Origin: a virus
Taxonomy: Duplodnaviria > Caudoviricetes
Length of the DNA stretch: 64,000 bases
Direction: 5' to 3' (one strand)
IMG/VR virus record: IMGVR_UViG_3300042010_000129
Span: 247,965 to 311,964 of that record
Shown piece by piece: positions 1-64,000 of this stretch; within the stretch, counting starts at the first letter, position 1, and each line of letters starts with the position of its first letter. The translations under genes were made by a program, and so were the position numbers. The notes under the pieces were generated by a model. The model ran no database searches, was not told where the DNA came from, and was given only the letters and a program-made list of their open reading frames with translations.

Positions 1-791
1 TTCGAACCGATGATATCCGACCAGTAGTCGTTGGAAATGATCGCGGTGGTTGCTGGCAGGTTCCAGTCGGTTACAGCGGTGCGCAGACGACCGAGGTTTT
101 TGGTGGTCAGTTCGCCAGCGATGTATTCGATTGGGTTCATCATGCCAACGGTTGCGTCAGCAGCGATTTTCCACAGACGGTCTTCTTGAACCATCATGCT
201 TTGCAGCGCGTCGTTGTAAGCGTGTTCCAGCAGATCGCCCGAAACCTGTTCCATGTCCAGCGCGTTTACGCGAACGTTGGCGATGATTTCGAATTCGGCA
301 GGCAGGAATTGACGAGCGCGAATGTTCTGGTAGCCGACGCCAGCAGGGCCGGTGGCAACAACTGCCATCGAATCGTGCGGAGGCATTGGAACGCGTTGAA
401 CTTCGCCCTGACGCAGAGTGTTACCTTGCGAAAGTTTACGCAGGAAACCATCACGCTCGGATTGCTCGTAAACCTGTTGCGCGATGTTCGCGCCCAGTGC
501 TTGCCAGTTTTCGTCGGAAGCCATTGCTTCGCGCATGATTTCGCGACGTTGTTCGCGTTGTTCTTTGCTCGAAGCGGTGGCGATTTGTTGTTCAGGAACA
601 ACGATGCCCTTTTGCACGGCGTCCATCAGACGACCGATTTGTTGGGCGAGGTCTTTGCTGTCGGAGGCGTTGAATTCGCCAGTGGCGGAACTCAGAGCCA
701 GCGAACCACCTTTCGAATAGCGCAGTTCGTCGAGCGGGGAACCGTCACGCAGAACCATCCGTGCGCCTTGAATTTTGTTTGGGGTGAACAT
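1..791 (-). CDS. Major capsid protein, 5' part (3' end runs off the window)
   Basis: My translation from ATG at 791 (GGAG SD upstream) is open to base 1: MFTPNKIQGARMVLRDGSPLDEL...QIATASSKEQREQRREIMREAM...FLRKLSQGNTLRQGEVQRVP...PAEFEIIANVRVNALDMEQVSGDLLEHAYNDALQSMMVQEDRLW. Looks HK97-fold-like; last gene of protease-scaffold-decoration order. Absent from the ORF track because its stop is outside the window. Confidence 0.75.
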   Translation of the reverse strand, partial: MFTPNKIQGARMVLRDGSPLDELRYSKGGSLALSSATGEFNASDSKDLAQQIGRLMDAVQKGIVVPEQQIATASSKEQREQRREIMREAMASDENWQALGANIAQQVYEQSERDGFLRKLSQGNTLRQGEVQRVPMPPHDSMAVVATGPAGVGYQNIRARQFLPAEFEIIANVRVNALDMEQVSGDLLEHAYNDALQSMMVQEDRLWKIAADATVGMMNPIEYIAGELTTKNLGRLRTAVTDWNLPATTAIISNDYWSDIIGS

Positions 792-828
792 ATGTTATTT
801 CTCCAAGAATTTTTCGAACGGTTCGCGA

Positions 829-1569
829 TTAAGCGTTGGTGATTTTGACGACCAGCGGGCCGTAGGAAGCTGCGTCTTGTACTGGGGTTTGCAGAACCAG
901 AACAGTGTTCACGGTTTCGCCGGGGCCGGAAGTGGTGAACTTGCCATCAACGCCCAGTTTCGGACGCAGAGCGGTAGACCAGTCGGCAGCAGCGTCGTAG
1001 AAAGTGGTAGCGACTTGTTCAGCGCGGGTCAGGACGGCAATGCGGCCCAGTTCCGAACTCGACAGGCCACCGATTGGCGCATCACCGCGAATGGTTTTGG
1101 CTTCGGAAACGGTCGGTTCGTACATCATTTGCACGAACAATTCTTTGCCGGTATCGCCCGGAACAGCGGCAGCGCCGCCATCGACGGCAGGAGTGCCGGT
1201 GAAGAAATACAGTTTGGTGCCGACGCTTTGCACTTTGCCTTCAACAGGCGCAGCAGCGGAAATTTCCAGAGTTTCGCCGCCGACTTTAACCAGCATTTGG
1301 CCGTTCAGTGGCAGGCGACCGAGGTCAACAACGCCGCTTTCCGGAACGATGGTGTCTGCAACGATTTTCGGCAGGAACGAAGGCGGGGTATTACGGTTAA
1401 CCGAAATACCGGCGAAGATTTCGCCAACAACGCCTTGCGAAGGACGTACATAAGTACGGCCATTTACTTTCGAGAAAACGAGCGCTTGGCCGTCTTCACG
1501 CAGGTCGAGGCCGGGTTCAACGTCGCGGAATTCGGTGTTGAATGCGCGAGTGTATTTATCAACGATCAT
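829..1569 (-). CDS. Probable capsid decoration/accessory head protein (246 aa)
   Basis: Lies between scaffold and capsid genes; beta-rich, Gly/Pro-rich. Function from position only. Confidence 0.45.
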   Translation of the reverse strand: MIVDKYTRAFNTEFRDVEPGLDLREDGQALVFSKVNGRTYVRPSQGVVGEIFAGISVNRNTPPSFLPKIVADTIVPESGVVDLGRLPLNGQMLVKVGGETLEISAAAPVEGKVQSVGTKLYFFTGTPAVDGGAAAVPGDTGKELFVQMMYEPTVSEAKTIRGDAPIGGLSSSELGRIAVLTRAEQVATTFYDAAADWSTALRPKLGVDGKFTTSGPGETVNTVLVLQTPVQDAASYGPLVVKITNA

Positions 1570-1586
1570 TGGGAGTTTCTCCGTTA

Positions 1587-3515
1587 TCAGAACAGTTTCA
1601 AGCCGGTCAGCTTGGTTTTGAAATCAGTTTGCGGTTGCTGTGCCGAAGCGGTTGCGACCACGTTTTCTTGTTGCACTTGCGCTGGAGTTTGCACCGGGCG
1701 ACCGACCGAAAGCGAAGACGCGGTAGCCACGTTTTTCGGTTCGATTTGAGTCACGGCAACTGCCATCTGGTTTTGAACGACTTGTTCGAAGTTCATGATT
1801 TCGCCAGCCTTCGCCAAAATCGACGCATGGTATTCAGGCGAATGTTCGATGAACGCACGTTGCAGAAGTTCTTCAGCACCGGACAGACCAACAGCTTCCA
1901 GACTGGAAGCGAGCGCGGTCACAATCGGGTTGTTCAGGTCACGGAAATAACCGGTGTTAATACCGTGTGCAGCCGTCGCCAGAGCGGATTCGTAGCGGGT
2001 TGCGAGTTCCGATTTATCGCGTGCGGTTGCTTCAGCCAGCACGTTACCCTGTTCGGTAACTTGCGATTTGATTTGTTCCGCAACAACCTGTTCGATTTGC
2101 AGAACCGGTTTGATTTCTTCGAAACGCAGTTGTTGCAGCGCAGCAGGCACGCCCTGTTCGCTGGCAATTGCTTTGAAAGCACGGCCAATTGCTGGATCAG
2201 CAAAAGTAGCCGGATTTTCCGAAGCAGAAGCGATTGCTTTTGCGAAAGGAATACCGTTGTGGAATGCCATCCACGTAGGTTCGCCTTGGACGTTACCTAC
2301 ATAATTAACATCAACAGTATTTTCCTTCATGTCCGTAGACGCGATGGAAACGAACGATGCGGTTACTTCAACCGGGGCCACAACTTCAGGCGCAGCGGCC
2401 ACAACAGGTGCGGCGGCAGCGGCTGGTTGTTCACCTGTGTTTTCTGCGTTGTTTTCAGCATTTGCAACGGCGGCATTTTGCTCGGCCAATTGCTCAGCTT
2501 CGGTTTTCGCGCTTGCGGTAGCCATTTCAGGTTTTACCTTTTTACGAACGCCGCCTTTTTTCTTGCCTTTCGAAGCAGCGAGGCCCAAAGAAAGATCGTC
2601 GTCATCGTCTTCTTCTTCCTCTTCCTCTTCCTCTTCCTCGTCGTCTGGATCTTCTTCCTCTTCCTCTTCTTCCTCGAATTCTTCGTCGTCTTCTTCCTCT
2701 TCTTCGTCTTCGTCATCCGAAGCTTTGGCGAGGAAATCGGCGGACGCCACAGCTTTTTGCTCGGCGCTCATGTCGTCTTCCGGATCAACCAGACCCATGT
2801 TGGTCACGGGGCAGAAAATCGGAGATTGGTTGCTGGCGACGATATGCATTTCCGGGCCTTCGTCAGAAGCAGTAACCAGATAATGCACTTTCATTTTGCC
2901 GTCTTCGGTGGCAGCGGATGCCACGGCGAGTTGTGGTACATAACCTTCAACTTTTTCCGCTTCGATATTCTTGTAAATGTCGAAGTTGATTGGTTGGTTG
3001 GAAATGACCATAACGTCATCGCATTTCGCGGCAAAAGTTTCGCCTTCGCCACTTGCCAGAGCGCGGAATGCTTCAACAGCAGAAACGCGATCAGTGGCAA
3101 CTGCGAGCAGCAATTCTTTTGGTTGGTTGTTCTTTTTCAAGTCAGCGTCTTCCATTTGGGGGAGGTCGGAAGCGCAAGCCGGGCATTTATCCAACAGTTC
3201 GAGACTGTCGGTGATAACGTGTGCGCCGCAACCGCTGGAGCAGGCTTGATAGAACGCGTCCATATCCTCTTCAGTGTTCGAGGCTACGGCCACCATTTCA
3301 TGCTTTTCGTCTTCCGGAACGGCAACCATTTCTTCACCGTTCAACGGGTTCAGAAGTTGCAAATCGGATTGGGCGGTAGCAATGGCGAACGCGCCATCTT
3401 TACTTTCCAAAACGCGATAAGTACCCGAAGCGACAGCGCTGAAAAGTTCCACTGCTTGCTCTTGGTTATCAGCCATAACGACGATGCCGCGCAGGCGCGA
3501 ATTTCGTTTCGACAT
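1587..3515 (-). CDS. Probable prohead scaffold/core protein (642 aa)
   Basis: Acidic and Ala-rich; ~40-residue D/E tract; helical C-terminal part; 13 A-x-A-S motifs; GGAG SD; lies between protease and capsid genes. Confidence 0.55.
   Translation of the reverse strand: MSKRNSRLRGIVVMADNQEQAVELFSAVASGTYRVLESKDGAFAIATAQSDLQLLNPLNGEEMVAVPEDEKHEMVAVASNTEEDMDAFYQACSSGCGAHVITDSLELLDKCPACASDLPQMEDADLKKNNQPKELLLAVATDRVSAVEAFRALASGEGETFAAKCDDVMVISNQPINFDIYKNIEAEKVEGYVPQLAVASAATEDGKMKVHYLVTASDEGPEMHIVASNQSPIFCPVTNMGLVDPEDDMSAEQKAVASADFLAKASDDEDEEEEEDDEEFEEEEEEEEDPDDEEEEEEEEEEDDDDDLSLGLAASKGKKKGGVRKKVKPEMATASAKTEAEQLAEQNAAVANAENNAENTGEQPAAAAAPVVAAAPEVVAPVEVTASFVSIASTDMKENTVDVNYVGNVQGEPTWMAFHNGIPFAKAIASASENPATFADPAIGRAFKAIASEQGVPAALQQLRFEEIKPVLQIEQVVAEQIKSQVTEQGNVLAEATARDKSELATRYESALATAAHGINTGYFRDLNNPIVTALASSLEAVGLSGAEELLQRAFIEHSPEYHASILAKAGEIMNFEQVVQNQMAVAVTQIEPKNVATASSLSVGRPVQTPAQVQQENVVATASAQQPQTDFKTKLTGLKLF
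2596..2718 (-). repeat. Low-complexity (GAA/GAG/GAC)n tract encoding poly-Asp/Glu
   Basis: tcttcc/tcttcg repeats on the + strand encode DDEDEEEEEDDEEFEEEEEEEEDPDDEEEEEEEEEDDDDD. Confidence 0.9.
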
Positions 3516-3584
3516 GGTTCACTCCATTTAAGAGTTTGTGGGTTTTTATACCTCACGTTTAAAAATTACAAAGTTCAGAAAACT

Positions 3585-3947
3585 TCAGAGTAGTTTCAAC
3601 AGCAGCCCACGAACCTTACGGCAAATCGCTTGCACCGAATCGTGCGCGGTAAACCCTTCGTATTTCGTGTGTTCGCCATTAATATCCGTTTCACCCTCGT
3701 AATGCCAATTCGTTTCTTCAAGGGTGAATTGAATGCTACCCGTACCCATATCAGAAACAAAATCAACGCGAGCGCTGTGATGCGGTTTGCCGTTGCCTAC
3801 GTTATCGTACTTGATATCGCATTTAATCAGACCCTTTCGGATTTCCTGAATGTTGTGCAATTGGTGTTTCAAGCTGCGAAGATCGAAGGTTTTCGGCTGG
3901 TGCATATCAGACAATGGCGAGGCTGCTAACGCGATAAATACTTCCAT
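3585..3947 (-). CDS. Hypothetical protein, possible head-internal protein (120 aa)
   Basis: AAGGAG SD; begins MEVFIALAASP; TAATTTA motif 27 nt upstream. Confidence 0.6.
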   Translation of the reverse strand: MEVFIALAASPLSDMHQPKTFDLRSLKHQLHNIQEIRKGLIKCDIKYDNVGNGKPHHSARVDFVSDMGTGSIQFTLEETNWHYEGETDINGEHTKYEGFTAHDSVQAICRKVRGLLLKLL

Positions 3948-3973
3948 TAGCAGGCTCCTTGATGCTACATGTT

Positions 3974-3980
3974 TAAATTA
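3974..3980 (-). promoter_or_regulatory. Candidate late promoter element TAATTTA
   Basis: Same 7-mer seen in intergenic gaps upstream of several structural genes. Confidence 0.4.
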
Positions 3981-4001
3981 CCCCGAACAGAAATTTTGGA
4001 C

Positions 4002-4040
4002 AAAAAAAAGCCCATACAGGCGGGGGAACCTGTATGGGCT
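4002..4040 (-). terminator. Rho-independent terminator
   Basis: 12-bp perfect stem AGCCCATACAGG/CCTGTATGGGCT followed by an 8-nt T-run on the minus strand. Confidence 0.85.
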
Positions 4041-4108
4041 AAATGCTGTGACATAAAGAGATACAACAAGCCTACCCTCGTAGACTATTAATAAATTAGT
4101 GACGTTTT

Positions 4109-4369
4109 TCAGATGTGTTTCAATGCGTATTCAAACGATTCAATTGCCGCCAATTCATGCACGGTTACTTCGCCTTTCGAACGCCGAGGGTTTCCACACA
4201 TCACGCAGTTTGATTGCCCGCAATTGAATGCATTCCGTTTATTCCATTTGTTCGATGGTTTAATACGGCTATCACGTTGCGGGTAATGGTTCCAATCAGC
4301 TACACGTTTCTTAATCACGCGTGCATCGTGGAACCGCTGCAATTGCTTCTGTTCTTTGTTTGAAGACAT
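4109..4369 (-). CDS. Small basic Cys-motif protein (86 aa)
   Basis: C-terminal CGQSNCVMCGNPRR motif, of a type common in small phage proteins; no obvious SD. Confidence 0.6.
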   Translation of the reverse strand: MSSNKEQKQLQRFHDARVIKKRVADWNHYPQRDSRIKPSNKWNKRNAFNCGQSNCVMCGNPRRSKGEVTVHELAAIESFEYALKHI

Positions 4370-4409
4370 TCGTTTAATCTACATTCGGCCCACCCCGGAA
4401 TGGAATGGG

Positions 4410-4445
4410 CTATCGCATGTAGATCGTTTCGTTAAATGCCTGCAT
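4410..4445 (-). CDS. Candidate 11-aa mini-ORF/leader peptide MQAFNETIYMR
   Basis: GAGGAG SD 4 nt before ATG, directly after the protease stop; embedded in nested hairpins. Confidence 0.35.
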   Translation of the reverse strand: MQAFNETIYMR

Positions 4446-4456
4446 TTAACTCCTCT

Positions 4457-5275
4457 TTAAACAGCTTTCGGATCGAGAATAATATCCCCGATTGCGGAAA
4501 CGTAAGACGGATCACCGAAGCCCTGTTTGTAACCGTCTTGGCCGTGGCGACCGCCGACGTTTTCCAGCAGCGACAATTCGAAACCGGTGATATTCATGCA
4601 ACGACGATAAGCCAAACGACCATCAGTCAATTGATACGTCGGTTTGCCGGGGCGCGTATGGGAACACGGACTGCCAATCCCTTTACCGGCAATATGCCCG
4701 CAAATAGAACAGACATACGCGCTGTACATCATGCCCATGGAATACGTGTTCAATTCGCGCTTTAAAACACGCGCACAACGAACCTGATCACGCGTGCGGT
4801 CGAGTGCCGCCAGCATTACCAGTTTCTGAATGTTTTTGAACTTCGTCGGGCGCATAAACGTACCGAAAATCAGACCACGAACCCATTCAGGTTTGTGCTG
4901 GTGTTCGATATACATTGGTCGGCCTTCCCACGTTTTATAAGCCATGCGGGCGCACGGTTCATTCCACGCGGTGAATTGTTTCAGGTCTACCGAATCCCCG
5001 TTGGTATTGGGAATGCGCGTAACCATTGCAGGCACAGTGACCAGAATGTAATCGTTAATATTACGCGAAAGATTGTGATATTCCGCAGCACGTTGCAGCC
5101 ACGTATTCGCTTCCAGTGTTTCCGCTTCACCAGTGCCCGAAATAGCGGCGCTGATTGGCAATTGACCGGATTCGTTCAGGCGTGCGCCGTTGAGTTCCAC
5201 CGTGGAAATCGGCGTGCCGAGATTAAACCCGACCGCCATATTCCCAAGATCATTTCCATATTGATCAACAATCAT
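4457..5275 (-). CDS. Prohead (maturation) protease (272 aa from ATG 5275)
   Basis: His motif YIEHQH, Ser motif TYSMG, then CSICGH..CSH and GFELSL, a pattern typical of phage prohead proteases; GGAGG SD and ATGA overlap favour the 5275 start over 5311. Confidence 0.7.
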   Translation of the reverse strand: MIVDQYGNDLGNMAVGFNLGTPISTVELNGARLNESGQLPISAAISGTGEAETLEANTWLQRAAEYHNLSRNINDYILVTVPAMVTRIPNTNGDSVDLKQFTAWNEPCARMAYKTWEGRPMYIEHQHKPEWVRGLIFGTFMRPTKFKNIQKLVMLAALDRTRDQVRCARVLKRELNTYSMGMMYSAYVCSICGHIAGKGIGSPCSHTRPGKPTYQLTDGRLAYRRCMNITGFELSLLENVGGRHGQDGYKQGFGDPSYVSAIGDIILDPKAV

Positions 5276-5610
5276 TTTTTCTGGCCTCCAGTGTAATGAT
5301 CGCGCACCCACTGGCGGGCGTCTGCAATTGCCAGTTTATTTGGATTATTCAGACTCAATAATCCTTCGTCGCTTTGCGCCACATGCACGTTTGGATTTTC
5401 TTCATCCAGTTCATGGTCATGGTCGAAAGGATCGAATTGTTTGTGGTGGATTTTTGCAGTCCACATTGCGGTTTGGTGCGAACGGTTTGCGCTTTCGTCG
5501 GGCACAGCGGCAAGGGTTGCAATGCGTTTATCGCCATCGCAAACCCAAACCTTCGTGCGCTCATGCATGGGCAAATGACGTTCGTCAGGATCACTCAAAA
5601 ACGTGAGCAT
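5272..5610 (-). CDS. Hypothetical protein (112 aa)
   Basis: AGGAGG SD; coupled to the protease gene. Confidence 0.6.
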   Translation of the reverse strand: MLTFLSDPDERHLPMHERTKVWVCDGDKRIATLAAVPDESANRSHQTAMWTAKIHHKQFDPFDHDHELDEENPNVHVAQSDEGLLSLNNPNKLAIADARQWVRDHYTGGQKK

Positions 5611-5620
5611 TTATTGCCTC

Positions 5621-6826
5621 CTAAAGAACGGTACGGTAATCGAAATCACCGTCGTAACGAATGTAGAAATTGTTATCGAATTTGCCCAACGTTGCACGGC
5701 CTTTACCATTGTCGAAATGGTACGCAACCTGATCACCATCTTCGGTGGCGCTGACCATGTAACCCATGCGTTTGAAAAGCTTTTCCAGCGTCGGATAACC
5801 GCCGTCACAACTGAACGAAACGCCATCGCCTTGCGGTGTGTAATCGCGGCAATGTGCATAGCTCAGCAGGTAACGCAATTCGGCAAATTCCGGCTTCAAC
5901 GCAGATGCAGAGGCGCCTGCAAATACTTCGTCGCGTTGTTCTTGGAAATCTTTCACCGAATGGTATTTCAGCATATCCGTCACATGATCCAGAATCAGGC
6001 CGATGGTATCAGCATCAGACATTTCCGTGGATTCGTTCGGAGTAAATACCGAGGATGCAAAGGCTTGGGAATCGGCGCCATTTGCTTTACGTTCTGCACG
6101 ACGTTTCTTTTCACGCGCAGCACGCAATTCATCAATGTCATCGCGCAGGTTTTTACCGTGTTTGGAACCGGCCCACACGTTGAACAGAGTTGCACCCAAC
6201 AGCACGCCGAGGGGCGCAGCAGCCATACCAGCAGCCAACACACCAGCACCCAACAGGGCCATGGTTGCAACACCGCCCAAAACGCGGTGCATTGCGTGTT
6301 TCTGCGTGGTACTCATATCGTCCGGATGTTGTTCACCGGAAACCAAATCACGCACGGCGCCCAGCCCTTTTCCGTACATGTTAGGCAGTTTCTTTTGCTG
6401 CTGTTGCACAGCGGCCACGATATCCTTTTTGTTCTTCTGAATGTTGTCAGAAGCTTCGCGAAGGTGTTCGTCTTTTACGCTGTCGAGTGCCTGCAAAGAA
6501 CTCGGGTTAATCACCGCGACATTCGATTTGTTGAAATCGGAAATATCTTTGCGGGCTGCGATTCGCTGACGTTGCTTTTGAATTTCGTCTTCGTCTTTGA
6601 ATCGCTTGGCGCCCGTTGGCGCAGGCGCTTTCTTTTCGATGTTGTCCGGATCTTCCTTTCCGGTCATGAGGAAACGATGGCTCGAATGCGGATAGAGTTT
6701 AATGTAACGCTCTTTTCCGCTCTTCGACAGTTTCAGAAATTCACCCTTACTCAGGCGTTTCTGCCACGTTGCCATTTCCTGCACGTGCGATTCGTCCTTG
6801 AACGCCCACGCTAGAGCAATAATCAT
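5621..6826 (-). CDS. Hypothetical protein with central hydrophobic hairpin (401 aa)
   Basis: VLGGVATMALLGAGVLAAGMAAAPLGVLLGATLFNVWAG segment; starts MIIALA; AGGA SD. Confidence 0.6.
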   Translation of the reverse strand: MIIALAWAFKDESHVQEMATWQKRLSKGEFLKLSKSGKERYIKLYPHSSHRFLMTGKEDPDNIEKKAPAPTGAKRFKDEDEIQKQRQRIAARKDISDFNKSNVAVINPSSLQALDSVKDEHLREASDNIQKNKKDIVAAVQQQQKKLPNMYGKGLGAVRDLVSGEQHPDDMSTTQKHAMHRVLGGVATMALLGAGVLAAGMAAAPLGVLLGATLFNVWAGSKHGKNLRDDIDELRAAREKKRRAERKANGADSQAFASSVFTPNESTEMSDADTIGLILDHVTDMLKYHSVKDFQEQRDEVFAGASASALKPEFAELRYLLSYAHCRDYTPQGDGVSFSCDGGYPTLEKLFKRMGYMVSATEDGDQVAYHFDNGKGRATLGKFDNNFYIRYDGDFDYRTVL

Positions 6827-7898
6827 AGAAGACTTCCTGAATTCGTTGGTTCAATTTCACAACGTCAGTTGCGATATCGACCGGAATATCACCGCCCAAA
6901 TGCATGCTCAGCAAAATGTCGCGATGCTTTGCAGCGAAACGGTAATGTCCGAGTTGTTGGTAGCAGGCCATCAACATGTGATCGCACCATGTACCCGAAT
7001 AATACAGATCCTCGAAAATCATATCGTAATCTGGTTTTTCGTAATCCATCGCGCTTTTCACACACGCCACGGCATGCTCATATTTCCCATTCTGGAAATA
7101 ATACGAAGCGAGGTGACAGTACGGTTCGCGGATATTGTTGCAATGTTGAATTGCGTGACGATACCACCACTCGACTGTCTCAAAATCCTGCGACATACGC
7201 GCAATGCGCATGCAGCTATCAGCACGGAACGGCGCGAATGGCTCAAGTTCCACGTGCTGCTGGAAAAGTGGACTCGCCATAGAGAAATTACCCATCGCTT
7301 GATATTCGCGAGCGAGGTACGAAAGATTCCGTGCGTCGTTGGGGTTTTCTTCGTAGGCAAGTTTCAGCAAATCAATGTAGTGCCCCGGCGTTTTTTGTTC
7401 ACCGTAATGCACGACCATGATCGGCAGGGTAGGCTTCTGTCCAGCTTCCTGCGCGATCAATATTTCGTGTACTGGATATTGCCATGCACAGGTATTGCGA
7501 CGATGAATCGCCAGACGCGGATAGGACATTAAAATGTTCCCATGTTCGTCGTGCGAATAAACCAGCGTGTAGTTGGCCGTAGACATTTCTTCTGTGAATT
7601 GTGTTTCGATTACTTCCCGCCAATCGGGGGACAAACGTTCATCGAAATCGAGAGAAATGCAAACGTCGTAGTCATTTGGAATATAAGACATTGCCTCATT
7701 ACGGGCATGGTCGAACCGGAAAGGTTTACCGGTGTGCATCTGGTTGACTACAGCGCCGCCCGCTTCCAGCAGGCCTATTGTGGCGTCTTTGCTCCCAGTG
7801 TCCAGAACAAAGATGCCGTCTGCATCCTTCACATTTTCCAGCCAAGTTTCAATCTGGTTTTGTTCATCTTTCGCAATTGCGTACACGGCAATTTTCAT
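6747..7898 (-). CDS. Glycosyltransferase family 2 with C-terminal TPR repeats (383 aa)
   Basis: MKIAVYAIAKDE, LDTGSKD, FRFDHARNEA and DxD-like LDFDE; TPR-like helices (DARNLSYLAREY, REPYCHLASYY). Confidence 0.85.
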   Translation of the reverse strand: MKIAVYAIAKDEQNQIETWLENVKDADGIFVLDTGSKDATIGLLEAGGAVVNQMHTGKPFRFDHARNEAMSYIPNDYDVCISLDFDERLSPDWREVIETQFTEEMSTANYTLVYSHDEHGNILMSYPRLAIHRRNTCAWQYPVHEILIAQEAGQKPTLPIMVVHYGEQKTPGHYIDLLKLAYEENPNDARNLSYLAREYQAMGNFSMASPLFQQHVELEPFAPFRADSCMRIARMSQDFETVEWWYRHAIQHCNNIREPYCHLASYYFQNGKYEHAVACVKSAMDYEKPDYDMIFEDLYYSGTWCDHMLMACYQQLGHYRFAAKHRDILLSMHLGGDIPVDIATDVVKLNQRIQEVFYDYCSSVGVQGRIARAGNGNVAETPE

Positions 7899-8216
7899 TT
7901 ACTTAACTCGCTGTTGGTCGAAAGCCGAAATGCTTTCCATGATGGATTTGACAAGCCCGGTTGCGCCCTCCGCACTAGGCGGGAATTTAACGGCGTTCGG
8001 CCACTGCACACTGCGATAGTGGTTGTTCGTTTTCACGTCGGAAATGCCCCATGCATCCTGACGTTCCAGAGTCACGACCGCAAGGCCGTTTTGTTCGCCG
8101 TAAACCATCAGACTCAAGCGAGCCGGAAGGTCGGGCTTTTCGTGATGCTCCACAAGTTTTACGTCGTAGGGATATTCGCGTGTCAGCATTTGTTGCACGG
8201 TTGCTACGGTGTTCAT
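7899..8216 (-). CDS. Hypothetical protein (105 aa)
   Basis: Fills the gap between ligase and GT genes on the coding strand. Confidence 0.55.
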   Translation of the reverse strand: MNTVATVQQMLTREYPYDVKLVEHHEKPDLPARLSLMVYGEQNGLAVVTLERQDAWGISDVKTNNHYRSVQWPNAVKFPPSAEGATGLVKSIMESISAFDQQRVK

Positions 8217-8219
8217 TGG

Positions 8220-10160
8220 TTAAATTCCGTATTTGTTGCGAAAAGTGTTGATCGTTTGGATTGGTATTTTCAAGGAGTTTGCTTCGGCGGTCTTTTTATT
8301 TGAAGCCGATTCATCCTTCACGATCAGCAGTGTCGCCTGCTTAACCGTAGAGGCGATCTTACCACCGTTTGCAATAATCCATTTTTCCGCTTCTGCATCG
8401 CGAACGGAAGTGAACAACACGGACTGCCCAGCCATCTTGGAACCAACTACTTCCGCTTTTTTAGCCGCAATAAGTTTAATCCCATTGCGCTTGCAGAATT
8501 TGACGAATGCATTTAGGTTCCCGGCAATCTGATCAGCCAGTTTATCGAAACCTTTGATATCCCTTACACGCCGCGCCAACTGCGAATCGTCCCAAGTTGT
8601 TTCGAGCAATTCGGGAATGCCATCGAACAGAAGTTGCAGACGTTTTTCAGCGATGCCCTCACCAAAAGCGGCAGAACCTTGGGCAACGTTTAGGAAAGTC
8701 ATTTTGGATTTTGTGGACTTCAGGGCCTTGTGCAATTTCACGGCAGAAGTTTCGCCGTAAGCTGGTAGGTTCTTGATATCGGCCAAATCCATATCGAGGA
8801 TTTTCTTCACGGTGTCGTAACCGGCGTCCACAAGCTTGGTGACAACCCCTTGCTTCACGCCGTCAACTTCCAACACGGTGAAAAAGTACGTCAATTCTTT
8901 AATCGTGCGCAGGTTGGATTTCCCATCATGCACCGCGTAAAGAAATGCGCCTTTTACTTTGTATGGAACGTCGGGCACGGCTGGCTTTTTCGCAGCTTCC
9001 ACAACTTCCATGATGTACGGGATTACGTCGCCCGAACGCACGCAACGAATGATCGCGCCTTTGTTCAGTGGACGCGGTTTATACGGCGGCTTGCCACCGT
9101 TTTTCTTCACGTCTTCTTGGCTGTAACCGTTTTTGATGTAATCGTAATTGTGCGCCGTAAAACTGGTGACGCTCACACCACCAATAATGGTCGGTTTGAT
9201 CTTGATTACCTGCGTGAGTTTTCCGAGGCGGGATTCCTCGAACACCACGTCGATTACAGGCACAACAACAGAGTTTGCAATGCTGTTGATTTTAAATGCG
9301 TAGGCGTGTTCCGGATAACCTTCGCCAGCTTTGTATTTGACGTTCTGCGCCATCACAACGCCGTCGATATCCCGGCCCGCTTCTTTCTTCCGCTGGTCGT
9401 GGTATTTCTCCATCGACTCTTGCGTGATTTTCTTCACCACAATATGCGGCACCACATCGAATTTGTAGCGTTCGAGAATCGCCAACTGTTCGTTGAGTGG
9501 AATGCCTGCACCTTTGCCCAAAAGAATTTCGTAGCAGATGGTACGGAATTTCTTCGCATGCTCATGCACTACGTCCCGGTTGAGCAAGCCACCGGCAGTG
9601 TTGCGGCCAGTCTTGTCGTCAGGGAAATATTTCTTGAACGTGGTTTTATCAATCGTGAATTCCGCACGGACAATGAAACGCCCTTTGTACGGAATTGACT
9701 TCGGAATTTTGAGGTGCGGAATAATCTTCGACACGTTCTTACCGACCGTGCCTTTCTTACCGCGAGTGGTCGCCAGAATTGGCACACCATCTTGGTAAGT
9801 GATGGACAAGGAAATTCCGTCTTCCTTGTCGCTCAGAGTGAAGCTGGTAGCCTTCATAAAAGCGAGGCGGCGACTTTCCGTCAGCGTGTGAAACTTATCG
9901 AGACTTGCCATCGGAACTTCGAGAACGATATCGACGTTTTTAACACCGCCAACATCCTTTGCGCTTTTCGCACGTTTCGTAATCGACCAACGATAATCGT
10001 CCATGATATCGTAGATTTCATCCGACACTACTTCCGCATTTGCACGATATCTTTCGTCCAACTCTTTCAGGATTTCGTTCAGCTTTGGAAGTTTGTACGA
10101 CTTCGCGAACGCTAGTGGATCGCGGCGCATTGCTCGCTTTTGTTCAAGCGTGAATTTCAT
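8220..10160 (-). CDS. ligA: NAD-dependent DNA ligase (646 aa)
   Basis: Domain Ia Y..VSDEIYD; MASLDK; adenylation motif KEDG; DIDGVV; OB-fold RSGDVIP; HhH repeats; C-terminal BRCT (GQSVLFTS...GGKIASTV). Confidence 0.92.
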   Translation of the reverse strand: MKFTLEQKRAMRRDPLAFAKSYKLPKLNEILKELDERYRANAEVVSDEIYDIMDDYRWSITKRAKSAKDVGGVKNVDIVLEVPMASLDKFHTLTESRRLAFMKATSFTLSDKEDGISLSITYQDGVPILATTRGKKGTVGKNVSKIIPHLKIPKSIPYKGRFIVRAEFTIDKTTFKKYFPDDKTGRNTAGGLLNRDVVHEHAKKFRTICYEILLGKGAGIPLNEQLAILERYKFDVVPHIVVKKITQESMEKYHDQRKKEAGRDIDGVVMAQNVKYKAGEGYPEHAYAFKINSIANSVVVPVIDVVFEESRLGKLTQVIKIKPTIIGGVSVTSFTAHNYDYIKNGYSQEDVKKNGGKPPYKPRPLNKGAIIRCVRSGDVIPYIMEVVEAAKKPAVPDVPYKVKGAFLYAVHDGKSNLRTIKELTYFFTVLEVDGVKQGVVTKLVDAGYDTVKKILDMDLADIKNLPAYGETSAVKLHKALKSTKSKMTFLNVAQGSAAFGEGIAEKRLQLLFDGIPELLETTWDDSQLARRVRDIKGFDKLADQIAGNLNAFVKFCKRNGIKLIAAKKAEVVGSKMAGQSVLFTSVRDAEAEKWIIANGGKIASTVKQATLLIVKDESASNKKTAEANSLKIPIQTINTFRNKYGI

Positions 10161-11458
10161 AGACGTTTCCCAGCAGTCATTTCAAGGTCGGCGGCCTTTT
10201 CCAAAATCTTGTCGAGTTCAGGCCCTTGCATCAGACGCCCTACCGAAACAGATTTCAATTGCCGCAAGTCTTCCCCGGCATGCACTTTGTAATGACGCAA
10301 CGATTTGGTGTCTTCATTGTAAAGCACAAGCGTGTCAGACATGCCGTGTTCTTCAATGCTGACGATTACCCACTCGGCGTTATCCCGCGCAATCAGCACT
10401 TGTCCTTCTTGTGCCAATACCGCAGTTTCATCATCGACTGGTTCACCGTCTTCGTCGGTTTCCTGATCTTTGTGGAAATCCATTTCTGGATCTTCCTCTT
10501 CCTCAAAGTCTTCGTCTTCCAAAGGAGTAATACCCGGTTCTTCTCCTTTATTTACAGTATTGCCTCCGCTTTCCTCGGGGAAATCTTCCTGTTCGATTGG
10601 CGGATTCAGCAGATTTTCTTCGTCTTCCGGTTCGAAATCGAAATCTTCGTCGATATCTTTGTAATCGAAAGTGGTCACAAGCGGTTTATTTCGCACCACA
10701 TGTTTTGCACTTTCCGACTCGCCAGTTTTGGTCTGGCGTGGCAGCGGAACATCGCGTGGCTTGCGTGGGATTTTAATTGCCCGCGCACGCTTGGGAAGTT
10801 CTTTTGCCAGTTCCGCAAATTCGACGATGCCGGTCTGCTGTTGGGCACGCGGCTCAATGTCGGTATTGTTCGTGATTTGTTCGTACAGTTCGTGCGCGAT
10901 CAACACGCGTTCACCGTTCGGCATGATCACATAACCGCCATGGGATTTACGCAGGTAGCGCAGGCCCACAACGTCACCGGTTTTCAAAGTAGAACGGGAA
11001 GTCCCGTAATGCTTCGTGGTCACGGTGATGCTGTGCATTACCTTTCGCCACTGGTAATCGTCGCGGTCGTAACTGTGAACTTCGCGAGGCTTGCGCGGAC
11101 TCACATAAAACTGCGATTCTTGACGATCATTTTCCAGTTGGTTTTTGCGCATGTACTGGTGCCGGGCGCCTTCCTTTTTTGGCGCTTCCGGAATCCCTTT
11201 GTACTCTTTGAATTGCTTGATGAATTTGTCGATTTGATCCTGCTTGATCGACCGGTAAATCTTTTGCGGGTATTTGGCGAGTACCACTTGATACGCACCA
11301 GCGGTTGGCCCCCGTGTTGCTTTTCGGAAGCCAACCAAATCGTCAGTATCGACCGTGACAGGCGTATCGTCCAGCCGCAACTTAAAACTTTTACCCGCGT
11401 TGTACATCCATTCGAACTGCTTGAAATCAGCAGGTGATGCGGCAAGGGAAATAATCAT
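10157..11458 (-). CDS. Hypothetical protein with acidic region, possible virion protein (433 aa)
   Basis: Begins MIISLAASP; long D/E-rich linker. Confidence 0.6.
   Translation of the reverse strand: MIISLAASPADFKQFEWMYNAGKSFKLRLDDTPVTVDTDDLVGFRKATRGPTAGAYQVVLAKYPQKIYRSIKQDQIDKFIKQFKEYKGIPEAPKKEGARHQYMRKNQLENDRQESQFYVSPRKPREVHSYDRDDYQWRKVMHSITVTTKHYGTSRSTLKTGDVVGLRYLRKSHGGYVIMPNGERVLIAHELYEQITNNTDIEPRAQQQTGIVEFAELAKELPKRARAIKIPRKPRDVPLPRQTKTGESESAKHVVRNKPLVTTFDYKDIDEDFDFEPEDEENLLNPPIEQEDFPEESGGNTVNKGEEPGITPLEDEDFEEEEDPEMDFHKDQETDEDGEPVDDETAVLAQEGQVLIARDNAEWVIVSIEEHGMSDTLVLYNEDTKSLRHYKVHAGEDLRQLKSVSVGRLMQGPELDKILEKAADLEMTAGKRL
10549..10560 (-). promoter_or_regulatory. ATACTGTAAATA motif (intragenic, ~390 nt upstream of ligA)
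   Basis: Exact copy of the recurrent motif. Confidence 0.45.
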
Positions 11459-13122
11459 GTCACAATAATCTCTTTCGTCGCGGTGACTGTTTCGTGTTGG
11501 AGTGTGTAGGAAGTTTGCAGCGTGTACGTGCCCGGAACGGTTGCGGTTACAACACCGAGAACGATTGAAACGTTGTCGTCAGAACACCACCACAACGCGC
11601 TGGCTGTGCGCTCGGAACCATCGCTGAATTCGACCAGTGCCTGATATTGCGTAGGCACCAACACACGGAACGTTTCCGGCCCGGTAATGCGGGCATGGAT
11701 TGGATACGTGCGATTGTCGATAATGGTCACGGGCAAACTTGCTTCCAATTCAACACCGCTAATTGACAGCGTGGCGTAAACAGTCAGTTCTGCCGTTTCC
11801 ATTACCTGCACCGCGTGAAGAATTCCCGAATTGGTAATCGACGCGATATGGTTATTGGAAAGCGTCCACTTCGCAGGCAGCACAATGTCTGTACCGTCAG
11901 CATAAACAACGTGGAACTTCAGCGACTGGTATTCACCGACGTACATTGGCGAGCGCAATTCAATCCACGCGCTGACAGGCAGCGTAGCGGACGGCACAAC
12001 GTCAATGGTTTTGAAAGCCGAAAGGTTTTCATATTGCGCCATGAAATTTACGGATGTTTCCGCATCAACTTTTGGCGCTGCGTAGAACTGGTTGCCGTCG
12101 TCAAGGGCGCCAGCACTTGTTACCGTGTGAATCTTCGAGGTAACGGCCTTGCGTGTACCATCGCTAAAAATCAGCGTGGTGTAATACTGAACGACCAAAC
12201 CTTCACGAACTTTCGAAGGGCCTTCAATCTCCAACGATTCGGCGCGCACGGTTAAACCGACGACGCTCAATTCAATTGAAGCACTGGTAATAATTCCATC
12301 GTATTCGAAGACGCCAATAATCGTGGTGGTTTCCACGCCTTCGACTGCGTTGGCACAAAATGCACCGTTACATGAAATCGTACCGGCCTCGGGATTGGTG
12401 CTGACCCACGTCGCAACAACCTCGTTATTTTTGCCGTTATCAAAAAGAACGTCGAGGCCAAAACTGGCACGCGCACGTTCCATCACAATTGACGGCCCGA
12501 TCACATAAGCTCTGACCGGATAAATTGCAGAATCGACAACCAGAATGTCCATGAAAATCTGGCGCGTTACACCGTTCTCCGTGTAGGAGGCGGTAAAGCG
12601 AACCATTGCAGAGCCGCGAATCTTTTGGAAATGCGCAAGGCCCGTCGCGTCAATTGTGGCAACGCTTGGGCGGCTGGAAACAAAGGTAGTCGGTATAACA
12701 ATAGCGCTCGAACCGTTGTCGTAATTCGCAGTGACGACGTATGATTCTATTGTGTTTTTCTCCACTTCGGTTTTACCCGCAATGGAAATAGAAATGAGGG
12801 CAGGAGGCGTATCAACATCCCGCACATAAATGACAACTGTTGCAGTCAGCGTGGAATCCGATCCCGCGTGATAATACCTGCACAAGACTTGCACCGGGCG
12901 CGTACCCGTTTGCACAGAACCAGCAGTAAATAAACCACTCGGTGAAATCGTGCCGTACTGTTCGGAAGCAACAGACCATTCTGCCTCGACTTCGTGTTGC
13001 GAATTGTCGTCAAAAGTGGCGACCGCACGCATTTGGAAAGTCGAACGCTCCGCTATTGGAGCACTAGGGCCAACCAAATCCAGTTGGATTGGCACCAGTT
13101 CCTCAAAGCTAGTATCGGCCAT
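11455..13122 (-). CDS. Ig-like (Big_2-type) repeat protein, probable virion fibre/appendage (555 aa)
   Basis: About five repeats of I.I.GP..V....y...A.ysDGs.....W......atI...G.ltA; ATG at 13122 with GGAG SD preferred over the TTG at 13179. Confidence 0.7.
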   Translation of the reverse strand: MADTSFEELVPIQLDLVGPSAPIAERSTFQMRAVATFDDNSQHEVEAEWSVASEQYGTISPSGLFTAGSVQTGTRPVQVLCRYYHAGSDSTLTATVVIYVRDVDTPPALISISIAGKTEVEKNTIESYVVTANYDNGSSAIVIPTTFVSSRPSVATIDATGLAHFQKIRGSAMVRFTASYTENGVTRQIFMDILVVDSAIYPVRAYVIGPSIVMERARASFGLDVLFDNGKNNEVVATWVSTNPEAGTISCNGAFCANAVEGVETTTIIGVFEYDGIITSASIELSVVGLTVRAESLEIEGPSKVREGLVVQYYTTLIFSDGTRKAVTSKIHTVTSAGALDDGNQFYAAPKVDAETSVNFMAQYENLSAFKTIDVVPSATLPVSAWIELRSPMYVGEYQSLKFHVVYADGTDIVLPAKWTLSNNHIASITNSGILHAVQVMETAELTVYATLSISGVELEASLPVTIIDNRTYPIHARITGPETFRVLVPTQYQALVEFSDGSERTASALWWCSDDNVSIVLGVVTATVPGTYTLQTSYTLQHETVTATKEIIVT

Positions 13123-13148
13123 GAGAAAATATTCTCCATATTCAACGG

Positions 13149-13184
13149 AAAAAGCGGGGTGCCCAAAACAAATGGACAACCCGC
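13149..13184 (-). terminator. Probable intrinsic terminator between the two Ig-like genes
   Basis: Minus-strand GCGGGTTGTCC...GGGCACCCCGC stem (10 of 11 pairs) followed by TTTTT. Confidence 0.5.
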
Positions 13185-13191
13185 CTTCACG

Positions 13192-15519
13192 TTACACGTA
13201 TTTAATGGAGTAGTTGTTGGTACGTGGGCTGAACTCCGGAAGAGTTGTAGCCTCGTTACGAACAATAATCCACGGACGTACTCCGGTGCCGTCATCGTAC
13301 TGCACGGTCAGAGTTTTCGGCAGGTTCGCATCGTAACCCGGCAGACCTTCTTCGTTACCGATTACATCGTTGCGGTAATTGATACCGTCGAAAGTAACGT
13401 TGAAAGAGTTCGCCAAATCGACGATGAACGTATCGCCAGCGCGAGCATCCCACATCACGTAAACGTAATCGTCCACGGTGATAACGGTTTCGATGTTTTT
13501 CGCAATGCCATCGGTAGTGATATCGAGGGTATTGGTCATCACGCTCGAAACGAAATCATCGAGGCCAGTCCAGTGGGTGTACTGTTTGCCGGACGCAGAC
13601 GTTTCTTCGGTCACGCCGTAATCGCGTTCTTCCTGAGTAATTTCGCTGGCGATTGGGCCACCAGTAAATTGCACGTTGGAGAACATCGCAACGCCATAAC
13701 GCAGCGGCGGAATTTCAACCACGCCAGTTTCGACGGTGATTGCTTTGGTCGCGTTCAGGTTAATGCCGTCTTCAGTGTAGGTCGTGCGAACGTTTACAGC
13801 GCCGTTTGCAACGCCAGTCACATTACCTTCAGCATCAACGGTTGCCTTCGAAGTATCCGAAGTTGTCCACTCGCCCGGAATCTTGTCCACGGTCGAACCA
13901 TCGCTATAAGTGACGGTGTAAACGTAGGCTTTGGTTTCCAGCGGCGCGATGGTATTCGAACCGGTGATTGCACCAGATACAGGCCAGTTTTTCGTGTCCG
14001 CAATAGCAATGGTACGCTTCGCGGTTACAGTCACGCCGTTTTGGGTGTACGAAACGTTCACTTCAACGGATTTGCTGCCCGGCGCAGTCAGTGGTTTTGC
14101 AGTCAACAAACCGTTTTGATCAATGGTCGCATAAGTACCAGAGGTCAGAGTCCACAGCGCGTTCACATCTGCTTCGGAAGCATCAGAGAAAACAACGTGT
14201 GCATTCAGGTCGATTGCCGCATCCTGATCAACGGTGTTCGGGCCGGTGATTGCGATTGTGTTCGGGTAGATAGCAGGGTCTTTGATAACCACAGCCAGCG
14301 ATGCGTTGCGAGTTACGCCAGCGCTCACATAAGTAGCGGACAAGTTCGTAGAAACATCACGAATTTGTTGCGGACGCGGAGTCAGCACACCACCAACAAA
14401 AGAACCTGCGTTCGAATTGCTGGAAATAAACGCGTTCGGCGTTACGGTGGCGGTCGAGCCGTCGCTGTAGGTTGCCAAAACGGTGTAGGTGCCGATTTCC
14501 GATTTCAGGAATTGCGTCGGGCCGACGATTTCGATGTGGTCAAGAAGAACCAGATCCGGATCACCGATAATGGTAATCACGAAATCAACGAAAACAGTGT
14601 CGCCACTTTCTTCGTGTTTCCAACTGGCGCGAACAGTAACCGGCGTATCAACCGCAACCAAACCAGCGTGGAAAACGCCAGTAGCCGCATTGATCGAACC
14701 ATGTTCTTCGTTGTTGGTAAGTGTCCACGTTGCCTGCACGCTGAAAAACTTCGTGCTGTCATCCATGGTCACATCGGCGCGCAATACGTGGTTAGTGTTG
14801 CCAACCACTTTTTCAGCCGGGCCAGTAACCGCAATGGAAACCGGACGCGGGCCGATGTACGCAAATTCCGTGGTAGGCGGCAACCATTCAGCGATGAAAT
14901 TTCCGTCTTCGGTTACTTCGGTGATAAACAGAAGTGTTCCGTTGCCCGGATCGCTACCGATTACAGTCACGTAATTTTCCGAACCATCACCGCACGAAAG
15001 CATGGTGCGCGGCACGTCGCCGTGGCTGTGCGGAAGCGGATCGCGCTCGTTGCTCATACGCAAATCGTTATCGCCAACGATGATCGGAAGCAGCGGATCA
15101 ACAATCACAGAATTCTGCGAAAGTTTCACACCGCCGAAACGATCTTTCGAAGCCAGCGGCGGACGGAAATCAGGCACTGCGCCCAAAATCGGATCAGCTT
15201 CTTTTTTGAAAAACTGTTCTTCGTTGAAAATTTCTTCAACGGTGGAAAGAACCGCCCACGATCCACGATAATCCTTGTCGTCGTATTTTTCTGCATCAAC
15301 ACGGCGCATCAGGACTTTGTAATCTTCGTGGTTTGGATCAGCGTTGATCCACGTCACGTTATACGGAACGGTCAAGGTATCCGGTTCGAGAAGAGAAACG
15401 AGGACAGAGAATTTCTTCCCATTGCCCTCGACAATAATCTCGACCGGGTTGAATTTCGAGAGGCCGCGATAGTTCAAAGCAATCGCGATTTTCTCGTCAA
15501 CAAACTCGGTCAGTGTCAT
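13192..15519 (-). CDS. Fibre-like protein with Ig-like repeats (775 aa)
   Basis: N-terminal ~215 aa paralogous to the 15529..16173 product; then four to five Big_2-like repeats (e.g. WTTSDTSKATVDAEGNVTGVANG). Confidence 0.7.
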   Translation of the reverse strand: MTLTEFVDEKIAIALNYRGLSKFNPVEIIVEGNGKKFSVLVSLLEPDTLTVPYNVTWINADPNHEDYKVLMRRVDAEKYDDKDYRGSWAVLSTVEEIFNEEQFFKKEADPILGAVPDFRPPLASKDRFGGVKLSQNSVIVDPLLPIIVGDNDLRMSNERDPLPHSHGDVPRTMLSCGDGSENYVTVIGSDPGNGTLLFITEVTEDGNFIAEWLPPTTEFAYIGPRPVSIAVTGPAEKVVGNTNHVLRADVTMDDSTKFFSVQATWTLTNNEEHGSINAATGVFHAGLVAVDTPVTVRASWKHEESGDTVFVDFVITIIGDPDLVLLDHIEIVGPTQFLKSEIGTYTVLATYSDGSTATVTPNAFISSNSNAGSFVGGVLTPRPQQIRDVSTNLSATYVSAGVTRNASLAVVIKDPAIYPNTIAITGPNTVDQDAAIDLNAHVVFSDASEADVNALWTLTSGTYATIDQNGLLTAKPLTAPGSKSVEVNVSYTQNGVTVTAKRTIAIADTKNWPVSGAITGSNTIAPLETKAYVYTVTYSDGSTVDKIPGEWTTSDTSKATVDAEGNVTGVANGAVNVRTTYTEDGINLNATKAITVETGVVEIPPLRYGVAMFSNVQFTGGPIASEITQEERDYGVTEETSASGKQYTHWTGLDDFVSSVMTNTLDITTDGIAKNIETVITVDDYVYVMWDARAGDTFIVDLANSFNVTFDGINYRNDVIGNEEGLPGYDANLPKTLTVQYDDGTGVRPWIIVRNEATTLPEFSPRTNNYSIKYV

Positions 15520-15528
15520 GACGATTCC

Positions 15529-16173
15529 TTATTTCTGAATGTCGGTAGAAGTCAGCTGGCGCCATACAGCGTTGCCATTACCGGTCGCGATCAGAGTTGC
15601 ACCAACAACCGGCGTTGCACTGCCGGAAATGGTAATCACGGTGGTTTTGGTTTTCAGCTGCGTAGCCGGTTTTTCCGGGTGCGTGTGTTCGGTCGGTTTA
15701 CGCGGATCGGAAAGACGCGGATCACCTTCACCAACAGCAATCGGGTTTGCCGGGCTGACAGGGGCAACGCTCAATTTCGCGATGCCGAGAATATCTTTCG
15801 TCGCGCCCGGAATCGGATCGAGTTGCGCCAAAATTGCCGAATCTTCCGCGTCGTAGAATTGGTCTACGTCGTATTCGGCCATGGTGTCGATCACTTCCCA
15901 CGTGTGGGTTGTGCCAGCGGCCACGTCAGGCTCTTTCGAAACACGACGGCGCGCAGTGTTGTAATACGGGCCGTGGTTTGGGTTGAAATCGAACCAGATC
16001 ACATTGAGTGGCAGAATTTCGTTGTACGGTTCGGTAAGCGCGCACACGGTGGTATGCACGCGGCGAACTGTCGAGTTCTGCACACGGATCGGAATCGGAT
16101 TGGTTTCATCCAGATTCTGAATGTCCGAAATCACGCGATAAGAATCGCGGATATCTACGAGTTGTTTTTCCAT
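15529..16173 (-). CDS. Short fibre/sheath-associated protein (214 aa)
   Basis: Contains ATKDILGIAKLS and VGEGDPRLSDPRKPTEHTH, motifs typical of tail fibre repeats; directly downstream of the sheath gene. Confidence 0.6.
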   Translation of the reverse strand: MEKQLVDIRDSYRVISDIQNLDETNPIPIRVQNSTVRRVHTTVCALTEPYNEILPLNVIWFDFNPNHGPYYNTARRRVSKEPDVAAGTTHTWEVIDTMAEYDVDQFYDAEDSAILAQLDPIPGATKDILGIAKLSVAPVSPANPIAVGEGDPRLSDPRKPTEHTHPEKPATQLKTKTTVITISGSATPVVGATLIATGNGNAVWRQLTSTDIQK

Positions 16174-16178
16174 TGGAA

Positions 16179-17819
16179 TTAATTCTCTTGGAAGCTGATA
16201 GAGGAACCGAAATTGCGGATATCGGCGGTCAGGGAAGCACGGCGGGCCGGAATGCTCGGGTCGATAACGAAATCGAGGTTGATATCGTTATTCGCGATAT
16301 CTGCCGGTTTGTTGTTACGGCTGTCGCAAATGGTTTCCCATTCGTACAAACCACGACCGCGTTTCACCGTTGCTGCTTCGGCGTCCACGATGTTTTTCAG
16401 CTGCTTGCGTTCGTAATCGTCGGCAGGGTTGAAAACCGATGGCAGGAAAGCACGACGAATCATTGCTTTGATGCCGTTTACCAGACGACGCACGTTCACG
16501 TTCTGGAAACCAGACGCGAAATTCTGCAAAGTCAGTTGTTCCATGATCACGAAACCACGGCCCGGAATTCGACGCACGTAGTTGATTTGCGCCTGTTCCA
16601 AAGCGTTGCGTTCGCGCAGGCTGTATTTCTTGGAAAGATCCGTGACTTTTACTTGACCACGATTCAAACCAGCCGGTGCCCAGTAGTAGGCACGAACGCG
16701 GTCGGTGTACGCGTATTGCGCAGCAACCAAACCGGAAATCGGGCAAAAGAATTTCTTGCCGGAAACGTCGTCGGTAATCTGACCACGCGGGCCATACATT
16801 GCCGAGTAGCTGGAACTCAGGTTCAGGATATTGCGACGGTAATTCACAGCACGCGAAACTTCTTCGTATTCGTGCGGCAAATCAACAATCGAAATCGCGT
16901 CACCGCGTGCAGTTGCTACGGCGTCAATGCGACGGTGAATGATCGGGTTTTCGTAACCACAACCAACCAGCAATTGCACTGCGAATTGATCAGTATCGTC
17001 GATGCCTTCCCATGCGTTGCTCACTTCGGCCACGGTCGCACGCGCACCATCGGCGCCACCATCCAGACGTTCGAAAGCAGAAGTGCGGATTTCAACCGGT
17101 GGGCAAAGCGAATTGTTTTTCACTTTGATGTATTGCGAGAATGCGTTTACACGCGACTCGACAAACATCTGATTGCCTTCGCCATCCAGTTCGAATTTAC
17201 GCGAACACAGATACGATTCAACCGGAATGCTGGCGCTGCCCTGATAATTCAGGAAAACTTCCAGATAGAAATGCGTTGGGTCATTGAATTCACCGACTTC
17301 GGTTCCTTCCGGGTTTGCCGGACGAACCAATACAGTCAGTGCGCCTGCCCAATCGCCGGGGCTATTCGCGCAAACGTAAAGCAAAGCGTTTTTAACGCCC
17401 GGCTCGTTTACGTTGAAACCCAACACGTCGAGCGGATTCCCCAATACGCCTTGCGGTTTGTTGGTTCCATCGTCGAAATTCACCAGTTTAATAACTGGTT
17501 CCAATGCAGCGCTATCGTCAACCGAAAGGTAGGCGCCAGCGGTGCGGGCGGTATCGGCGTTTACTGCGCGTTTAATCCACATTGCGGTTTGCACCAAAAC
17601 GTGTTCTGCGCAATGCATGCCGTAGCCGTATTTGGAATAGTTCTTGTCACCGAACTTTTCCTTCAAATCTTGCGTATCGGTAACGTAAATCCATTCCGAC
17701 GTAGAGCCGCGAGCGGACTCGATCACAGCAGCCGCAATAGAGCTAATGACCGGCGAACCGCGTTGACTTACGTCGCGATCCTGATCATAAACCCCAGCGC
17801 TGGAGTTGGTAAAAGCCAT
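16179..17819 (-). CDS. Contractile tail sheath protein (546 aa)
   Basis: N-terminal SAGVY; YYWAPAGLNRG; C-terminal VNVRRL and ICDSRNNKPADIANN signatures. Confidence 0.92.
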   Translation of the reverse strand: MAFTNSSAGVYDQDRDVSQRGSPVISSIAAAVIESARGSTSEWIYVTDTQDLKEKFGDKNYSKYGYGMHCAEHVLVQTAMWIKRAVNADTARTAGAYLSVDDSAALEPVIKLVNFDDGTNKPQGVLGNPLDVLGFNVNEPGVKNALLYVCANSPGDWAGALTVLVRPANPEGTEVGEFNDPTHFYLEVFLNYQGSASIPVESYLCSRKFELDGEGNQMFVESRVNAFSQYIKVKNNSLCPPVEIRTSAFERLDGGADGARATVAEVSNAWEGIDDTDQFAVQLLVGCGYENPIIHRRIDAVATARGDAISIVDLPHEYEEVSRAVNYRRNILNLSSSYSAMYGPRGQITDDVSGKKFFCPISGLVAAQYAYTDRVRAYYWAPAGLNRGQVKVTDLSKKYSLRERNALEQAQINYVRRIPGRGFVIMEQLTLQNFASGFQNVNVRRLVNGIKAMIRRAFLPSVFNPADDYERKQLKNIVDAEAATVKRGRGLYEWETICDSRNNKPADIANNDINLDFVIDPSIPARRASLTADIRNFGSSISFQEN

Positions 17820-17887
17820 GGGTGAATCCCCTTATATGGTTGGAATACGGGAAATTGAGAATCGCGAATAAACGCATTTCCTGTATT

Positions 17888-17894
17888 TAAATTA
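17888..17894 (-). promoter_or_regulatory. Candidate late promoter element TAATTTA
   Basis: 69 nt upstream of the sheath ATG and just downstream of a terminator. Confidence 0.45.
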
Positions 17895-17916
17895 CGCAAA
17901 GGGGATTTCAGGCAAC

Positions 17917-17940
17917 AAAAAAGGGGCCATATAGGCCCCC
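17917..17940 (-). terminator. Rho-independent terminator
   Basis: GGGGCC-TATAT-GGCCCC followed by TTTTTT on the minus strand. Confidence 0.75.
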
Positions 17941-17963
17941 GCTTTGTATTGCATTTGTAATGA

Positions 17964-18743
17964 TTAATCAGCGAAGAATTCTTCATCGCTTTGTTCGCGT
18001 TGGGCATTCAATTCACGTTGCCGCGCATCCTCTTTCAGGTAGCGTTTAAACAGAATAATTGCCCACGCTTCATTGCCATCGCGCCATTCGAGGATTGCCG
18101 GTGTAAAAGGCTTTTCCATAAGGAATGCCATATGGCGCAGGATTTGCGAATGGCGTTTACGCATAAACGATTCAATGTAATCCGGAATCTTGTGCGGTTC
18201 GTGCCGAAAGATTCGCAGCTTGACGTAACTGAATACCAACGCTTCCAGATTATCGTCTTCCATGAACTCGGTTGATTCGTGGAATATTGCAACGATTTTC
18301 TGTTTGTCGGCGGCACTGAAACGCATGATCTTGTCAGGATGCGACAGCTGTTTAATCATGCGGTAGATTTCATCAATCGCGATGGTCTGCTCTTCTTCCT
18401 TTTTCTTTCTTACAGGCTCATTCGGATTGTTTGGATCATACTCAATCTCTTCCTCAAAATATTCGTTGTCATCACGACGATTTTTATTCGGATCGAAATC
18501 GTCAAGGGCAGCGATCTTTGCTTTAATGATTCCCCGGCGCATATCCTCCGGTGGCAAATCCATATCCGCATCGACTTCCTCTTCGTCGTCGCCATCCTCT
18601 TCAATGCCGTCGCCCATACCACCGAGCGCGTGTTCGCATTGGGCGCTAAGCCAGCTGTAACCATGCTCAAGCATTTCAATAAACTTGTGCAGGTTCTCTT
18701 CGTCGGTTTTGATTTCTTCGAATTTCTTGAGTGAAATTGTCAT
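17964..18743 (-). CDS. J-domain-like protein (259 aa)
   Basis: IDEIYRMIKQLSHPDKI: HPD motif after an amphipathic helix. Confidence 0.55.
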   Translation of the reverse strand: MTISLKKFEEIKTDEENLHKFIEMLEHGYSWLSAQCEHALGGMGDGIEEDGDDEEEVDADMDLPPEDMRRGIIKAKIAALDDFDPNKNRRDDNEYFEEEIEYDPNNPNEPVRKKKEEEQTIAIDEIYRMIKQLSHPDKIMRFSAADKQKIVAIFHESTEFMEDDNLEALVFSYVKLRIFRHEPHKIPDYIESFMRKRHSQILRHMAFLMEKPFTPAILEWRDGNEAWAIILFKRYLKEDARQRELNAQREQSDEEFFAD

Positions 18744-19609
18744 AGCATGTCCATCAAGTCGGCCTTGTCACTGCGTTTGCTATTCAACATAAAAGCAAAC
18801 TGCATTGGCATTCGCATTTTCTCCGCAAAGAACGTAACCGGGTCGCACCCGTTCACTACAACGATTCGCGGAATGTTATCGTATTTCTCCAGAAGGTCAC
18901 GCACCTTCTCAAGCTTGTGCGGCGTGGAATCCGGCCCCACGTTTGCAATGATCAACATCGAAATATTGCGTCGTTGTTTTTCATCGCGTAATTCGTCTTG
19001 ATACCCGCCCATGACACGGTGCCAAATCGGAAGCAGTTTCCCTTTGTGCGAACCGGATCGCTGCTGATCAATGGCGGCATCCATGATGCTCATTGCCATA
19101 AACTTTGCGCGTTCATCGGTAGCCATGGAACCAATGCCGATAATGGGCGAACCATGCAGCGGATTTGTCAGCATGCGATAACAGGATTCAATCTGTCGCT
19201 TCACACTGGTTTTTGCAATCTGGTAATCCTCCGGCAACCATTTCGGCACCATCGGAGTAATGGAGACAAGCGCGTCATCTAGCAGGAACGGGCTGCGCAT
19301 TACTTGCAATGCGGTGCCGTCCACGCCTTGAGCTTTCAGCAGTTTTACACGATCCGATTCAAACCGGAATTTCAGAGTCGGTGCAGGCATCCGTGCTGGT
19401 GCCGATACTTTCCCTTTCGGTTTTTTAATGCTGTTTACTTTCTCCACTACGGCGCGTTTACGCGGCTTGATGGAACTGACTTTTTCTTGCTCCTTGCTGG
19501 CCTCTTCTTCCAACCGCTCGAACTTCAATTTCTTGAGCGGTTTTTCTTCCTTAAATTTCAGTTCCGAGGACAAGCTGCGTTTCTTGACTGGCTTCAATTC
19601 CTTTGCCAT
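18740..19609 (-). CDS. Hypothetical protein; Lys-rich N-terminus, possibly a degenerate P-loop/helicase-loader-like fold (289 aa)
   Basis: Alpha/beta pattern (PIIGIGS...SMLIIANVG...PRIVVVNG) but no intact Walker A. Confidence 0.45.
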   Translation of the reverse strand: MAKELKPVKKRSLSSELKFKEEKPLKKLKFERLEEEASKEQEKVSSIKPRKRAVVEKVNSIKKPKGKVSAPARMPAPTLKFRFESDRVKLLKAQGVDGTALQVMRSPFLLDDALVSITPMVPKWLPEDYQIAKTSVKRQIESCYRMLTNPLHGSPIIGIGSMATDERAKFMAMSIMDAAIDQQRSGSHKGKLLPIWHRVMGGYQDELRDEKQRRNISMLIIANVGPDSTPHKLEKVRDLLEKYDNIPRIVVVNGCDPVTFFAEKMRMPMQFAFMLNSKRSDKADLMDML

Positions 19610-19645
19610 CAGAGTGTCCTGTAGTGTAGGTGGATGGATACTGTT

Positions 19646-19657
19646 TATTTACAGTAT
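19646..19657 (-). promoter_or_regulatory. ATACTGTAAATA motif
   Basis: 37 nt upstream of the 19609 start. Confidence 0.6.
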
Positions 19658-19797
19658 TTGGACGCGCTGTAGCCCCTGTGAGAGCGAGCGCAGGAACGGC
19701 AAGCACACTGCCCTCGAATGCCTGCCGCGCAAGGTAGATTCCCATTTCTTCCATCTGGATTTCAGGCCAGCCATTTGGCGGCATGCTGCAACCACGA

Positions 19798-20142
19798 TTA
19801 AGATTTTGCATGGTAGGCCACCATTTGATCGCGCAAGTCTTCCGCGTATTCTTTCGAAACTTCCTGTTCACGACCGTCCGCATAAGTGACGATGTATTTC
19901 GGACATTGGCCGCTGTCTGGATCGAAACGAATTTCCGTCACGAAATCCGAACGCGGAATCGGATGCGTCGTGATGATGATTCCGCCACCGCCCGTGTATT
20001 GAACTTCTTCACCGGGCCGCAGCACTGGAACCATGCGGGACATTTGCCCGCGTGGCATTACCCGAATGTAATCGAGTTCGCGCTGTACGAATTTACCGTC
20101 GGCACATACATTCAGCATTTGCGGTTCGTGTTCCAGTTCCAT
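19798..20142 (-). CDS. Hypothetical protein (114 aa)
   Basis: GAGGTG SD. Confidence 0.55.
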   Translation of the reverse strand: MELEHEPQMLNVCADGKFVQRELDYIRVMPRGQMSRMVPVLRPGEEVQYTGGGGIIITTHPIPRSDFVTEIRFDPDSGQCPKYIVTYADGREQEVSKEYAEDLRDQMVAYHAKS

Positions 20143-20380
20143 ACATCACCTCGTCAAAAGGGTGCGGAATATCAAAAGTTTTCAGAGCCTGACGCATGCC
20201 CGCATCAAAGCCCGATGGGTCAATGCCGCTCGAATCGCACTCAGCCCACAACCGATTATTTTCCATCATGTTGTGTTTTCCGTACTTGCGCAATTCGGAA
20301 CGAACATAGGCAACACCCGCATCGAAGTCTTCTTCGTAATTGCGGATGCCAAAAAGTTTACGCAGTATTTCCTTTATCAT
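20093..20380 (-). CDS. Hypothetical protein (start uncertain)
   Basis: Coding-strand ORF; start MIKEIL chosen to minimise overlap. Confidence 0.4.
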   Translation of the reverse strand: MIKEILRKLFGIRNYEEDFDAGVAYVRSELRKYGKHNMMENNRLWAECDSSGIDPSGFDAGMRQALKTFDIPHPFDEVMYGTGTRTANAECMCRR

Positions 20381-20684
20381 AAGTCGGTGTCCCATCGACG
20401 CACTTTGGCCGATTTTCAGGGAACGCAGGATCATCGAGAACTCGAATAATTCCGGCGTCGAACCAAGTTGACCACTGCCCACATTTCCCGCATTTAAGTT
20501 GGTCGTGTTGCATGGTGGGTGTATTTGCTTTCATATCTGCCCAGCAATTGTCGGGCATGTTGGAGTCCCACGTCTTGCAATGTGGGCAGCACTGCGAAGA
20601 ATAGCGCTGTTCACCAATCACTTTTCGTTCGCCACGTTCGGCCCAGCTTTTGAGCCATTTATAAAAACGCTTACGAATTGCCAT
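20358..20684 (-). CDS. Zinc-ribbon protein (108 aa)
   Basis: CPHC and CGKC pairs. Confidence 0.55.
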   Translation of the reverse strand: MAIRKRFYKWLKSWAERGERKVIGEQRYSSQCCPHCKTWDSNMPDNCWADMKANTPTMQHDQLKCGKCGQWSTWFDAGIIRVLDDPAFPENRPKCVDGTPTYDKGNTA

Positions 20685-20942
20685 TTAGCATTCCTTCAGT
20701 TTTTTAGTCGTGGCTGCGATAGCCCGGTTACGATGTTTTGCGGCCCGGCGTTCGGCGCGATTACCTGCCGGGTGTGCCTTACCAATGATCGGTGCAGGCA
20801 GCAGCGCCGCAACATCTTCCCCCGCATCCCGACGTGCCTGCAATTCTTTGAAATGCTGCAAACGGTCGCGTGCCTCTTCTGCCGTTAGTTGCAATATTTC
20901 TGCGTCGGTCAACATTCGTGTGAAATGCGGATCAGGATTCAT
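20685..20942 (-). CDS. Hypothetical protein (85 aa)
   Basis: C-terminal GNRAERRAAKHR. Confidence 0.55.
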   Translation of the reverse strand: MNPDPHFTRMLTDAEILQLTAEEARDRLQHFKELQARRDAGEDVAALLPAPIIGKAHPAGNRAERRAAKHRNRAIAATTKKLKEC

Positions 20943-21182
20943 TTATTTTCCCCGGTGTTTCATTGCACGACGTTCAGCACGGTTCGGCTTGCGGCCACGC
21001 GTGAACAATTCGTTGGTGTTTACCGCCACCAGATCCGGGTTCAACATCTTCAGAAATTTCATACCGGCTTCCCGATCCGTTGCCATCAGTTGACGCAGGG
21101 AATCAGCGAGCGCTTTTTCCTGTTCTTCTTTCGACATTTTCAGGATATCTTGCTCGGTCAGTATTCCTTGTTTTTCTTCCAT
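20943..21182 (-). CDS. Hypothetical protein (79 aa)
   Basis: C-terminal PNRAERRAMKHR. Confidence 0.55.
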   Translation of the reverse strand: MEEKQGILTEQDILKMSKEEQEKALADSLRQLMATDREAGMKFLKMLNPDLVAVNTNELFTRGRKPNRAERRAMKHRGK

Positions 21183-22840
21183 TTCGATTTTCTCTCAGCC
21201 TTGTTTTCGTTGTTCCGCTTTTTGATGCCAGCACTCAGTTTGCCGAACATCCCGCCGAACATGCTTTGCCCATCGTTGTGTGCGACTTTGGAAACTACGA
21301 CTTCCTGTTCTGGATCGAAGTCTTCGCCAATATCCCGCTTAACATTTCGCAGCCATTGTTTCATCCGCTCTTCAGCGACTTCGGTTGGCTGGTGTTTAAA
21401 TTCAATCGCCTGCTTCCACGTGTTCGCGCAATATTTCAATGAGGCCTGCGCGCCAGTATCCACGAAGAAACGAATCACCGGTTGGCGCTTGTCCGGATCA
21501 GGCGTCAAAATACGCGAACTTTCCTGTTTCCAGTTTGGCTCGTTATTCATCGGCATGACGTAGTACAGGCACGACCACGGTTTGATGTTGATACCACGTT
21601 GCAGCAATCGACGGATACCGACAACCACGCGAATTTTCCGCTCGGATGCCAGCTGTTTAATCCGGTCACGATCCAACTTGTTTTTCTTGCCACCGCCACC
21701 AACGAACGCGGCTGCGACTTCGTAACCGACAATCGTATTTACACGTTTGACGATTTCGAAAATGTGATCTTTGAAATGGCAGGGAATCACGATGCTGTGC
21801 CCGGCCTCAAGGTCTTTCAAAATCCACTGGATAATGAAATCGTTTCGCTTCTTGTTATTCGCCAGCGATTTACCCAGCTTCACAAAGCCCGGCTTGCCTT
21901 TGAACACACCTTTCGATTTCATGCCGGTATCGACGGCGAGCATTTTCGCCACCAACTGCGCACGCAGGATTTTGGATTTGACTTCACCGATTACAAGCGT
22001 GGTGATTTTGTCTTTTCCGTCCTTACGTTTTTCCGTACCGGTACAACCGAAACGGTAACGCATTTTCAGATTGTTCATGACGTTTGCAAACTCCGGGGCG
22101 CCGGTCGCTTGCACTTCGTCCACTACCACAGTGCCGAACGTTTTGTTGCAGGCCTTCAACAGCTTGCGGCCATTCTTGCTCAGAAAACTTTGGTAGGTGA
22201 TGATCCCGATTTGAATGTCTTCGAGGTCTTCGATTTTCTTGATAAAACCGTAAAGCTTTTTGCCTGTCTTTTCCTGCAATGCTGGCAGGTTGGTAGACTC
22301 TTCGATATCCCCGATGAACTGATTCAGGAAGTCGTATTGGTCGGCCATCAACAGGACTTTGTGTCCGAGTTCAATTGCCAGTTTTAATGCAGTAAGCGAT
22401 TTACCGGAACGGGGCGGAAGCACGAAAAGGCCGTACTTGGCCTCTTTCATTCGCTTAACGGTTTTCACCTGATAGCTGAACCAGTCGCGGTCTTCGCCAA
22501 GGTTGATTTTTACTTTGTAATCGAAGGGAGAACGAGTGCGCTTATCAACGATTTTGTAATCGTCGAAATCAATGCGCATTTTTGCTTCGATGTTTTGCCG
22601 GTCGCCCAGTGGCAGGCCGATGTACTCTTTATTCCCGATTACAGCGGGCCGGGCCAGCCGGTACGAACCGTTAAAGTTCTCGCAACCCTTACAGGCTGCT
22701 ACCGGGCGTTCTGGCCGTAGCTCGCAACTTCGACAACCCTGATCGGAAAAGAAGTCATGAGAATATTCCTTCGTGACTAGCCTTTCCTTCAGGTCGAATT
22801 TCGGAATGTACATCTTATCCGATACGATTATTTTTCCCAT
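21158..22840 (-). CDS. Superfamily 2 DNA helicase, UvsW-like (560 aa)
   Basis: Motif I PPRSGKS, II VVDEVQ, III GCTGT, V LQRGINI, VI QESSRILT. Confidence 0.85.
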   Translation of the reverse strand: MGKIIVSDKMYIPKFDLKERLVTKEYSHDFFSDQGCRSCELRPERPVAACKGCENFNGSYRLARPAVIGNKEYIGLPLGDRQNIEAKMRIDFDDYKIVDKRTRSPFDYKVKINLGEDRDWFSYQVKTVKRMKEAKYGLFVLPPRSGKSLTALKLAIELGHKVLLMADQYDFLNQFIGDIEESTNLPALQEKTGKKLYGFIKKIEDLEDIQIGIITYQSFLSKNGRKLLKACNKTFGTVVVDEVQATGAPEFANVMNNLKMRYRFGCTGTEKRKDGKDKITTLVIGEVKSKILRAQLVAKMLAVDTGMKSKGVFKGKPGFVKLGKSLANNKKRNDFIIQWILKDLEAGHSIVIPCHFKDHIFEIVKRVNTIVGYEVAAAFVGGGGKKNKLDRDRIKQLASERKIRVVVGIRRLLQRGINIKPWSCLYYVMPMNNEPNWKQESSRILTPDPDKRQPVIRFFVDTGAQASLKYCANTWKQAIEFKHQPTEVAEERMKQWLRNVKRDIGEDFDPEQEVVVSKVAHNDGQSMFGGMFGKLSAGIKKRNNENKAERKSKWKKNKEY

Positions 22841-22852
22841 GCACTCACTTCG

Positions 22853-23296
22853 TTAAAACTTCGGATAAAGGTGGCGGTATTCCTCCGTCATACTGAATTC
22901 GCTACCGATGTGAATATTGAAACGATATTCGCTGTCGGCGGTCATCCTGTTAACGCAGTCGATCAAGTCTTTGGCGGGCCAGTTACGGGCGTAAACATTC
23001 ATGCGGGTACGTGGTGTATTTACAGTCTCCAGCGCCCGCACACAATGCAGAAAAACTTCGTCGAGATTGGTGTAGGTCGCGACCACGATTGCAGGGCAAC
23101 CTTTGTGGAAAAGCACCGGAACAATCGGATCATCTTCCGAAAACAATTCGTGATGATCGCCGGTTTTAAATTGCTGCATCGTCGTGTACAAAGTCCACGA
23201 TGGTTTCGGGCCGGGCAGCATCACCACGGGCGGCGAGCTATTCGGGAAACCTTCCTGCGGCGTCCAAACGATTTTATCCATTGAGGTACGCCCCAA
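22853..23296 (-). CDS. Hypothetical protein (147 aa)
   Basis: Coding-strand ORF in an operon-like array. Confidence 0.5.
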   Translation of the reverse strand: MGRTSMDKIVWTPQEGFPNSSPPVVMLPGPKPSWTLYTTMQQFKTGDHHELFSEDDPIVPVLFHKGCPAIVVATYTNLDEVFLHCVRALETVNTPRTRMNVYARNWPAKDLIDCVNRMTADSEYRFNIHIGSEFSMTEEYRHLYPKF

Positions 23297-23597
23297 GAAT
23301 CGGATTGTGTGCCAGCGTGATTTGCGGCAGTTCGGTAAAAGTGAAGTTTTGCGCAGCCCGGATAATTCCGTGATTCGCCAACTGCAATTCGAACACGATG
23401 AACGTTCCGTCCGGATAACGCGCAGCCGTGTTACGCATCAGCTGATACAGATCGGTCGGCGTATCCATTTGGTGTTGGTACACTTCGTGGAATTGGTCGC
23501 GGCAATGGCTGAACATACTGCGCAGGGTATCGGGATGCGTCGTGTGGTCATGCACCACAACCAGCACGCGCTTTGTCGTTACGGTCGTCACGTTCAT
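23274..23597 (-). CDS. Hypothetical protein (107 aa)
   Basis: Coupled ORF. Confidence 0.5.
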   Translation of the reverse strand: MNVTTVTTKRVLVVVHDHTTHPDTLRSMFSHCRDQFHEVYQHQMDTPTDLYQLMRNTAARYPDGTFIVFELQLANHGIIRAAQNFTFTELPQITLAHNPILGAYLNG

Positions 23598-23908
23598 TTC
23601 ATACCGCCAATCATTTTCCGTTGATAATTGTCCAGTTCAAACACGACGGACAGCCCACGTTCCAGCAGCGCGAAAACAATCCCGCGCAACATGCTCAGGT
23701 CTTCGGTATATACCGCAACCAGTACAGGTTCCTTTGAGGCATTTGTGTACTCTGCAATTTCGTCATGAAACTGTTGAAGGTCGTCGGTCGAACCTTCGGT
23801 ATCCAGCATGATAATGCTGTTACACCGATTAATGCGAGTGCCGAGATAGCGCTCGTAAAGTTCGTCGTTGGAAACTTCTTTTTCTGCGTACACAAATGCC
23901 GTGTTCAT
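23594..23908 (-). CDS. Hypothetical protein (104 aa)
   Basis: ATGA-coupled ORF. Confidence 0.5.
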   Translation of the reverse strand: MNTAFVYAEKEVSNDELYERYLGTRINRCNSIIMLDTEGSTDDLQQFHDEIAEYTNASKEPVLVAVYTEDLSMLRGIVFALLERGLSVVFELDNYQRKMIGGMK

Positions 23909-24450
23909 AGGATTACTTGCTCCGGTCTAGAAAGGACTTTAATGACCTCGACAAGGTTCTTAAACATAAAGCCTGCCTTGTCGATATCTTCGATAACAAT
24001 GCTCGCGGATTTCTCCAGCGTTTTTACTTCGTCGTAGAAGTCGTAGAAGTCACGCATCACGGCTTCCACAAATGCTTTACGTTCAGCCTGTGCGCCGACG
24101 CGTTTCAAAGTGTCGCCGTATTCGGCACACAGATAATCGCGCAGCTTCGACAGCGTGCGTTCCATGGCGTTGCTGATCTTCGTACATTGTCCGAGGATTT
24201 CAGCGCAACGGCTGCGCGTGGATTGGTCTTGCAACATCGCTTCACAAACTTTTTCAGGGAATGAACGCGTGCGTTTGCGTTTCAGTTCGCGGGTCAGTCG
24301 TGTGGTGTGAAGGCGTTGCAATTCTTCGTGGTATTCTTCGAAGTCGATGTTATACGCCGGGTTGCCCCGGAAGTTTTCGAGGAATTGCTGATAGCGCTGA
24401 TTCTTTTTAATCACGCGCCGCATTGCCTTCAACTCTTCACGATTACTCAT
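23905..24450 (-). CDS. All-helical coiled-coil protein (181 aa)
   Basis: Heptad-like helical sequence; function unknown. Confidence 0.55.
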   Translation of the reverse strand: MSNREELKAMRRVIKKNQRYQQFLENFRGNPAYNIDFEEYHEELQRLHTTRLTRELKRKRTRSFPEKVCEAMLQDQSTRSRCAEILGQCTKISNAMERTLSKLRDYLCAEYGDTLKRVGAQAERKAFVEAVMRDFYDFYDEVKTLEKSASIVIEDIDKAGFMFKNLVEVIKVLSRPEQVIL

Positions 24451-24826
24451 TCACGTCCTCTTCCGGCGCCAGTTGCGTGCCGAAGTGTCCCGACATTGTG
24501 ATGGTGATTTCCGCAACGCTCAACACGAATTCTTGATTGATTTCGGTCAGGTTGGAATATTCAGGCTCGGCCCACGGAAAGATCCGCCAGTTCTCGCGAT
24601 ACCAGATACCGGCCTCGAAAGGTTCCGCGTCCTCTTCGCTTTCGAACTGTGCGCGATGTTCGTAAACAGCTTCGCACAATTCACGGATCGAATCGGTATA
24701 ACGTTCGCGATCCACTTCCGTTTGCTGATCCCAGTTCGGGTAATGCTTGATCCCGCAAACCTTGGCAAACGTGTAGATCATCGAACACAAAAGTTCTGCG
24801 TGTTCGGGTTCTTCGAAGTAGCGCAT
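24443..24826 (-). CDS. Hypothetical protein (127 aa)
   Basis: Coding-strand ORF. Confidence 0.5.
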   Translation of the reverse strand: MRYFEEPEHAELLCSMIYTFAKVCGIKHYPNWDQQTEVDRERYTDSIRELCEAVYEHRAQFESEEDAEPFEAGIWYRENWRIFPWAEPEYSNLTEINQEFVLSVAEITITMSGHFGTQLAPEEDVNE

Positions 24827-24827
24827 T

Positions 24828-25274
24828 TTATGTGGCCTCAGTCACAAGGTAAGGGGAAACCGCGTTGCCGCTGATTGCCAGTACCGAACCTGCTGTGCTT
24901 TTGAATAGTTGGAGTTTTTGTCGGTGCGACGTGATCGGGTGCGGGCGGTAGTCGTGTTTCTCTTTTTTGTTGCAGGAAATAATCAACTTGTGCGCCGCAA
25001 GCTCAACCTTTGACACGTCCGTGATAACGAACAGATGGCCGTAAATGGAACGACGTTTATTCACGAAGTTATACATTTTACAGAATCTGTTCAGTACCTC
25101 GGGATTTTCGTAGTCGATCATGACAGGCTGATCAACCAACTGGCGAAAGAACAGTCCGATATGGTGGCCGTCGTGGGCCGTGCCGAAATCTTCGAACGTA
25201 TCAACTTGAGCGACCGTATGACTGAACGTATCGGCCAAGCTGAAAATCGGACTGATATTACTTCGCTTCATCAT
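24828..25274 (-). CDS. Hypothetical protein (148 aa)
   Basis: Coding-strand ORF. Confidence 0.45.
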   Translation of the reverse strand: MMKRSNISPIFSLADTFSHTVAQVDTFEDFGTAHDGHHIGLFFRQLVDQPVMIDYENPEVLNRFCKMYNFVNKRRSIYGHLFVITDVSKVELAAHKLIISCNKKEKHDYRPHPITSHRQKLQLFKSTAGSVLAISGNAVSPYLVTEAT

Positions 25275-26400
25275 AGGTGCCGACCAACGTTAACGTTCCG
25301 TCATCGACTTTCGTAACGAGGCGATAGGCAGACATTGCGCCCGGCACCTTGTAGAAATTCATGTCGATTTCAATACCGGAAACTTTGTTGAAAAGATCCA
25401 TGAAAATACGTGGGTCAACACGAATGTCCATGGGTTTGCCTGTCACGTTCGCTTTGAATTCGTCGGATACCTTGCCGCCCTTACCCTGCACGCTCATGAT
25501 CGTTTTGCCTTTGCTGAAAGCGAGCGCCATTTTCGTTTCGCCATCGGAAAGAACCGACATATTCGAAACGGCAGAGACTGCTTTCGTGTCAAAGGTCATT
25601 GCGCTCATGACTTTCATTTCATCCAGCGCTTTGTTGTACTGCACCGCCTGCCCCACTTCGCCATAAATCAACTGGCCTTCGGGAATCGACACGGTGAAGT
25701 CAGCACCAGTTGCACGGAACCGACCAGAGTCTACCGAGAAACTGATTTTATCCGCCTGAATGAATTTCTCGATTACGCTGAATGCCTTGGCGGGCAATGC
25801 GCTTTTCAACGGCGTCGAGTTTTTCACTTTGGTTTTGAACAGGGCGACGTGGTGTTCATCATGGCAATAAACGCGCATGATTTTTTCACCGATTTCAAAG
25901 ATGATCGGGAGTTCCGATGCACCGTAGAAGTCGGTCAGACGCACACGCTTTACCGCATCGCGCAATTTGGTCACAACGTCTTTTGGCATCGGATCAGTCT
26001 TGCGCCCGACCAACTGGTGTTCGAGCATTTGAATGTCGTCGGCGTCGAATTCCGTCACGTTCAGTTGCGCTTTGAAATTGCCTTTCTTTTCCTTGAAAGC
26101 GATTTGACCGCCCCCAGTTTTGAACAGGCAATCGGCCCGTGTTTTCAGCAGACCAATCAGCGTCGGCGCGTCGATTTTCACGGTGCCCGATTTGGTAGCT
26201 TCGCCGGGGATCTTGGCACAGGCCAGCGCGTCAGTTGACGAACCGATCAGGTAAATACCTTTGCCCTTCTGCGTAGCCAGAACGAATTTCGCATCGTCCG
26301 CTTTGATGTACGTTGTCACGTTAATGATGTTGGAAAGTGTGGTGGCAAATTCTTTGCCGTTACACTCGAATTCCAGTTCGTTGCCTTCGATCAATTTCAT
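25258..26400 (-). CDS. Probable sliding clamp, DNA Pol III beta-like (380 aa)
   Basis: Size matches beta clamps; three-fold helix/strand pattern (e.g. KLRDAVKRVRL, VDPRIFMDLF); near polA, with a DnaX-like loader in the same window. Confidence 0.55.
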   Translation of the reverse strand: MKLIEGNELEFECNGKEFATTLSNIINVTTYIKADDAKFVLATQKGKGIYLIGSSTDALACAKIPGEATKSGTVKIDAPTLIGLLKTRADCLFKTGGGQIAFKEKKGNFKAQLNVTEFDADDIQMLEHQLVGRKTDPMPKDVVTKLRDAVKRVRLTDFYGASELPIIFEIGEKIMRVYCHDEHHVALFKTKVKNSTPLKSALPAKAFSVIEKFIQADKISFSVDSGRFRATGADFTVSIPEGQLIYGEVGQAVQYNKALDEMKVMSAMTFDTKAVSAVSNMSVLSDGETKMALAFSKGKTIMSVQGKGGKVSDEFKANVTGKPMDIRVDPRIFMDLFNKVSGIEIDMNFYKVPGAMSAYRLVTKVDDGTLTLVGTYDEAK

Positions 26401-26786
26401 TGTAAGGAATATCCGAAAATAGGTGCGTGATCATAACCGATCAGCTGGATTAACAGGCTCAGTTCGCCAGTCTCAACGCATTGTGCCACCACATCCTGCC
26501 ACGCGAAAACCAATTTGAATTTCGTGAGTACCTGACCTTCCAAAATATCCAGAAGTTCATCCACTGATTCTTGGTTCGCGTAGACAGGCATATCGGTGTC
26601 GTCGGCCTGAAGGTTGCGAATCAACTGCTGCAAGAATTGGCACAGGTCGGAAAGGCGCGGATCATTAATGTCCGCACCAATCACCGTTGCCGAAAACTGC
26701 GTGATAAGCATACCGGAAACGTCTACGCCTTCGCCGTGATTTTCACACCCTGACTCTTCCAGAATTTCTGCTGTTTCAAAGCCCAT
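26397..26786 (-). CDS. Hypothetical acidic protein (129 aa)
   Basis: Coding-strand ORF between polA and the clamp gene. Confidence 0.45.
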   Translation of the reverse strand: MGFETAEILEESGCENHGEGVDVSGMLITQFSATVIGADINDPRLSDLCQFLQQLIRNLQADDTDMPVYANQESVDELLDILEGQVLTKFKLVFAWQDVVAQCVETGELSLLIQLIGYDHAPIFGYSLQ

Positions 26787-29686
26787 TCAGGTGCGTCCTC
26801 TTTCATGCGCGCCATGATTTGTTTGAACGTGGCGTTCGGATCAAGATCGTAGCCGAGGTCATCGCGTTGGCCTTTGAGAGTTTTCATCAGCACTTCGTTG
26901 AATGCGTATTTATCTTTCGTCTTGAAATCACCAGTCAATGCATAATTCCAACCTTCGCACTTGTCGAGCGAGTGGCCGAATTCAAAGTCGATTTCCAATT
27001 GGATATCAAACTTGAAGTTGTGACGTTTAATCATTTCGCGTTCTACGTCGTGAGTCAGTCCCTCTTCGATCATCTGAATTGCCAGCCAAATGTCTTGGTA
27101 AGCGCAGGAGAATTCAAGGGAGTCGTGTACGCTGTTCGCCTGAATGAAATCAGGATAGTGGCCGGTCTTCTGGAAATGCTCAAACCGGCGACGTTCGATG
27201 CAGCGCGCACCCGTCATCATGAAATCAGAACCCATGCCCTGTACTGGACTATTTACAGATTGCCGTTCCGCACGCGACGTGATGTTGCCCGCGTCTTCGT
27301 GAGAGTTCGGCGTGATCAAGCCCCACAGGTTACGGCGACGGCCTACAGGCGATTCCACATACAAATGCTTGCGTGCGTGTGCCTTGGCCTTATCGAACCA
27401 CTTACCGCCGACCGGGAATCGTTTAAAGAATTGTGTTGTCAATTCCTCAACCATTTCGACCGTGGCGTTGATGGACTTCGCTGTACCTTTCGCGCCTTGC
27501 TGGTAAATCAAACCGAAAATTACTTGCTTAACGGCTTGACGCATTACCTTGTCAACTTCCTCGATTGCTTTCCGGAAGAAGAACGCGGCGTTGATCTTGT
27601 GAACGTCACCCTTGAGGTCGATTTCCTTGGCAAGATCCATTGTCGGTTTGCGTTTGAATTTCTCACGCAATTTCAAACCGATCCGGAATGCTTCCGCTAC
27701 CGCGCTGTCGCCAGAAATCAACGACCAGCAGCGTACTTCGTGCGCCGAGTAGTCCACCTTAATAATTATTCGACCGTCAGGTGCAATGAACAATCGTTTA
27801 ATCAGTTTACCCATTTCACTACGCGACGGAATTGTCTGCAACGTAGGATCGCGGGCCGATGTTCGACCAGTAACCACGTCGAGATAACCGAACCGAGGAC
27901 GCATGCAGCGGTCGAATCGGAAGTCTTCGTCTTCGCCCCATTTTTTAATGAAGCTCTTCACATACGCGTTGTAAAGTTTTTCGATCTTCGTCAGTTCCGT
28001 GAACAGCTTAATTTCCGGAACGTCTTCGTATTTCTTTTGGAAGTCTTTGTCGATCTTACCCAAGCCCTTTTTGTTCATCGTCAGGGGCTTGAGTTTCAGC
28101 ACTTCGAAGAACAGCAGTTGCTTGTGTTCCTCCTTGTTAATCTTGAAGAGCTTCGTTTTCGTTCGACCGAATAGACCCATGGCCGGGACGCCCGAGCGTT
28201 TGGCAAGAAGCTTGTTAGCTTTCTGTACCCCCTCGGATTCGTACAGCGCTTTAAGCACGCGGTTTTTCTCGCGCACAATATGCGAGTCTTTCGACTTGAG
28301 TTTGAACAGCCAGTCGATATCGACATACGAGCCGTTGAACTCAAGGTTAGACAGCGTGTGAATCTGATCGCTAAGCTGTTCGGTAACGAGCGAGAAATAC
28401 TTGTCGTAACCGATTGTCTTCGCGTATTTCATCTGCAATTTTTGAATGTGCAGCAGGACGATTACGTCGAGGGCCATGTACGTTAAAACAGGCCCTTCCA
28501 AATCCATGTCCGCGATGAATGCCCGCTGTTCCTTACCGAAGTCGGATTCGTAATAGGCGCGACAGCCGTACTGCATGCAGATATTGAGCAACGAGTAATA
28601 GTTTCGCCCGCTGATCCCTTGAATCGTTTTGTGGTTTTCATCCTTGGCAAATTCTGCCGAGATAACACACCACAGCGGCGTCTTGAAATAACGAACGCCG
28701 AGGTCACGACGTGCAGCGATCAAATCGAACGCGGCGTTTGCGTAGAGGTTGTACTTGTTCTTCGATTTGTGTTCGAAGTAATCGCGCAATTTCTCTTTGA
28801 TGTACGCAAGTTCTTTCGGGAGGAACGGCGTATCCTTGTGCAGGAATGGCAGGATGTACGCCTTCCCCGTTTCAGTCGCGAACTGCCACGTCACCGTGTA
28901 GTTCTTTCGCCGTTTCAGACTTCGGGCCTCCGTGTCGATTGACACGACTTCCGCGTTGGTAATGTCCTTCAACATTTTGTCGAATTTCTTAATCGTATCA
29001 ACCATCACGATTTTGTAATCCAACTTCGGAACCTTGTACATCATCTTGCCGTCGTTAAGACAGGTCGTCAGGTTCCGCGCCACGTACCCGGCTGCTGCCA
29101 TCGTGTCATCGGATTTCTGCAATGACCGCAACGACAAAGTAGAGACGTGGTTGAATTTGTGCGTGTCGCCTTTTACCGTGACCTTGGCTTTGATTGGCAC
29201 ACCGTAAAAGTGCTGCCACAAAATACCGCGTTCACTTTTGTGCTGCGAAATGAAATCGCCGCTGATTGCTTTGGTCGGGTCAGGCCCGAACGTCACAACC
29301 GTATCCGGTTTGTAAACCGAGATAACATATTCCAAACGCTTTTTGAATTCCTGCTGTGCCAGTTCCACAAACGCAGGCGCACCGCCTACGGTTTTGAAGC
29401 TGTGATAACTCATGCACAACCAGTTGTAATCGTCGAGCTTGTGCGGTGCCTTGTTAAAGTTCTCTGCCAACTCAAAAAGGTTTGACATGAGGTCGCCGGT
29501 TGCACCATCGAGAATGCGATTCTTCCGCATCGCTTCGCCCGGCATATAGTCCAACACAAACAGAATTTTCCCACGAGCTTTTTTCGTAACGTGCTTGGCG
29601 AGTTCCACACCATCGAAGCTAGTAATCTCGTACTGCTTCAGCGCCTTACTATACTTGTGTTTAAATTCTACATATTCACACTTCAT
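26723..29686 (-). CDS. polA: Family A DNA polymerase with N-terminal UDG-like domain and 3'-5' exonuclease (987 aa)
   Basis: Exo I SIDTE, Exo III YMALDV; TGRTSARDPTLQTIP; motif A DYSAHEVR, motif B RQAVKQVIFGLIY, motif C VHDS; N-terminal ~230 aa UDG-like (ILFVLD..PG...GATGDLM...YKPDTVVTFG). Confidence 0.92.
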   Translation of the reverse strand: MKCEYVEFKHKYSKALKQYEITSFDGVELAKHVTKKARGKILFVLDYMPGEAMRKNRILDGATGDLMSNLFELAENFNKAPHKLDDYNWLCMSYHSFKTVGGAPAFVELAQQEFKKRLEYVISVYKPDTVVTFGPDPTKAISGDFISQHKSERGILWQHFYGVPIKAKVTVKGDTHKFNHVSTLSLRSLQKSDDTMAAAGYVARNLTTCLNDGKMMYKVPKLDYKIVMVDTIKKFDKMLKDITNAEVVSIDTEARSLKRRKNYTVTWQFATETGKAYILPFLHKDTPFLPKELAYIKEKLRDYFEHKSKNKYNLYANAAFDLIAARRDLGVRYFKTPLWCVISAEFAKDENHKTIQGISGRNYYSLLNICMQYGCRAYYESDFGKEQRAFIADMDLEGPVLTYMALDVIVLLHIQKLQMKYAKTIGYDKYFSLVTEQLSDQIHTLSNLEFNGSYVDIDWLFKLKSKDSHIVREKNRVLKALYESEGVQKANKLLAKRSGVPAMGLFGRTKTKLFKINKEEHKQLLFFEVLKLKPLTMNKKGLGKIDKDFQKKYEDVPEIKLFTELTKIEKLYNAYVKSFIKKWGEDEDFRFDRCMRPRFGYLDVVTGRTSARDPTLQTIPSRSEMGKLIKRLFIAPDGRIIIKVDYSAHEVRCWSLISGDSAVAEAFRIGLKLREKFKRKPTMDLAKEIDLKGDVHKINAAFFFRKAIEEVDKVMRQAVKQVIFGLIYQQGAKGTAKSINATVEMVEELTTQFFKRFPVGGKWFDKAKAHARKHLYVESPVGRRRNLWGLITPNSHEDAGNITSRAERQSVNSPVQGMGSDFMMTGARCIERRRFEHFQKTGHYPDFIQANSVHDSLEFSCAYQDIWLAIQMIEEGLTHDVEREMIKRHNFKFDIQLEIDFEFGHSLDKCEGWNYALTGDFKTKDKYAFNEVLMKTLKGQRDDLGYDLDPNATFKQIMARMKEDAPEWALKQQKFWKSQGVKITAKA

Positions 29687-29720
29687 AGAATTACCCGAGA
29701 GGGGATTTAGGCCTATGCTA

Positions 29721-29730
29721 TATTTACAGT
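29721..29730 (-). promoter_or_regulatory. ACTGTAAATA motif
   Basis: 35 nt upstream of the polA start. Confidence 0.6.
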
Positions 29731-29783
29731 TTTGCCCCGCAACGAAAAGGCCCCCGAATCCGAATGGAAACGAGGGCCATGAT

Positions 29784-30296
29784 TCAAAACAGCTTCACCA
29801 TTCGAAGAATATCCGATAGGCGACTGTCGTATTGCTCAGGTGTCGGATAGCAACACCAGCGGCGGCTAAGCGTGCGCAACGTATCAGTCGCTAACAGCTT
29901 GTCACCTAGTTGCGTGTACACTTCCCAATTGATCGGAAGTTCATAAACGCTTTTATCACCGCCCGACAAAATAACCATTGGCCGGTGGTGTGGTGCAGCG
30001 TCGATGAATCCGACAAAGCGCGGGCTTTCACGCCACATCATCAGCGCCGCTTCGGTGTCTGGAATTTCAACGGTTGTCACACCGTCTTCCAAACCTTCGA
30101 TTCGTGGCCCCCAAAATTCACCAGAACCCAAACCGAAGAAACCGAAAATGTCCGACGTTTCGTGACCAGCGATCAATTGAGGAAAGTTCGTGGTCAAGAT
30201 CCGATAATGCGTGTTGTTGCCTTTGATGTACGCGTAGTGAAATGCTACGTCACTCTTGTGCATCGTCATCGGAACTCTCCGATTCTTCCGCCACAA
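29784..30296 (-). CDS. Hypothetical protein (up to 170 aa)
   Basis: Coding-strand ORF; start uncertain. Confidence 0.5.
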   Translation of the reverse strand: MWRKNRRVPMTMHKSDVAFHYAYIKGNNTHYRILTTNFPQLIAGHETSDIFGFFGLGSGEFWGPRIEGLEDGVTTVEIPDTEAALMMWRESPRFVGFIDAAPHHRPMVILSGGDKSVYELPINWEVYTQLGDKLLATDTLRTLSRRWCCYPTPEQYDSRLSDILRMVKLF

Positions 30297-30651
30297 CTTC
30301 CGGCTTTTTCACCGGATGCTTTGGTGGGTTGGTTGGCTGCGTGGTGCGTGTGCGCGAACGGATAATTTCTGCCGCTTTTTCCGGGGTCATCTGGCGGTGG
30401 TTAAGCACCTTCTTTTCCCAGTACAAACCTTTCGGCAGTTTTTCATTCAGCGAGAACGGCAGGCCGTTCGCGGGAATGCCCGGCACATACGAATCGTGGA
30501 ATTCGAAATCGCGCTTTGCCTTGATTGTGGCATCGCTCCAGATCCCGTCGATTGCACCGTTGTAGTAACCGAGAAACGCAAGCACGACTTGCTGCGCCAT
30601 CAGTTCCATTTTTCCAGTTTGCATGTTTTTCTCCAGCGTTAAATGGGCCAT
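30250..30651 (-). CDS. Peptidoglycan-binding (PG_binding_1-like) domain protein (133 aa)
   Basis: QVVLAFLGYYNGAIDGIWSDATIKAKRDF matches the LGY..DG.fg..T..A...F pattern; no catalytic domain. Confidence 0.65.
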   Translation of the reverse strand: MAHLTLEKNMQTGKMELMAQQVVLAFLGYYNGAIDGIWSDATIKAKRDFEFHDSYVPGIPANGLPFSLNEKLPKGLYWEKKVLNHRQMTPEKAAEIIRSRTRTTQPTNPPKHPVKKPEVVAEESESSDDDAQE

Positions 30652-30666
30652 CCTTGGCCCGACCGA

Positions 30667-33600
30667 TTAACGGGTTTTGTATTTGAAGGTAAGCTCAGAC
30701 AATTCTTTCAGCGCCTGATCTTTGTTCGACACGGTAACGTTGCGCGCTACTTCAGCAACCTTCGCTTTCAGGTCGGTTTTATTCTTCCCGAAATACATCC
30801 ATTCACCGTCAGTCTTCAACCACTTGGCGCCGGAGTTCGGAATAACTTTGCCGATGTGTTTGATGATGCCGGGGTTAGTCCGCAAGTCCACGCAAAGCAT
30901 CACGTGTTCTTCGGTGAAGATCGGGAACACACGAATGGCCCGACGGTTGCTGCTCATACGTTTCTGCACGCTGAAGAACGCAGGCAATTCACTTACCGGC
31001 GCCAGTTCCAAGCGATACCACAATTTGTGAGTGTTTTTCATACCTTCGTCAAATGCGCCGTTGATCGAAGCGAACAAATCGTTCGTCTTCTGATTAACTT
31101 CGAAGTTGTCGTAGATCCAATCATAAATTGCGTGGAATTTCTTCTTGTTCGAAACGTTGATGTACGCGTATGCCGGAGTGAATTTGAAACCTTGCTTCGA
31201 CAGATCCACATCGCCCGATTCCACGATTGCTTCCAGTGTTGCGAAGCCGTGGTAGTAGGCAGGATACAGCGAAATTTCTGCTGCTTCGATTTCTTCCGGC
31301 TCTTCAGGGAAATCCTCCTGCTCAACAATGACGCCGACTTTCGGATTGTCGGTTGGACGCAATTTCTTGCCGCCGCCGATTTTCACCGTACCGCCAGTTT
31401 CGTAAATGCCTTCGTTGAGTGGACGCCCTTTCTTTTCGTTCTCCGTGCGTTTCTCGCCGTCCTTCGCTTCCTTCTTGATAACGCGGATTTTTTCGCCTTC
31501 TTGTTTCTTCCGGATGCGCTCTTCGCGCTCTTCCTGTTCCGCTTGTTTGCGCTGCTGTTCTTCCAACCGCTTTTGGCGGGCGGCGGAACGTTTCTCTTCG
31601 GTGTCAGTACCAGCCAGCGACACGTCAAAGAATTGCGCTTCCTGTTCCGGCGAAATATTCTTCTGCGCAAGGTAAGCCATGTTCACTTGAACCGTCACAC
31701 GCCCCGGCATACCGGCAGGTGGATTTTTCAAGTTCACGATCAAGCTAGAAAGCTTACCGCCACGGGTGTTAAAGCCAACGATACGCCCGGTGCCCCATTC
31801 GGTAACAACCGGTTTCGTGCGCAATTTTTCGCTGAAGTTTTTCACGACTTCCGGATCACGCAGCAGAACTTCAACGTTCAGCAGACCCCAGTTGTGGTGG
31901 TCGGGAATTGGTTGGTTCGCAACGAACGGCACCAGTTCCATACGGGCCGAGCCTTCCAGATTTGGAGCGCCTTCAATCGGCAACATATCCGCTTTCATCG
32001 AATTGCGCATTTCTGCGAATTCTTTTGCTTCCACGGCGTTGAGGCGACGATATGCGTCTTCCATTTCGTTGAAAGGTTCGTCGTCGAGGCCAGCGGTCGA
32101 TGCAAGCATGTCCACACTGAGAGCCAAACGACGGTCGTCTTTTTCCGTTGGAACATTCACAGAAGCCAGCAATTCTTTGTACAACGGATTCGCTGCTTCG
32201 GTGATTCGAGCAACACCGAAAGTTTTGGAAATAACACGCGCCAGTTTCGGCACTTCCATGGTGTTGTCGGCCAGTACCCAATCCAGATAAACCACGTCAC
32301 GGGTCAAACCGCCTTCGCCTTTCGCCGCTGCAATTGCGCCCTTAGCATCTGGACGCCACACACGCGCAGCAGTTTGCGACAAAGCACCCGGCCCCCATGG
32401 GGCTTCTGCGCGAATCATTCGGCTTGCCAATTGAAGGTTGTGACCTTCGGACATGCCTTGTTCGTTCGCAATCAGAATTTGTACGCGATCATCGGTTTTG
32501 AAATCGTTGAAAGCTTTTACGCGATCAGGTTCGTCGCCGGTAAACTTCACCGCCATCGCCTGATAGTTCGGTGGCAATGCATCAAACACAGCCCGCGCAC
32601 TTGCGTTGTAACGCGTGATAATGATCAGCTTGCCCTTCGGTTCTGGCTTCCAATAATCTGGAGCTTCGACCGGAGTTTTCGATTGAACGTTATCAGGAAT
32701 TGCTACGCGAGTTTCGCCCGGATTGTATTTCCGTGCGACATACAGCTGGCCTTCGAAATCAACGAGGTCGAGTTCGATGTAGCGAGTGCCACGGCGCCAT
32801 TTCTGCGGGTTGAAGTGCTTGGCTGCAAGGTTCGCGATGTACTTCGCTTTACGCGAAATAAACCCTTCACCCATATTGCCGAAAACTTCGGTGTAGGCTT
32901 CGTCTTCCTGCGGGCAGATAATCAGGCGTTCGAAACGCGCAATGTTTTTCTCCCACAATTTCTGCGCGATTGCTTCGCCGGAGAAGTCGGAGTCGTTATC
33001 GACGAATTTATCGCCGTTACCTTCCTTGCCATCTTCCTCTTCGTCGTCGCTGTCGTCGCCACCGTTTTTCTCTGCGAGCGCTTCAGCTTTCGCTTTCTGA
33101 CGCAGCAGTGGTTCCATCTCTTCCAAGGTACGGTCGAGAACCAAACGGTACAATTGTTCGTGCAGTTTTTGCTGTTCGATTTCGGCAGGCGATGTTCCGT
33201 CTGCGCCGTCGTAGTCCACCATTGGAACCGGGTGGAAACTTTCGATAGCGGACGGCAGCATGTATGCCCAATCCTTTTTCTCTTTCACAATAAACGAAAT
33301 ATAGTGACCGAGTTTATCGACAGCACGTTTGCCGTTGAGCGGGGTGTAGGTGCTAATGATGCGATCACCGATTTTCACCAGACCGCTATCTTTTTCCGCT
33401 TCTTGATCAGGCTTGATATTCGCGATATCACCAGCACGGAAAACGTGCGGCGCTTTCAACGCGATTTGACCTTCGATATCTTTCGCCCGGTCAGGCATGA
33501 TCGTACCAGTCAGCAGGCGCAGCCATTTGACAGTGGTCGAAGAGGTAATGATTTTTACTGCACGGTGACGCGCAGATTTAAACGATTTCAAGTTGTGCGA

Positions 33601-36600
33601 TTCGTCGATTGCCACATAGTTGCAACCGAGGCGACGAATCAACTCAAGGTTTTGCGAGAAGTTAACCTGCGCGTTACCAATACACACGCGGGTATTCCGG
33701 CCTTGAACGAAAGTCATCGAACTGATAAAAATCGTGTTCGGTGGTGCGTTAACTGCCAGATCACTCAGGCGTTTTTCACCAACGGCTTTCATCCAACGTT
33801 GCAGAACTGCGGAACTGATCGGGAATGCGTTCCAATTGGAGCCTTGGAAATATTTCATTTCCTCACACCAAGTGTTGATCAGGCCGTTAGGGCAAATAAC
33901 CAACGGACGTACAACGGTGCCCGCTTCTTTCATGTCTTTCATCAGACATGCAATGTCGATAATGCCTTGACCGGTTTTACCACCGCCCGGCGCCAGTGCC
34001 AGAATTGCGAAGTTTGGCGGATTCTTTTTACGCAGCGAACTTTGCACCGATTCTTGGTGCGGGAAAATTGCACGGTCTTCACCGATTTTCCCCGGCATCT
34101 TGATATCTTCGGCGCTGAACGATGGATCGGGCTGGATAGACTCAGCCTGTTCAGTTGCTTCTGCGAAAATCGTTTCCGCATTTGGCGCATATTTCCCGAG
34201 CATTACAGCGAACGGCAGAACGTCACGGTACAGAGTGGCGTTAGCCTGTAGCGGCATGCTGATCGAGAAGTTTTGGCCCGGACGATCAGGCATTTCGCCC
34301 AAGTTCACAGTGGCCTGACCAGCGCGAGCATTCGCGTAGTGTTCGATTTCAACACTGTTGATCGCGTCGAGGATTTGCTTGAAAACTTGCCCACCGAAAT
34401 AACGGAACAGGCGCGAAAATTCTGCGGCGGTCGAAATCGTGGTGTTGAAATAATCCGGATGGTTTTCCAGTTCGAGACTGACTTCCGATGCACGCGGAGT
34501 TTTATCACCGTTGCGCAAATTCTCGAAAGTTTCGTTCCACAGGTGCGTGCCCTGTGCGCCGGAAGCCATGTCCATTGCAGTTTCCAACAGGCTTTGAATC
34601 ACGCCGCGAGTGTTGCCCTTTGCGCGATCCGGAAGCGTGCCTTCTGGTGTCAGAAACTTGATGTAATCCGGACTGTAATCGAAACCCGGTTCAGTCGGCA
34701 GCTTCGAGTAATTCAGGGCGCGCATTGCACTGCCCAACAATTCCGGAAGCTTTGGCACTTTGTTATCGACGTAGGCCAACCGCATATAGAGGTTGATCAG
34801 GTTCGAAGCCAATCCGCTTTTTGCGAATTTCAAATGGTCGTCAGCGGCGCCGTAAAGTTCTTCTGCGCGCTTGTACGCCCACGCGGTGTGTTCCCCGTGG
34901 TTCAGCGTGTACATGGCTTGCGCAAACGAACGCTTCATTGGTGTTTCGCCATCTTTGGCGAGGTTGAAGCCAAGCCAGTCAGCGATTGCCAAAGAATCCG
35001 GAGTTACTGCACCGACCGAAGTCGAAGTAACAGTGCGGCCCGGTGTGTCGGTTGCCTGAATGTTGATCCCGAAGTCCCAATCGAAACCGAGGGAACAGCC
35101 GTCGAAATCGTTCAGTTCTTTTACAAGTTCCTGCATGCGCTGCAAATCTTGCGCATCAACCCACGGCCATTTTTCTTCGCGGGGTTCGGCTTGGAAAGCA
35201 GCCAAAGGAATTTCGTTGCGGCTCAACAGTTCCAGCAATTCTTCCGAAACTTTCTCGAAATCTTCAGCCAGAGTAGTTTTTTGCAGCGCGTCGATACTTG
35301 GACGAACAGCCATCGTGCCCTGCGGCGTGATGAACATGTTTTCCGCGTTACCTTTGGTACGTTCAACAACGTAACCGAATTGTTCACGCAGCGCCGGGAT
35401 TTTCTTCAGCGTGGAAGCGCTGGTCGCGTAGCGCGGGATATGATCCATGTGAATTGCTTTGGTGTTGGTAATCTTGTAAGCCTTACCAGTACCCGTAACT
35501 TTCGCACGCAGAACCTGCGCGATGTACAGGGAGAACCAAGAATTCGCACGGGTCAAACTTGCGCGTTCGTTGGCCGGAGTTTGCGAAACAAAATGCGCGA
35601 TATCCGATTCCAGCGTGAAGCGGATCGAAGTACGAACGGTGATGTTCAGCAATTCCGATTCGGGAGTAATCTTCGGGCGTTCACCGTTCAATTGCTCTTC
35701 GATTTTCGCATTAACTGCGGTCGGACTCAGCGCCTGTTCGTTGAACGCTGGTTTGGTGTTGCGCAGTTTTTCAGTCAGTTTTTTAACAGCGTGGCTCGGC
35801 TGTTTAATCAGTTCGATTTGCAGGAACTGATCAGCGAACGGGTTGGACACAACCATGTCGGTGACGATTTCACCAGCAGTCGGCATTTTCAGGCCGGTGT
35901 GTTTCGTCCAGATTTTTTCAACGTCGCTGAATTTGGTGTTGAGCGGAACGCCACGGTGAATCATACGTTCGCTGCTGGCAGTGGTGCCGAACAGGAACAT
36001 GTGAATTTCACGCGCTGCTGCCAAAATCTTTTCGCCCATCGACGATTGCCACGTGCCCTTACGGCGCATTTCAGTCAGTGGGAAATCGTTGTTGGTTTCC
36101 AGATATTCGCTGCGACCGAGTTCGAAGTCGGACACACCGAAATACGGCGCAGGCAGACCTTCTTTTTCAGGGTCAGCACCGGCACCCATCAGCACCACGT
36201 CGAGGCCTTCGTTATAGCGCTTCGAGCGGTAAACGTTGTGGAAGCTGTGCGCAGTACGACGCGAAGCACGCAGGAAGTTTACAACGTCTTCCTGAATGGA
36301 ACCGGACGTGCGCTTCGAATGGAACACTTGCACAAAAATCGAAGAAATCAATTCTTCGTTCTGTTCGTCGGTGTTCATCGACATAACGTTTGCGCGGCCC
36401 ATACAGATACGGACGAAACGCAAAAACATGTTGAGGTTGGAAGTTACGTCGCTCAGCGATTCCAGAATCGGAACCAGAAAGTTACGCTCTTTCTTCGGGT
36501 AGAAAAAAGATTCGTATTCGAGGTTTCGCGCAGGTTCCAGCGAAATGGTACGAATAGATTTTACGAATTCGGAACTGTCGTCGCCCTGTTCGTCTTCGTC

Positions 36601-36741
36601 ATCGTCGTCGCCATCTTCATCACCGTTCGCACGGGCGTAGGCACTCAGCTGTTCGGAAAGTTCTTCCTGCTGCTGAAGTTCCATGCGCTTTTTACGCAAA
36701 GCATCTGCGATTGGATTTTCTCGCCACTGTACACGATTCAT
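30667..36741 (-). CDS. Giant SNF2-family ATPase/helicase (2024 aa)
   Basis: Motif I APGGGKT, Ia LVICPNGLINTW, II IDESHNLK, III LLTGT, V GMSEGHNLQLAS, VI WGPGALSQTAARVWR; ~970-aa unassigned N-terminus. Confidence 0.85.
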   Translation of the reverse strand: MNRVQWRENPIADALRKKRMELQQQEELSEQLSAYARANGDEDGDDDDEDEQGDDSSEFVKSIRTISLEPARNLEYESFFYPKKERNFLVPILESLSDVTSNLNMFLRFVRICMGRANVMSMNTDEQNEELISSIFVQVFHSKRTSGSIQEDVVNFLRASRRTAHSFHNVYRSKRYNEGLDVVLMGAGADPEKEGLPAPYFGVSDFELGRSEYLETNNDFPLTEMRRKGTWQSSMGEKILAAAREIHMFLFGTTASSERMIHRGVPLNTKFSDVEKIWTKHTGLKMPTAGEIVTDMVVSNPFADQFLQIELIKQPSHAVKKLTEKLRNTKPAFNEQALSPTAVNAKIEEQLNGERPKITPESELLNITVRTSIRFTLESDIAHFVSQTPANERASLTRANSWFSLYIAQVLRAKVTGTGKAYKITNTKAIHMDHIPRYATSASTLKKIPALREQFGYVVERTKGNAENMFITPQGTMAVRPSIDALQKTTLAEDFEKVSEELLELLSRNEIPLAAFQAEPREEKWPWVDAQDLQRMQELVKELNDFDGCSLGFDWDFGINIQATDTPGRTVTSTSVGAVTPDSLAIADWLGFNLAKDGETPMKRSFAQAMYTLNHGEHTAWAYKRAEELYGAADDHLKFAKSGLASNLINLYMRLAYVDNKVPKLPELLGSAMRALNYSKLPTEPGFDYSPDYIKFLTPEGTLPDRAKGNTRGVIQSLLETAMDMASGAQGTHLWNETFENLRNGDKTPRASEVSLELENHPDYFNTTISTAAEFSRLFRYFGGQVFKQILDAINSVEIEHYANARAGQATVNLGEMPDRPGQNFSISMPLQANATLYRDVLPFAVMLGKYAPNAETIFAEATEQAESIQPDPSFSAEDIKMPGKIGEDRAIFPHQESVQSSLRKKNPPNFAILALAPGGGKTGQGIIDIACLMKDMKEAGTVVRPLVICPNGLINTWCEEMKYFQGSNWNAFPISSAVLQRWMKAVGEKRLSDLAVNAPPNTIFISSMTFVQGRNTRVCIGNAQVNFSQNLELIRRLGCNYVAIDESHNLKSFKSARHRAVKIITSSTTVKWLRLLTGTIMPDRAKDIEGQIALKAPHVFRAGDIANIKPDQEAEKDSGLVKIGDRIISTYTPLNGKRAVDKLGHYISFIVKEKKDWAYMLPSAIESFHPVPMVDYDGADGTSPAEIEQQKLHEQLYRLVLDRTLEEMEPLLRQKAKAEALAEKNGGDDSDDEEEDGKEGNGDKFVDNDSDFSGEAIAQKLWEKNIARFERLIICPQEDEAYTEVFGNMGEGFISRKAKYIANLAAKHFNPQKWRRGTRYIELDLVDFEGQLYVARKYNPGETRVAIPDNVQSKTPVEAPDYWKPEPKGKLIIITRYNASARAVFDALPPNYQAMAVKFTGDEPDRVKAFNDFKTDDRVQILIANEQGMSEGHNLQLASRMIRAEAPWGPGALSQTAARVWRPDAKGAIAAAKGEGGLTRDVVYLDWVLADNTMEVPKLARVISKTFGVARITEAANPLYKELLASVNVPTEKDDRRLALSVDMLASTAGLDDEPFNEMEDAYRRLNAVEAKEFAEMRNSMKADMLPIEGAPNLEGSARMELVPFVANQPIPDHHNWGLLNVEVLLRDPEVVKNFSEKLRTKPVVTEWGTGRIVGFNTRGGKLSSLIVNLKNPPAGMPGRVTVQVNMAYLAQKNISPEQEAQFFDVSLAGTDTEEKRSAARQKRLEEQQRKQAEQEEREERIRKKQEGEKIRVIKKEAKDGEKRTENEKKGRPLNEGIYETGGTVKIGGGKKLRPTDNPKVGVIVEQEDFPEEPEEIEAAEISLYPAYYHGFATLEAIVESGDVDLSKQGFKFTPAYAYINVSNKKKFHAIYDWIYDNFEVNQKTNDLFASINGAFDEGMKNTHKLWYRLELAPVSELPAFFSVQKRMSSNRRAIRVFPIFTEEHVMLCVDLRTNPGIIKHIGKVIPNSGAKWLKTDGEWMYFGKNKTDLKAKVAEVARNVTVSNKDQALKELSELTFKYKTR

Positions 36742-37154
36742 GCGTCGTCCTCAGAAATCACGCCTTCGGTTTGAATGATGCTGGCCCACGTTGGGTTCGG
36801 CTCACGTTTTTGTTCAACCGCCAGTTTTACCAGCGCTTGAGCCATGGCGTTACGCACGTGCGGATCAGGTTCATCTGCGAAGGGTTGCAAATTGTAGAAG
36901 CTGTACAGGTTGTTGTATTCCTGCAAACGGAAAGCAACGAGCAAACTTTCGACAGCTTCTTTCATATCGAAAGTCGGCGGGGGCAATTCCGGAACATATT
37001 CGGCGTAGGCTTCGTCTGCCAGATCCTGAATATCGTTGCGCAGCACTTCGGCCAAATGCAGAATTGCTTTCAGTTTCTGTTCAGGCGGCGCATCGCCCTT
37101 TTTGATAACGGTCAGGATACTTTCGATCCCATCCAGAGCGGTACTAAGGCTCAT
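36738..37154 (-). CDS. Hypothetical protein (138 aa)
   Basis: ATGA-coupled ORF. Confidence 0.55.
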   Translation of the reverse strand: MSLSTALDGIESILTVIKKGDAPPEQKLKAILHLAEVLRNDIQDLADEAYAEYVPELPPPTFDMKEAVESLLVAFRLQEYNNLYSFYNLQPFADEPDPHVRNAMAQALVKLAVEQKREPNPTWASIIQTEGVISEDDA

Positions 37155-37834
37155 TGCAAGTCTCCAATTGAGGCCCTTCGCCAGACGGCTAAGAGTTCTT
37201 TTTCTAGAAGCGGGTAGTGCGGCATTTCTGTCAGAAAGAAAACCTCATATTTCAAATAGAGGTGATCGCCCTTCAGGCGCGCAATGCTGATTTTCATGTC
37301 GCGATTTAACACCACCACATTTTCCTGCCACGGCTTTACCTGTCGGATTGTTCCGGGGCAGCGATCATTTACGATGGTTACGGTTTCACCACCACGCATT
37401 ACTTTGCGGCGATCAAGTTTCAGTGAGTCCGGAAGTTCCTTTAGCACTTTCACTTGCACCATTCGATTCAACAAATAATCGAGGGTGAATCGTTGAGCCT
37501 TCATTTTCACTTGGCCCACGATTTTGAAACCGTGAACAACGTTGGTCATGTCGTCGGAATCAAACACGATTTCAAACGTATGCTTTTGCGGCTTCAGGTG
37601 ATACAAAAGAAACTTGGAATGCAGCGCGCTACTGAAAGCGGCATACAGTTTATTTACAGTAAAGAAATCCTTCAAATTGTGGAGCGTTTTGACTTTTACC
37701 CCAGCCTGACGCAAAAGGATTCGAAAACCTTCTTTCAAAACTTTAGGGTCAAGCTTTTGCACATCGGGTAATTCTAAAAACGCTTCCCACGATCCGGCAA
37801 ATTCCGGATCAATGTCAGGTGGCATCTTTAGCAT
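37151..37834 (-). CDS. Hypothetical protein (227 aa)
   Basis: Coupled ORF. Confidence 0.55.
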   Translation of the reverse strand: MLKMPPDIDPEFAGSWEAFLELPDVQKLDPKVLKEGFRILLRQAGVKVKTLHNLKDFFTVNKLYAAFSSALHSKFLLYHLKPQKHTFEIVFDSDDMTNVVHGFKIVGQVKMKAQRFTLDYLLNRMVQVKVLKELPDSLKLDRRKVMRGGETVTIVNDRCPGTIRQVKPWQENVVVLNRDMKISIARLKGDHLYLKYEVFFLTEMPHYPLLEKELLAVWRRASIGDLQ

Positions 37835-38168
37835 CTTTTTTCTTCTTCGCTAGGATTAGATGTTTGGAATGTCGGCTACTGTGCTGGGCAGCATGGCAGT
37901 CGGCGCAAAGGGTACGCAGGTTGTGCATTACGGTTTGCCCACCACTGGCAACAGGGCGAATATGATCGACCTGCAAATACGTTGTGTTCGGGCATTTGGT
38001 GCATTTGTTCCCGTCGCGTTTAATCACCTTCGCACGGATTGTCATCCACTCACTGCGGTCGCCGTAAACGGTTGCAGAAGCACGACGAACTTTTGCCACG
38101 ACTTTTGCTTTCTTCGGCCCGCTTGCAACACTCTTAACCCGCTTGGGGGCGACACGCGTGGGCCTCAT
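37815..38168 (-). CDS. HNH endonuclease (117 aa)
   Basis: RDGNKCTKC..LQVDHIRPVASGG..NLRTLCADCH. Confidence 0.88.
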   Translation of the reverse strand: MRPTRVAPKRVKSVASGPKKAKVVAKVRRASATVYGDRSEWMTIRAKVIKRDGNKCTKCPNTTYLQVDHIRPVASGGQTVMHNLRTLCADCHAAQHSSRHSKHLILAKKKKDAKDAT

Positions 38169-38938
38169 ATCAATACCTTCCGCATCCGATCCAGTGCTTT
38201 TGGATATTCTTCGGTGACAGATGCCGCCGCTTCACCCAAAGTATTTTTCAGTTTCTTTTCCACTTCCGAACGCTGGTCTTCGTTCTTAATGAACTTGGTG
38301 ATTGCGCCCATCATGTGGAAATAAATATCGGTGAAAGCCTGCGCCACAATCTGCTGATACGGGCGCATTACAATCGCTTCCAGTTCGGAAATCTGTGCAG
38401 AAATATCGCGAGTGGCACGCAGGTCTGCGATCACTTCACGAATCTGCGAATAGATGGTGTTCAACGCATAAACGTCTTTGTTGTAAATGCGATCTTCCAT
38501 CTGTTCTTCGAGACGTTGAGCAGTCTGAATCAGTTGCTCAAAAATACGGCGAGTTTCCGCATCGTATTCATCGACCGGGGCCGGGAGGTGAACGTATTCT
38601 TCCACCGCTGCAAGCGTGGTGGCTTTGCCTTTCGCTTTCTTTTTCAACGCCGCATTTCCAGCAGGCAGCGCGATTTCTTTGCTCAGCGATTTAGGGCCGG
38701 GAATCAACTGGCCTTCCAGCGCTTTCTTTTTCTTTTTCTTGATTGGATCTTGGCCGACTTTGTAGGTGTTATCTTCGATCACGATTGGTTCGTGTTTTTC
38801 GACTTTAACCTTTTTCTTTTTCTTAACGGATGGGCCACGACCTTCGTCAAGGTGTTTATTGCGAAGCTTACCGCGATCATCGACGCTAATGCCGTCGTCA
38901 TCGCCGCCGCGCACTGTTCGAACTTTTACCTTAGCCAT
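38165..38938 (-). CDS. Hypothetical protein; Lys-rich N-half, helical C-half (257 aa)
   Basis: Two KKKKK runs. Confidence 0.6.
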   Translation of the reverse strand: MAKVKVRTVRGGDDDGISVDDRGKLRNKHLDEGRGPSVKKKKKVKVEKHEPIVIEDNTYKVGQDPIKKKKKKALEGQLIPGPKSLSKEIALPAGNAALKKKAKGKATTLAAVEEYVHLPAPVDEYDAETRRIFEQLIQTAQRLEEQMEDRIYNKDVYALNTIYSQIREVIADLRATRDISAQISELEAIVMRPYQQIVAQAFTDIYFHMMGAITKFIKNEDQRSEVEKKLKNTLGEAAASVTEEYPKALDRMRKVLI

Positions 38939-38967
38939 GTATTCCCCCTAACCGCCGCCAAACCGAC

Positions 38968-38989
38968 AAAAGGGGGCGCATGGCCCCCT
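38968..38989 (-). terminator. Probable intrinsic terminator
   Basis: AGGGGGC/GCCCCCT 7-bp stem followed by a short T-run. Confidence 0.5.
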
Positions 38990-39010
38990 CTTGAATTTCC
39001 CGCTTTTTGT

Positions 39011-39856
39011 TTAGAAGAAAACGTGACCGCGAACGCGAGTCATGAACTCTTCGAAGAATGCCGGGCGACGTGCGAAAACGCGGCTGTAGAACGAAGAGAA
39101 ACGATCAACGTCGGCAGCCGATGCAACGGCGATGGAATCTTGAATTTCTTCTTCTTCCAGTTCGACGGCGCCAGCGGTAACAACGATCATTTCGCGATGC
39201 ACGGTTTCGGTTTGGCCGTTCGGACGAACAACGAAAATGTCCGGGGTTGGCGAACCGTCTTCGTGGTCGATGGAAGCACAGGCAATACCCATTTGCAGGT
39301 CAGCCGATTGCTGCGAAACGTAGGTAATCAGGTCGCCGCCTTCAACCATTGCGCGATCCTGCGAGGATTGCAGGTGCAGGTTTTTGTTGTTGAAATCGTT
39401 CACGTCGGATTTGGCAACGGCCAGCAATTGCTGCATTACCAGAGTGTCGTCAGCGCAAACGGATTTAACCATTACTTCGCCGGTTGCAGTTTTGCGCAGA
39501 GTCCACAGATTTTCGTCTGCGTCCATGTACATGTTGGCCGCGACCGCTTTGAAGTTCGGGCGATTGCCTTCGTTCACGACAACGCGTTCGGAAACGACGC
39601 CGACGATACCTTCGAAGTGATGCAGGGTCGGTTCAGCGGCCAGCGAAACGAACGAACCGTGAATCGGGGAAACGCCTTTGAATTGCGCTTTGATACCGGC
39701 GAAAACTTGTTCAGCAGTTGCGCCAGCGGAAGCAACGGCGACAACGCGCATGAAACGGTCGTCGATTGGAAAGGCTTCGCGAATTTCTACTTTGGTTACG
39801 GCGGTTTTGCCGGAAGTAACCAGCGCATCGCGGGCTTTGGTAGCGTTGAAAGTCAT
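39011..39856 (-). CDS. Probable virion (head) protein (281 aa)
   Basis: GGAG SD; TAATTTA upstream; terminator downstream; contains VAVASA, IACAS and IAVASA motifs. Confidence 0.55.
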   Translation of the reverse strand: MTFNATKARDALVTSGKTAVTKVEIREAFPIDDRFMRVVAVASAGATAEQVFAGIKAQFKGVSPIHGSFVSLAAEPTLHHFEGIVGVVSERVVVNEGNRPNFKAVAANMYMDADENLWTLRKTATGEVMVKSVCADDTLVMQQLLAVAKSDVNDFNNKNLHLQSSQDRAMVEGGDLITYVSQQSADLQMGIACASIDHEDGSPTPDIFVVRPNGQTETVHREMIVVTAGAVELEEEEIQDSIAVASAADVDRFSSFYSRVFARRPAFFEEFMTRVRGHVFF

Positions 39857-39883
39857 GTGGTAAATCTCCAGAGGATGTATGAT

Positions 39884-39890
39884 TAAATTA
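39884..39890 (-). promoter_or_regulatory. Candidate late promoter element TAATTTA
   Basis: 28 nt upstream of the 39856 start. Confidence 0.45.
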
Positions 39891-39909
39891 CGAATTGTTT
39901 ATTCGTCAG

Positions 39910-41127
39910 TTAAAAGAAATTGCGGAAGAATCCGCCGGTAGATCCACGCCCCGGATAACCCGGAATACGAGTCATCGCAGTGTTCGAAATTCCAAGAATA
40001 CCGAACGCACGACTTGAATCAATGAAACCACCGCCCACACTGCCATCGCCGCCCAAAGCACCAGCACGGCCCAACAGTTTTTTCAGCGGTTTTACTTGGC
40101 TTTCGATTTGCGCATCAATGCGGCCCAATGCACTTTCAATTGCCGGTGTGCGGTCAACGTTCAGGCTGACAGTTTGCCCACCGAAATCAAACGCTAACGA
40201 ACCTTCTGCCAAGTTCTGCGAACCCAATGCATAGATTGCAGAACAAGTCAGCCACGCATCGAGTAAAGGCCCTTGCATGTTGGTGCCGGTAAAGTTCGTG
40301 ATATTCGGAAGCAATCCGTTGAAGAAACTCAGACCACGCGAGAGATATTCCATGATATCGGATTGCGTGTATTCCAGTTCCGGAATAATGTTCGCAACCC
40401 GCGCACGGTTAATGTAATCCTCAAGCTGTCGGCTGGCCGTAAGAATCTGCGGCGTGATTGCCCACACTTTGTAAGTCAACGTAGTTTTCGCAATCTTTCG
40501 GGCCGGGGTATGATCCACCAGCATCGTCAGAGGAAACATTTGCGGACTGCCAATAATTGCGGGCATGTCGATCACGGTTCGCTTATTCATCCGTTCGACT
40601 TTAATCGCCGGATCTTCAACGTTCCAATCTGCAAAAACCGTTTTGTTGTTGTAGTACAGCGAGACTGAAAGCGTATCGCCTTCTTTCCCTTTTTTCGCTG
40701 CTGTACCCTTCGACAAATCGGCTTTCTTCGCAGGCACTGGCGGTTTGTACGTGACCGGCACCGTTAGTTGCATGCGCGTATCACGACCGCAAATGATAAC
40801 CACGTCTGCTTCACGACCGAGGGTCGCGGGTTCAACTGTGATTTTCGTTCGTGCCTGATATTGCCCGGTGTCAGATTCGAATGACCAACGGGCGGTTAAT
40901 TCGACCGCATCGCGCAAATCCATATTCGGGATCGGTAGGTCTGCGATCCAGTGTCCGGGCATGCTTTGATACGGCTTCGCGTAAACTTCTGCAATCACCG
41001 ATTTGTCAGTGTCGAATAAACGAACGAGCGGTGCCGGTGTGTTTTCCGTTGGGATTACCGGATCGTCGAAGTCATCGAAAAACTCTTCGGTGATTGAACA
41101 GGTTGCGCCTTCGTGAACGGTGGTCAT
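39910..41127 (-). CDS. Possible head-tail connector/neck protein (405 aa)
   Basis: C-terminal helical region (YTQSDIMEYLSRGLSFFN...FDFGGQTVSLNVDRT) resembles adaptor proteins; unverified. Confidence 0.35.
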   Translation of the reverse strand: MTTVHEGATCSITEEFFDDFDDPVIPTENTPAPLVRLFDTDKSVIAEVYAKPYQSMPGHWIADLPIPNMDLRDAVELTARWSFESDTGQYQARTKITVEPATLGREADVVIICGRDTRMQLTVPVTYKPPVPAKKADLSKGTAAKKGKEGDTLSVSLYYNNKTVFADWNVEDPAIKVERMNKRTVIDMPAIIGSPQMFPLTMLVDHTPARKIAKTTLTYKVWAITPQILTASRQLEDYINRARVANIIPELEYTQSDIMEYLSRGLSFFNGLLPNITNFTGTNMQGPLLDAWLTCSAIYALGSQNLAEGSLAFDFGGQTVSLNVDRTPAIESALGRIDAQIESQVKPLKKLLGRAGALGGDGSVGGGFIDSSRAFGILGISNTAMTRIPGYPGRGSTGGFFRNFF

Positions 41128-42029
41128 TCCACAACCCCTTGAGACAGGTTTTTCGCCAGCGTCTCAATATCTTGCAATGCTGATTCTTCCAAAGGCAGCA
41201 GCGCGGCTAGGCCAGCTTCCTCGGGTTCGATTTTGTTCTGCACATAACGCAGGATAAATTCGCGCAATTGATCGAGCGCTTCCCCTTCGTACTGTGCGTA
41301 ATACTTACTGCGTCGGCGCATTGGCAGATTCGGTGCAATAAAGCGGACGTAGTATTCAATGAATTTCGGCGTCCATTCTACGTGCAGCAAATCGGGCATT
41401 CGCTTCCAGAAATCCAGAACGTATTTCCAATCCTCCATCGCCGTATAAAACATGGCGCGAGGAATATTCTGGTACAGGAGTTTTCCAGCAGTGGATTCAA
41501 CGCCACCGGTGTAACCGTTCATTTGTCGAATAATCGCTTTCGTATATCCGCCAGCAATGTCGTACAAATACCGCTGATCACGTTCCATCATTTGCTGCAT
41601 GCGCGCACGTGTCAGGATGTTCAACGGAATCGAAATGCTAATGAAATCTGCGGACTGATTATCTGACGTTCCCCAAATGGCGGTGTAGCCACGCATCCAC
41701 GTTTGATGCGCAACCTTTTCCACATCGGCATTATTGCGAAGTGTCCGGGCGAACGTGAACACAAGGCCAGTGCGCCGGACTTCTTTCGGGGGCATATCGA
41801 CAAGGCCCACGCTCATGTTGTTGTACATCGACCAGATGTTCACCAACGTAAACGAGGTTTTAAAGATGAACGCCATCGGCGTTTTCTTCAATGATTCTTC
41901 GACATAATCGAGAACCATTTTAATGTCGATCAGGTAACGGTCGGTGTTATAGGTGGTGATGTAATTATCGCCGCCACGGGGCCAAGCCGAAAGACGAAAA
42001 TCTAACGGCTTGGAAATGAAGTAGTGCAA
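41124..42029 (-). CDS. Hypothetical protein (301 aa)
   Basis: Coupled ORF in a probable late operon. Confidence 0.55.
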   Translation of the reverse strand: MHYFISKPLDFRLSAWPRGGDNYITTYNTDRYLIDIKMVLDYVEESLKKTPMAFIFKTSFTLVNIWSMYNNMSVGLVDMPPKEVRRTGLVFTFARTLRNNADVEKVAHQTWMRGYTAIWGTSDNQSADFISISIPLNILTRARMQQMMERDQRYLYDIAGGYTKAIIRQMNGYTGGVESTAGKLLYQNIPRAMFYTAMEDWKYVLDFWKRMPDLLHVEWTPKFIEYYVRFIAPNLPMRRRSKYYAQYEGEALDQLREFILRYVQNKIEPEEAGLAALLPLEESALQDIETLAKNLSQGVVE

Positions 42030-43160
42030 TTACTTCAGCGTCAGGCTGTAGGAGTGAACGTTCTGGTCAATGTTGCGCAGCGAACGCACATAACCTTTCT
42101 TCAACAACGCTTTGACTTGTGGCAGGCCGTCGAAGATCCGAATAACCTGCGCCTGAATCTCACGATCATCGTCAGGGAATTCGAGAATAACTTCGTTCTC
42201 TTCCACGTTAACGCCGGACACGCCTTCGATGGCGGAAAGCCGCGTGGTGACTTCGGTCGCGTCGAGATTGAGGTCTGCTTTGGTAGCAAACATCACAACG
42301 TCATGGCGAGCGATTTCGCGGTCGATATCTTTGACGAAATTCTTCGCGATTGCAGCGGTGTTTTCGCCTTTGATTTCGGTGCCGAGGTTGTACAGGTACG
42401 GCAGCGCCACGCGATCCAAAATGTTCACGTAGGTGCGAATTGCGAACGCGCTTTCGGTTGGTTCCAGACGCGCAGTAACCACGACGACCAGCGCCTTGTG
42501 GAAACCTTCGCTGAAATTGCGCCAGTGCGTAACGTCGCAGTTCAACACGAAATCAATACCGCCGTCTTTGGCGCCGACGTTGATGTAATAGGCGAGTTCG
42601 TCTTCTGCTTCGTCGCCTTCAGCACGATTTTCAACGTGCGTTTTTTCCATGCCGTCGAAATACTTCTGAATGCGCTTGAACAGATCGCCAACTTCGTCAG
42701 GCATTACGTTGTCGGACATTTCCGACATTGCGTGCAGCGCTTCGGCGTAAACTTCAGCCAGTGCGTTGCGGTTTTTGATCATGTCTTTGACCAGCGCTTT
42801 CATGCCTTCGTTTTCGGTGGCACTGCACTTGTCGATAATGGCGTCGAGTTCGTCAATCGCGCCACGCATTTCGAGGGCGTCGATATTCTTTTGCAGTTGA
42901 CGCGGGCCGGGCATCTTGATCTTTTGAACAGTCAGGCCGTAACCGCCAGCGCCGCCCTTGCTATCGGAACCGCCGCGAACTTCGCGAACCTTTACCGAAC
43001 TTGCAGTGGCTACTTTCGAGCGGAAAGCTTTACCGAAAAAGATACGCAACAGGCTGGTGAATTTCGACAGCAGACGACGGTACGAAGACTTCCGTTTGCT
43101 GTAGTATTTTGCAGCCTGTTCCGGCGTCATACGCTGGATGAAACTCAGGTCTTGTTTCAT
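42030..43160 (-). CDS. Probable virion protein (376 aa)
   Basis: KVATASS motif at residues ~48-54, after a basic N-terminal peptide. Confidence 0.5.
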   Translation of the reverse strand: MKQDLSFIQRMTPEQAAKYYSKRKSSYRRLLSKFTSLLRIFFGKAFRSKVATASSVKVREVRGGSDSKGGAGGYGLTVQKIKMPGPRQLQKNIDALEMRGAIDELDAIIDKCSATENEGMKALVKDMIKNRNALAEVYAEALHAMSEMSDNVMPDEVGDLFKRIQKYFDGMEKTHVENRAEGDEAEDELAYYINVGAKDGGIDFVLNCDVTHWRNFSEGFHKALVVVVTARLEPTESAFAIRTYVNILDRVALPYLYNLGTEIKGENTAAIAKNFVKDIDREIARHDVVMFATKADLNLDATEVTTRLSAIEGVSGVNVEENEVILEFPDDDREIQAQVIRIFDGLPQVKALLKKGYVRSLRNIDQNVHSYSLTLK

Positions 43161-44159
43161 TTAGGATTCCATGATTGTGTTGAGTTTGTCTTTTTCTGTT
43201 TTGCCAACGTTGAGTAACTTCGTCAGCTTATTCAGGGATCGCACATCGTAGATTTTCCGACGGCCCACGATGAAGGAAATCATGAAATTGTTTCCATACT
43301 GCGACACGCGATGGATGATATCGGTGTTTGGCAAATTCACAGCCCGGCGTAGGTACGGCAATACGCGGGTCAGGAACTTATTGATATCTTCCGGCTTCAC
43401 AAACGGTTTCAACACAACGTTTAGGCGGTCGTCAGTTACATCGACGCTTTTCACCAGTTTGGAAGCGAGCAATTTATCGTCTTTCGGCACCGGTTTGTCG
43501 ATGTAATCGAAATCGGAAAGGTTGCCCATGATGTAGGTCTGCACGTCCTTTGCCGAATCAACGCCGGTTTCTTCGGACAATACAAACGGGGAATCAGGAA
43601 TTGCAATGCGGTATTGCCCGCCGTACAGCGTGAGCTTAACGGTGATTGGCCCGCTAACGAATCCGTTTTTATCCTGCACACCATTGTCTGTCCGGAAACA
43701 AATCATTTGGTATTCAGGCAAACGAATGTGCAATTGCGTTGTGTGGCTGATCTTCGAAAGGAAACGATACACAATTTCCGACAGGTAATTGAGGTGCTTG
43801 TCCATTCGACTGGAACAAACGCTATCAATCAAATCCATCAAAGTCTTTTGGAATGCGCGGATGTTCTGTTGCTGTGCGGCAATCATTTGGAAACAGCGAT
43901 CACGTTTCGAATCGCTGAAGTCTTGAGCGACGGTGCGCGCACAACGAAGTTCCACCAATGAATCGACGCAGAATGTCAGAGCTTCCACACCATCGGATAC
44001 CTTGAGGAATGGCAGCTTCTTTTGGTTGAATTTCGAAACCAAAACGCTGGTAGCCGTGTTGATCCGGGTTAATACCGTTACGACTTCGTTTGCGTTTCGG
44101 GCATTTTTAAGATCAATGATATTTGGGTTATCATCAATGTATTTTGATTGTATTTGCAA
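43161..44159 (-). CDS. Hypothetical protein (332 aa)
   Basis: First gene after a terminator and a TAATTTA motif; TTG start per the ORF track. Confidence 0.5.
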   Translation of the reverse strand: MQIQSKYIDDNPNIIDLKNARNANEVVTVLTRINTATSVLVSKFNQKKLPFLKVSDGVEALTFCVDSLVELRCARTVAQDFSDSKRDRCFQMIAAQQQNIRAFQKTLMDLIDSVCSSRMDKHLNYLSEIVYRFLSKISHTTQLHIRLPEYQMICFRTDNGVQDKNGFVSGPITVKLTLYGGQYRIAIPDSPFVLSEETGVDSAKDVQTYIMGNLSDFDYIDKPVPKDDKLLASKLVKSVDVTDDRLNVVLKPFVKPEDINKFLTRVLPYLRRAVNLPNTDIIHRVSQYGNNFMISFIVGRRKIYDVRSLNKLTKLLNVGKTEKDKLNTIMES

Positions 44160-44191
44160 TGCACGTACACCCGAATATGTGGATATACAAT

Positions 44192-44198
44192 TAAATTA
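44192..44198 (-). promoter_or_regulatory. Candidate late promoter element TAATTTA
   Basis: 33 nt upstream of the 44159 start. Confidence 0.4.
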
Positions 44199-44211
44199 TG
44201 GTCTAGATAGC

Positions 44212-44251
44212 AAAAAACCCGCCTCCCCTTTTACAGAGAGACGGGTTTTTT
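44212..44251 (-). terminator. Rho-independent terminator after the histone-like gene
   Basis: CCCGTCTCTCT...GGGGAGGCGGG stem (G-U pairs on the minus strand) flanked by A6 and T6. Confidence 0.75.
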
Positions 44252-44277
44252 GTTTGAATCAAACTGCGAATCAGGTA

Positions 44278-45666
44278 TTAGCTGAAACGAGCTTTTGGAA
44301 CGGCACCACCGGTTTTCTTACCGGCTGCTGCTTTGGCCGGAGCGGCTTTAGCGCTAGGCGCTTTGGCTGCTGGCTTTTTCGCGGCTGCGGCTTTGGTCGG
44401 TGCTTTCGCGGCTGGCTTTTTGGCGGAAGTTTTACCGGCAGTTTTACCTGCGGTTTTGCTACCGGCTGGAGCCTTGGCGGATTTCTTTTCAGCCGATTTG
44501 GCCGGGGCTTTTGCAGCGGCTTTCACCGGTGCTTTAGCTTCGGTTTCTTTCGGCTTGTTTTTCGAACCAGCCGGACGGCCACGCTTTTTGGCTACAGGAG
44601 CTTCAGCGGCTGGCGCTTTGGCTGCTGGCTTTTTAGCGGCGGCTTTTTTGGTTGGTGCTTTTGCAGCTGGTTTTGCAGCCGGAGCGGCAGCAGCTTTTTC
44701 GGCGTTCGATTTACGACCGCGTTTTTTCGCTGGGGTGCCGTCTTTGTTCAGCTTGGCAGCAGGTGCAGCAGCCGTTTTGGCAGCCGGTTTAGCGGCGGCT
44801 TTTTTGGTTGCTGGTTTTGCAGCCGGGGCAGCGGCAGGAGCGGCGGCAGCTTTCGGCTTACGACCGCGTTTCTTGGCCGGGGTGCCGTCTTTGTTCAGCT
44901 TCACGGCTGGCGCAGCAGGGGCGTTCGAAGCGGCTGGTTTAGCAGCGGCTTTAGGCGCCTTTTTGGTCACGCCGCCAGCGGCTTTTTTGGCTGCTGGTTT
45001 TTTGGTGCCGAAGTGTTTTGCAGCAATGCGTGCAACGCCGTCTTTCGCAGCTTTCGCGCCGATATCAACCAGACGTTTGCCTGCGGACGAAATCGGTTTG
45101 GCTTTGAAATTGCTGATCAGGGACTTCAGGGAGAATTTACCCTTTGGCTTGATCTTCTGCATTGCCTTCTTGTGGTTGGCAGCAGCTTTGGTACGCTCGG
45201 CAGCGAGGTTTTTACGCTCGTTTGCGTAGCGGCTCTTTTCGGCTTGACGCATCGCGGCGCGTTTGGCAGGCGGCACTTTTGCAGAACGAATCTTGCTCAG
45301 ATTCTTCTGGTGAGCGCTTTGCAGGCCCAGCGATTTTTTCCGGATTTGTTCACGGATTTGACGCTGTGCAGCAGTCACTTCACGCTTTTGACCAGCAGCG
45401 TGCGAACCAGCGGCGCGGTGCTTACGGCGTTTTTTCCACGCGGCAACCACTTTCTTCGCTTCGGCTTCGGTGGCACCGTGGCGCATGGCCTTGGTGAACA
45501 CTTGGCGAGCGTGAAACTTCAGCTTTTCAGCTGGAGTCATGGTTTTGTATTTCTGTTTGGCAAGCTTGTTCAGCTTGGTGCGGTTTTTCCGGCGGTATTG
45601 TTTGCCTTTCTTGGCCTCTTTAATGGCCTCGGCTCCCTTCCGCTTTTGTACGACTTTCATAACCAT
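44278..45666 (-). CDS. Histone H1-like Lys/Ala/Pro-rich DNA-binding protein with AT-hook-like motifs (462 aa)
   Basis: C-terminal half of KPAAK/PAAK repeats; KKRGRKP, KKRGRKS and KKRGRPAGSKNK; GAGGA SD; own upstream motif and terminator. Confidence 0.8.
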   Translation of the reverse strand: MVMKVVQKRKGAEAIKEAKKGKQYRRKNRTKLNKLAKQKYKTMTPAEKLKFHARQVFTKAMRHGATEAEAKKVVAAWKKRRKHRAAGSHAAGQKREVTAAQRQIREQIRKKSLGLQSAHQKNLSKIRSAKVPPAKRAAMRQAEKSRYANERKNLAAERTKAAANHKKAMQKIKPKGKFSLKSLISNFKAKPISSAGKRLVDIGAKAAKDGVARIAAKHFGTKKPAAKKAAGGVTKKAPKAAAKPAASNAPAAPAVKLNKDGTPAKKRGRKPKAAAAPAAAPAAKPATKKAAAKPAAKTAAAPAAKLNKDGTPAKKRGRKSNAEKAAAAPAAKPAAKAPTKKAAAKKPAAKAPAAEAPVAKKRGRPAGSKNKPKETEAKAPVKAAAKAPAKSAEKKSAKAPAGSKTAGKTAGKTSAKKPAAKAPTKAAAAKKPAAKAPSAKAAPAKAAAGKKTGGAVPKARFS

Positions 45667-45735
45667 CGTGCGAATCCTCGATTAAGGGTGTGTAGTTGGC
45701 TTAATCGTAGCGCCACGATGCGTACCAACTAATAA

Positions 45736-45742
45736 TAAATTA
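45736..45742 (-). promoter_or_regulatory. Candidate promoter element TAATTTA
   Basis: 70 nt upstream of the histone-like gene, in an AT-rich gap. Confidence 0.4.
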
Positions 45743-45776
45743 GTATTATCCGAATTAATTAAAAATTCCGGTACGG

Positions 45777-46826
45777 TCAGGAAAAGCCGAGGGCGTTGCG
45801 GGCTTTATTCGCCTCTTTTAGGGTCAGTTTTATTTCCTTTTGATCCAGCCCTTCGGCTCCAAGGAATGCTTCCAAACCGAATAGCGGATCAATGTCGGCT
45901 CGTTCGATTTTAATCGTTTCAATATCCGTATTATCTACGGATTTATTTCCCGTCCAATGAATGCCCCCGGTAATATTCGGATATTGCAGCATTAAATCGG
46001 CAGGCATTGGCACTTCAGGATTGAAATGCAGTTTATAACGGATATTCGAATCGTGCTTCAGTTTCTTCAGATCATTGAGGTCGTCAATAACCAGATTAAT
46101 CAGAGTGAAGCCCGGTTTATTCTCGACGAATTTGTGTTCGAATTCAATCTTGTTATCGACCAACGTCGCCCGGAAATGAATGAACCCTTTTGGCAGCGCT
46201 TCACCGAAATTCTTTTGGAACGGATTACCGCAATAAACCGCACGCTTCGATTTCATGTACTGGTATTGGTGGATATGGCCGCTGATTGTGAAATCGTTTT
46301 TGTGCGCTTGCAGTTCGTGCTTCGTTTTCAATGCCCGGCCATTGTCGCCAATCGCCCCGGTATATTCCACGTGTGCGATATTCAACGCGCCTTCTTTTTT
46401 AGACAACGATTTCAGGCACGGATAAGGCAGCAGGTTGACCGGCACGCCGTCGATTTCTACGCGCTCGGGTTTCAATACGATTTTGAGATTTTTGAATGCA
46501 CGCGTCTTGCTCAAACGGTACATGAAATTCATCGACATTTTCTCGACGTTTTCAAAGTCGTGATTGCCCGCCACGTAAATGATGGTCAGCAGCTTGTCGT
46601 ATTTGTAGAACAGGTTAAACAGTTTGGTGTAAGTGTCGAACGGCAGGTTCGGTGTATCGGTAATGTCGCCGGGAAACAACACGTATTTAATGCCGTTATT
46701 CAGCGCGTACTGAAAAATCTTTTCACCCTCGGCCAGAATGCGATCATCGCCGTCCGAGAAATGTTTATTCAAACCGGTCAGGTGCCAGTCACTTGTGGAA
46801 ATGCCTTCAAACGTTGGGTTCGACAC
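45777..46826 (-). CDS. sbcD: SbcD/Mre11/gp47-like metallophosphoesterase nuclease (349 aa)
   Basis: SDWH, GDITD, GNHD, AHV and GHIH motifs. Confidence 0.88.
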   Translation of the reverse strand: MSNPTFEGISTSDWHLTGLNKHFSDGDDRILAEGEKIFQYALNNGIKYVLFPGDITDTPNLPFDTYTKLFNLFYKYDKLLTIIYVAGNHDFENVEKMSMNFMYRLSKTRAFKNLKIVLKPERVEIDGVPVNLLPYPCLKSLSKKEGALNIAHVEYTGAIGDNGRALKTKHELQAHKNDFTISGHIHQYQYMKSKRAVYCGNPFQKNFGEALPKGFIHFRATLVDNKIEFEHKFVENKPGFTLINLVIDDLNDLKKLKHDSNIRYKLHFNPEVPMPADLMLQYPNITGGIHWTGNKSVDNTDIETIKIERADIDPLFGLEAFLGAEGLDQKEIKLTLKEANKARNALGFS

Positions 46827-46835
46827 TGGTTGTTC

Positions 46836-47141
46836 CTATTTGCGAGTCCACGTGAGTTCCAGATCGTAGCCGAGTTTGGCGGCGATCCCGATTAACACAT
46901 CGAGGTCGGCACACACCAATTGTTCGTGATCGTTATCTGGAAGTTCATCGTAAAAATATGGAGTGAGTTCGCGATTCAACGGCCCGCCCATGACAAGGTA
47001 TTTACCGCGTACAAACTCACGGAAAACACGTGGTTTATCGTATGCGGATTTCCCTTTAGTTTGGGGCCGGGCCTGACGCTCCAATTCATTGAGGATCAGA
47101 GCGTAAAGTTCCCGCTTCATTTTATTTACAGTATGGTTCAT
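46836..47141 (-). CDS. Hypothetical protein (~101 aa)
   Basis: Start chosen at the ATGA overlap with the upstream stop. Confidence 0.45.
   Translation of the reverse strand: MNHTVNKMKRELYALILNELERQARPQTKGKSAYDKPRVFREFVRGKYLVMGGPLNRELTPYFYDELPDNDHEQLVCADLDVLIGIAAKLGYDLELTWTRK
47123..47134 (-). promoter_or_regulatory. ATACTGTAAATA motif (~300 nt upstream of sbcD)
   Basis: Exact copy of the recurrent motif. Confidence 0.5.
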
Positions 47142-47530
47142 TCGCGATTTACCGTGACCGTGAAGTGGATGCGTTTGCGTGGCTGGCACAACTGGAATTC
47201 GGTGTAGACGGTGCCGAGTTGCTTGCGCCCTACTTTGTGTGCGTGGCGGCGACCGTACAGCGTGAGGTCAAGGATTTTATTTCCGTCCGTATCGTTGAGG
47301 CGCACAACGCAGCGATTTTTAATATCGTGGATTGAATAGGTCGCAACCTGTGTGGAAAAAGGATCGTAAATGGCGCCACTCGTTTTGAGGTCTTCCATGA
47401 ATTCGCCAATGTGTTTACCGAATTCTTCACGTTCACGTTTTTCGTCACGCGGGGTCGTTACGATTTCTTCGACCTGCTGCTGGATGTGAGCCAACAGGCG
47501 GCGCGCATTGATTTTTTCGAGCGGAGTCAT
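47138..47530 (-). CDS. Stand-alone tail-sheath C-terminal-domain-like protein (130 aa)
   Basis: INARRLLAHI vs sheath VNVRRLVNGI; GAIYD vs RGLYE; EFQLCQPRKRIHFT vs DFVIDPSIPARRASLT. Confidence 0.55.
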   Translation of the reverse strand: MTPLEKINARRLLAHIQQQVEEIVTTPRDEKREREEFGKHIGEFMEDLKTSGAIYDPFSTQVATYSIHDIKNRCVVRLNDTDGNKILDLTLYGRRHAHKVGRKQLGTVYTEFQLCQPRKRIHFTVTVNRE

Positions 47531-47844
47531 GCGAGATTCCTGTGACGAAGACGCAGGCAGGAGCCGGGATAAAGAACTTTCGGATCAAACAGATTATTGA
47601 TGAACGCCACACGGTCGGCGTCCACTTCAAAACGCTGCGCAATCTCCACCAATTTGTCGTTGGTTTTGATGTGGTAAATGTTGTAGCGGTCGCCCAGTTC
47701 GCGTTCGTACTGAACATCACTGAAACACTCGGCAGGCGGCGTGTAAACGCAACGGGTGCGAAAGATCGGAACGTCCAGCGGATTCAATTGCGCGGCCAGC
47801 ATTTCGATTTGTTCTTCGCGGTCTAGCTCGACAACTGCATTCAT
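47527..47844 (-). CDS. LysM domain protein (105 aa)
   Basis: YHIKTNDKLVEIAQRFEVDADRVAFINNLFDPKVLYPGSCLRL. Confidence 0.8.
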   Translation of the reverse strand: MNAVVELDREEQIEMLAAQLNPLDVPIFRTRCVYTPPAECFSDVQYERELGDRYNIYHIKTNDKLVEIAQRFEVDADRVAFINNLFDPKVLYPGSCLRLRHRNLA

Positions 47845-48188
47845 TTGGCGTCCTCGACGGATTTATAACGATCTTCCCACTCAACAGCCGGGGGATTTTC
47901 TGGATCGAATTCGTACAGGCCTTCGTGGCCCGTGATTTCCGAAATGGTGATGCGACGATTACCGCCACGACTCCCGGCTTCCCACACTTCACAATCGAAG
48001 AAAGCAACGAGAACATCACGCAGCGTAGGGAACAATTCTTTGATCTTTTCCCAACTTTCGTTTTCAAGCATTTCGGTGACGTAAACCCACGACGCATCCT
48101 CTTCCGCACGCAGCACGCAGTGGATTGGTTCCTGCCCACGAATACGGATTTCTTCAAACGTGAGTTTCAGTTTCAGAATTTCATGCAT
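47841..48188 (-). CDS. Hypothetical protein (start uncertain)
   Basis: Coding-strand ORF. Confidence 0.45.
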   Translation of the reverse strand: MHEILKLKLTFEEIRIRGQEPIHCVLRAEEDASWVYVTEMLENESWEKIKELFPTLRDVLVAFFDCEVWEAGSRGGNRRITISEITGHEGLYEFDPENPPAVEWEDRYKSVEDAK

Positions 48189-48432
48189 CGCCATCGTCGT
48201 CACCGGGTTTTTCGTTGATAAGGGCCAGACCTTTTTTAGTGACCCAACCACTGTTCAGGCTCACACCGTAGTCGATGTATCCGCGATCCGCTGCACGCTC
48301 CATTGCGCGCCAGCAAACTTTTTCGGATTCACCGGTTGTTTCAATCAATACGGCGAGCGGAGATAATGCGAATTCTTGCCGCCAGACATAAGCATCAACC
48401 ACCATGCGATCGGTTACGTCTTTCCGGGCCAT
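48181..48432 (-). CDS. Small winged-helix-like protein (83 aa)
   Basis: TGESEKVCWRAMERAADRGYIDYG. Confidence 0.45.
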   Translation of the reverse strand: MARKDVTDRMVVDAYVWRQEFALSPLAVLIETTGESEKVCWRAMERAADRGYIDYGVSLNSGWVTKKGLALINEKPGDDDGDA

Positions 48433-48435
48433 TTT

Positions 48436-48783
48436 TTAATCCCCTGTAATTGGTTTCCAAAGTTTCGTGTATTGCAAAACCTTTGGTACAGCGTCACACC
48501 ATACTGGCATCACCACAAGGCACGATGGTTCCGCGTTGCAGATAGTGTTTTCATGGCCTTGGTGGCATACCAAAGTCTCACGGATTTTATCGAACTCACG
48601 GCGATTAACACGCACCGTTACTTTGCGAAAAGAATGAATAAACCATTCGATGTATTCGGGATACTTTGGATCGTCGAAAATCGTATGGGCAGTCAGGATG
48701 GAATGCGCGACCAATGTCGGCACCATGTAATCAGGCGCTTCGTCGAGAACTGCGATGTACATTTTGCTGTAGCGTTCGTTCAT
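48436..48783 (-). CDS. Peptidyl-tRNA hydrolase II (Pth2)-like protein (115 aa)
   Basis: KMYIAV...LVAHS...WF..SFRKVTVRV...GHENT pattern of phage Pth2-like proteins; ATGA-coupled start. Confidence 0.55.
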   Translation of the reverse strand: MNERYSKMYIAVLDEAPDYMVPTLVAHSILTAHTIFDDPKYPEYIEWFIHSFRKVTVRVNRREFDKIRETLVCHQGHENTICNAEPSCLVVMPVWCDAVPKVLQYTKLWKPITGD

Positions 48784-49181
48784 TCCGGTGCCACTTCCTT
48801 GGTTTCGATTTGCCATTCGATTTTGTAAGTCTTCGCGAACATGCGAGCCAGACGCAGAGAACGGAATTGCAGTTTGAAACACGGCCATGAGTATTCAACG
48901 ATGGCGCCGCGTTTGGTTGCGTAAATGGTGTAGGGTTTTTCCGTCTTCTGCGCACGCGCCAAATCCAACCAGCGTGCGATGTGTTCAAGTTCGCGAGAAC
49001 CTGCCACGGTTTCAGTTACGGTCAGCGACATAGGCGCGGGCACGTAGTCGGAAGGCCGGGACGTGAGTTCGATTCCCTGCAAACCTTCAACGAACGCACC
49101 GTCGGCTTCCAGCGCCATCGGAATATTTTCGAAAGTTACCTGATATTTACGCAGGTCTTCCGGGCAGATATTCCCGATCAT
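48780..49181 (-). CDS. RSLRLAR-family hypothetical protein (133 aa)
   Basis: C-terminal ATKRGA...FRSLRLAR. Confidence 0.55.
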   Translation of the reverse strand: MIGNICPEDLRKYQVTFENIPMALEADGAFVEGLQGIELTSRPSDYVPAPMSLTVTETVAGSRELEHIARWLDLARAQKTEKPYTIYATKRGAIVEYSWPCFKLQFRSLRLARMFAKTYKIEWQIETKEVAPE

Positions 49182-49573
49182 TCCAGCACTTCCATCATGA
49201 GACGATCAACGCTCAGGCCGATACGCTGGCACATGCCGGTCAACTGGTCACGGCTCAGACGATCAATGCGGCCCTGCAAAATATCGTCAAGGCGATTGTT
49301 GGAAATGTTCAACTGCTGACAAATCACTTCGGGGTTTTGACCGAGGCGTTTGATTTCACGACCGAGGGCGCGCAGCAGGTAGCTACGAATTTTCATGGCG
49401 AGCGATTCTTCAGGATTTTCGCAGATCGCATCCCACACGCTTTCGTAACACTGGCGTTTGGTTTCTTCGTCCACGGAACTTATGACGATATCGACCGCCA
49501 GAACATTTTGGTCAATGGCTTCAGGCGGGTTGTTGGTGTGGTCGCAGATAACCGTATATTCGTGTCGGCTCAT
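49178..49573 (-). CDS. Fusion of a sheath C-terminal peptide to a HigA/XRE (HTH_37-like) domain (131 aa)
   Basis: Residues 5-31 match the local sheath (12/27 identical); residues ~45-125 SVWDAICENPEESLAMKIRSYLL...NISNNRLDDILQGRIDRLS resemble HigA-type XRE proteins. Confidence 0.6.
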   Translation of the reverse strand: MSRHEYTVICDHTNNPPEAIDQNVLAVDIVISSVDEETKRQCYESVWDAICENPEESLAMKIRSYLLRALGREIKRLGQNPEVICQQLNISNNRLDDILQGRIDRLSRDQLTGMCQRIGLSVDRLMMEVLE

Positions 49574-50073
49574 TTTCTTTTTGTCCGGTAGTTATGTTCA
49601 GGAATGCGGCACCCCTTCATTTCGACGCGGGCCAAACGGGCCGAGCGGTATTTGAAGACGTAATGCTGGTTTTCTACGCCACGCTCACGCACGTAAACTT
49701 CTACGCCACGCGTTGTGTGCTTGAGAACGAAATAGTATTTGGATTGTGGCTGAACTTCGCGGAAAGGATCGCAGTGGATTTCCATCCCATGGATATGACC
49801 GATTTTTCCGGTGAACACATTTTCCAGTTCAACCTGTTGTTTCTCGATGATTGTTTCGCCACCGTGCGAAACTTTCACACATTTACGTTGCGGCAAATCA
49901 ACTGGAAACGATGCCGGAAAACTCCACATTGTCCACCGGCCCTTTTTAGGCAAGCGGCCACCCAACGGACAGTCAGCAAGCGGGCCGTTCGGCGTGGAAA
50001 TGGAAAGCAATTTCGCGCTGTCGGCCATTGCCCAGCCGCGCTGCACTTCGGAACCGAATACGTTTACGTGCAT
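49570..50073 (-). CDS. RSLRLAR-family hypothetical protein (167 aa)
   Basis: HTTRGV...YRSARLAR. Confidence 0.55.
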   Translation of the reverse strand: MHVNVFGSEVQRGWAMADSAKLLSISTPNGPLADCPLGGRLPKKGRWTMWSFPASFPVDLPQRKCVKVSHGGETIIEKQQVELENVFTGKIGHIHGMEIHCDPFREVQPQSKYYFVLKHTTRGVEVYVRERGVENQHYVFKYRSARLARVEMKGCRIPEHNYRTKRK

Positions 50074-50468
50074 GGGTTCACCAGTTCGGCATTTTTGAAC
50101 TTGGTATTTTTCACCATCGTTTTAAACGCCACACGGGCCAGACGCAGCGAGCGGAAATGCTTACCGAATGATACGGCACCTTTGGGCGTAGCACGACAGA
50201 ACAGACGCGGCGACATTATACGCCGGTATGTACGTTCGAACACTTCACGCATAGCGCTCTCATGCATTTTCGATGCACGAATGCGGTTGTCCCAAGCTGC
50301 GTCGAAAAATGAAACGTGGGTATCACAATGACTGGTCAGAAATTCTTCGGAAATTCCGAGTGCCGCCATTCGCAGTTTTGTCAGGCGTTCAATTTCTTCA
50401 CTGATCGGCAGACGCCAATCGCCTTTGCCACCGTAAGTATCAAAGCCTTCAGCGGTATAAAGTGTCAT
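50064..50468 (-). CDS. RSLRLAR-family hypothetical protein (134 aa)
   Basis: ATPKGA...FRSLRLAR. Confidence 0.55.
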   Translation of the reverse strand: MTLYTAEGFDTYGGKGDWRLPISEEIERLTKLRMAALGISEEFLTSHCDTHVSFFDAAWDNRIRASKMHESAMREVFERTYRRIMSPRLFCRATPKGAVSFGKHFRSLRLARVAFKTMVKNTKFKNAELVNPCT

Positions 50469-50710
50469 GGTCGGCTGGCCTCACTGGCTTCGATTGCGGC
50501 CTTGATTTCATTCAACGGAAAACATTCTGCACGCGTGTAGATGTTGCCATTATATACGCTCGCCAAATGCACCATGCTTGGATAGACGTTTGGGTATCCT
50601 CGAACATCCTCTGCACTATCAGGTGCGTGGAAATGCCGAAGGGCCTGATTAAAACCTGCTTGCGTGCGGACAATATAAAGCCCGCCGCCGAGAAAAGACA
50701 TATTGCTCAT
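50465..50710 (-). CDS. Hypothetical protein (81 aa)
   Basis: ATGA-coupled ORF. Confidence 0.5.
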   Translation of the reverse strand: MSNMSFLGGGLYIVRTQAGFNQALRHFHAPDSAEDVRGYPNVYPSMVHLASVYNGNIYTRAECFPLNEIKAAIEASEASRP

Positions 50711-51432
50711 GGGTCAATTAGCGCATCAGCTGCGCCCCGGTTGATTGCACGGATATAACGCATTTCGTATGCGCTGATTTTAAGTTTCATTGCCACGTCG
50801 TCTTCGTCGCCGTCCATTTGCAGACCTTCGCGGTAAATTGCAACCACGTCGGAACTCAGCAGGGCGACCAAACGTTCCACTTGTTTGTCGGACATGTGAA
50901 CGCTTTTACGAAGCTTCTCAATTCGGTTATTGAGTTGGCGATATGTTTCGGTTGAGGCCAGCCATTTGCACGCCATTTGCCGCACCGGAAGTTGGTGCGA
51001 ATCTTTTGGCATGCTGTAGATAAACGTCATGAAATTTGTGAAGAACGTTTGCTGACTTGAGGCGTGTTTCTTGGCGGCTTGGATCATGTCGAATTTACGA
51101 CGGCCACCAGTGGTGTTCTTTGCAGGCGGCAAGCCTTTGAATTCCAGTAGCGTGTAGCCGTCCACGTGGAAGTCTTCGGCCTGCTTGTAATCAACTGGCA
51201 CAATATCAAACGGTGCCAAAGAAATCGGATCATCGCAGACGTAACAAATGCAATCCGTTTTGTCTGCGAGGGCACGATGGGTTTCGAAGCTCACAGCGTC
51301 GATAAAAATCAAATGCTTCCGAGCTTCGAAGTCAGCGCCAAGCATGGCGATTTGTGCGCGGGGCACTCCGAGTCCACGAAGATGCACCAAAACTTTATCC
51401 GGCGCTGTGTGCGCAAAACCGTAGGCGATCAT
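50707..51432 (-). CDS. Hypothetical protein, possible C-terminal HTH (241 aa)
   Basis: DEDDVAMKLKISAYEMRYI at the C-terminus. Confidence 0.55.
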   Translation of the reverse strand: MIAYGFAHTAPDKVLVHLRGLGVPRAQIAMLGADFEARKHLIFIDAVSFETHRALADKTDCICYVCDDPISLAPFDIVPVDYKQAEDFHVDGYTLLEFKGLPPAKNTTGGRRKFDMIQAAKKHASSQQTFFTNFMTFIYSMPKDSHQLPVRQMACKWLASTETYRQLNNRIEKLRKSVHMSDKQVERLVALLSSDVVAIYREGLQMDGDEDDVAMKLKISAYEMRYIRAINRGAADALIDP

Positions 51433-51668
51433 TTGCTATCTTTTACCTTCAATTTTTTGTGCATGGCGCGGCACAGGGTTGCGGCTTCCGAATGGAACTT
51501 CGCAGCGGCCCCGTGAAAGGTCAGGATGTTTTGCAGTTTCAGGCTACGCAGGTCTACGTTGTTCATTTGATTTTCCCGGCCATTGGCCCTGTGTGTTCGA
51601 TGGTTTTTCCGATTTCAATCATTGCCGCAAATTGATCCCGGTTTTCTTCGATGTATTTCTGCATCCGT

Positions 51669-51962
51669 TCAATGCCGCGTTGGAGCTTGTGTTCCTTTTT
51701 CGACTGCAACTTCGGTTTGTTCTTCGAGCGCATCTTTGTGGTTCCGTTCGATCAGTTCGAGTACGCGAATCTTTTCATCCGCGACCGCAGCGGTCATCTG
51801 CTCAAACATATCGGGCAGCATCTGCATTGCGAATGGCTGGCGCGGCAATTCCACTTCGCAGCGAACGCCAACACCGTGAACCATTTGCAGCGCTTGGATC
51901 AGCCAGTATTCCGGAAACGGTGTACAGATCCAATTCGTTTTGTTATTGCGTTGGTCTTTCAT
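51669..51962 (-). CDS. Hypothetical protein (97 aa)
   Basis: ATGA-coupled ORF. Confidence 0.5.
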   Translation of the reverse strand: MKDQRNNKTNWICTPFPEYWLIQALQMVHGVGVRCEVELPRQPFAMQMLPDMFEQMTAAVADEKIRVLELIERNHKDALEEQTEVAVEKGTQAPTRH

Positions 51963-52279
51963 ATTTTGTTCCCCAGTAGCGCCCCTTTTTTAACGAGGGC
52001 GTAAGTCATGCCAGAAACAACGTGGATATCGAATACGAACATGATTTCCACGCTGGCTTTTTCTGCCCAACGCAGACCGACGATGCACGGGAATACTTCC
52101 GGTTCCAAGTCTGGATTATTTACAGTAGGCATCCAGCCCCAGTGGTCGAGGGCATTGATATCGTTTTCGATAAAGAATTCGCGAAGGAAATCGCGATACT
52201 CTTTTTCGTCACGAAGTGTTTTGGCTTCGAAGCCTTCACGCATCATAGCGAACATTGGAAACCCCCTTATATTTCTCAA
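51959..52279 (-). CDS. Hypothetical protein (up to 106 aa)
   Basis: Coding-strand ORF; contains a TACTGTAAATA copy at 52117-52127. Confidence 0.5.
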   Translation of the reverse strand: MRNIRGFPMFAMMREGFEAKTLRDEKEYRDFLREFFIENDINALDHWGWMPTVNNPDLEPEVFPCIVGLRWAEKASVEIMFVFDIHVVSGMTYALVKKGALLGNKI

Positions 52280-54539
52280 CCGTCACGTAGGAACATTCCG
52301 GGTGCAGATGCTTGCCTTTCTGCGTGATGATAAACACGTGCTGCACCAGCTTACGCAGGAACGGAACGTAGCGTTCGACAAACAGGCCGGTGGTCGCTAA
52401 GTCCATGTGGGCATCGGGTTCGTCGAGAATTGCCAGATTCACCCGGCGACTATCTTTCGCCATGATTACGCACGCAAGGAAATGCAGCAGACGGAAACTA
52501 TCCGATTCAGCACCGGACAATTCGCGCACGTCGGAAACGTTACCTTGGCCCCGGTCAACAGTGATATGCACGCCGTCTTCTTTGGCTTCCACTTTGAACT
52601 GGAAATTCTCCGCGAAAATCAACTGCGCATATTTGTTGTAGTTTTGTTCCAGTCCATAAACGATTTCGTGCATCGCGTGCAGCTTCAGGCCCTTGTTGCT
52701 GTAGGCCTTTGCGAGAATCTTGAAGCGCTTCAGTTTCCGGATCAGAGGTTTGTATTCCTCGACCTTGAGACTGGCTTCCTCACGTTGCTTTTTCAGCAGT
52801 TTCCATTCGGCACGCAGCGAGCTATACCGCACGGTGATTTTGTGAGCTTTGCTGTATTTCTTTTCGACCTTTTCCAGCTTGGCTTCGACTTCAGCCAGAC
52901 GCTTGAGGATATTGTCGTCAGCAGGTACTTCGTCGAACTCGGCCAGACGGGCTTTCAACCGTTTAACTTCGTCCAGCATTTCGAGTTGCTGTTCGATTTT
53001 CTCCAGCGAGATAACCGGTTGGCGCTTCGGTGGCTTCGGCTTTTTCAGTTCAGCCATTTGTTCGGTGATTTCGTCGAAGCGCACAGAGTTTTCCATCTGG
53101 TCTTCGAGTTTTTCCAGTTCCGCACGCAGCGCCTTGATCTTTTTGCGAGCGCCGTAGAAAGCGCGTTCGTCAAACTTCAGGGCCTTGATGATTTCCGTGT
53201 TTTCCTGCTTCGTGATTCGCAGTTCCAACGCGTGAATCATTGAGTGCGCTTTGCCTTTGCGTTTCTTCGCCTGTGCAATCGTGCGCTCAAGGTCTTTGAT
53301 GTTGATTTTCTGCATACACGTCGGACACGCGCCGTCGTCATGATCGTGCAGCAGGTCGGCCAACTTCATTGTCGTTTTGGCGGTGCTGTATTCCTCTTTC
53401 AGCGCCTCCATTGGATCGACTTTTTCTTTGTTGCATTGCGTCAGGAATTTGCGCAGATCCGGATCAACATGGTCGTCCAAGTTTTCCAGTTCACGCACAG
53501 CCGCATCGTGCTTGTCCCGAACTTTCTCAAGGCGTTTGTCTTCCGCTTCGAGGCCGTCCAGTTCTTTCCGGATTTCCTTGATACGTTTCTTCAGCGTTTT
53601 GCTGTCGCCACCGTCGCCCAGTTCTTCGAGTTTTTTCACCAGTTTTTTTGACCGGCGTGCGTACTCTTCGTTTTCCTCTTCGAACTTTTCCAGCGCTTCG
53701 TGCAACTGGCGTTGCTCTTTCAAATCCGCACGATCAAAACGGATTTTACCTTGCAGCTTTTTCAGACGTTCGCTGGTGGTCGTGTAGAACTCAACCTGCT
53801 TCGACAGGCTTTTCAGTTCCTGCCGTTTCGCCTGCAACTTGTTCACTTTCTTGGACTGTGTGCTGACGATTTCTTTCGCCGCTTCCAGTTCCTTTTCCAG
53901 CGTCTTGTTCCAGCCGTTTTTATTCAACGCATCGTTGATGTTCATCAGCTGGTGCGTGAATGCGTCCGACTTGTTCTGCGCGACTTTTACTTCGTCGATT
54001 TTCTTTTCGAAATGACGACGCAGAATGTCGAACTGATCCAGACGCCACACTTCGCTGATATAGGTCATCCGCGCACGGGGAGTACCGTACAGGAATTCCA
54101 TTTTCTTCTGCGATTGCAAATGCACATACGAGTACCATTCATCCGAGGTCAGAGGAATGATTTGTTCGATTTGCGCACGCTGGTTGGCTTGGCCCCGCAC
54201 TTTCAGGTCTTCGCCATCGCGCCAGATTTGATACCCGCCCGCCTGTTGCCGAATCGTCCACTTGTGCCCGAGGTTATTCACATCGAATTCAATGAACGAT
54301 CCTTTCGAGTGGATACGATTTTTCTTCCGAGTATCTGCCAACGGCGTCTGTTCAAAACGCACGTTAGGCAGCATCGAGAACAGCAAGGATTTACCGGCGC
54401 CGTTGTTCTGGTCTTTGGAGATTTGCGAGTCGCGGTTGTGCCCGCTAACCGTGGTCAGACCACAGTTGTTAGTGAAATCGAATTCACCCTTTTTGTAAGA
54501 AACGATACCGCTAAAACGGCTGCCGGTAATCTCAATCAT
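52236..54539 (-). CDS. sbcC: SbcC/Rad50/gp46-like SMC ATPase (767 aa)
   Basis: Walker A NGAGKS, Q-loop HLQSQ, zinc hook CPTC, signature LSGAE, Walker B ILDEPDAHMD, coiled coils. Confidence 0.9.
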   Translation of the reverse strand: MIEITGSRFSGIVSYKKGEFDFTNNCGLTTVSGHNRDSQISKDQNNGAGKSLLFSMLPNVRFEQTPLADTRKKNRIHSKGSFIEFDVNNLGHKWTIRQQAGGYQIWRDGEDLKVRGQANQRAQIEQIIPLTSDEWYSYVHLQSQKKMEFLYGTPRARMTYISEVWRLDQFDILRRHFEKKIDEVKVAQNKSDAFTHQLMNINDALNKNGWNKTLEKELEAAKEIVSTQSKKVNKLQAKRQELKSLSKQVEFYTTTSERLKKLQGKIRFDRADLKEQRQLHEALEKFEEENEEYARRSKKLVKKLEELGDGGDSKTLKKRIKEIRKELDGLEAEDKRLEKVRDKHDAAVRELENLDDHVDPDLRKFLTQCNKEKVDPMEALKEEYSTAKTTMKLADLLHDHDDGACPTCMQKINIKDLERTIAQAKKRKGKAHSMIHALELRITKQENTEIIKALKFDERAFYGARKKIKALRAELEKLEDQMENSVRFDEITEQMAELKKPKPPKRQPVISLEKIEQQLEMLDEVKRLKARLAEFDEVPADDNILKRLAEVEAKLEKVEKKYSKAHKITVRYSSLRAEWKLLKKQREEASLKVEEYKPLIRKLKRFKILAKAYSNKGLKLHAMHEIVYGLEQNYNKYAQLIFAENFQFKVEAKEDGVHITVDRGQGNVSDVRELSGAESDSFRLLHFLACVIMAKDSRRVNLAILDEPDAHMDLATTGLFVERYVPFLRKLVQHVFIITQKGKHLHPECSYVTVEKYKGVSNVRYDA

Positions 54540-56854
54540 TACGGTTCCAGATATTTTCGGATTTCATTGAGTTGGTCGGCGGCGCTGCCTTGGTGTTCAA
54601 AGCGCAGGCGTTCTTCCAACATTTTCAGAGTAAACAACCACTGCGGGTCTGGCGGGAAACGACCGAACTTTTCCATGCCTTCGTTTGCAAAACAGCCGGG
54701 ACTCGACAGGCGTTCCCCGTAGTGACCGGTTTTTTCGCTTGGGCCATTTGGGCCTTCCGGGCGGCCACTTGCCTTATTGCAGAGCAAATCGTTTTCCAGT
54801 TCTGCAACCGGACAACTTTCTTCGTGCAGTTCGTTGCCATACGTGCGCTGAATGCAGGTACATTCAGTGACCGGCACGCCGAGTTCGTCAGCCAGTTCGC
54901 GGCTCATGAAAACAGTTTCTGGCGTCAGAGTTGATTCGAGAATTGCATCACGCAATTTGTCGATCTTGACCGTTGCAACTTCTGCGATTTCTTCCAACGC
55001 AGCATTTGCAGCCTGCATCAGAATTTCGGTGTTGGTTGGCCCAGTGTCCGGAAGCGTTGGATCAATATCCTTCGGAGTGACCAAACGGTTTTCTTCTTGC
55101 GCTACGATTTTCAGCGCATCGCGCAGGTTTTCTTTTTCAACTGGAGTCCATGCACGCGCAGGACTGCCGGTCGGTGCAGTGAGAGAGCCGATTTCGGTCA
55201 AATCGAATTTGATATTCGGATCAACTGCGGGTGTATCGGCGCAGCCTTTCAGGAACAACCAATCCACACCTTCAACGCTGGTAACTTCCGCAACGTTGGT
55301 CAGCGTCAGAACTTCAACGATGTGTTTTTCGTCGTCCGGATGCAAATTGAATTTCCGGATGAAAACACTGACCTTCACACCACCGTCGAGGAAGTCGGTG
55401 ATATCTTTCGGGTTGAGATTTTCGATCATCGCGTAACTGATCAGCGGAACGTCGCGATCCGATTTAGGCCGGAACGGTTTGTATTCTTTGCCCTGATAAC
55501 CAGTTTTCACCGGGAAGGTTTTCGGCGGGAAAGTCCCGGCCTTCGGGCTGGCGCTGACTGCGGTCTTCTGCGCGTACTGCACGTTCGAAGTGTGAGGCCC
55601 TTTCACGATGCTGTCAGGGTTGCTCACGTCGTAATCGAAATCGACCAGATAACGCGTCACATCGCTGTGATGAATTCGCGTTGTTTCCACGATATCGAAA
55701 AGGCGATACGGCTCGCTCAAGTTTTCGCAATATTCGTCCATGATTGCGATGGCATCACTTGGGTCAGTGGTGCGGTGCGCAATGTACATGGAACCCGGCA
55801 CATATTCCAACGTCGGGTCGATAAACTCGGTGCCATCCCAACCCATCAGCACGCCGCTACTCGCCACGTCTTCAAAGATTTCCAAGAAACGATCTTTGTC
55901 GATGAAATGCTTTTCGCTGATTTCCGCGTACAACGAATCGCTGGTGAATGCGCCGCGATAATTCAGCATCCGTCCGCGCAGATCGTCAGAGAAAAGCGTC
56001 GGCAAATTGCTACGTGGTTTTTCTGCATGAGCTTGGGCCGCTGCACGATCTTCGGCCAGTGTTTCGTTGTGGTATTTCTTCAATGGTTCCGGAACATCTT
56101 TTTCCAGAACTGCAATCAGGCGCGCAGCCAAATCATCGTCCGATTCAGAGTCGGATTCGGCTGGTGTCTGGATAAGTTCCGCCAAAGCTTTCTGGTTTTG
56201 CACAACCGATTCGACGGTGACAGGTTCAACTTTGATTTCCGCTACCAATTCTGCGACTTTTTCCAACACAACTTCCACCGCGTCACCGAATTTTTCCAGA
56301 TCGGCAGGTGTTGGATTTGCAGGCAGCGCCTTCGATTTGGTTTCAATCGTTTCGTTGAGTAGCGAATAAACCGTGAGGTTTTTACTCAACATGCCGTCAG
56401 TAACCAGCTTGCGCAGCGGGTTGATCAGCGACGTTCCTTTTGCGAGGCCGAATTTTTGTGCGATAACGGCGGCGGTGCGAGGCACACCATCTGCCATGTA
56501 TTCCGCGATCATTTCAGGCGTGACTTTCATGGCCGTTCCATCGAGTGTTTCATTCGAGGTTTCCGGCACCGACTCCACAACTGGCACCGGGTCTGGTTTG
56601 GTTTCGATCACAGGCGCCAACGCGGCTTCAGCCTGTTTGCGTTCCTGTTGACGCTTTTTGAATTCATCGGAAATGGACAGGCGATTATTTTCCGTCGCCT
56701 GTACATAACCCGCCTGTTTCAGACGCTCAAGTGCCCGCGTCAATTGGCTGTGATGCTTTCGCAGTTCATCCCCGTAATAAGTCAGGGTGCGTCCTTGGTC
56801 ATTCTTGATTGCGTACAGCAGTTCTACCTCAATCGCGGACAGGTCTGTCATCAC
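54539..56854 (-). CDS. Large hypothetical protein with several HTH/winged-helix-like segments (771 aa)
   Basis: e.g. LTRALERLKQAGYV, AAVIAQKFGL...LRKLVTDGML, SRELADELGVPV. Confidence 0.55.
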   Translation of the reverse strand: MMTDLSAIEVELLYAIKNDQGRTLTYYGDELRKHHSQLTRALERLKQAGYVQATENNRLSISDEFKKRQQERKQAEAALAPVIETKPDPVPVVESVPETSNETLDGTAMKVTPEMIAEYMADGVPRTAAVIAQKFGLAKGTSLINPLRKLVTDGMLSKNLTVYSLLNETIETKSKALPANPTPADLEKFGDAVEVVLEKVAELVAEIKVEPVTVESVVQNQKALAELIQTPAESDSESDDDLAARLIAVLEKDVPEPLKKYHNETLAEDRAAAQAHAEKPRSNLPTLFSDDLRGRMLNYRGAFTSDSLYAEISEKHFIDKDRFLEIFEDVASSGVLMGWDGTEFIDPTLEYVPGSMYIAHRTTDPSDAIAIMDEYCENLSEPYRLFDIVETTRIHHSDVTRYLVDFDYDVSNPDSIVKGPHTSNVQYAQKTAVSASPKAGTFPPKTFPVKTGYQGKEYKPFRPKSDRDVPLISYAMIENLNPKDITDFLDGGVKVSVFIRKFNLHPDDEKHIVEVLTLTNVAEVTSVEGVDWLFLKGCADTPAVDPNIKFDLTEIGSLTAPTGSPARAWTPVEKENLRDALKIVAQEENRLVTPKDIDPTLPDTGPTNTEILMQAANAALEEIAEVATVKIDKLRDAILESTLTPETVFMSRELADELGVPVTECTCIQRTYGNELHEESCPVAELENDLLCNKASGRPEGPNGPSEKTGHYGERLSSPGCFANEGMEKFGRFPPDPQWLFTLKMLEERLRFEHQGSAADQLNEIRKYLEP

Positions 56855-58041
56855 TCTTTCTCGGCTAAAAACGCACCAACACTGGAATAGAACACGACCG
56901 TTTCATCAAGGGTCGCGGTGTTCAGTTTGAGTTCGATTTCACACAGCAAATTTTGCAGTTGGATCAGACTTTTGATTCCAGTCTTGACCTTTTCTTTTTT
57001 CGCCAGCGCGTCGAACAGCTTGCCGTTATACGGCGTGTACTTGTTCATGCCGGTATGCTCGCCAATTCGATATTCGATCAGCCAGCGGACTTTGTTCAGC
57101 AGTCCGCGCACACCGCCACAGATTTTGGCAGCTTGCACAACCTTGACATAATCTTTCTGGAAAACTGCGGCCAAGAAATGCGCAGAAGTTTCGTCCAGAT
57201 CCGCTTCGATATCCACGAACGAACTGAGGTCGTCAGGATTGTATTTCTTGCCCGAAGCGAGGATAGAAAGAAAAATATCCAGCTTCGACACTGCTTCACG
57301 CAAAGAGCCGTTACTGGATTCTGCAATTGTGGTCAGGGCCTTTTTCGCTTCCTTCTTGATCGTGTGACCTTCGGCTTCCGCGATCACAGACATGCGATCA
57401 ACCAGCGTTGGAATGTCGATTTGCTTCAGACGGAAATGCGTGCAGCGACTAACCAAAGTTTTGTGTACTGCTTCCGGGTTCGTTGTGCAGAGAATCCAGA
57501 TTGTGTTCGGTGGTGGGTTTTCAGTTGCGGTCAACAACGCTTTTTCAGACGGGCCGCGCAGGGCGTGAACTTCGTCGAGAATGAAAACGCGTTTGCGGGT
57601 GTTCGGCGCGTTGTTCGCGGCGGCGATCAGATTACGGATGCTGGCAATGGAACCATCGACCGCGCAATCGTAATAGGAAACGTCCGGGTGTTTCTTGAAC
57701 TGGCAGCTATAGCATTTGCCGCACAGGTTCAGTTTTTCGCAGTTCACTTGCCGACTGAAGATCAGGGCGAACGTGGTTTTACCGCAACCGTAATGCCCGG
57801 AGAACATCAGCGACGACGGAACTTTTTGACGCTTGAACATGCCTTCGATTGCCGACGTTGCATGATCCTGACCAACCACGTCTGCCAGTTTGCGCGGTCG
57901 ATATTCGTTCGCCAGTTGCGAAGTTTCCAGCGTCAGTTTCTCGCCGGATTTCTCACTGACTTTTTTCTTCGCCTTTTTCACATTGGCTTCGGTGTCGGAC
58001 TTGAACGTTTTGACTTTCTTTTTTACTTTATCGGTTGCCAT
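56851..58041 (-). CDS. dnaX: Clamp loader, DNA Pol III gamma/tau-like AAA+ ATPase (396 aa)
   Basis: YRPRKLADVVGQ, Walker A GHYGCGKTT, Zn module C..CGKCYSC, Walker B ILDEVH, SRC motif. Confidence 0.9.
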   Translation of the reverse strand: MATDKVKKKVKTFKSDTEANVKKAKKKVSEKSGEKLTLETSQLANEYRPRKLADVVGQDHATSAIEGMFKRQKVPSSLMFSGHYGCGKTTFALIFSRQVNCEKLNLCGKCYSCQFKKHPDVSYYDCAVDGSIASIRNLIAAANNAPNTRKRVFILDEVHALRGPSEKALLTATENPPPNTIWILCTTNPEAVHKTLVSRCTHFRLKQIDIPTLVDRMSVIAEAEGHTIKKEAKKALTTIAESSNGSLREAVSKLDIFLSILASGKKYNPDDLSSFVDIEADLDETSAHFLAAVFQKDYVKVVQAAKICGGVRGLLNKVRWLIEYRIGEHTGMNKYTPYNGKLFDALAKKEKVKTGIKSLIQLQNLLCEIELKLNTATLDETVVFYSSVGAFLAEKE

Positions 58042-58071
58042 GTCACAGCCTACGTTAGAGGGTATAGGTTA

Positions 58072-58083
58072 TATTTACAGTAT
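58072..58083 (-). promoter_or_regulatory. ATACTGTAAATA motif
   Basis: 31 nt upstream of the dnaX start. Confidence 0.6.
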
Positions 58084-58332
58084 GGCGGCGTTTGCTTTCT
58101 TCGCTGCGTATACACGCACGGCTTTGCGAGCCTCGGCCTCAGATGCCCCCGCATCAATTGCCCGGCGATAAATTTCACGCTCCATACGGCGCTGGCTACG
58201 GCTTTTGTGTGGCCGTTTGACCCGTGGTTTTTTCACAGGCTTTTTCGGTTGTGCAATGTACGTCAACAGGCCGACAGAAAGCCCGATACCGATAGCCCAA
58301 TAAAAAACATTGATCCAGTCGTCAACTGTCAT
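58075..58332 (-). CDS. Small membrane-anchored basic protein (85 aa)
   Basis: N-terminal hydrophobic helix, then a K/R-rich tail. Confidence 0.6.
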   Translation of the reverse strand: MTVDDWINVFYWAIGIGLSVGLLTYIAQPKKPVKKPRVKRPHKSRSQRRMEREIYRRAIDAGASEAEARKAVRVYAAKKANAAIL

Positions 58333-58580
58333 TTGTTTTTACCCACGGGATAATATTTTAGCAGCAGCCGAACAGGATCGGCGTTGCCATAGACGTAGAC
58401 GGGATATTCACGCCCGCCTGTACCGTTGATAACCACTCGTTTGTAGACCCATGCGTTCATGGCGAGGGGATCAACGCTAACCGGTTCACCACGTATTAAA
58501 ACTTGTGGTGTATCGACCAACACTTCACGCCACTCGCCATCCGCTGGCCCACCGAAAAACAAACAGTCTTCGGTTTTCAT
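58329..58580 (-). CDS. Hypothetical protein (83 aa)
   Basis: LFFGGPADG N-terminal motif, common in small phage proteins. Confidence 0.55.
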   Translation of the reverse strand: MKTEDCLFFGGPADGEWREVLVDTPQVLIRGEPVSVDPLAMNAWVYKRVVINGTGGREYPVYVYGNADPVRLLLKYYPVGKNK

Positions 58581-58586
58581 TTGGCC

Positions 58587-59822
58587 TTACTCAGCGATTG
58601 CTGCTTTCAGAGTTTTATCCAGAAGTTTCTGAACAGTTTTCGGAATGGATTTGCCGGTCAGGGAAAGCGCGAAGGCCTCGGCAAACATTTCCTGCACGTT
58701 GGTGCCTGCGTATTCGCCCATCAACGCCGTTACCGAATCGGTGTTGGAGAACGAAGCCGAAGTCGGCCAGATTTCCGCCAGCACTTTGCTGTTTTGATTA
58801 AGCAAAACGTTCGCATCTTCCGGCGTCATTTTGTGAACTTTCTTCAGGTACGAAAGCGCTTCTTTGAACAGGGCCAGTTCATCCTCTTCGAGGTCGCGTT
58901 GGAATTCGCGGATGCTCATTTGAGAATTGACCAGCGATTGACACAACGATTCCATGTCCGATTTCTTGGCCTTGGAAACTTTGGTCATCGTGTTGTACTG
59001 TTCCAGCCACAGCGCACGGATTTTTTCAGGCACGAAGCGATACCACACAGCGTGGCCGATTTCGTGAATGAAAATGTACTGGTTGTAGATTTGATCTTCC
59101 ACGATTTTCGGGAAGAGTTTAATCAGGTCAACCGCTTCGCCGGTCTTGAAGCTGACCGAGTAGGTGCCCGCCCACTTGCCTTTCGGGTTGTGAACTTCGA
59201 TACGGCTGATCGGGAAAACTTTTTCCAGATCGAGGTCAGTGATTTTCTTGTGCGCTTTTTTCACACCGATGCGGATCGCTTCTTTCTCGGCGTCGGAACA
59301 CTTGCGATAGAAGTGCATCGGGCCAATCGGTGTGTCGATTTCGCCAAGGTGCGGCATGATTTCCACACCGAAAACTTTACCCGGCTTCGGATCTTTGCCG
59401 AGGTTGGCAATCAGCGTGTTCGCGTCGTATTCGATGGCGACCGGCTCATTGGTATTCAGCGATTCTTCCAGATACGCAGTGTTGCGTTTCGGGCTGTGCG
59501 CGAATGCCAGTTTATTTTTCTTGCCGATTTGGACAATGATGTAATCGTCCTGCTCGACAGGCAGTTGGACTTTAGCGTCGGCTGCTGCCACTTCGGTTTT
59601 CTTTTTCTTTTTTACCTTGCCGTCGCCCGCTTTGGTGCCGCTCACGTCACGACCGAGGTCTTTCATTTTCGGCTTGAGGTCGAGGCCTTCCGACTTCACC
59701 AAACCTTTTTTCTTTTTCTTTTTCGGCGCGTCTTCTACGACGACTTTCTTTTTCTTTTTCGGTGCAACGTCTTCGCTGCTACTCTTCTTCTTTTTCTTCT
59801 TTTTCTTCAGGTCATCACTCAT
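58587..59822 (-). CDS. Putative zinc metallopeptidase (HExxH) with poly-Lys N-terminus (411 aa)
   Basis: FIHEIGHAVW plus downstream EMFAEAF (third-ligand Glu motif). Confidence 0.6.
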   Translation of the reverse strand: MSDDLKKKKKKKKSSSEDVAPKKKKKVVVEDAPKKKKKKGLVKSEGLDLKPKMKDLGRDVSGTKAGDGKVKKKKKTEVAAADAKVQLPVEQDDYIIVQIGKKNKLAFAHSPKRNTAYLEESLNTNEPVAIEYDANTLIANLGKDPKPGKVFGVEIMPHLGEIDTPIGPMHFYRKCSDAEKEAIRIGVKKAHKKITDLDLEKVFPISRIEVHNPKGKWAGTYSVSFKTGEAVDLIKLFPKIVEDQIYNQYIFIHEIGHAVWYRFVPEKIRALWLEQYNTMTKVSKAKKSDMESLCQSLVNSQMSIREFQRDLEEDELALFKEALSYLKKVHKMTPEDANVLLNQNSKVLAEIWPTSASFSNTDSVTALMGEYAGTNVQEMFAEAFALSLTGKSIPKTVQKLLDKTLKAAIAE

Positions 59823-60108
59823 GTGTTTCTCCAGTATTTAGTTTTGGGTCGTAAGGCAAACCCGTTTTAGCGTGAAAGAATTTCGCGTTTGCATCCGGCT
59901 TGGTCAGCAAGGGATGGCTGTAGAAAACATCACCGCCTGAAATAGGTTGGGAAATAATACCGCCCTCGAATTCCAGTTCGCGGACTTCGATAATCGCATG
60001 CGGGTTGTTTTTCCACACGGTGGTTTTCCAGCGCTCGCCCATGATCCAACCGCCTGCGAATTTCACAGGTTCGTTTTGCGCGTTGTAGGAATTGCGCCAG
60101 ACCTTCAC
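59815..60108 (-). CDS. Hypothetical protein, paralog of 60373..60720 (97 aa)
   Basis: VWRNSY..FAGGWIMG..FF.A.TG.PYD. Confidence 0.6.
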   Translation of the reverse strand: MKVWRNSYNAQNEPVKFAGGWIMGERWKTTVWKNNPHAIIEVRELEFEGGIISQPISGGDVFYSHPLLTKPDANAKFFHAKTGLPYDPKLNTGETHE

Positions 60109-60407
60109 GGCATAAGCCAGTGTTTAGGTTGGTGGGCGGCGAACCACTTTTCGTCACGTTCTTCGCTGACAGAAAAAAGCTGCGATCCATCTGCCATGTC
60201 AGTCATGGTAATCAGATGGCCGAATTGTTCGCTGCTCAAAACTTCGTTGTGTGTCGGCACCGGGTCAAACGGTTTCATGTTTTTATGCCGGAACATAAAC
60301 GCGATATCTTCGGAATCCGTGTAAACGGCGACGGAACGAAAACCGTATTGGCTCAAGATTCCCGAATCACGCTCAAGCAGTTTGATCAGGGGTTTCGTCG
60401 GAGTCAT
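60105..60407 (-). CDS. Hypothetical protein (100 aa)
   Basis: ATGA-coupled ORF. Confidence 0.5.
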   Translation of the reverse strand: MTPTKPLIKLLERDSGILSQYGFRSVAVYTDSEDIAFMFRHKNMKPFDPVPTHNEVLSSEQFGHLITMTDMADGSQLFSVSEERDEKWFAAHQPKHWLMP

Positions 60408-60720
60408 CGCGGGCTTCCTCAGTGTATTTGACCGGGCCGTCGTAGGGTTCGTGGGTGACAGCGTTGAAAAACACCGAACGATTTCGAGATTTCAACGTAG
60501 ACAATCGGTGTGCTTCCACCATCACATCACCATTCACAAACACGGCGCTGTGCAGGGCGCTAAATGGAACGGTGCGACGTTCGATAATCGTATCGCGACT
60601 AGCCCATTTCTTTTTCTTCCAGTCGCTGCCCAACATCCAGCCACCGGAAAACGTAGGCTCTTTGCCGGGCGCCTGAAACGAATGGCGCCACACGTGAACA
60701 GTCGAAAATGATTTAGCCAT
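60373..60720 (-). CDS. Hypothetical protein, paralog of 59815..60108 (115 aa)
   Basis: VWRHSF..FSGGWMLG..FFNAVTHEPYD; start MAKSF overlaps the upstream stop. Confidence 0.6.
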   Translation of the reverse strand: MAKSFSTVHVWRHSFQAPGKEPTFSGGWMLGSDWKKKKWASRDTIIERRTVPFSALHSAVFVNGDVMVEAHRLSTLKSRNRSVFFNAVTHEPYDGPVKYTEEARDDSDETPDQTA

Positions 60721-60988
60721 CTTTGCGATCCCATTTCCATACGAGGTCAACATCGAAACCCATGGTGCCCAACGCATGCACCAATTTATCCAGCGGAATT
60801 TCGAAAAGATCACCCTGATTCATCTGCACGATTTCTTCCGCTGTAAACTGGAAGTTTTCGAGGACGTATTCGGGCGTCCAGCCCTGTTTGCGAATCTCAC
60901 GAATGACGCGAGCGAACGCCTGCGATTTGGTGTGCTTCACAGCAGCATCGCCCGGCGTGTCGAATTGTTTGAAAATGTTTTTGCTCAT
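60713..60988 (-). CDS. HigA/XRE (HTH_37)-like protein (91 aa)
   Basis: MSKNIF...IREIRKQGWT...NQGDLFEIPLDKLVHALGTMGFDVDLV resembles HTH_37-type proteins. Confidence 0.55.
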   Translation of the reverse strand: MSKNIFKQFDTPGDAAVKHTKSQAFARVIREIRKQGWTPEYVLENFQFTAEEIVQMNQGDLFEIPLDKLVHALGTMGFDVDLVWKWDRKDG

Positions 60989-61536
60989 ACTTTCGGTTCC
61001 ATATCGAAATAATCCGGATGGTAATCGAAAGCCTGTTGCAACGTGCCATCGAGCATGTAATCGTACAGGGTGCCCATATGTTCCTGCGCCGTCACGTGGT
61101 GCGAAAATCCGCTGGTGTCCGGCCAGTTACGATTGGTGCCGTTTTCGAACACTTTGGAACTGGTACGAATCCACGGCGACAGCGTGCCGTCTGGCAGCGA
61201 ATGTTTTGCCAGATAAATCGTTTTACGATCACGACCGCCCAAATGTTTGCGTTCGATTGCAGCGTTGTGCATTTGTTTTGCAATCCACTGGCGCGGATCG
61301 AACGCATCGTCTTCTTGCACTTCGCACAAAATCTTCTGAACCTGATAATGGCACGAGTGCTTGCCTTCGAGGTACGTCAGGATTTCGTTGTATTTCTGTT
61401 CGCTAATGGTTTCCCACTCGCCCCAGCCAGCCGCGATATCCTCGGCGCTGAACTCACGGTTGCGCGTGCCGTAGTAGACGTTGGAATCCCACGAACGGTA
61501 ACGGTACGAATAGAAGACTTCAGTTTTTTGCGTCAT
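60985..61536 (-). CDS. Hypothetical protein (183 aa)
   Basis: ATGA-coupled ORF. Confidence 0.55.
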   Translation of the reverse strand: MTQKTEVFYSYRYRSWDSNVYYGTRNREFSAEDIAAGWGEWETISEQKYNEILTYLEGKHSCHYQVQKILCEVQEDDAFDPRQWIAKQMHNAAIERKHLGGRDRKTIYLAKHSLPDGTLSPWIRTSSKVFENGTNRNWPDTSGFSHHVTAQEHMGTLYDYMLDGTLQQAFDYHPDYFDMEPKV

Positions 61537-62203
61537 TGCCGATTTCCTTAACAGGGTTGGCTTGGGAAATCATTTCGCCAAGTTCTTTGGTCATCCAACC
61601 ATTTGCAATCTGGTCGTTTTCGATGATGCCCATGTATTTGAAACCGGCGTCAGTGTTGAATTGGAAGGCGCCGCCCGCGTTCATGGTTTCGTTGAAACGC
61701 TTCACGGTTTTCGCCCAAACTTTTCCGTTCTGGCCGACGTAGAAAACGAACACCGGATATTCTTCGCGTTTGTCTTCGCGTGCGCCTTCGTTGGCGAATC
61801 CGAGAACCAGATACGGAATGCTGTTCGTGTGGTGCGTGTAGATCGAACCGAGGCCCGGCAGAACGTCGTCGCCCACAACCGTGGTGCCGAACGCAGGCAC
61901 AGGGGATTCGATGCGCACAGGCGGTTTGTTGATGATCGACAGGCTACCCATTTCGTGCGGGTAGAAAAGTTTCGTGATGCCTGTCGAAACATGCACGCCA
62001 ACCATTACCGAATCATCGGCGGCGGTTACGTCGTAAGTTTCTTTGTGGTGGTCAACGATTTGGTGCTGACCGGGAATGCACGAACGATAACGCAGCACAC
62101 CGTTTTTTACCGTGACATTGTAAACGGGGCCGCTATTGCGCAGGGCCAGCAGCTGATCAAGCAGTTCGTTTACTTGCGCTTCAGAATAACTCATTATTTT
62201 CAC
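61520..62203 (-). CDS. Hypothetical protein with DUF1653-like C-terminal domain (227 aa)
   Basis: GSIYTHH..PYLVLGFAN...VFYVGQNGKVWAKTVKRF. Confidence 0.5.
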   Translation of the reverse strand: MKIMSYSEAQVNELLDQLLALRNSGPVYNVTVKNGVLRYRSCIPGQHQIVDHHKETYDVTAADDSVMVGVHVSTGITKLFYPHEMGSLSIINKPPVRIESPVPAFGTTVVGDDVLPGLGSIYTHHTNSIPYLVLGFANEGAREDKREEYPVFVFYVGQNGKVWAKTVKRFNETMNAGGAFQFNTDAGFKYMGIIENDQIANGWMTKELGEMISQANPVKEIGNDAKN

Positions 62204-62826
62204 ATACCTTGAATTTTGTTTTGCAGTAGGAGAACCATCGCGTATCCGTGGGCCGCTACGTGCTGGCCGGAATCGCAGGTTCCACGATACGCATTGCTGA
62301 TTACTGCTACCGGGTCAAAGTCGAGTGGCAATTCTGCCGCATCGCAAATTCCCAAAAGCTTTTCGATTAATTCAGGCATCACCGTAATAGGCAATGGCTG
62401 CATTTGTGTTTGCAGACGAAGCGTCGGATCTTTCAAACTGATACGACCGCGCACGTCCGAGAATTGAACGTAGACCCGATCATTGGCTACCAGCACCCGG
62501 ACTTTTTTCCAGATATCGCTGGTGTCGCCGGAAAGCATTACCGATTCAACGAAGTTATCGAAATTGTTGCGCACGAAATTAATCAGTGTGCTTTCGACGT
62601 TCACCCGATCCAATTCCGCCTGAAGATCCCGACAGGCTTTGGCTTTGGTGCCACTCGGTCGCCAGTATCCCAAACCGTTTGGAATCGTGTACGGGCGCTT
62701 TTCTTTAAAGCCGACTGCGGTGCCATTTTCGAAATAGTAGAGACTGTTATCGTGAAGGCAAAACCCATCGGCAATAGCGCGGCACGAATTTACAAACGGT
62801 CTATCAAAGATACTGACCTCAAGCAT
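62200..62826 (-). CDS. Hypothetical protein (208 aa)
   Basis: Preceded 36 nt upstream by the variant motif ATACTGTAAAA (62862-62872). Confidence 0.55.
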   Translation of the reverse strand: MLEVSIFDRPFVNSCRAIADGFCLHDNSLYYFENGTAVGFKEKRPYTIPNGLGYWRPSGTKAKACRDLQAELDRVNVESTLINFVRNNFDNFVESVMLSGDTSDIWKKVRVLVANDRVYVQFSDVRGRISLKDPTLRLQTQMQPLPITVMPELIEKLLGICDAAELPLDFDPVAVISNAYRGTCDSGQHVAAHGYAMVLLLQNKIQGM

Positions 62827-62846
62827 AAGCGGTTCCTAGAAATGGT

Positions 62847-63842
62847 TTACTTCTTAATAGATTTTACAGTATTTGCCCCCGTTGATTTGGCGGGAACTTT
62901 TGCAGCCGGGGCTTTCCGTGGTTTCTTCGGCTGTTCGAAATAGGTGGTGGTCAATAGCGCTGCGATTTCCGCACTGATTTTATTTCCTTCGCATTTCTCG
63001 GCCAATCCATAGGTCGTGGTTTCTGTGAGAAACGGACGCTTATCGGCTTCCATGTGGCGCATTTGTGCCACGGCGATTTCCATGGTGTGTGTAAGATCAT
63101 TCACACCGATCCGCTGGTGCATTGTCAGGTCGCCGCGTGTGTACGGTTTTTGATAAATGATTTGACGGGCCAACTGCAAGGCCTCTATTGCACACAACGT
63201 CACGGCCCGCGAGCGTTCCGCCATATTGAACAGGTCGAATTTGCTGTAGATTTTCAGCAGATTCAGTTTGGCTTCTACGCGATCCTGTTCGGCGTAAGCT
63301 TTCAGGTTTTTTCCAACTTCCATTTTCATGCGGCTGGTATTGCGGTGCATGACGGTGCCGTATTTCAGCATTTTGAATTCGGTGCCACCACCGGCAATTG
63401 CAATACCCGAATCGCCTTTCGTGTTGTCAAGATAAAGCAGAATTCCATAATCGTGCTTAGGTTTCTTGACCGTGTGCTTTACCCATTCGCGGCTGTACCA
63501 GCGATCCCCGTCCGGCACATATTCGGTTCCGTTGATAAACGATACCTGCGAGTAAAGGCGCTTCAGCAGGGGGCGAATTTCCAGATAATCAGCGTAGCTT
63601 TTAATGGAGAAACGTTCGACGATTTCCTGCGCTGCTGCAAAGCACGGCTCAACGTATTTATCAGGAATATTCTTGGTGGTTTCGGGCGGCAATTGATTCA
63701 TTTTCCCGTTGCCGTTTGTGATCGTGATCAGTTCCAGACACTGCATAACGAGAATGGAATGCAGGCCCATTAATTGAACGGCATCGCAAAGCCCGCGTCT
63801 CGAATCGGACAGGCCGAATTCGGGTAGGTAAACGGTAGGCAT
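62847..63842 (-). CDS. Hypothetical protein (331 aa)
   Basis: Long coding-strand ORF with a basic C-terminal tail. Confidence 0.6.
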   Translation of the reverse strand: MPTVYLPEFGLSDSRRGLCDAVQLMGLHSILVMQCLELITITNGNGKMNQLPPETTKNIPDKYVEPCFAAAQEIVERFSIKSYADYLEIRPLLKRLYSQVSFINGTEYVPDGDRWYSREWVKHTVKKPKHDYGILLYLDNTKGDSGIAIAGGGTEFKMLKYGTVMHRNTSRMKMEVGKNLKAYAEQDRVEAKLNLLKIYSKFDLFNMAERSRAVTLCAIEALQLARQIIYQKPYTRGDLTMHQRIGVNDLTHTMEIAVAQMRHMEADKRPFLTETTTYGLAEKCEGNKISAEIAALLTTTYFEQPKKPRKAPAAKVPAKSTGANTVKSIKK

Positions 63843-64000
63843 TTGGGTTTCCTTTTAACGGTTTAATTCGAATGGCAGGGCGGGCGGGCGGCTGGCGGGA
63901 AGGGGGGCTGCGGAACTGGGGGATGGGCGCCTTCGGCGCAGTTACCGTAGGTAACGAGCATTAAACCGAAGGCCTATTGTATTGTCGCAAGATCAATACA

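Follow-up and report, generated by a model that had tools for sequence, protein, structure and literature searches.

The window, a 64,000-nucleotide stretch of DNA, comes from a Lu11-like Pseudomonas jumbo phage and encodes an extremely basic protein (P0001) with a histone H1-like tail and eukaryote-style AT-hook motifs. We put at about even the prospect that P0001 is a late, virion-packaged protein that neutralizes and condenses DNA. It probably accompanies the phage DNA within the head, because a distant relative was found in purified virions of phage PaBG. The gene is an open reading frame with an ATG start and its stop codon included, and its 462-aa product (pI 11.6) carries the largest net charge in the window (+112). 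P0001 has a two-part build, in which a conserved helical N-domain (aa 1-215) is followed by a disordered Ala/Lys/Pro tail of ~246 aa.

44278..45666, minus strand: coding sequence of the polycationic protein P0001 (orthologs HRDY3 XDJ15192 and Lu11 gp111; 13 metagenomic homologs)
45022..45666, minus strand: basic all-helical N-domain, aa 1-215, net charge +52 (alignments A2-A4; AF2)
44281..45021, minus strand: Ala/Lys/Pro tail, aa 216-462, net charge +60, disordered (composition; pLDDT)

Two plus-strand ORFs lie over the same DNA (599 and 298 aa) and are by-products of its GC-rich, repetitive codons. N-domain conservation, synteny, and the proteomics of PaBG together rule out that the P0001 ORF itself is a low-complexity artifact. 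Neither P0001 nor its N-domain had a match in Pfam, PHROGs, or NCBIfam. A motif repeated in this phage's candidate processed head proteins, A[VT]A[ST], is absent from P0001, which counts against packaging in the virion. The virus record closest to the window (G001) is a fragment of 35 kb that does not include the P0001 gene. The four RNA-type runs with words in common with the stretch yielded just short contig pieces of relatives, plus 30- to 40-nt low-complexity matches in the K/A/P-coding region.

The N-domain was missed by the initial annotation, and it is what defines the family. It constitutes an orphan family of 12 clusters among 1.84 billion proteins, with matches spanning E values from 1e-119 to 3e-5. 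Alignments A2-A4 contain two invariant blocks, AMRHGATEAEA and ISN..P.S..GKRL; both the AMRHGATEAEA-type helix-turn-helix and the ISN..P.S..GKRL block, which mark the Lu11 gp111/PaBG gp191 family, are present in P0001. The AF2 model has a block with pLDDT values of 85 to 98 over aa 11-170, with helices at 12-27, 29-41, 45-62, 67-86, 90-128, and 133-171. A sequence profile search of the N-domain against the PDB returned nothing, ESM Atlas features gave no usable match, and Foldseek found no PDB entry at E<=0.001. VIA-align (wide, atlas) recovered generic helical hairpins only. The best structural row, the phasin PhaP (5ip0), reached a Z score of 10.7 (rmsd 5.0, 103 aligned), where helical folds need ~13, and it tied with unrelated hairpins; a T7 gp14-like atlas cluster (TM 0.51 by row) was likewise a generic match. 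As the fold matches are generic helical hairpins, the fold of the N-domain gives no functional lead.

The N-domain family is confined to jumbo phages of the Lu11/HRDY3/PaBG type. Its gene occupies a constant slot in HRDY3, Lu11, four metagenomic lineages, and PaBG, located after an sbcD-like nuclease gene and before a conserved block of 330-, 350- to 400-, 290- to 300-, and 400-aa products that ends in a depositor-annotated head-tail connector. The P0001 gene shares with the family this fixed slot, a transcription unit of its own, a TAATTT box, a leader with a GGCGCU loop, and a terminator. It abuts sbcD within a region rich in replication and recombination genes, which counts against the packaging reading. 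Lu11 gp111 (YP_006382641.1) and HRDY3 XDJ15192.1 are true orthologs, with 57 to 60% N-domain identity and shared synteny and leader; both are annotated as hypothetical, and neither record marks the protein as structural, a further point against packaging. They differ from P0001 in their hooks. Lu11 gp111 carries seven GR[PK] hooks (six PGRPKKTP and one PGRKPK) and HRDY3 XDJ15192.1 carries two RGRGRPKMTEEQK, compared with two RGRK and one RGRPAGSKNK in P0001. In the literature we found no mention of HRDY3 and no paper linking AT-hooks with jumbo phages.

The evidence for virion presence comes from PaBG, the one family member with virion proteomics. The PaBG coding sequence at 139631-140629 (PaBG_00191, gp191, or O152_gp295; YP_008433514.1) specifies a protein of 332 aa with a pI of 11.3, which hhalign matched to the N-domain profile at 94.7% (E 6e-8, 168 columns), with identity to the P0001 N-domain of only ~29% over the 168 aligned columns. 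Like P0001, this remote homolog is encoded in the slot after sbcD and joins a basic helical head to a K/A/P tail, and its gene has the TAATTT box, a leader hairpin with a GGCGCU loop, and a terminator. In contrast to P0001, the gp191 tail is made of K/A/T/P repeats and is devoid of any GRP or RGR hook. Proteomics has shown gp191 to be among the 14 Coomassie-detectable proteins of CsCl-purified PaBG virions (PMC7412058, Table 1), where band 8 is listed as 'gp191, 35,272.92 Da, Unknown', and the protein was seen in several gel bands; the identifications are MALDI fingerprints of such bands, and the authors made no remark on a histone-like nature of gp191 (PMC7412058). The computed mass of gp191 (35,272.5 Da) matches band 8, and the PaBG gene numbering was cross-checked with gp202 (221 kDa). 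Against the packaging reading stand the low identity of gp191 to P0001, its lack of AT-hooks, and the fingerprint basis of its identification; a protein as basic as gp191 could also co-purify by sticking to DNA or capsids. The suggestion of the initial annotation that P0001, as a presumed DNA-binding protein, compacts phage DNA nevertheless gains indirect support, because its positional and remote homolog gp191 is an abundant virion protein.

Six of the seven Arg residues of the P0001 tail, i.e., all of the internal ones, sit in three RGR cores, which are set in a chain composed mainly of Ala (37%), Lys (24%), and Pro (12%; aa 216-461). The pLDDT of the AF2 model is below 50 over most of aa 220-456. 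The repeat-rich K/A/P tail proposed initially is real, with a length of ~246 aa (aa 216-461) rather than ~270 aa, and both its length and its module content differ even between near-identical relatives. The internal duplication and the third motif reported at the outset were likewise recovered, the former at coordinates ~9 nt from those given.

44857..44901, minus strand: repeat copy 1, KLNKDGTPAKKRGRK, aa 256-270, RGRKP-type variant hook (sequence)
44710..44754, minus strand: repeat copy 2, KLNKDGTPAKKRGRK, aa 305-319, RGRKS variant without Pro (sequence)
44554..44589, minus strand: canonical type-I AT-hook KKRGRPAGSKNK(PK), with KKRGRPAGSKNK at aa 360-371 (sequence; relatives)
44281..44310, minus strand: C-terminal end motif GGAVPKARFS (conserved in A2 and A4)

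The duplicated unit KLNKDGTPAKKRGRK is 15 aa long and recurs with a DNA period of 147 nt. Copy 1 reads KKRGRKP, as does AT-hook 2 of MeCP2, and copy 2 reads RGRKS. The module KKDGTPAKK.GRKPK of copy 1 is kept in Lu11 gp111, P0011, and P0014-P0016, and copy 2 is missing from P0004 (410 aa) and P0005, two otherwise near-identical variants with 100% identical N-domains that carry a deletion of 52 aa. The MeCP2 hook with the KKRGRKP core, which the two RGRK motifs resemble, has almost no AT preference in vitro (PMC5028900), a point against an AT bias of P0001. At aa 360-373, KKRGRPAGSKNKPK has an RGRP (GRP) core flanked by Lys/Arg, as is typical of AT_hook cores, and the KKRGRPAGSKNK hook also occurs in P0007-P0009, P0014-P0016, and P0019. 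In plants, the type-I hook of AHL proteins has the consensus RGRPAGSKNKPKP (PMC7896510), which RGRPAGSKNKPK matches at 12 of 12 residues. Of the three AT-hook-type motifs claimed by the initial annotation, one is therefore canonical, as the other two are variants with RGRK cores.

The arrangement of these motifs is not a product of composition. Composition-preserving shuffles produced at least three RGR in 0 of 200,000 trials and even one RGR in just ~1%, so the pattern is not due to chance. GR[PK] hooks recur in 21 of the 24 family members, and RGRPAGSKNKPK is kept in relatives with 37 to 53% N-domain identity, while spacers and hook number (0 to 7) vary freely. Judged by its sequence, at least one motif qualifies as a textbook AT-hook of type I, apparently maintained by selection in relatives at ~37% N-domain identity. 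The Pfam AT_hook model (PF02178) did not match P0001 even at E<=10; it matched 4 of 12 relatives (best E value, 2.2e-6), and P0015 carries a precomputed PF02178 assignment. Four residues near the C-terminal end (G454, A455, P457, and K458) show almost no variation in A2 and A4, and a GG-containing end recurs in distant family members.

The P0001 gene is monocistronic, which bears out its initial assignment to its own transcription unit. The dedicated upstream motif and terminator described then are also real, consisting of a TAATTTA box and a strong terminator, together with a leader hairpin, and these elements are conserved.

45736..45742, minus strand: TAATTTA promoter-like box, ~70 nt upstream of the ATG (conserved in 8 orthologous loci)
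45693..45731, minus strand: structured 5' leader hairpin (fold; covariation)
45675..45679, minus strand: Shine-Dalgarno sequence GAGGA, 8 nt before the ATG, within the conserved block TTAATCGAGGA (sequence)
~44205..44252, minus strand: intrinsic terminator, hairpin plus U-run, starting ~25 nt past the stop codon (fold)

A scan for sigma-70 promoters found none upstream of the P0001 gene. The window contains six TAATTT[AG] sites, each of them on the gene strand and, as read here, located between listed ORFs; one of them precedes the tail sheath gene, as is also the case in Lu11. The P0001 gene lacks the ACTGTAAATA box, which precedes the DNA polymerase and clamp-loader genes. The TAATTT box may thus define a late class, an assignment derived from the tail sheath gene as the only one with a known function. 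A TAATTTA box at 39884 was considered as heading the counterpart of Lu11 gp106 ('major head protein'), but the 281-aa gene of the window found there corresponds to Lu11 gp105, which is hypothetical. As Lu11 gp106 has no counterpart here, we do not claim that a capsid gene shares the box.

The leader consists of an outer stem (AGTTGG/CCAACT) around an inner hairpin (45704-45719) whose GGCGCU loop is invariant. The same fold was obtained for six of seven loci. In the covariation analysis, 92.9% of cells were paired and four of six pairs had changed on both sides, a score reached by 0 of 500 shuffles. PaBG has a different stem (ACCTT/AAGGT) with the same GGCGCU loop. The element is unique in the window, and comparison with Rfam gave sub-threshold chance matches only. 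The terminator, a 12-bp G+C-rich stem extended by A/U pairs and followed by a U-run, folds at -30.7 kcal/mol (z -5.4, 0 of 200 shuffles); it was missed by a simple terminator scan, whose loop limit it exceeds, and recovered by folding. Equivalent terminators lie 3' of the gene in L003, L005, L006, L008, L010, and PaBG. A leader hairpin and a strong terminator that are kept out to PaBG are consistent with an abundant, separately controlled product.

On the favored reading, P0001 would be a polycationic protein that binds DNA and is specific to the Lu11/HRDY3/PaBG-type lineage of jumbo phages; it would be expressed late, from a strongly insulated transcription unit of its own, and would enter the virion together with the genome. 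Electrostatic binding of DNA could be the task of its disordered tail (net +60), which in this respect would resemble the C-terminal domain of linker histone H1. The three RGR cores may place Arg side chains in the narrow minor groove at A/T runs, in the manner of AT-hooks, and so add affinity and a bias to AT-rich DNA. The basic helical N-domain (net +52) may form a second nucleic-acid- or protein-binding surface. Tail and N-domain would then jointly offset the phosphate charge and contribute to condensation of the ~300-kb genome, either while the head fills or afterward, and P0001 would probably stay on the DNA at injection. We regard as rather unlikely an extended version of this proposal, in which the H1/HMGA-like protein coats the packaged genome, a co-packaged 2024-aa SNF2 ATPase strips or slides it, and the leader loop gates translation. 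The coat would enter the cell and protect the phage DNA, with its higher AT content, against restriction, CRISPR, or MvaT-type silencing, the ATPase would open the DNA for transcription, and the invariant GGCGCU loop would let P0001 or a partner gate translation of P0001. The PaBG ortholog of this ATPase, gp202, is likewise a virion protein.

The same DNA-binding features would suit an intracellular nucleoid-associated protein that coats replicating phage DNA or the host chromosome, with virion presence as incidental carry-over. We hold this as a tentative alternative, in which the protein might organize DNA, shut off host transcription, exclude MvaT/MvaU-type silencers, or block nucleases. 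The position of the gene directly after sbcD, among replication and repair genes, argues for it, as does base composition: the window has ~50% G+C and 11.6 W6 tracts per kb, compared with ~3 per kb expected at the 62% G+C of a host-like genome, a purely arithmetical figure. An AT-biased binder would favor phage DNA because the window is AT-richer than such a genome. MvaT and H-NS are AT-seeking silencers, for which AT-richer DNA is the preferred substrate. However, the promoter box is common to the tail sheath gene and not to replication genes, and gp191 is abundant enough in PaBG virions to be detected by Coomassie staining.

It is improbable that P0001 is mainly a morphogenetic head-assembly factor, whose N-domain would act as a scaffold or core in the prohead and whose basic tail would later engage DNA or the portal, rather than a condenser of DNA. 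Its gene does lie directly upstream of the block that includes the depositor-annotated head-tail connector, the presence of gp191 in several bands fits processing, and the long helical hairpins resemble many scaffold and internal virion proteins, although these matches are generic and fall below a meaningful level for helical proteins. Scaffolds, however, are usually acidic or neutral and are expelled, whereas P0001 has a charge of +112 and minor-groove motifs under selection. Least likely in our view is binding to another polyanion, either RNA, as a PhaF-like translation or mRNA-stability factor, or polyphosphate granules, as in AlgP. Two reports describe the K/A/P tails of Pseudomonas PhaF and AlgP as acting on RNA and polyphosphate, respectively (PMC12818456, PMC9239181), and the leader hairpin of P0001 with its invariant loop could be a protein-binding operator. 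Yet RGRP/GRP hooks such as those of HMGA and AHL proteins are motifs for the minor groove of DNA, and no other signal in the tail is as strong as their conservation; the virion location of the PaBG homolog also fits DNA better than RNA or polyphosphate.

Among known proteins, HMGA1/2, type I AHL proteins, and MeCP2 (PF02178) resemble P0001 in having a short minor-groove motif, with several hooks on a disordered chain. P0001 is not an HMGA protein, however, as HMGA proteins combine three hooks with an acidic C-tail in ~100 aa, whereas P0001 has 462 aa, no acidic tail, and a helical N-domain; it also lacks the PPC domain of AHL and the MBD of MeCP2. The motifs are so short that their likeness to eukaryotic AT-hook proteins may reflect either convergence or transfer. 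The polycationic, disordered Ala/Lys/Pro-rich tail is shared with the H1 C-terminal domain, AlgP, PhaF, Hc1/Hc2, and CarD, and two of these, PhaF (Pseudomonas) and CarD (Myxococcus), also place the basic tail behind an N-terminal module that is folded or helical. In CarD orthologs, AT-hook and H1-like tails substitute for each other. P0001 had no Pfam match to linker histone H1/H5 (PF00538) or phasin (PF05597), and chlamydial Hc1 (PF07432) gave no match at E<=10 in 12 of 12 family members; its model consists of all-helical hairpins without a beta wing, in contrast to the winged helix of H1. The designation H1/HMGA-like thus holds for the H1/AlgP-like tail and not beyond it, there being no acidic tail, winged helix, or Pfam H1/Hc1 match. 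The P0001 N-domain is unrelated to those of the H1-type look-alikes, and P0001 is phage encoded and probably virion-borne. Pfam and NCBIfam gave no match to a DNA-binding domain of the H-NS/MvaT/Lsr2 type, in which the (Q/R)GR loop belongs to a folded domain, whereas the RGR cores of P0001 lie in a disordered tail. The helical N-domain of P0001 could oligomerize, as the N-terminal domain of such silencers does.

Adenovirus protein VII, baculovirus P6.9, and T4 IPI-III are basic proteins that travel with the genome in the capsid and enter the cell. Their likeness to P0001 is limited to this proposed mode, with no sequence or fold relationship. To our knowledge, an H1/AT-hook-type protein with a DNA-condensing role in the virion has not been described in a tailed phage. 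Metagenomic jumbo 'moraphages' encode Hc1-like (PF07432) 'histone H1-like' genes, for which the authors speculate on genome compaction during packaging (PMC12619734). These are also jumbo-phage genes with a linker-histone-like composition, but neither AT-hooks nor virion evidence have been reported for them, and they belong to a different family, as P0001 has no PF07432 match.

The DNA packaged by tailed phages is generally regarded as essentially naked, with its charge neutralized by ions and polyamines, and protein-assisted condensation is associated with viruses of eukaryotes (adenovirus VII, viral histones) and with a few special cases among phages. A conserved, abundant jumbo-phage virion protein with linker-histone chemistry and AT-hooks would, if confirmed, be a clear analog in a bacterial virus, and the proposal lends itself to direct testing, since Lu11, HRDY3, and PaBG are in culture. 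The analysis also gives a plausible role to the 'unknown' PaBG virion protein gp191, defines an orphan helical domain family, and brings to light, for this group of phages, a leader RNA element with covariation as well as a second class of promoter-like sequence (TAATTT). If P0001 does enter the cell on the DNA, it would bear on how jumbo phages that do not form a nucleus protect their incoming genomes against host defenses.

The product of the H1-like gene (P0001) has a computed pI of 11.6 and a net charge of +112, by far the largest among the proteins of the window. Residues 1 to 215 (the N-domain) are rich in Lys, Arg and Ala, carry a net charge of +52 and form long helices in the model (block pLDDT 85 to 98 over residues 11 to 170). 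Residues 216 to 461 (the tail) are 37% Ala, 24% Lys and 12% Pro with a net charge of +60, and pLDDT was below 50 across most of this part. The tail motifs reported in the initial annotation were recovered, with the coordinates of KLNKDGTPAKKRGRK shifted by about 9 nt.

44278-45666, minus strand: ORF encoding P0001 (462 aa)
44857-44901, minus strand: KLNKDGTPAKKRGRK, copy 1 (aa 256-270)
44710-44754, minus strand: KLNKDGTPAKKRGRK, copy 2 (aa 305-319)
44554-44589, minus strand: KKRGRPAGSKNK (aa 360-371)

The tail contains 60 Lys and 7 Arg, and six of these seven Arg reside in three RGR cores. Shuffling the tail 200,000 times never produced three RGR, and about 1% of the shuffles contained one; the RGR pattern exceeds chance. 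RGRPAGSKNKPK agrees with the plant AHL type-I hook consensus at 12 of 12 residues (PMC7896510), while KKRGRKP corresponds to the core of AT-hook 2 of MeCP2, a hook with DNA binding but a barely detectable AT preference (PMC5028900). Thus, of the three AT-hook-type motifs originally proposed, one is canonical and two are weak variants.

The family to which P0001 belongs is defined by the N-domain, a part that the initial annotation had not singled out. In its alignments, the blocks AMRHGATEAEA and ISN..P.S..GKRL are invariant. When 1.84 billion cluster representatives were searched exhaustively with a profile, only 12 clusters emerged, all of 272 to 475 aa, and among the cultured phages searched directly, Lu11 (gp111) and HRDY3 alone carried the family. 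No match was obtained in Pfam, PHROG, NCBIfam, PDB sequences or Atlas, and fold searches yielded generic helical hairpins only. GR[PK] hooks were present in 21 of 24 family members, in 1 to 7 copies each. The RGRPAGSKNK(P/A)K hook is kept in relatives with merely 37 to 53% N-domain identity, while spacers, repeat number and tail length vary freely (proteins of 272 to 479 aa overall). Two relatives of 410 aa (P0004 and P0005) have an N-domain 100% identical to that of P0001 and lack exactly one repeat unit. As judged from these sequences, the retained hook among variable spacers and the one-unit deletion allele point to a tail that evolves by gain and loss of units, with selection acting for hooks. 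The Pfam AT_hook model matched 4 of 12 relatives and did not match P0001 itself. In distant members, the hooks give way to, or are joined by, other short repeated modules of basic character, and the constant design of the family is a basic helical head with a modular polycationic tail. The module QPE(W/Y)KG(T/G)RKS...W(E/Q)K.TGKK is repeated in P0019, P0021 and P0022, APKAKRAYNKKPKADAPAAE occurs in six copies in P0018 and KMGPNDGPQISKNRLTRRRN in two copies in P0020.

The window comes from the genome of a jumbo myophage, with approximately 78% DNA identity to the Pseudomonas phage HRDY3 (313 kb) and a more distant relationship to Lu11. At least nine studies contributed metagenomes with near-identical DNA, from rhizosphere, plant, soil and food. 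Almost all genes of the window are encoded on the minus strand. Synteny was compared among HRDY3, Lu11, four metagenomic lineages and PaBG. An SbcD-like nuclease gene immediately precedes the H1-like gene in every locus recovered, and a conserved block of genes encoding proteins of about 330, 350 to 400, 290 to 300 and 400 aa follows it, the last annotated by depositors as head-tail connector (PHROG 17327). Gaps of 50 to 170 nt always separate the H1-like gene from both neighbours. The next gene (332 aa, PHROG 30603; start 44159) begins with TTG here and with ATG in a metagenomic relative, followed by MQIQSK in both, and its own TAATTTA box lies 33 nt upstream of the start, within 44160-44204 and directly past the terminator of the H1-like gene. 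Lu11 gp106, annotated as major head protein (287 aa; 22478-23341 of the Lu11 locus), has no counterpart in the window (compare 39857-39909) or in HRDY3, in both of which the gp105 homologue directly follows the connector-like gene; either gp106 is an insertion specific to Lu11 or its annotation is doubtful.

The dedicated upstream motif and terminator proposed for the H1-like gene were borne out. A strong intrinsic terminator lies within about 25 nt downstream of the gene (-30.7 kcal/mol, z -5.4 by folding), with equivalent terminators at the other loci, and three upstream elements are conserved.

About 70 nt upstream of the ATG: TAATTT(A/G) box
Beginning 7-9 nt past this box: two-level hairpin
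Upstream of the gene: TTAATCGAGGA block, including the Shine-Dalgarno sequence

The inner hairpin carries a GGCGCU loop that is invariant across loci on differing stems (ATCGT/ACGAT, ATCGC/GCGAT and AACGT/GCGTT; ACCTT/AAGGT in PaBG; CCUAUG/CAUGGG, register-shifted, in locus L008). In total, 92.9% of cells were paired and both sides had changed in four of six pairs; none of 500 shuffles attained the covariation score. Outer stems are AGTTGG/CCAACT in the window, CTGCTGG/CCAGCAG in L008 and CATCGAG/CTCGATG in PaBG. The element occurs once in the window and matched no Rfam family. It is probably a 5'-terminal structured leader, and the invariance of the loop suggests recognition by a trans-acting factor, for autoregulation or mRNA stabilisation.

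TAATTT[AG] occurs at six sites in the window, every one of them on the gene strand and, as read from the coordinates of the listed ORFs, intergenic; the opposite strand has none.

45736, minus strand: box preceding the H1-like gene
44192, minus strand: box preceding the next gene
39884, minus strand: box preceding the 281-aa gene
17888, minus strand: box preceding the tail sheath gene
4092, minus strand: box of one of two units near 4000
3974, minus strand: box of the other unit near 4000

An equivalent pattern, including a site ahead of the sheath gene, is present but unannotated in the Lu11 record. The motif that the authors of Lu11 annotated as middle/late, ACTGTAAATA, has nine sites in the window, all on the gene strand, and the genes it precedes include those for DNA polymerase and clamp loader. 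TAATTT[AG] makes up a second class of promoter-like motif, separate from ACTGTAAATA. As the box is shared with the sheath gene, the one gene of known function in this comparison, and not with replication genes, it suggests late, structural-class expression of the H1-like gene. Near 4000 (3990-4098, minus strand), a 5' hairpin (AGUCUAC/GUAGGCU) comes after the TAATTTA box, and about 85 nt further there is a very strong terminator hairpin with U8 (-39.5 kcal/mol and z -5.1 for the whole stretch). This is a candidate unit for a small RNA or a very short ORF, immediately upstream of the next gene with a TAATTTA box (3585-3947).

PaBG encodes homologues of the neighbours of the H1-like gene, and its slot after sbcD is occupied by CDS 139631-140629 (O152_gp295; 332 aa, pI 11.3), whose head is basic and helical and whose K/A/T/P tail lacks hooks. 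Aligned to the N-domain profile with hhalign, it scored 94.7% probability (E 6e-8, 168 columns). The PaBG leader likewise forms a hairpin with an identical GGCGCU loop, and the gene has its own terminator. In the supplementary annotation of the PaBG paper this CDS is PaBG_00191 (PMC7412058), and Table 1 of that paper lists "gp191, 35,272.92 Da, Unknown" in band 8 (PMC7412058). Indeed, gp191 was among the 14 Coomassie-detectable proteins of CsCl-purified PaBG virions and was present in several bands (PMC7412058). The mass computed for the CDS is 35,272.47 Da, and the numbering is confirmed because masses also agree for gp202, eleven genes downstream (221,159.27 Da computed, 221,161.95 Da in the table). 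Slot, profile match and virion band thus place a remote homologue of P0001 in the PaBG virion; gp191, its positional equivalent, is an abundant component there.

The 2024-aa SNF2-type ATPase of the window (30667-36741, minus strand) shares 35% identity over its full length with PaBG O152_gp284, the gp202 of that paper, which forms the top band (221 kDa) of the virion proteome (PMC7412058); the giant ATPase is therefore probably packaged too. The most acidic protein of the window (642 aa; 1587-3515, minus strand; net charge -73) has a run of about 60 Asp/Glu and could be a polyanionic counterpart of P0001. It contains eight copies of A[VT]A[ST], a motif that a prohead protease may cleave and that would then mark scaffold or core proteins. 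The motif occurs twice in the 281-aa protein (39011-39856), once each in the 376-aa protein (42030-43160), the tail sheath (16179-17819) and the 574-aa protein (11455-13179), and not in the H1-like protein.

In the best reading, held with about equal confidence and doubt, P0001 would be a late, virion-packaged polycation that binds DNA and neutralises its charge. Binding would be through H1-like electrostatics, strengthened by minor-groove RGR/RGRP contacts, a mode of action that may resemble that of the tails of linker histones and of HMGA/AHL hooks. The bacterial hybrids PhaF, AlgP and CarD likewise join a folded module to a basic tail. P0001 failed membership tests for H1, Hc1, HMGA and H-NS-type silencers, and in the phasin test it had no Pfam hit. 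The DNA of the window has about 50% G+C and 11.6 W6 tracts per kb, where arithmetic alone predicts about 3 per kb at 62% G+C; any AT bias of the protein would favour phage over Pseudomonas DNA. It seems rather unlikely that P0001 acts inside the cell as a nucleoid or anti-silencer protein and is packaged incidentally. That the helical domain serves in assembly in a scaffold-like way is improbable. Binding of RNA or polyphosphate, as by the tails of PhaF or AlgP, is very improbable.

As a packaged polycation, P0001 would neutralise charge in the tightly packed genome (about 300 kb) and would probably accompany the DNA into the host, bound to it, a proposed role similar to that of adenovirus protein VII and the T4 internal proteins, to which it has no homology. 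The Hc1-like genes reported from metagenomic jumbo phages, for which a part in packaging has been suggested speculatively (PMC12619734), belong to a different family. The P0001 family is previously undescribed and would represent known chemistry in an unusual place.

Follow-up and report, generated by a model that had tools for sequence, protein, structure and literature searches.

The window analysed here, a 64,000-nucleotide stretch of DNA, comes from a jumbo myophage whose relatives include the Pseudomonas phages Lu11 (280 kb) and HRDY3 (313 kb). Between sbcC and sbcD it carries, on the minus strand, an operon of small ORFs ending with a 130-aa ORF that is homologous to the C-terminal domain of the tail sheath (Table 1; hereafter the mini-domain ORF). 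A preliminary description of the sequence had reported this ORF as lying among accessory ORFs about 30 kb from the sheath gene, and this location was borne out: the ORF is present on the minus strand within the operon, and the distance to the sheath gene is 29.3 kb. It is joined to its neighbours on both sides, with its ATG overlapping the stop codon of the upstream LysM gene (ATGA, 47527-47530) and its own stop codon overlapping the ATG of a downstream 101-aa ORF (ATGA, 47138-47141), the start codon of the latter having been set from its homologs. Comparison with a closer metagenomic relative (L013, 79% amino acid identity) gave a dN/dS of 0.147; the mini-domain ORF is under purifying selection and is therefore a functional gene.

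Table 1. Features of the mini-domain locus and of the sheath gene, in window coordinates
Feature	Position	Strand	Evidence
Mini-domain CDS, 130 aa, free-standing homolog of the tail-sheath C-terminal (inner, handshake) domain	47138..47530	(-)	ORF, hhalign, fold matches, dN/dS
Two helices, residues 3-50	47381..47524	(-)	hhalign, AF2, PDB profile match
Basic insert, residues 73-107, lineage-specific, predicted strand-strand-helix, net charge +5, in place of the sheath hairpin tip	47210..47314	(-)	
Residues 93-106, GRRHAHKVGRKQLG, with invariant or near-invariant R94, R95, A97, G101, R102 and G106	47213..47254	(-)	family alignment
Residues 117-127, alternating beta pattern conserved, modelled at low confidence	47150..47182	(-)	
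Full-length tail sheath gene, 546 aa	16179..17819	(-)	phrog_23 4e-60; Pfam Phage_sheath_1 and Phage_sheath_1C
Sheath C-terminal domain, homolog of the mini-domain	about 16224-16514	(-)	hhalign
HTH_37 protein gene; N-terminal ~30 residues (49481-49561) replicate the sheath hairpin together with the tip missing from the mini-domain	49178..49573	(-)	
LysM-domain gene, 105 aa, upstream, ATGA overlap	47527..47844	(-)	
101-aa ORF with no assigned function, downstream, ATGA overlap; absent in Lu11 and L021	46836..47141	(-)	
ACTGTAAATA promoter-type motif leading into the small-ORF operon	52117..52126	(-)	
Terminator-like hairpin between the sbcC end (52236) and the operon's ACTGTAAATA	52179..52196	(-)	
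Second ACTGTAAATA motif, 6 nt past the mini-domain stop and upstream of sbcD; same place in Lu11 and L013	47123..47132	(-)	

Operon context and promoter-type motifs

The gene order is shared by seven Lu11-like loci, in which sbcC is followed by small ORFs, the LysM gene, zero to two further small ORFs, the family member, sometimes the 101-aa ORF, sbcD, and then virion/connector genes. The LysM gene was found upstream of the family member in 7/7 of these loci. The position of the family member next to sbcD is stable across the Lu11-like phages, while the small-ORF island otherwise varies. DNA-metabolism genes also adjoin more distant family members: in phage PaBG the copies have a DprA-like gene and genes of nucleotide metabolism as neighbours and are five genes away from the endolysin, and the distant member P0022 adjoins Pyr_excise (PF03013) and dCTP-deaminase-type (PF22769) genes. 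Neighbours of this kind therefore occur in three different settings (SbcCD, DprA-like and Pyr_excise/dCTP-deaminase-type).

The LysM neighbour was considered as a baseplate LysM protein of the gp53/gpX type and rejected, its best PDB matches being peptidoglycan- or chitin-binding LysM domains. In Lu11 the 208-aa 'putative endolysin' gp114 (L001 5359-5985) corresponds to two separate genes of the window, the LysM gene and 48436-48888 (-); the latter encodes a phrog_5822 domain with 62% identity to gp114, and two unrelated small ORFs lie between the two. Neither half of this gp114 counterpart matched a known lysozyme family in Pfam.

The motif ACTGTAAATA occurs nine times on the minus strand of the window (0.2 expected), at 10549 (upstream of DNA ligase), 19646 (a J-domain unit), 23017 (helicase), 27250, 29721 (DNA polymerase), 37651, 47123 (sbcD), 52117 (the small-ORF operon) and 58072 (clamp loader). 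The Lu11 record places a 'putative middle/late promoter' directly after its family member gp113, and the annotated sequence includes ACTGTAAATA. A different motif, GTAATTTAA, is found on the minus strand upstream of the sheath gene (17887-17895), a 281-aa head-region gene (39883) and a 120-aa gene (3973), with variants upstream of other virion genes (44160-44277, 3516-3584), often just past a terminator-like hairpin; none was found in the operon of the mini-domain ORF. These two putative promoter motifs split the genes, ACTGTAAATA going with replication/repair genes and the small-ORF operon and GTAATTTAA with the sheath and head-region genes. The placement of ACTGTAAATA makes the mini-domain ORF the last gene of a replication-type operon, and the layout in L013 is the same. 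The promoter class would argue, indirectly, against a stoichiometric virion role. It does not amount to proof, because T4 gene 25, which adjoins uvsY, is likewise transcribed before the late period.

Around 47118-47141 the second ACTGTAAATA falls within the first codons of the 101-aa ORF (MNHTVNK MKRELY...), and a transcript begun at 47123 would have as its sole usable start an internal Met at about 47120. In Lu11 the motif is present and the 101-aa ORF is absent.

Homology to the sheath C-terminal domain

The preliminary description had aligned the ORF with the last ~110 residues of the sheath. Pairwise BLASTP against the window sheath returned the same register at an E-value of 0.34, not significant alone, and the ORF is only 19% identical to the phage's own sheath. 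A 21-sequence alignment of the family (A2) was compared using hhalign with the last 125 residues of five sheaths (the one in the window, two from Lu11 and two from HRDY3), giving a probability of 91.9% and an E-value of 7e-7 over 95 columns, with ORF residues 2-128 matched to sheath residues ~436-535. The score of 41.9 stands against at most 14.5 for 30 column-shuffled controls and at most 14.7 for shuffled and reversed controls together, and the 13 distant members alone gave 90.6% and 1.3e-6. At the level of the family, similarity to the sheath C-terminal domain is thus judged to be well above chance, which upholds the proposed parallel.

Other profile searches gave weaker signals. Pfam Phage_sheath_1C was matched weakly by 9/21 family members (best E 2e-4) and the tail-sheath PHROG, phrog_23, by 5/21 (best E 1.5e-5), while the mini-domain ORF itself scored 14.8 bits against Phage_sheath_1C (PF17482), below the gathering cut-off of 26.9. 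A six-frame Pfam search of the relatives found full-length sheaths alone and no mini-domain members. Conversely, the A2 profile run against whole genomes in six frames recovered both family members and sheath genes (PaBG 2.7e-4, HRDY3 5e-3), and its best PDB sequence matches were to T4-type gp18 residues 545-606 (E 0.03). An NCBIfam scan of the mini-domain returned no match.

The hhalign alignment recovered the residue pairings proposed earlier (NARRL/NVRRL, GAIYD/RGLYE and PRKRIHFT/PARRASLT) and extended them along the domain. INARRL in the first helix corresponds to NVNVRRL in the sheath (INVRRLF in T4 gp18), GAIYD in the second helix and turn to RGLYE, SIHDIKN in the first hairpin strand to TICDSRNN, VYTEFQL in the second hairpin strand to INLDFVI, and PRKRIHFTVTV in the following strand to PARRASLTADI. 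Relative to sheath C-terminal domains of PF17482 (the phage's own sheath, T4 gp18 ~545-659 and the phi812 sheath 5li2_A), the mini-domain is therefore homologous throughout, from the INxRRL helix and second helix to both hairpin strands and the strand that follows. It differs from them in being a 130-aa stand-alone protein. The Phage_sheath_1 domain, the outer domains and everything else N-terminal of the domain have no counterpart in it, nor do the last ~11 residues, the alignment ending at about residue 535 of 546. Its description as a stand-alone sheath C-terminal domain agrees with this profile-level homology, with the lack of a Phage_sheath_1 match and with the length of the relatives, all 125-192 aa.

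The other difference is in the hairpin, whose conserved tip (NNxPxxIANND) is swapped for the basic insert. The earlier claim that the hairpin as a whole had been replaced holds for the tip, but the first hairpin strand is kept. Likewise, the insert was correctly recognised but is ~35 rather than ~45 residues long (about residues 73-107), and YGRRHAHK lies within it rather than at its end. The invariant and near-invariant residues of the family (GRRxAxKVGR..LG, plus D69 and V76) are concentrated in the insert, which marks it as the selected feature. The family pI is about 9-10. Three small paralogues nearby (48780-49181, 49570-50073 and 50064-50468, minus strand) have unrelated N-termini and share a C-terminal basic module, F/Y-R-S-x-R-L-A-R-V/M. 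The insert was considered as a fourth copy of this module and rejected (hhalign 0.2%), despite a similar order of strands and helix.

Structure prediction with AF2 on the A2 alignment reached a pLDDT of 74, exceeding 90 for residues 60-110; using the 7 close homologs alone it fell to 51 and was unusable. The best fold matches of the model were sheath C-terminal domains, and it may share their fold. A Foldseek search of the PDB gave no match at E < 0.02, with weak OB folds alone (TM < 0.3), and an ESM Atlas search, by shape (TM <= 0.42) and by features, produced nothing usable. BFVD yielded only family members, recognised from their length and identity as the homologs in Lu11 and PaBG, and PaBG S5VV27; the last, a 154-aa protein that may be gp048, was the best structural match (TM 0.65). 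In the model the strand order is a meander through the insert, so that the insert may fill the handshake positions in cis, which would abolish arm binding. A complex prediction of the mini-domain with the window sheath, the latter without an alignment, scored 0.00 and counts neither way.

Family distribution and separation from gp25

Family members occur in Lu11 (gp113), HRDY3 (XDJ15189) and PaBG (gp050), all of them unannotated and labelled 'hypothetical protein'. When 1.8 billion cluster representatives were searched exhaustively with the profile, only 14 relatives of 125-192 aa came up, indicating a small family that lacks long or fused forms. A further profile search, word-indexed, found no additional members, and tblastn queries with distant members matched none of 50,697 phage records besides Lu11, HRDY3 and PaBG. 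In PaBG the gene appears in tandem copies (NC_022096.1 26858-28358; L030 6859-8359): alongside gp050 (hhalign 95%), gp051 is a probable member (E 4e-4) and gp048 a marginal one (E 0.002). Identity of the mini-domain ORF to its homologs is 33% in Lu11 and 32% in HRDY3, compared with 72% and 85% for the sheath and 76% and 78.5% for SbcD. The mini-domain ORF diverges much faster than the sheath and gp25.

Phages of the PaBG group have two sheath proteins, which arose by duplication (PMC7412058). Lu11 (33097-34632 and 54430-56064) and HRDY3 (212220-213857 and 233444-234982) each encode two full-length sheath paralogues, ~33% identical to one another. The window itself contains one sheath gene; a second would fall beyond its left edge. 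Erwinia phage Y3 also has two sheath genes, and no family member was detected in it by a whole-genome profile search, so the mini-domain family does not track the two-sheath trait. Specialised sheath paralogues such as Afp2/3/4 and Pvc2/3/4 of extracellular contractile injection systems and the two sheaths of the PaBG group resemble the present case in sheath-gene duplication and specialisation inside a single machine, as the Lu11 lineage has two full-length sheaths. However, those proteins are full-length polymerising subunits, whereas the mini-domain is a single inner domain with an insert.

The gp25 and TssE proteins are stand-alone domains of the handshake fold by which baseplates start a sheath and, to our knowledge, these initiators, built into the baseplate, are the sole established stand-alone relatives of the sheath handshake domain. 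Some early hints pointed in this direction. The ORF matched phrog_43 (E 0.003) and, over residues 13-50, the pyocin sheath initiator PA0617 (E 0.003), and one source names a mini-domain homolog 'baseplate assembly protein W'. However, the phrog_43 match is restricted to 3 close family members, and the PA0617-like stretch is not conserved across the family. None of the 21 members matched PF04965 (GPW_gp25) at E <= 0.1, and hhalign of the family with the lineage's own gp25 (Lu11, HRDY3) gave 0.3%. A canonical PAAR-gp25-gp6 module is found ~90 kb from the family member in both Lu11 (gp230-232) and HRDY3 (XDJ15048-50). No gp25, PAAR or gp6 homolog was found within the 64-kb window, and the mini-domain ORF sits between sbcC and sbcD, not beside a gp6-like wedge gene or PAAR.

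An identity as gp25/gpW/TssE is ruled out by the absence of PF04965 matches, the hhalign result and the separate gp25 module of the two relatives, and the sheath-initiator role that the preliminary description had offered as the mundane alternative is weakened accordingly. The family differs from the characterised initiators (PF04965; pyocin PA0617 6u5b, Geobacter 2ia7) in both sequence and location outside a baseplate module. IraD of E. coli, which we take to be an anti-adaptor with a gp25-type fold (PDB 6od1_B), is a host rather than a phage protein, and no sequence relation to it was detected. From sequence evidence, the family is considered to derive from the sheath itself and not from gp25, and to be free-standing, fast-evolving, equipped with a conserved basic insert and placed in a replication-type operon. 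We conclude with high confidence that the protein is a domesticated copy of the sheath's conserved inner C-terminal domain that now stands alone, that it originated within the Lu11/PaBG jumbo-phage lineage, shedding the outer domains and C-terminal arm and gaining the ~35-residue basic insert, and that it is not a gp25 initiator.

Possible roles and the hairpin-HTH gene

In R-pyocin, T4 and the T6SS, the sheath is held to the tube by electrostatic contacts between its basic surface and the acidic tube, and adjacent subunits contribute the arms that complete the sheet of the inner domain. It is the conserved core of the sheath that touches the tube and drives assembly (PMC9230969). Recombinant myophage sheath proteins form polysheaths by themselves, as shown for gp053 of phage FV3 (PMC6357053). 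We tentatively favour the reading that the protein is a soluble, non-polymerising mimic of the sheath domain that modulates contractile-tail assembly; it is the simplest reading because the protein lacks the C-terminal arm and the outer domains, has a basic character and is encoded in a replication-type operon. Expressed from the ACTGTAAATA operon, apart from the virion proteins, the mini-domain would stay soluble as a non-polymerising mimic of the tube-proximal domain of the sheath. Its retained domain and arginine-rich helix would occupy the usual partners of this domain, namely the tail tube at its acidic outer face and/or the arms by which sheath subunits are linked, and in so doing would modulate or block sheath polymerisation. 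The target could be either the phage's own tail (e.g. premature polysheath being prevented) or a competing contractile machine. The accessory role put forward in the preliminary description is partly supported, with inhibition of rival machines and decoy action as candidate mechanisms. If the mini-domain does cap or time sheath polymerisation, it would offer a way into the question of how large myophages avoid off-pathway polysheaths, and possibly a tool to block tailocins or T6SS-like machines; more broadly, a non-virion role would mean that phages reuse the sheath polymerisation domain as a soluble factor.

Several points run against a soluble mimic. A protein binding the well-conserved sheath arms of its own phage would be expected to diverge more slowly, an insert that filled the handshake positions in cis would leave no capacity for arm binding, the argument from promoter class is indirect, and the Foldseek search gave no significant PDB match, the weak ones being OB folds. 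The fast divergence, the invariant residues in the arginine-rich helix and the DNA-metabolism neighbours in three settings favour two alternatives considered below, nucleic-acid binding on a reused scaffold and a conflict-related binder or decoy. Plausible too, though less likely than the mimic, is a low-copy virion or assembly component. The mini-domain would then cap one end of the sheath as an additional ring or adaptor (a terminator, a collar, or a second initiator/adaptor for two sheaths), built in by strand-exchange contacts like those of sheath subunits. The mini-domain is a true homolog of the sheath domain, the gp25/TssE stand-alone domains of the same fold start sheaths, the lineage has two sheath paralogues, and the C-terminal beta pattern, modelled at low confidence, could serve as a donor strand. 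Moreover, structural genes of jumbo phages are scattered, and head/connector genes begin right past sbcD. The operon, however, carries the replication-type motif and lacks GTAATTTAA, the neighbours in three settings are DNA-metabolism genes, divergence is much faster than for sheath and gp25, Y3 has no detected member despite its two sheath genes, and the adjacent LysM resembles peptidoglycan-binding rather than baseplate LysM proteins. The protein is also absent from the 14 PaBG virion bands (PMC7412058), a weak point because the smallest band is 18.9 kDa.

It is less probable that the sheath ancestry is incidental and that the fold is a scaffold displaying the arginine-rich helix for DNA, RNA or another acidic ligand, working with the flanking recombination/repair genes. 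This would account for invariant residues that lie all in the basic helix while the scaffold drifts, and would fit the basic character of the family and its insert (pI about 9-10, net charge +5), the neighbouring SbcC/SbcD, DprA-like and Pyr_excise/dCTP-deaminase-type genes in three settings, the replication-type motif and the weak Foldseek matches to OB-fold nucleic-acid binders. Were nucleic acid bound, the family would clearly exemplify the recruitment of a structural fold into DNA metabolism. Nevertheless, those OB matches have E > 0.02 and TM < 0.3, Pfam and NCBIfam scans matched no known nucleic-acid-binding family, the sheath-type INxRRL helix and D69 are still conserved in distant members, and a second sheath-derived piece in the operon, the hairpin-HTH gene, points to sheath-related biology.

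A counter-defence or regulatory binder, i.e. either a decoy that engages a host tail-protein sensor without activating it or an IraD-like protein-protein inhibitor, is improbable. Fast evolution, the tandem duplication in PaBG and the location in a small-ORF island that varies between relatives would suit such a protein, but a limited literature search surfaced no sheath-sensing defence system, a protein with 19% identity and an added basic insert would reproduce the surface of the phage's own sheath poorly, and the stable site directly upstream of sbcD in Lu11-like phages is unlike typical anti-defence cargo. The possibility that the ORF is what is left of a decaying third copy of the sheath gene, in a lineage that does duplicate sheath genes, or a chance ORF, is negligible: it is contradicted by the dN/dS of 0.15 and by more than 21 homologs of similar length with a conserved insert, and ATGA coupling to both neighbours also speaks against it.

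The hairpin-HTH gene (ORF 49178-49573) encodes a protein with an XRE/HigA-like domain (Pfam HTH_37, 1.7e-8), and its N-terminus matched phrog_10581 tail sheath (1.6e-4); a sheath query also picks up the Lu11 and HRDY3 counterparts. The copied hairpin reads EVICDxTNNxPEDIxNN and is the best-conserved part of the protein across relatives (50-67% identity), which suggests that the biology of the operon may concern the sheath. A more speculative idea, to which we give little weight, is that the mini-domain, having lost the tip, and the hairpin-bearing HTH_37 regulator would form a partner switch sensing free sheath subunits and coupling the state of tail assembly to transcription, or else that the mini-domain would be the first phage-encoded poison or timer of sheath polymerisation. 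In HRDY3 and in L015 the hairpin has an ORF of its own, immediately upstream of the HTH.

Follow-up and report, generated by a model that had tools for sequence, protein, structure and literature searches.

A tail-sheath hairpin joined to a HigA-type antitoxin domain in a Lu11/HRDY3-like jumbo phage

A small protein encoded in a 64,000-nt stretch of jumbo-phage DNA (hereafter, the window) carries a copy of a tail-sheath hairpin at its N-terminus, followed by a linker and an HTH_37/HigA-type domain (Table 1). Judged from its sequence, it combines a probable phage orphan antitoxin, which is a known kind of protein, with an unexplained piece of sheath that is under selection and is found across a group of jumbo phages. 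The protein is best read as two separable accessory modules, each working alone, namely an anti-HigB antitoxin and an old sheath hairpin. Antitoxin activity taken by itself appears slightly favoured; an even chance is given to the fuller reading, in which an orphan antitoxin that targets a Gp49/HigB toxin of the host is joined, without any need for the join, to an orphan sheath hairpin acting as a competitive ligand.

Table 1. Coordinates of the hairpin-HTH_37 gene, its parts and related features in the window
Feature	Position	Strand	Basis
Sheath hairpin + linker + HTH_37/HigA-type domain, 131 aa	49178..49573	-	Profile matches, purifying selection
Residues 5-31, orphan copy of the tail-sheath C-terminal (handshake) beta-hairpin, ICD-x-TNN motif	49481..49561	-	PHROG, BLAST, shuffles
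Residues 38-50, N-terminal arm with VWDA motif, predicted toxin-binding surface	49424..49462	-	Modelled interface
Residues 79-97, HTH helices 2-3, family DNA-contact residues replaced	49283..49339	-	3/13 conserved positions kept
Matching hairpin, residues 493-519 of the phage's own sheath gene (16179-17819)	16263..16343	-	BLAST
"Mini-sheath", homologue of two helices of the sheath C-terminal domain, other strands replacing the hairpin	47138..47530	-	hhalign
Second orphan HTH_37 protein, 91 aa, without hairpin	60713..60988	-	33.6 bits

The window is part of a Lu11/HRDY3-like jumbo myophage, and an adjacent 241-aa gene shares 76%, 63% and 34% identity with HRDY3, Lu11 and PaBG, respectively. Since these relatives infect Pseudomonas, the host of this phage is probably Pseudomonas too. 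The gene has ATGA overlaps with both neighbours and sits within a variable island of small genes, with sbcC on one side and sbcD on the other, where gain and loss of genes are frequent. A sigma-70 scan yielded fewer sites than were obtained with shuffled sequences, and neither NCBIfam nor PADLOC had a match for the protein or its neighbours. Three neighbouring genes on the minus strand (48780-49181, 49570-50073 and 50064-50468) have in common a short F/Y-R-S-x-R-x-A-R motif; this family expands and contracts across related loci, and in two instances the hairpin is fused to one of its members.

The C-terminal part of the protein matches Pfam HTH_37 over residues 41-123 (34.6 bits versus a cut-off of 27) and also phrog_2339, which bears out an earlier reading made from the sequence alone that this half resembles HigA-type antitoxins. 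In the AlphaFold model residues 41-130 are folded, with a pLDDT of 86-97, and the XRE fold can be superimposed on 2A6C with an rmsd of 0.7 over 62 columns. Gp49 and HTH_37 are known to pair as toxin and antitoxin of the HigBA type (PMC7157771), and toxins of the Gp49 family cleave mRNA in a ribosome-dependent manner (PMC11980606). A Gp49-like toxin gene is located upstream of HTH_37 in 63 of the 80 bacterial loci of the subfamily, and the closest non-phage match, P0012, adjoins a Gp49 gene with the toxin upstream. On the phylogenetic tree, the HTHs of Lu11-like phages form one group (95/91) adjoining a TA antitoxin. No toxin gene was found within the window or related loci, nor was a Gp49/HigB toxin found in five related phage genomes, in a search whose positive control worked. 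The earlier statement that no toxin is recognisable nearby holds, and through the relatives alone a toxin elsewhere in the genome of this phage is excluded. That Gp49 toxin is carried by 26 phage records, none of them from Pseudomonas phages. Compared with Gp49 (PF05973)/HTH_37 (PF13744) pairs (PMC7157771; 2A6C), the phage protein has the antitoxin domain and the N-terminal VWDA arm, modelled on the toxin, in common, but it belongs to a lytic-type jumbo phage, comes without a toxin gene, bears a sheath hairpin at its N-terminus and has its DNA-reading residues replaced. The second orphan HTH_37 protein of the window has an even more altered recognition helix and a counterpart in G002. In two Pseudomonas loci (L088:624-1526 and L127:861-1532) the frame of the Gp49 toxin runs on over the antitoxin gene with no stop.

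Modelling of residues 38-131 in complex with a Gp49 toxin gave a score of 0.92 versus 0.00 for the best control, but a stand-in toxin was used, its cognate antitoxin was included in the alignment and near relatives of a true partner pass as well, so that the model speaks for a retained surface and a likeness rather than for binding. The runs agreed in at least 98% of contacts and the pLDDT of the partner was 90; the mark set for the complex score is reached by 58 of 80 solved pairs and 2 of 110 mismatched pairs. A search for solved Gp49/HTH_37 complexes of this subfamily yielded none, the closest toxin being 6AF3 (E 3.6e-4). The modelled interface comprises residues 38-50, 60, 64, 67-68 and 99-104, and the family consensus is kept at 9 of 12 interface positions, against the low figure for helices 2-3 given in Table 1 (Fisher p 0.017). 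W47 is invariant in phage and TA members, and dN/dS is only 0.09 for residues 44-58 of the arm. The toxin-binding arm is thus predicted to be retained in the phage protein.

The helices that read DNA in this family present a different picture. The DNA-contact residues are replaced (Q81P, and S-N-N in place of T-Q-P at positions 91-93), and by this criterion the phage protein appears no longer to read the operator of the family, although the TA-linked antitoxin P0012 is likewise without T-Q-P. The conservation of T-Q-P in a first comparison was partly built in by the search patterns, and an independent set, filtered by the VW motif, was used instead. One could hypothesise that the HTH acts as a phage regulator of transcription whose recognition helix has been re-specified, with the hairpin linking it to tail assembly. 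The XRE fold is intact (pLDDT above 90 in the model), purifying selection acts strongly on residues 78-100, and the phage clade conserves the new helix 2-3 motif, which is found in the HRDY3 clade as well. Because these new residues are conserved (dN/dS 0.08), the helix 2-3 surface could have acquired a new DNA or protein target, and may serve a regulator or bind a second partner. However, it is the DNA contacts of the family that have been replaced, while the conserved patch that was retained coincides with the modelled toxin interface; in addition, the C-terminal strand region of the family is modelled as a helix, and the hairpin is detached from the HTH in four related genomes. A regulator thus seems unlikely, and an antitoxin with a retained toxin-binding arm is the preferred reading of this domain.

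The N-terminal part is recognisable as a piece of tail sheath. Residues 5-31 align without gaps to the local sheath with 12 of 27 positions identical (BLAST, 12/28, E 5e-5), and PHROG sheath families match residues 5-33 (E 1.6e-4). The match to the sheath has a BLOSUM score of 58, while 300 shuffled peptides compared with all six frames of the window gave a mean best score of 27.5 and a maximum of 39; since the observed score exceeds the maximum, the similarity is not due to chance. The sequence-only reading had made the same assignment, and the stretch it named, 16264-16344, is the right one, although its coordinates are one base off. A search with the hairpin across 2,053 phage records, from which 60 rows were sampled evenly, placed nearly all of the rows inside annotated sheath genes. 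Residues 5-31 also map weakly onto residues 603-631 of T4 gp18 (E 0.43), and we take them to be the beta-hairpin of the sheath C-terminal domain. When the hairpin by itself, or a 61-aa stand-alone form, was used in word-based searches, only self-like matches came back; such searches are too insensitive for this to be read as absence. Leucine-rich-repeat matches were rejected as chance. In the C-terminal domain of the sheath, arms from adjacent subunits add to the strands (PMC10457771). The handshake domain PF17482 (T4 gp18 residues 603-631; PMC10457771) contains a homologous beta-hairpin with the same C-D-x-x-N-N loop as is seen here. In contrast to that domain, the phage protein has the hairpin only, starting four residues before it and without the two backing helices, whose only match is the separate mini-sheath ORF, and the hairpin is an orphan of its own lineage, 33 kb away from the sheath gene.

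The fusion is not confined to this phage, being found in nine sequence clusters (77-97% identity) and in Lu11_0114, and the two lineages in which it occurs have different junctions: the Lu11 linker retains remnants of an intervening domain, whereas that of the window clade does not. Elsewhere the two modules are separate. In G002 the hairpin is an ORF of its own, 61 aa long and identical in L013, L014, L017 and L020; it heads a g134-like protein in HRDY3 and L015 and a g167-like protein in L133. In G002, HRDY3, L015 and L133, HTH_37 is a separate gene downstream of the hairpin gene, while in PaBG the hairpin lies inside PaBG_00291 and no HTH_37 gene was found in the genome. In all Lu11-like loci, the hairpin and the HTH are at most one gene apart. 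The HTH tree does not discriminate between fused-first and split-first orders (p-AU 0.276); under either order, the join is dispensable.

Substitution rates calculated across nine genes revealed purifying selection on both modules: dN/dS was 0.27 (bootstrap 0.10-0.49) in the hairpin and 0.13 in the HTH, and 0.68 in the linker between them. One could suppose from this that the fusion itself is selected, the hairpin holding the antitoxin on sheath subunits, or on a TA complex that senses the sheath, where the toxin is released. The different junctions in two lineages, the constant proximity of hairpin and HTH in Lu11-like phages and the selection on both would agree with a tether, but the four split genomes, the PaBG hairpin without a detectable HTH_37 and a linker that is variable in length and fast-evolving make it improbable, and two modules working separately are preferred.

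The orphan hairpins of different lineages are more alike (12.9 of 27 residues) than they are similar to sheaths (10.9 of 27), and therefore the capture of the hairpin is old. The idea that the hairpin was taken recently from the sheath of the phage itself was rejected, since for 9 of 10 orphans an orphan of some other lineage gave a higher score than did any of the sheaths tested. The C-D and N-N residues of the loop are invariant in all 15 orphan hairpins, which come from Pseudomonas-type and Erwinia phages. By these sequence comparisons the orphan hairpin is an old, selected and free module. The fusion could also be a one-off recombination scar without function, and two observations are in line with this, namely the disorder of the hairpin in the AlphaFold monomer model and the frequent turnover of genes in the island. 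Nevertheless, the recurrence of the fusion, a dN/dS interval lying below 1, the invariant loop residues, the mutual resemblance of orphan hairpins across lineages and the persistence of the hairpin through four different gene contexts largely refute a scar, which we consider extremely improbable.

Another fragment of sheath is present in the same island. The alignment of the mini-sheath covers the sheath helices (residues 4-59; hhalign, 71.6%) and breaks off immediately ahead of the hairpin, and the mini-sheath is present in those of the Lu11-like loci examined that reach it. The earlier proposal that the hairpin is the part missing from the mini-sheath is correct as a statement of homology, but in a low-confidence model (pLDDT 49.6) beta-strands of the mini-sheath itself fill the position. 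A fold search with the mini-sheath retrieved generic helices, with a best Z of 5.5. The segment replacing the hairpin carries a basic motif, G-R-R-x-A-x-K-x-G-R, that is invariant in the mini-sheath family, and a weak homologue is encoded in PaBG at 27548-27910. In Alexandravirus and Dickeya phage AD1, a whole orphan sheath C-terminal domain of about 115 aa is found in about 44 records, including duplicates; stand-alone domains of this type (L004:3827-4174, L009:2842-3180, L010:2857-3201 and L011:2842-3195) are annotated as hypothetical and lie far from the sheath gene. It is conceivable that the hairpin and the mini-sheath together make up a handshake domain in two pieces, corresponding to the one-piece domain of Alexandravirus. 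The two match neighbouring stretches of the sheath C-terminal domain with no overlap and co-occur in Lu11-like loci, and in Alexandravirus one ORF matches the whole domain (95%). However, the hairpin slot is occupied by conserved strands of the mini-sheath, which has no similarity to the Alexandravirus protein, and a split domain is thus very unlikely.

The sequence-only reading had interpreted the protein as a mimic of the antitoxin of a toxin-antitoxin-chaperone (TAC) system, with the sheath peptide as a structural-protein tag engaging a SecB-like chaperone pathway. Sensing of a tail protein by TAC is real, HigBAC being triggered when the lambda major tail protein gpV competes for the chaperone (10.1101/2024.02.24.581848), and a TAC defence toxin has been placed in the Gp49 family in a review (PMC11980606). 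In HigBAC, the chaperone SecB binds the ChAD, a C-terminal disordered tail with spaced aromatic residues (10.1101/2024.02.24.581848). The phage protein resembles this system in the conjunction of a HigA-type antitoxin and a phage tail protein, but both the aromatic-patterned ChAD and the gpV trigger, which belongs to a non-contractile tail and is not a sheath protein, are missing. No ChAD-like element is present, since only about 8 residues of the protein follow the HTH_37 match, and its extension is N-terminal with one aromatic residue, wrong for a ChAD in both position and composition. The bacterial relatives sampled are two-gene TAs: the distance from the VW motif to the stop is 82-93 residues, with no tail of ChAD length in 80 loci, and no SecB gene was detected among 25 downstream ORFs scanned in a one-query sample with 1.2-kb flanks. 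Moreover, titration of the chaperone by a tag would activate the toxin rather than hold it, and in relatives the hairpin is independent of the HTH. A chaperone tag is therefore highly improbable; what stands of the earlier interpretation is a HigA-type antitoxin homologue without its toxin in a recurrent fusion.

Under the preferred reading, a HigA-type (HTH_37) antitoxin, corresponding to residues 38-131, would have been captured and kept without its toxin. Its N-terminal arm most likely binds, as modelled, a Gp49/HigB-type mRNase of the host and would keep the toxin off the ribosome, neutralising it in the cell. The hairpin would most plausibly be a competitive ligand, or decoy, for whatever binds that part of the sheath, be it a host sensor or the arms of the sheath itself; candidate targets are a host sheath sensor, the sheath arms and the mini-sheath. 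A bolder proposal, rather unlikely in our estimation, is that the hairpin of Lu11-like phages, PaBG and Alexandravirus is a decoy for an undescribed sheath sensor and that the window protein is the first phage antitoxin of HigA descent to act on Gp49/HigB toxins, in which case one small gene would block both the sensor and the effector. The literature searched contained no defence system that senses the sheath, and a recent survey lists the tail sheath only as a possible, not-yet-found target of bacterial pattern-recognition receptors (10.64898/2026.01.04.697583).

Orphan antitoxins of phages include T4 Dmd, acting against RnlA/LsoA, and AdfN and AdfM, acting against DarTG (PMC11825919, PMC13716836). 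As in these cases, an antitoxin or its homologue is carried alone by a phage, likely for counter-defence; the HTH_37 protein differs in belonging to another protein family and in the toxin at which it would be directed. No HigA-type phage orphan antitoxin was found in the literature searched, nor was direct evidence found of anti-phage defence by this toxin subfamily. An orphan HTH_37 protein of the same subfamily, phiKZ gp114 (phrog_2339), is widespread in phiKZ-like Pseudomonas jumbo phages, but it belongs to a separate branch inside the bacterial group, keeps T-Q-P-R and has no hairpin. In its own locus (L041:2492-2776), gp114 belongs to the subfamily that is linked to the toxin; its T-Q-P-R helix is intact and a toxin gene is lacking, and no functional study of it was found in the literature searched. 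If the antitoxin reading is true, the Gp49/HTH_37 pairs that are so common in Pseudomonas have a role against phage, the unrelated Lu11-like and phiKZ-like jumbo-phage groups captured the antitoxin separately as a counter, and gp114 acquires a function. The hairpin also offers a 27-residue bait for finding binders of the sheath handshake sheet.

Two full sheath genes each are present in HRDY3 (W02 213531 and 234671), Lu11 (W03 54463 and 33109) and PaBG (W01 166567 and 46891), and a second sheath gene of the window phage should lie outside the window. Another case of fusion and splitting in the same island concerns a phrog_5822 gene (48436-48783) and a LysM gene (47527-47844), both on the minus strand, which are separate in the window, while in Lu11 and HRDY3 a phrog_5822-like domain is fused to LysM in a protein annotated as an endolysin.
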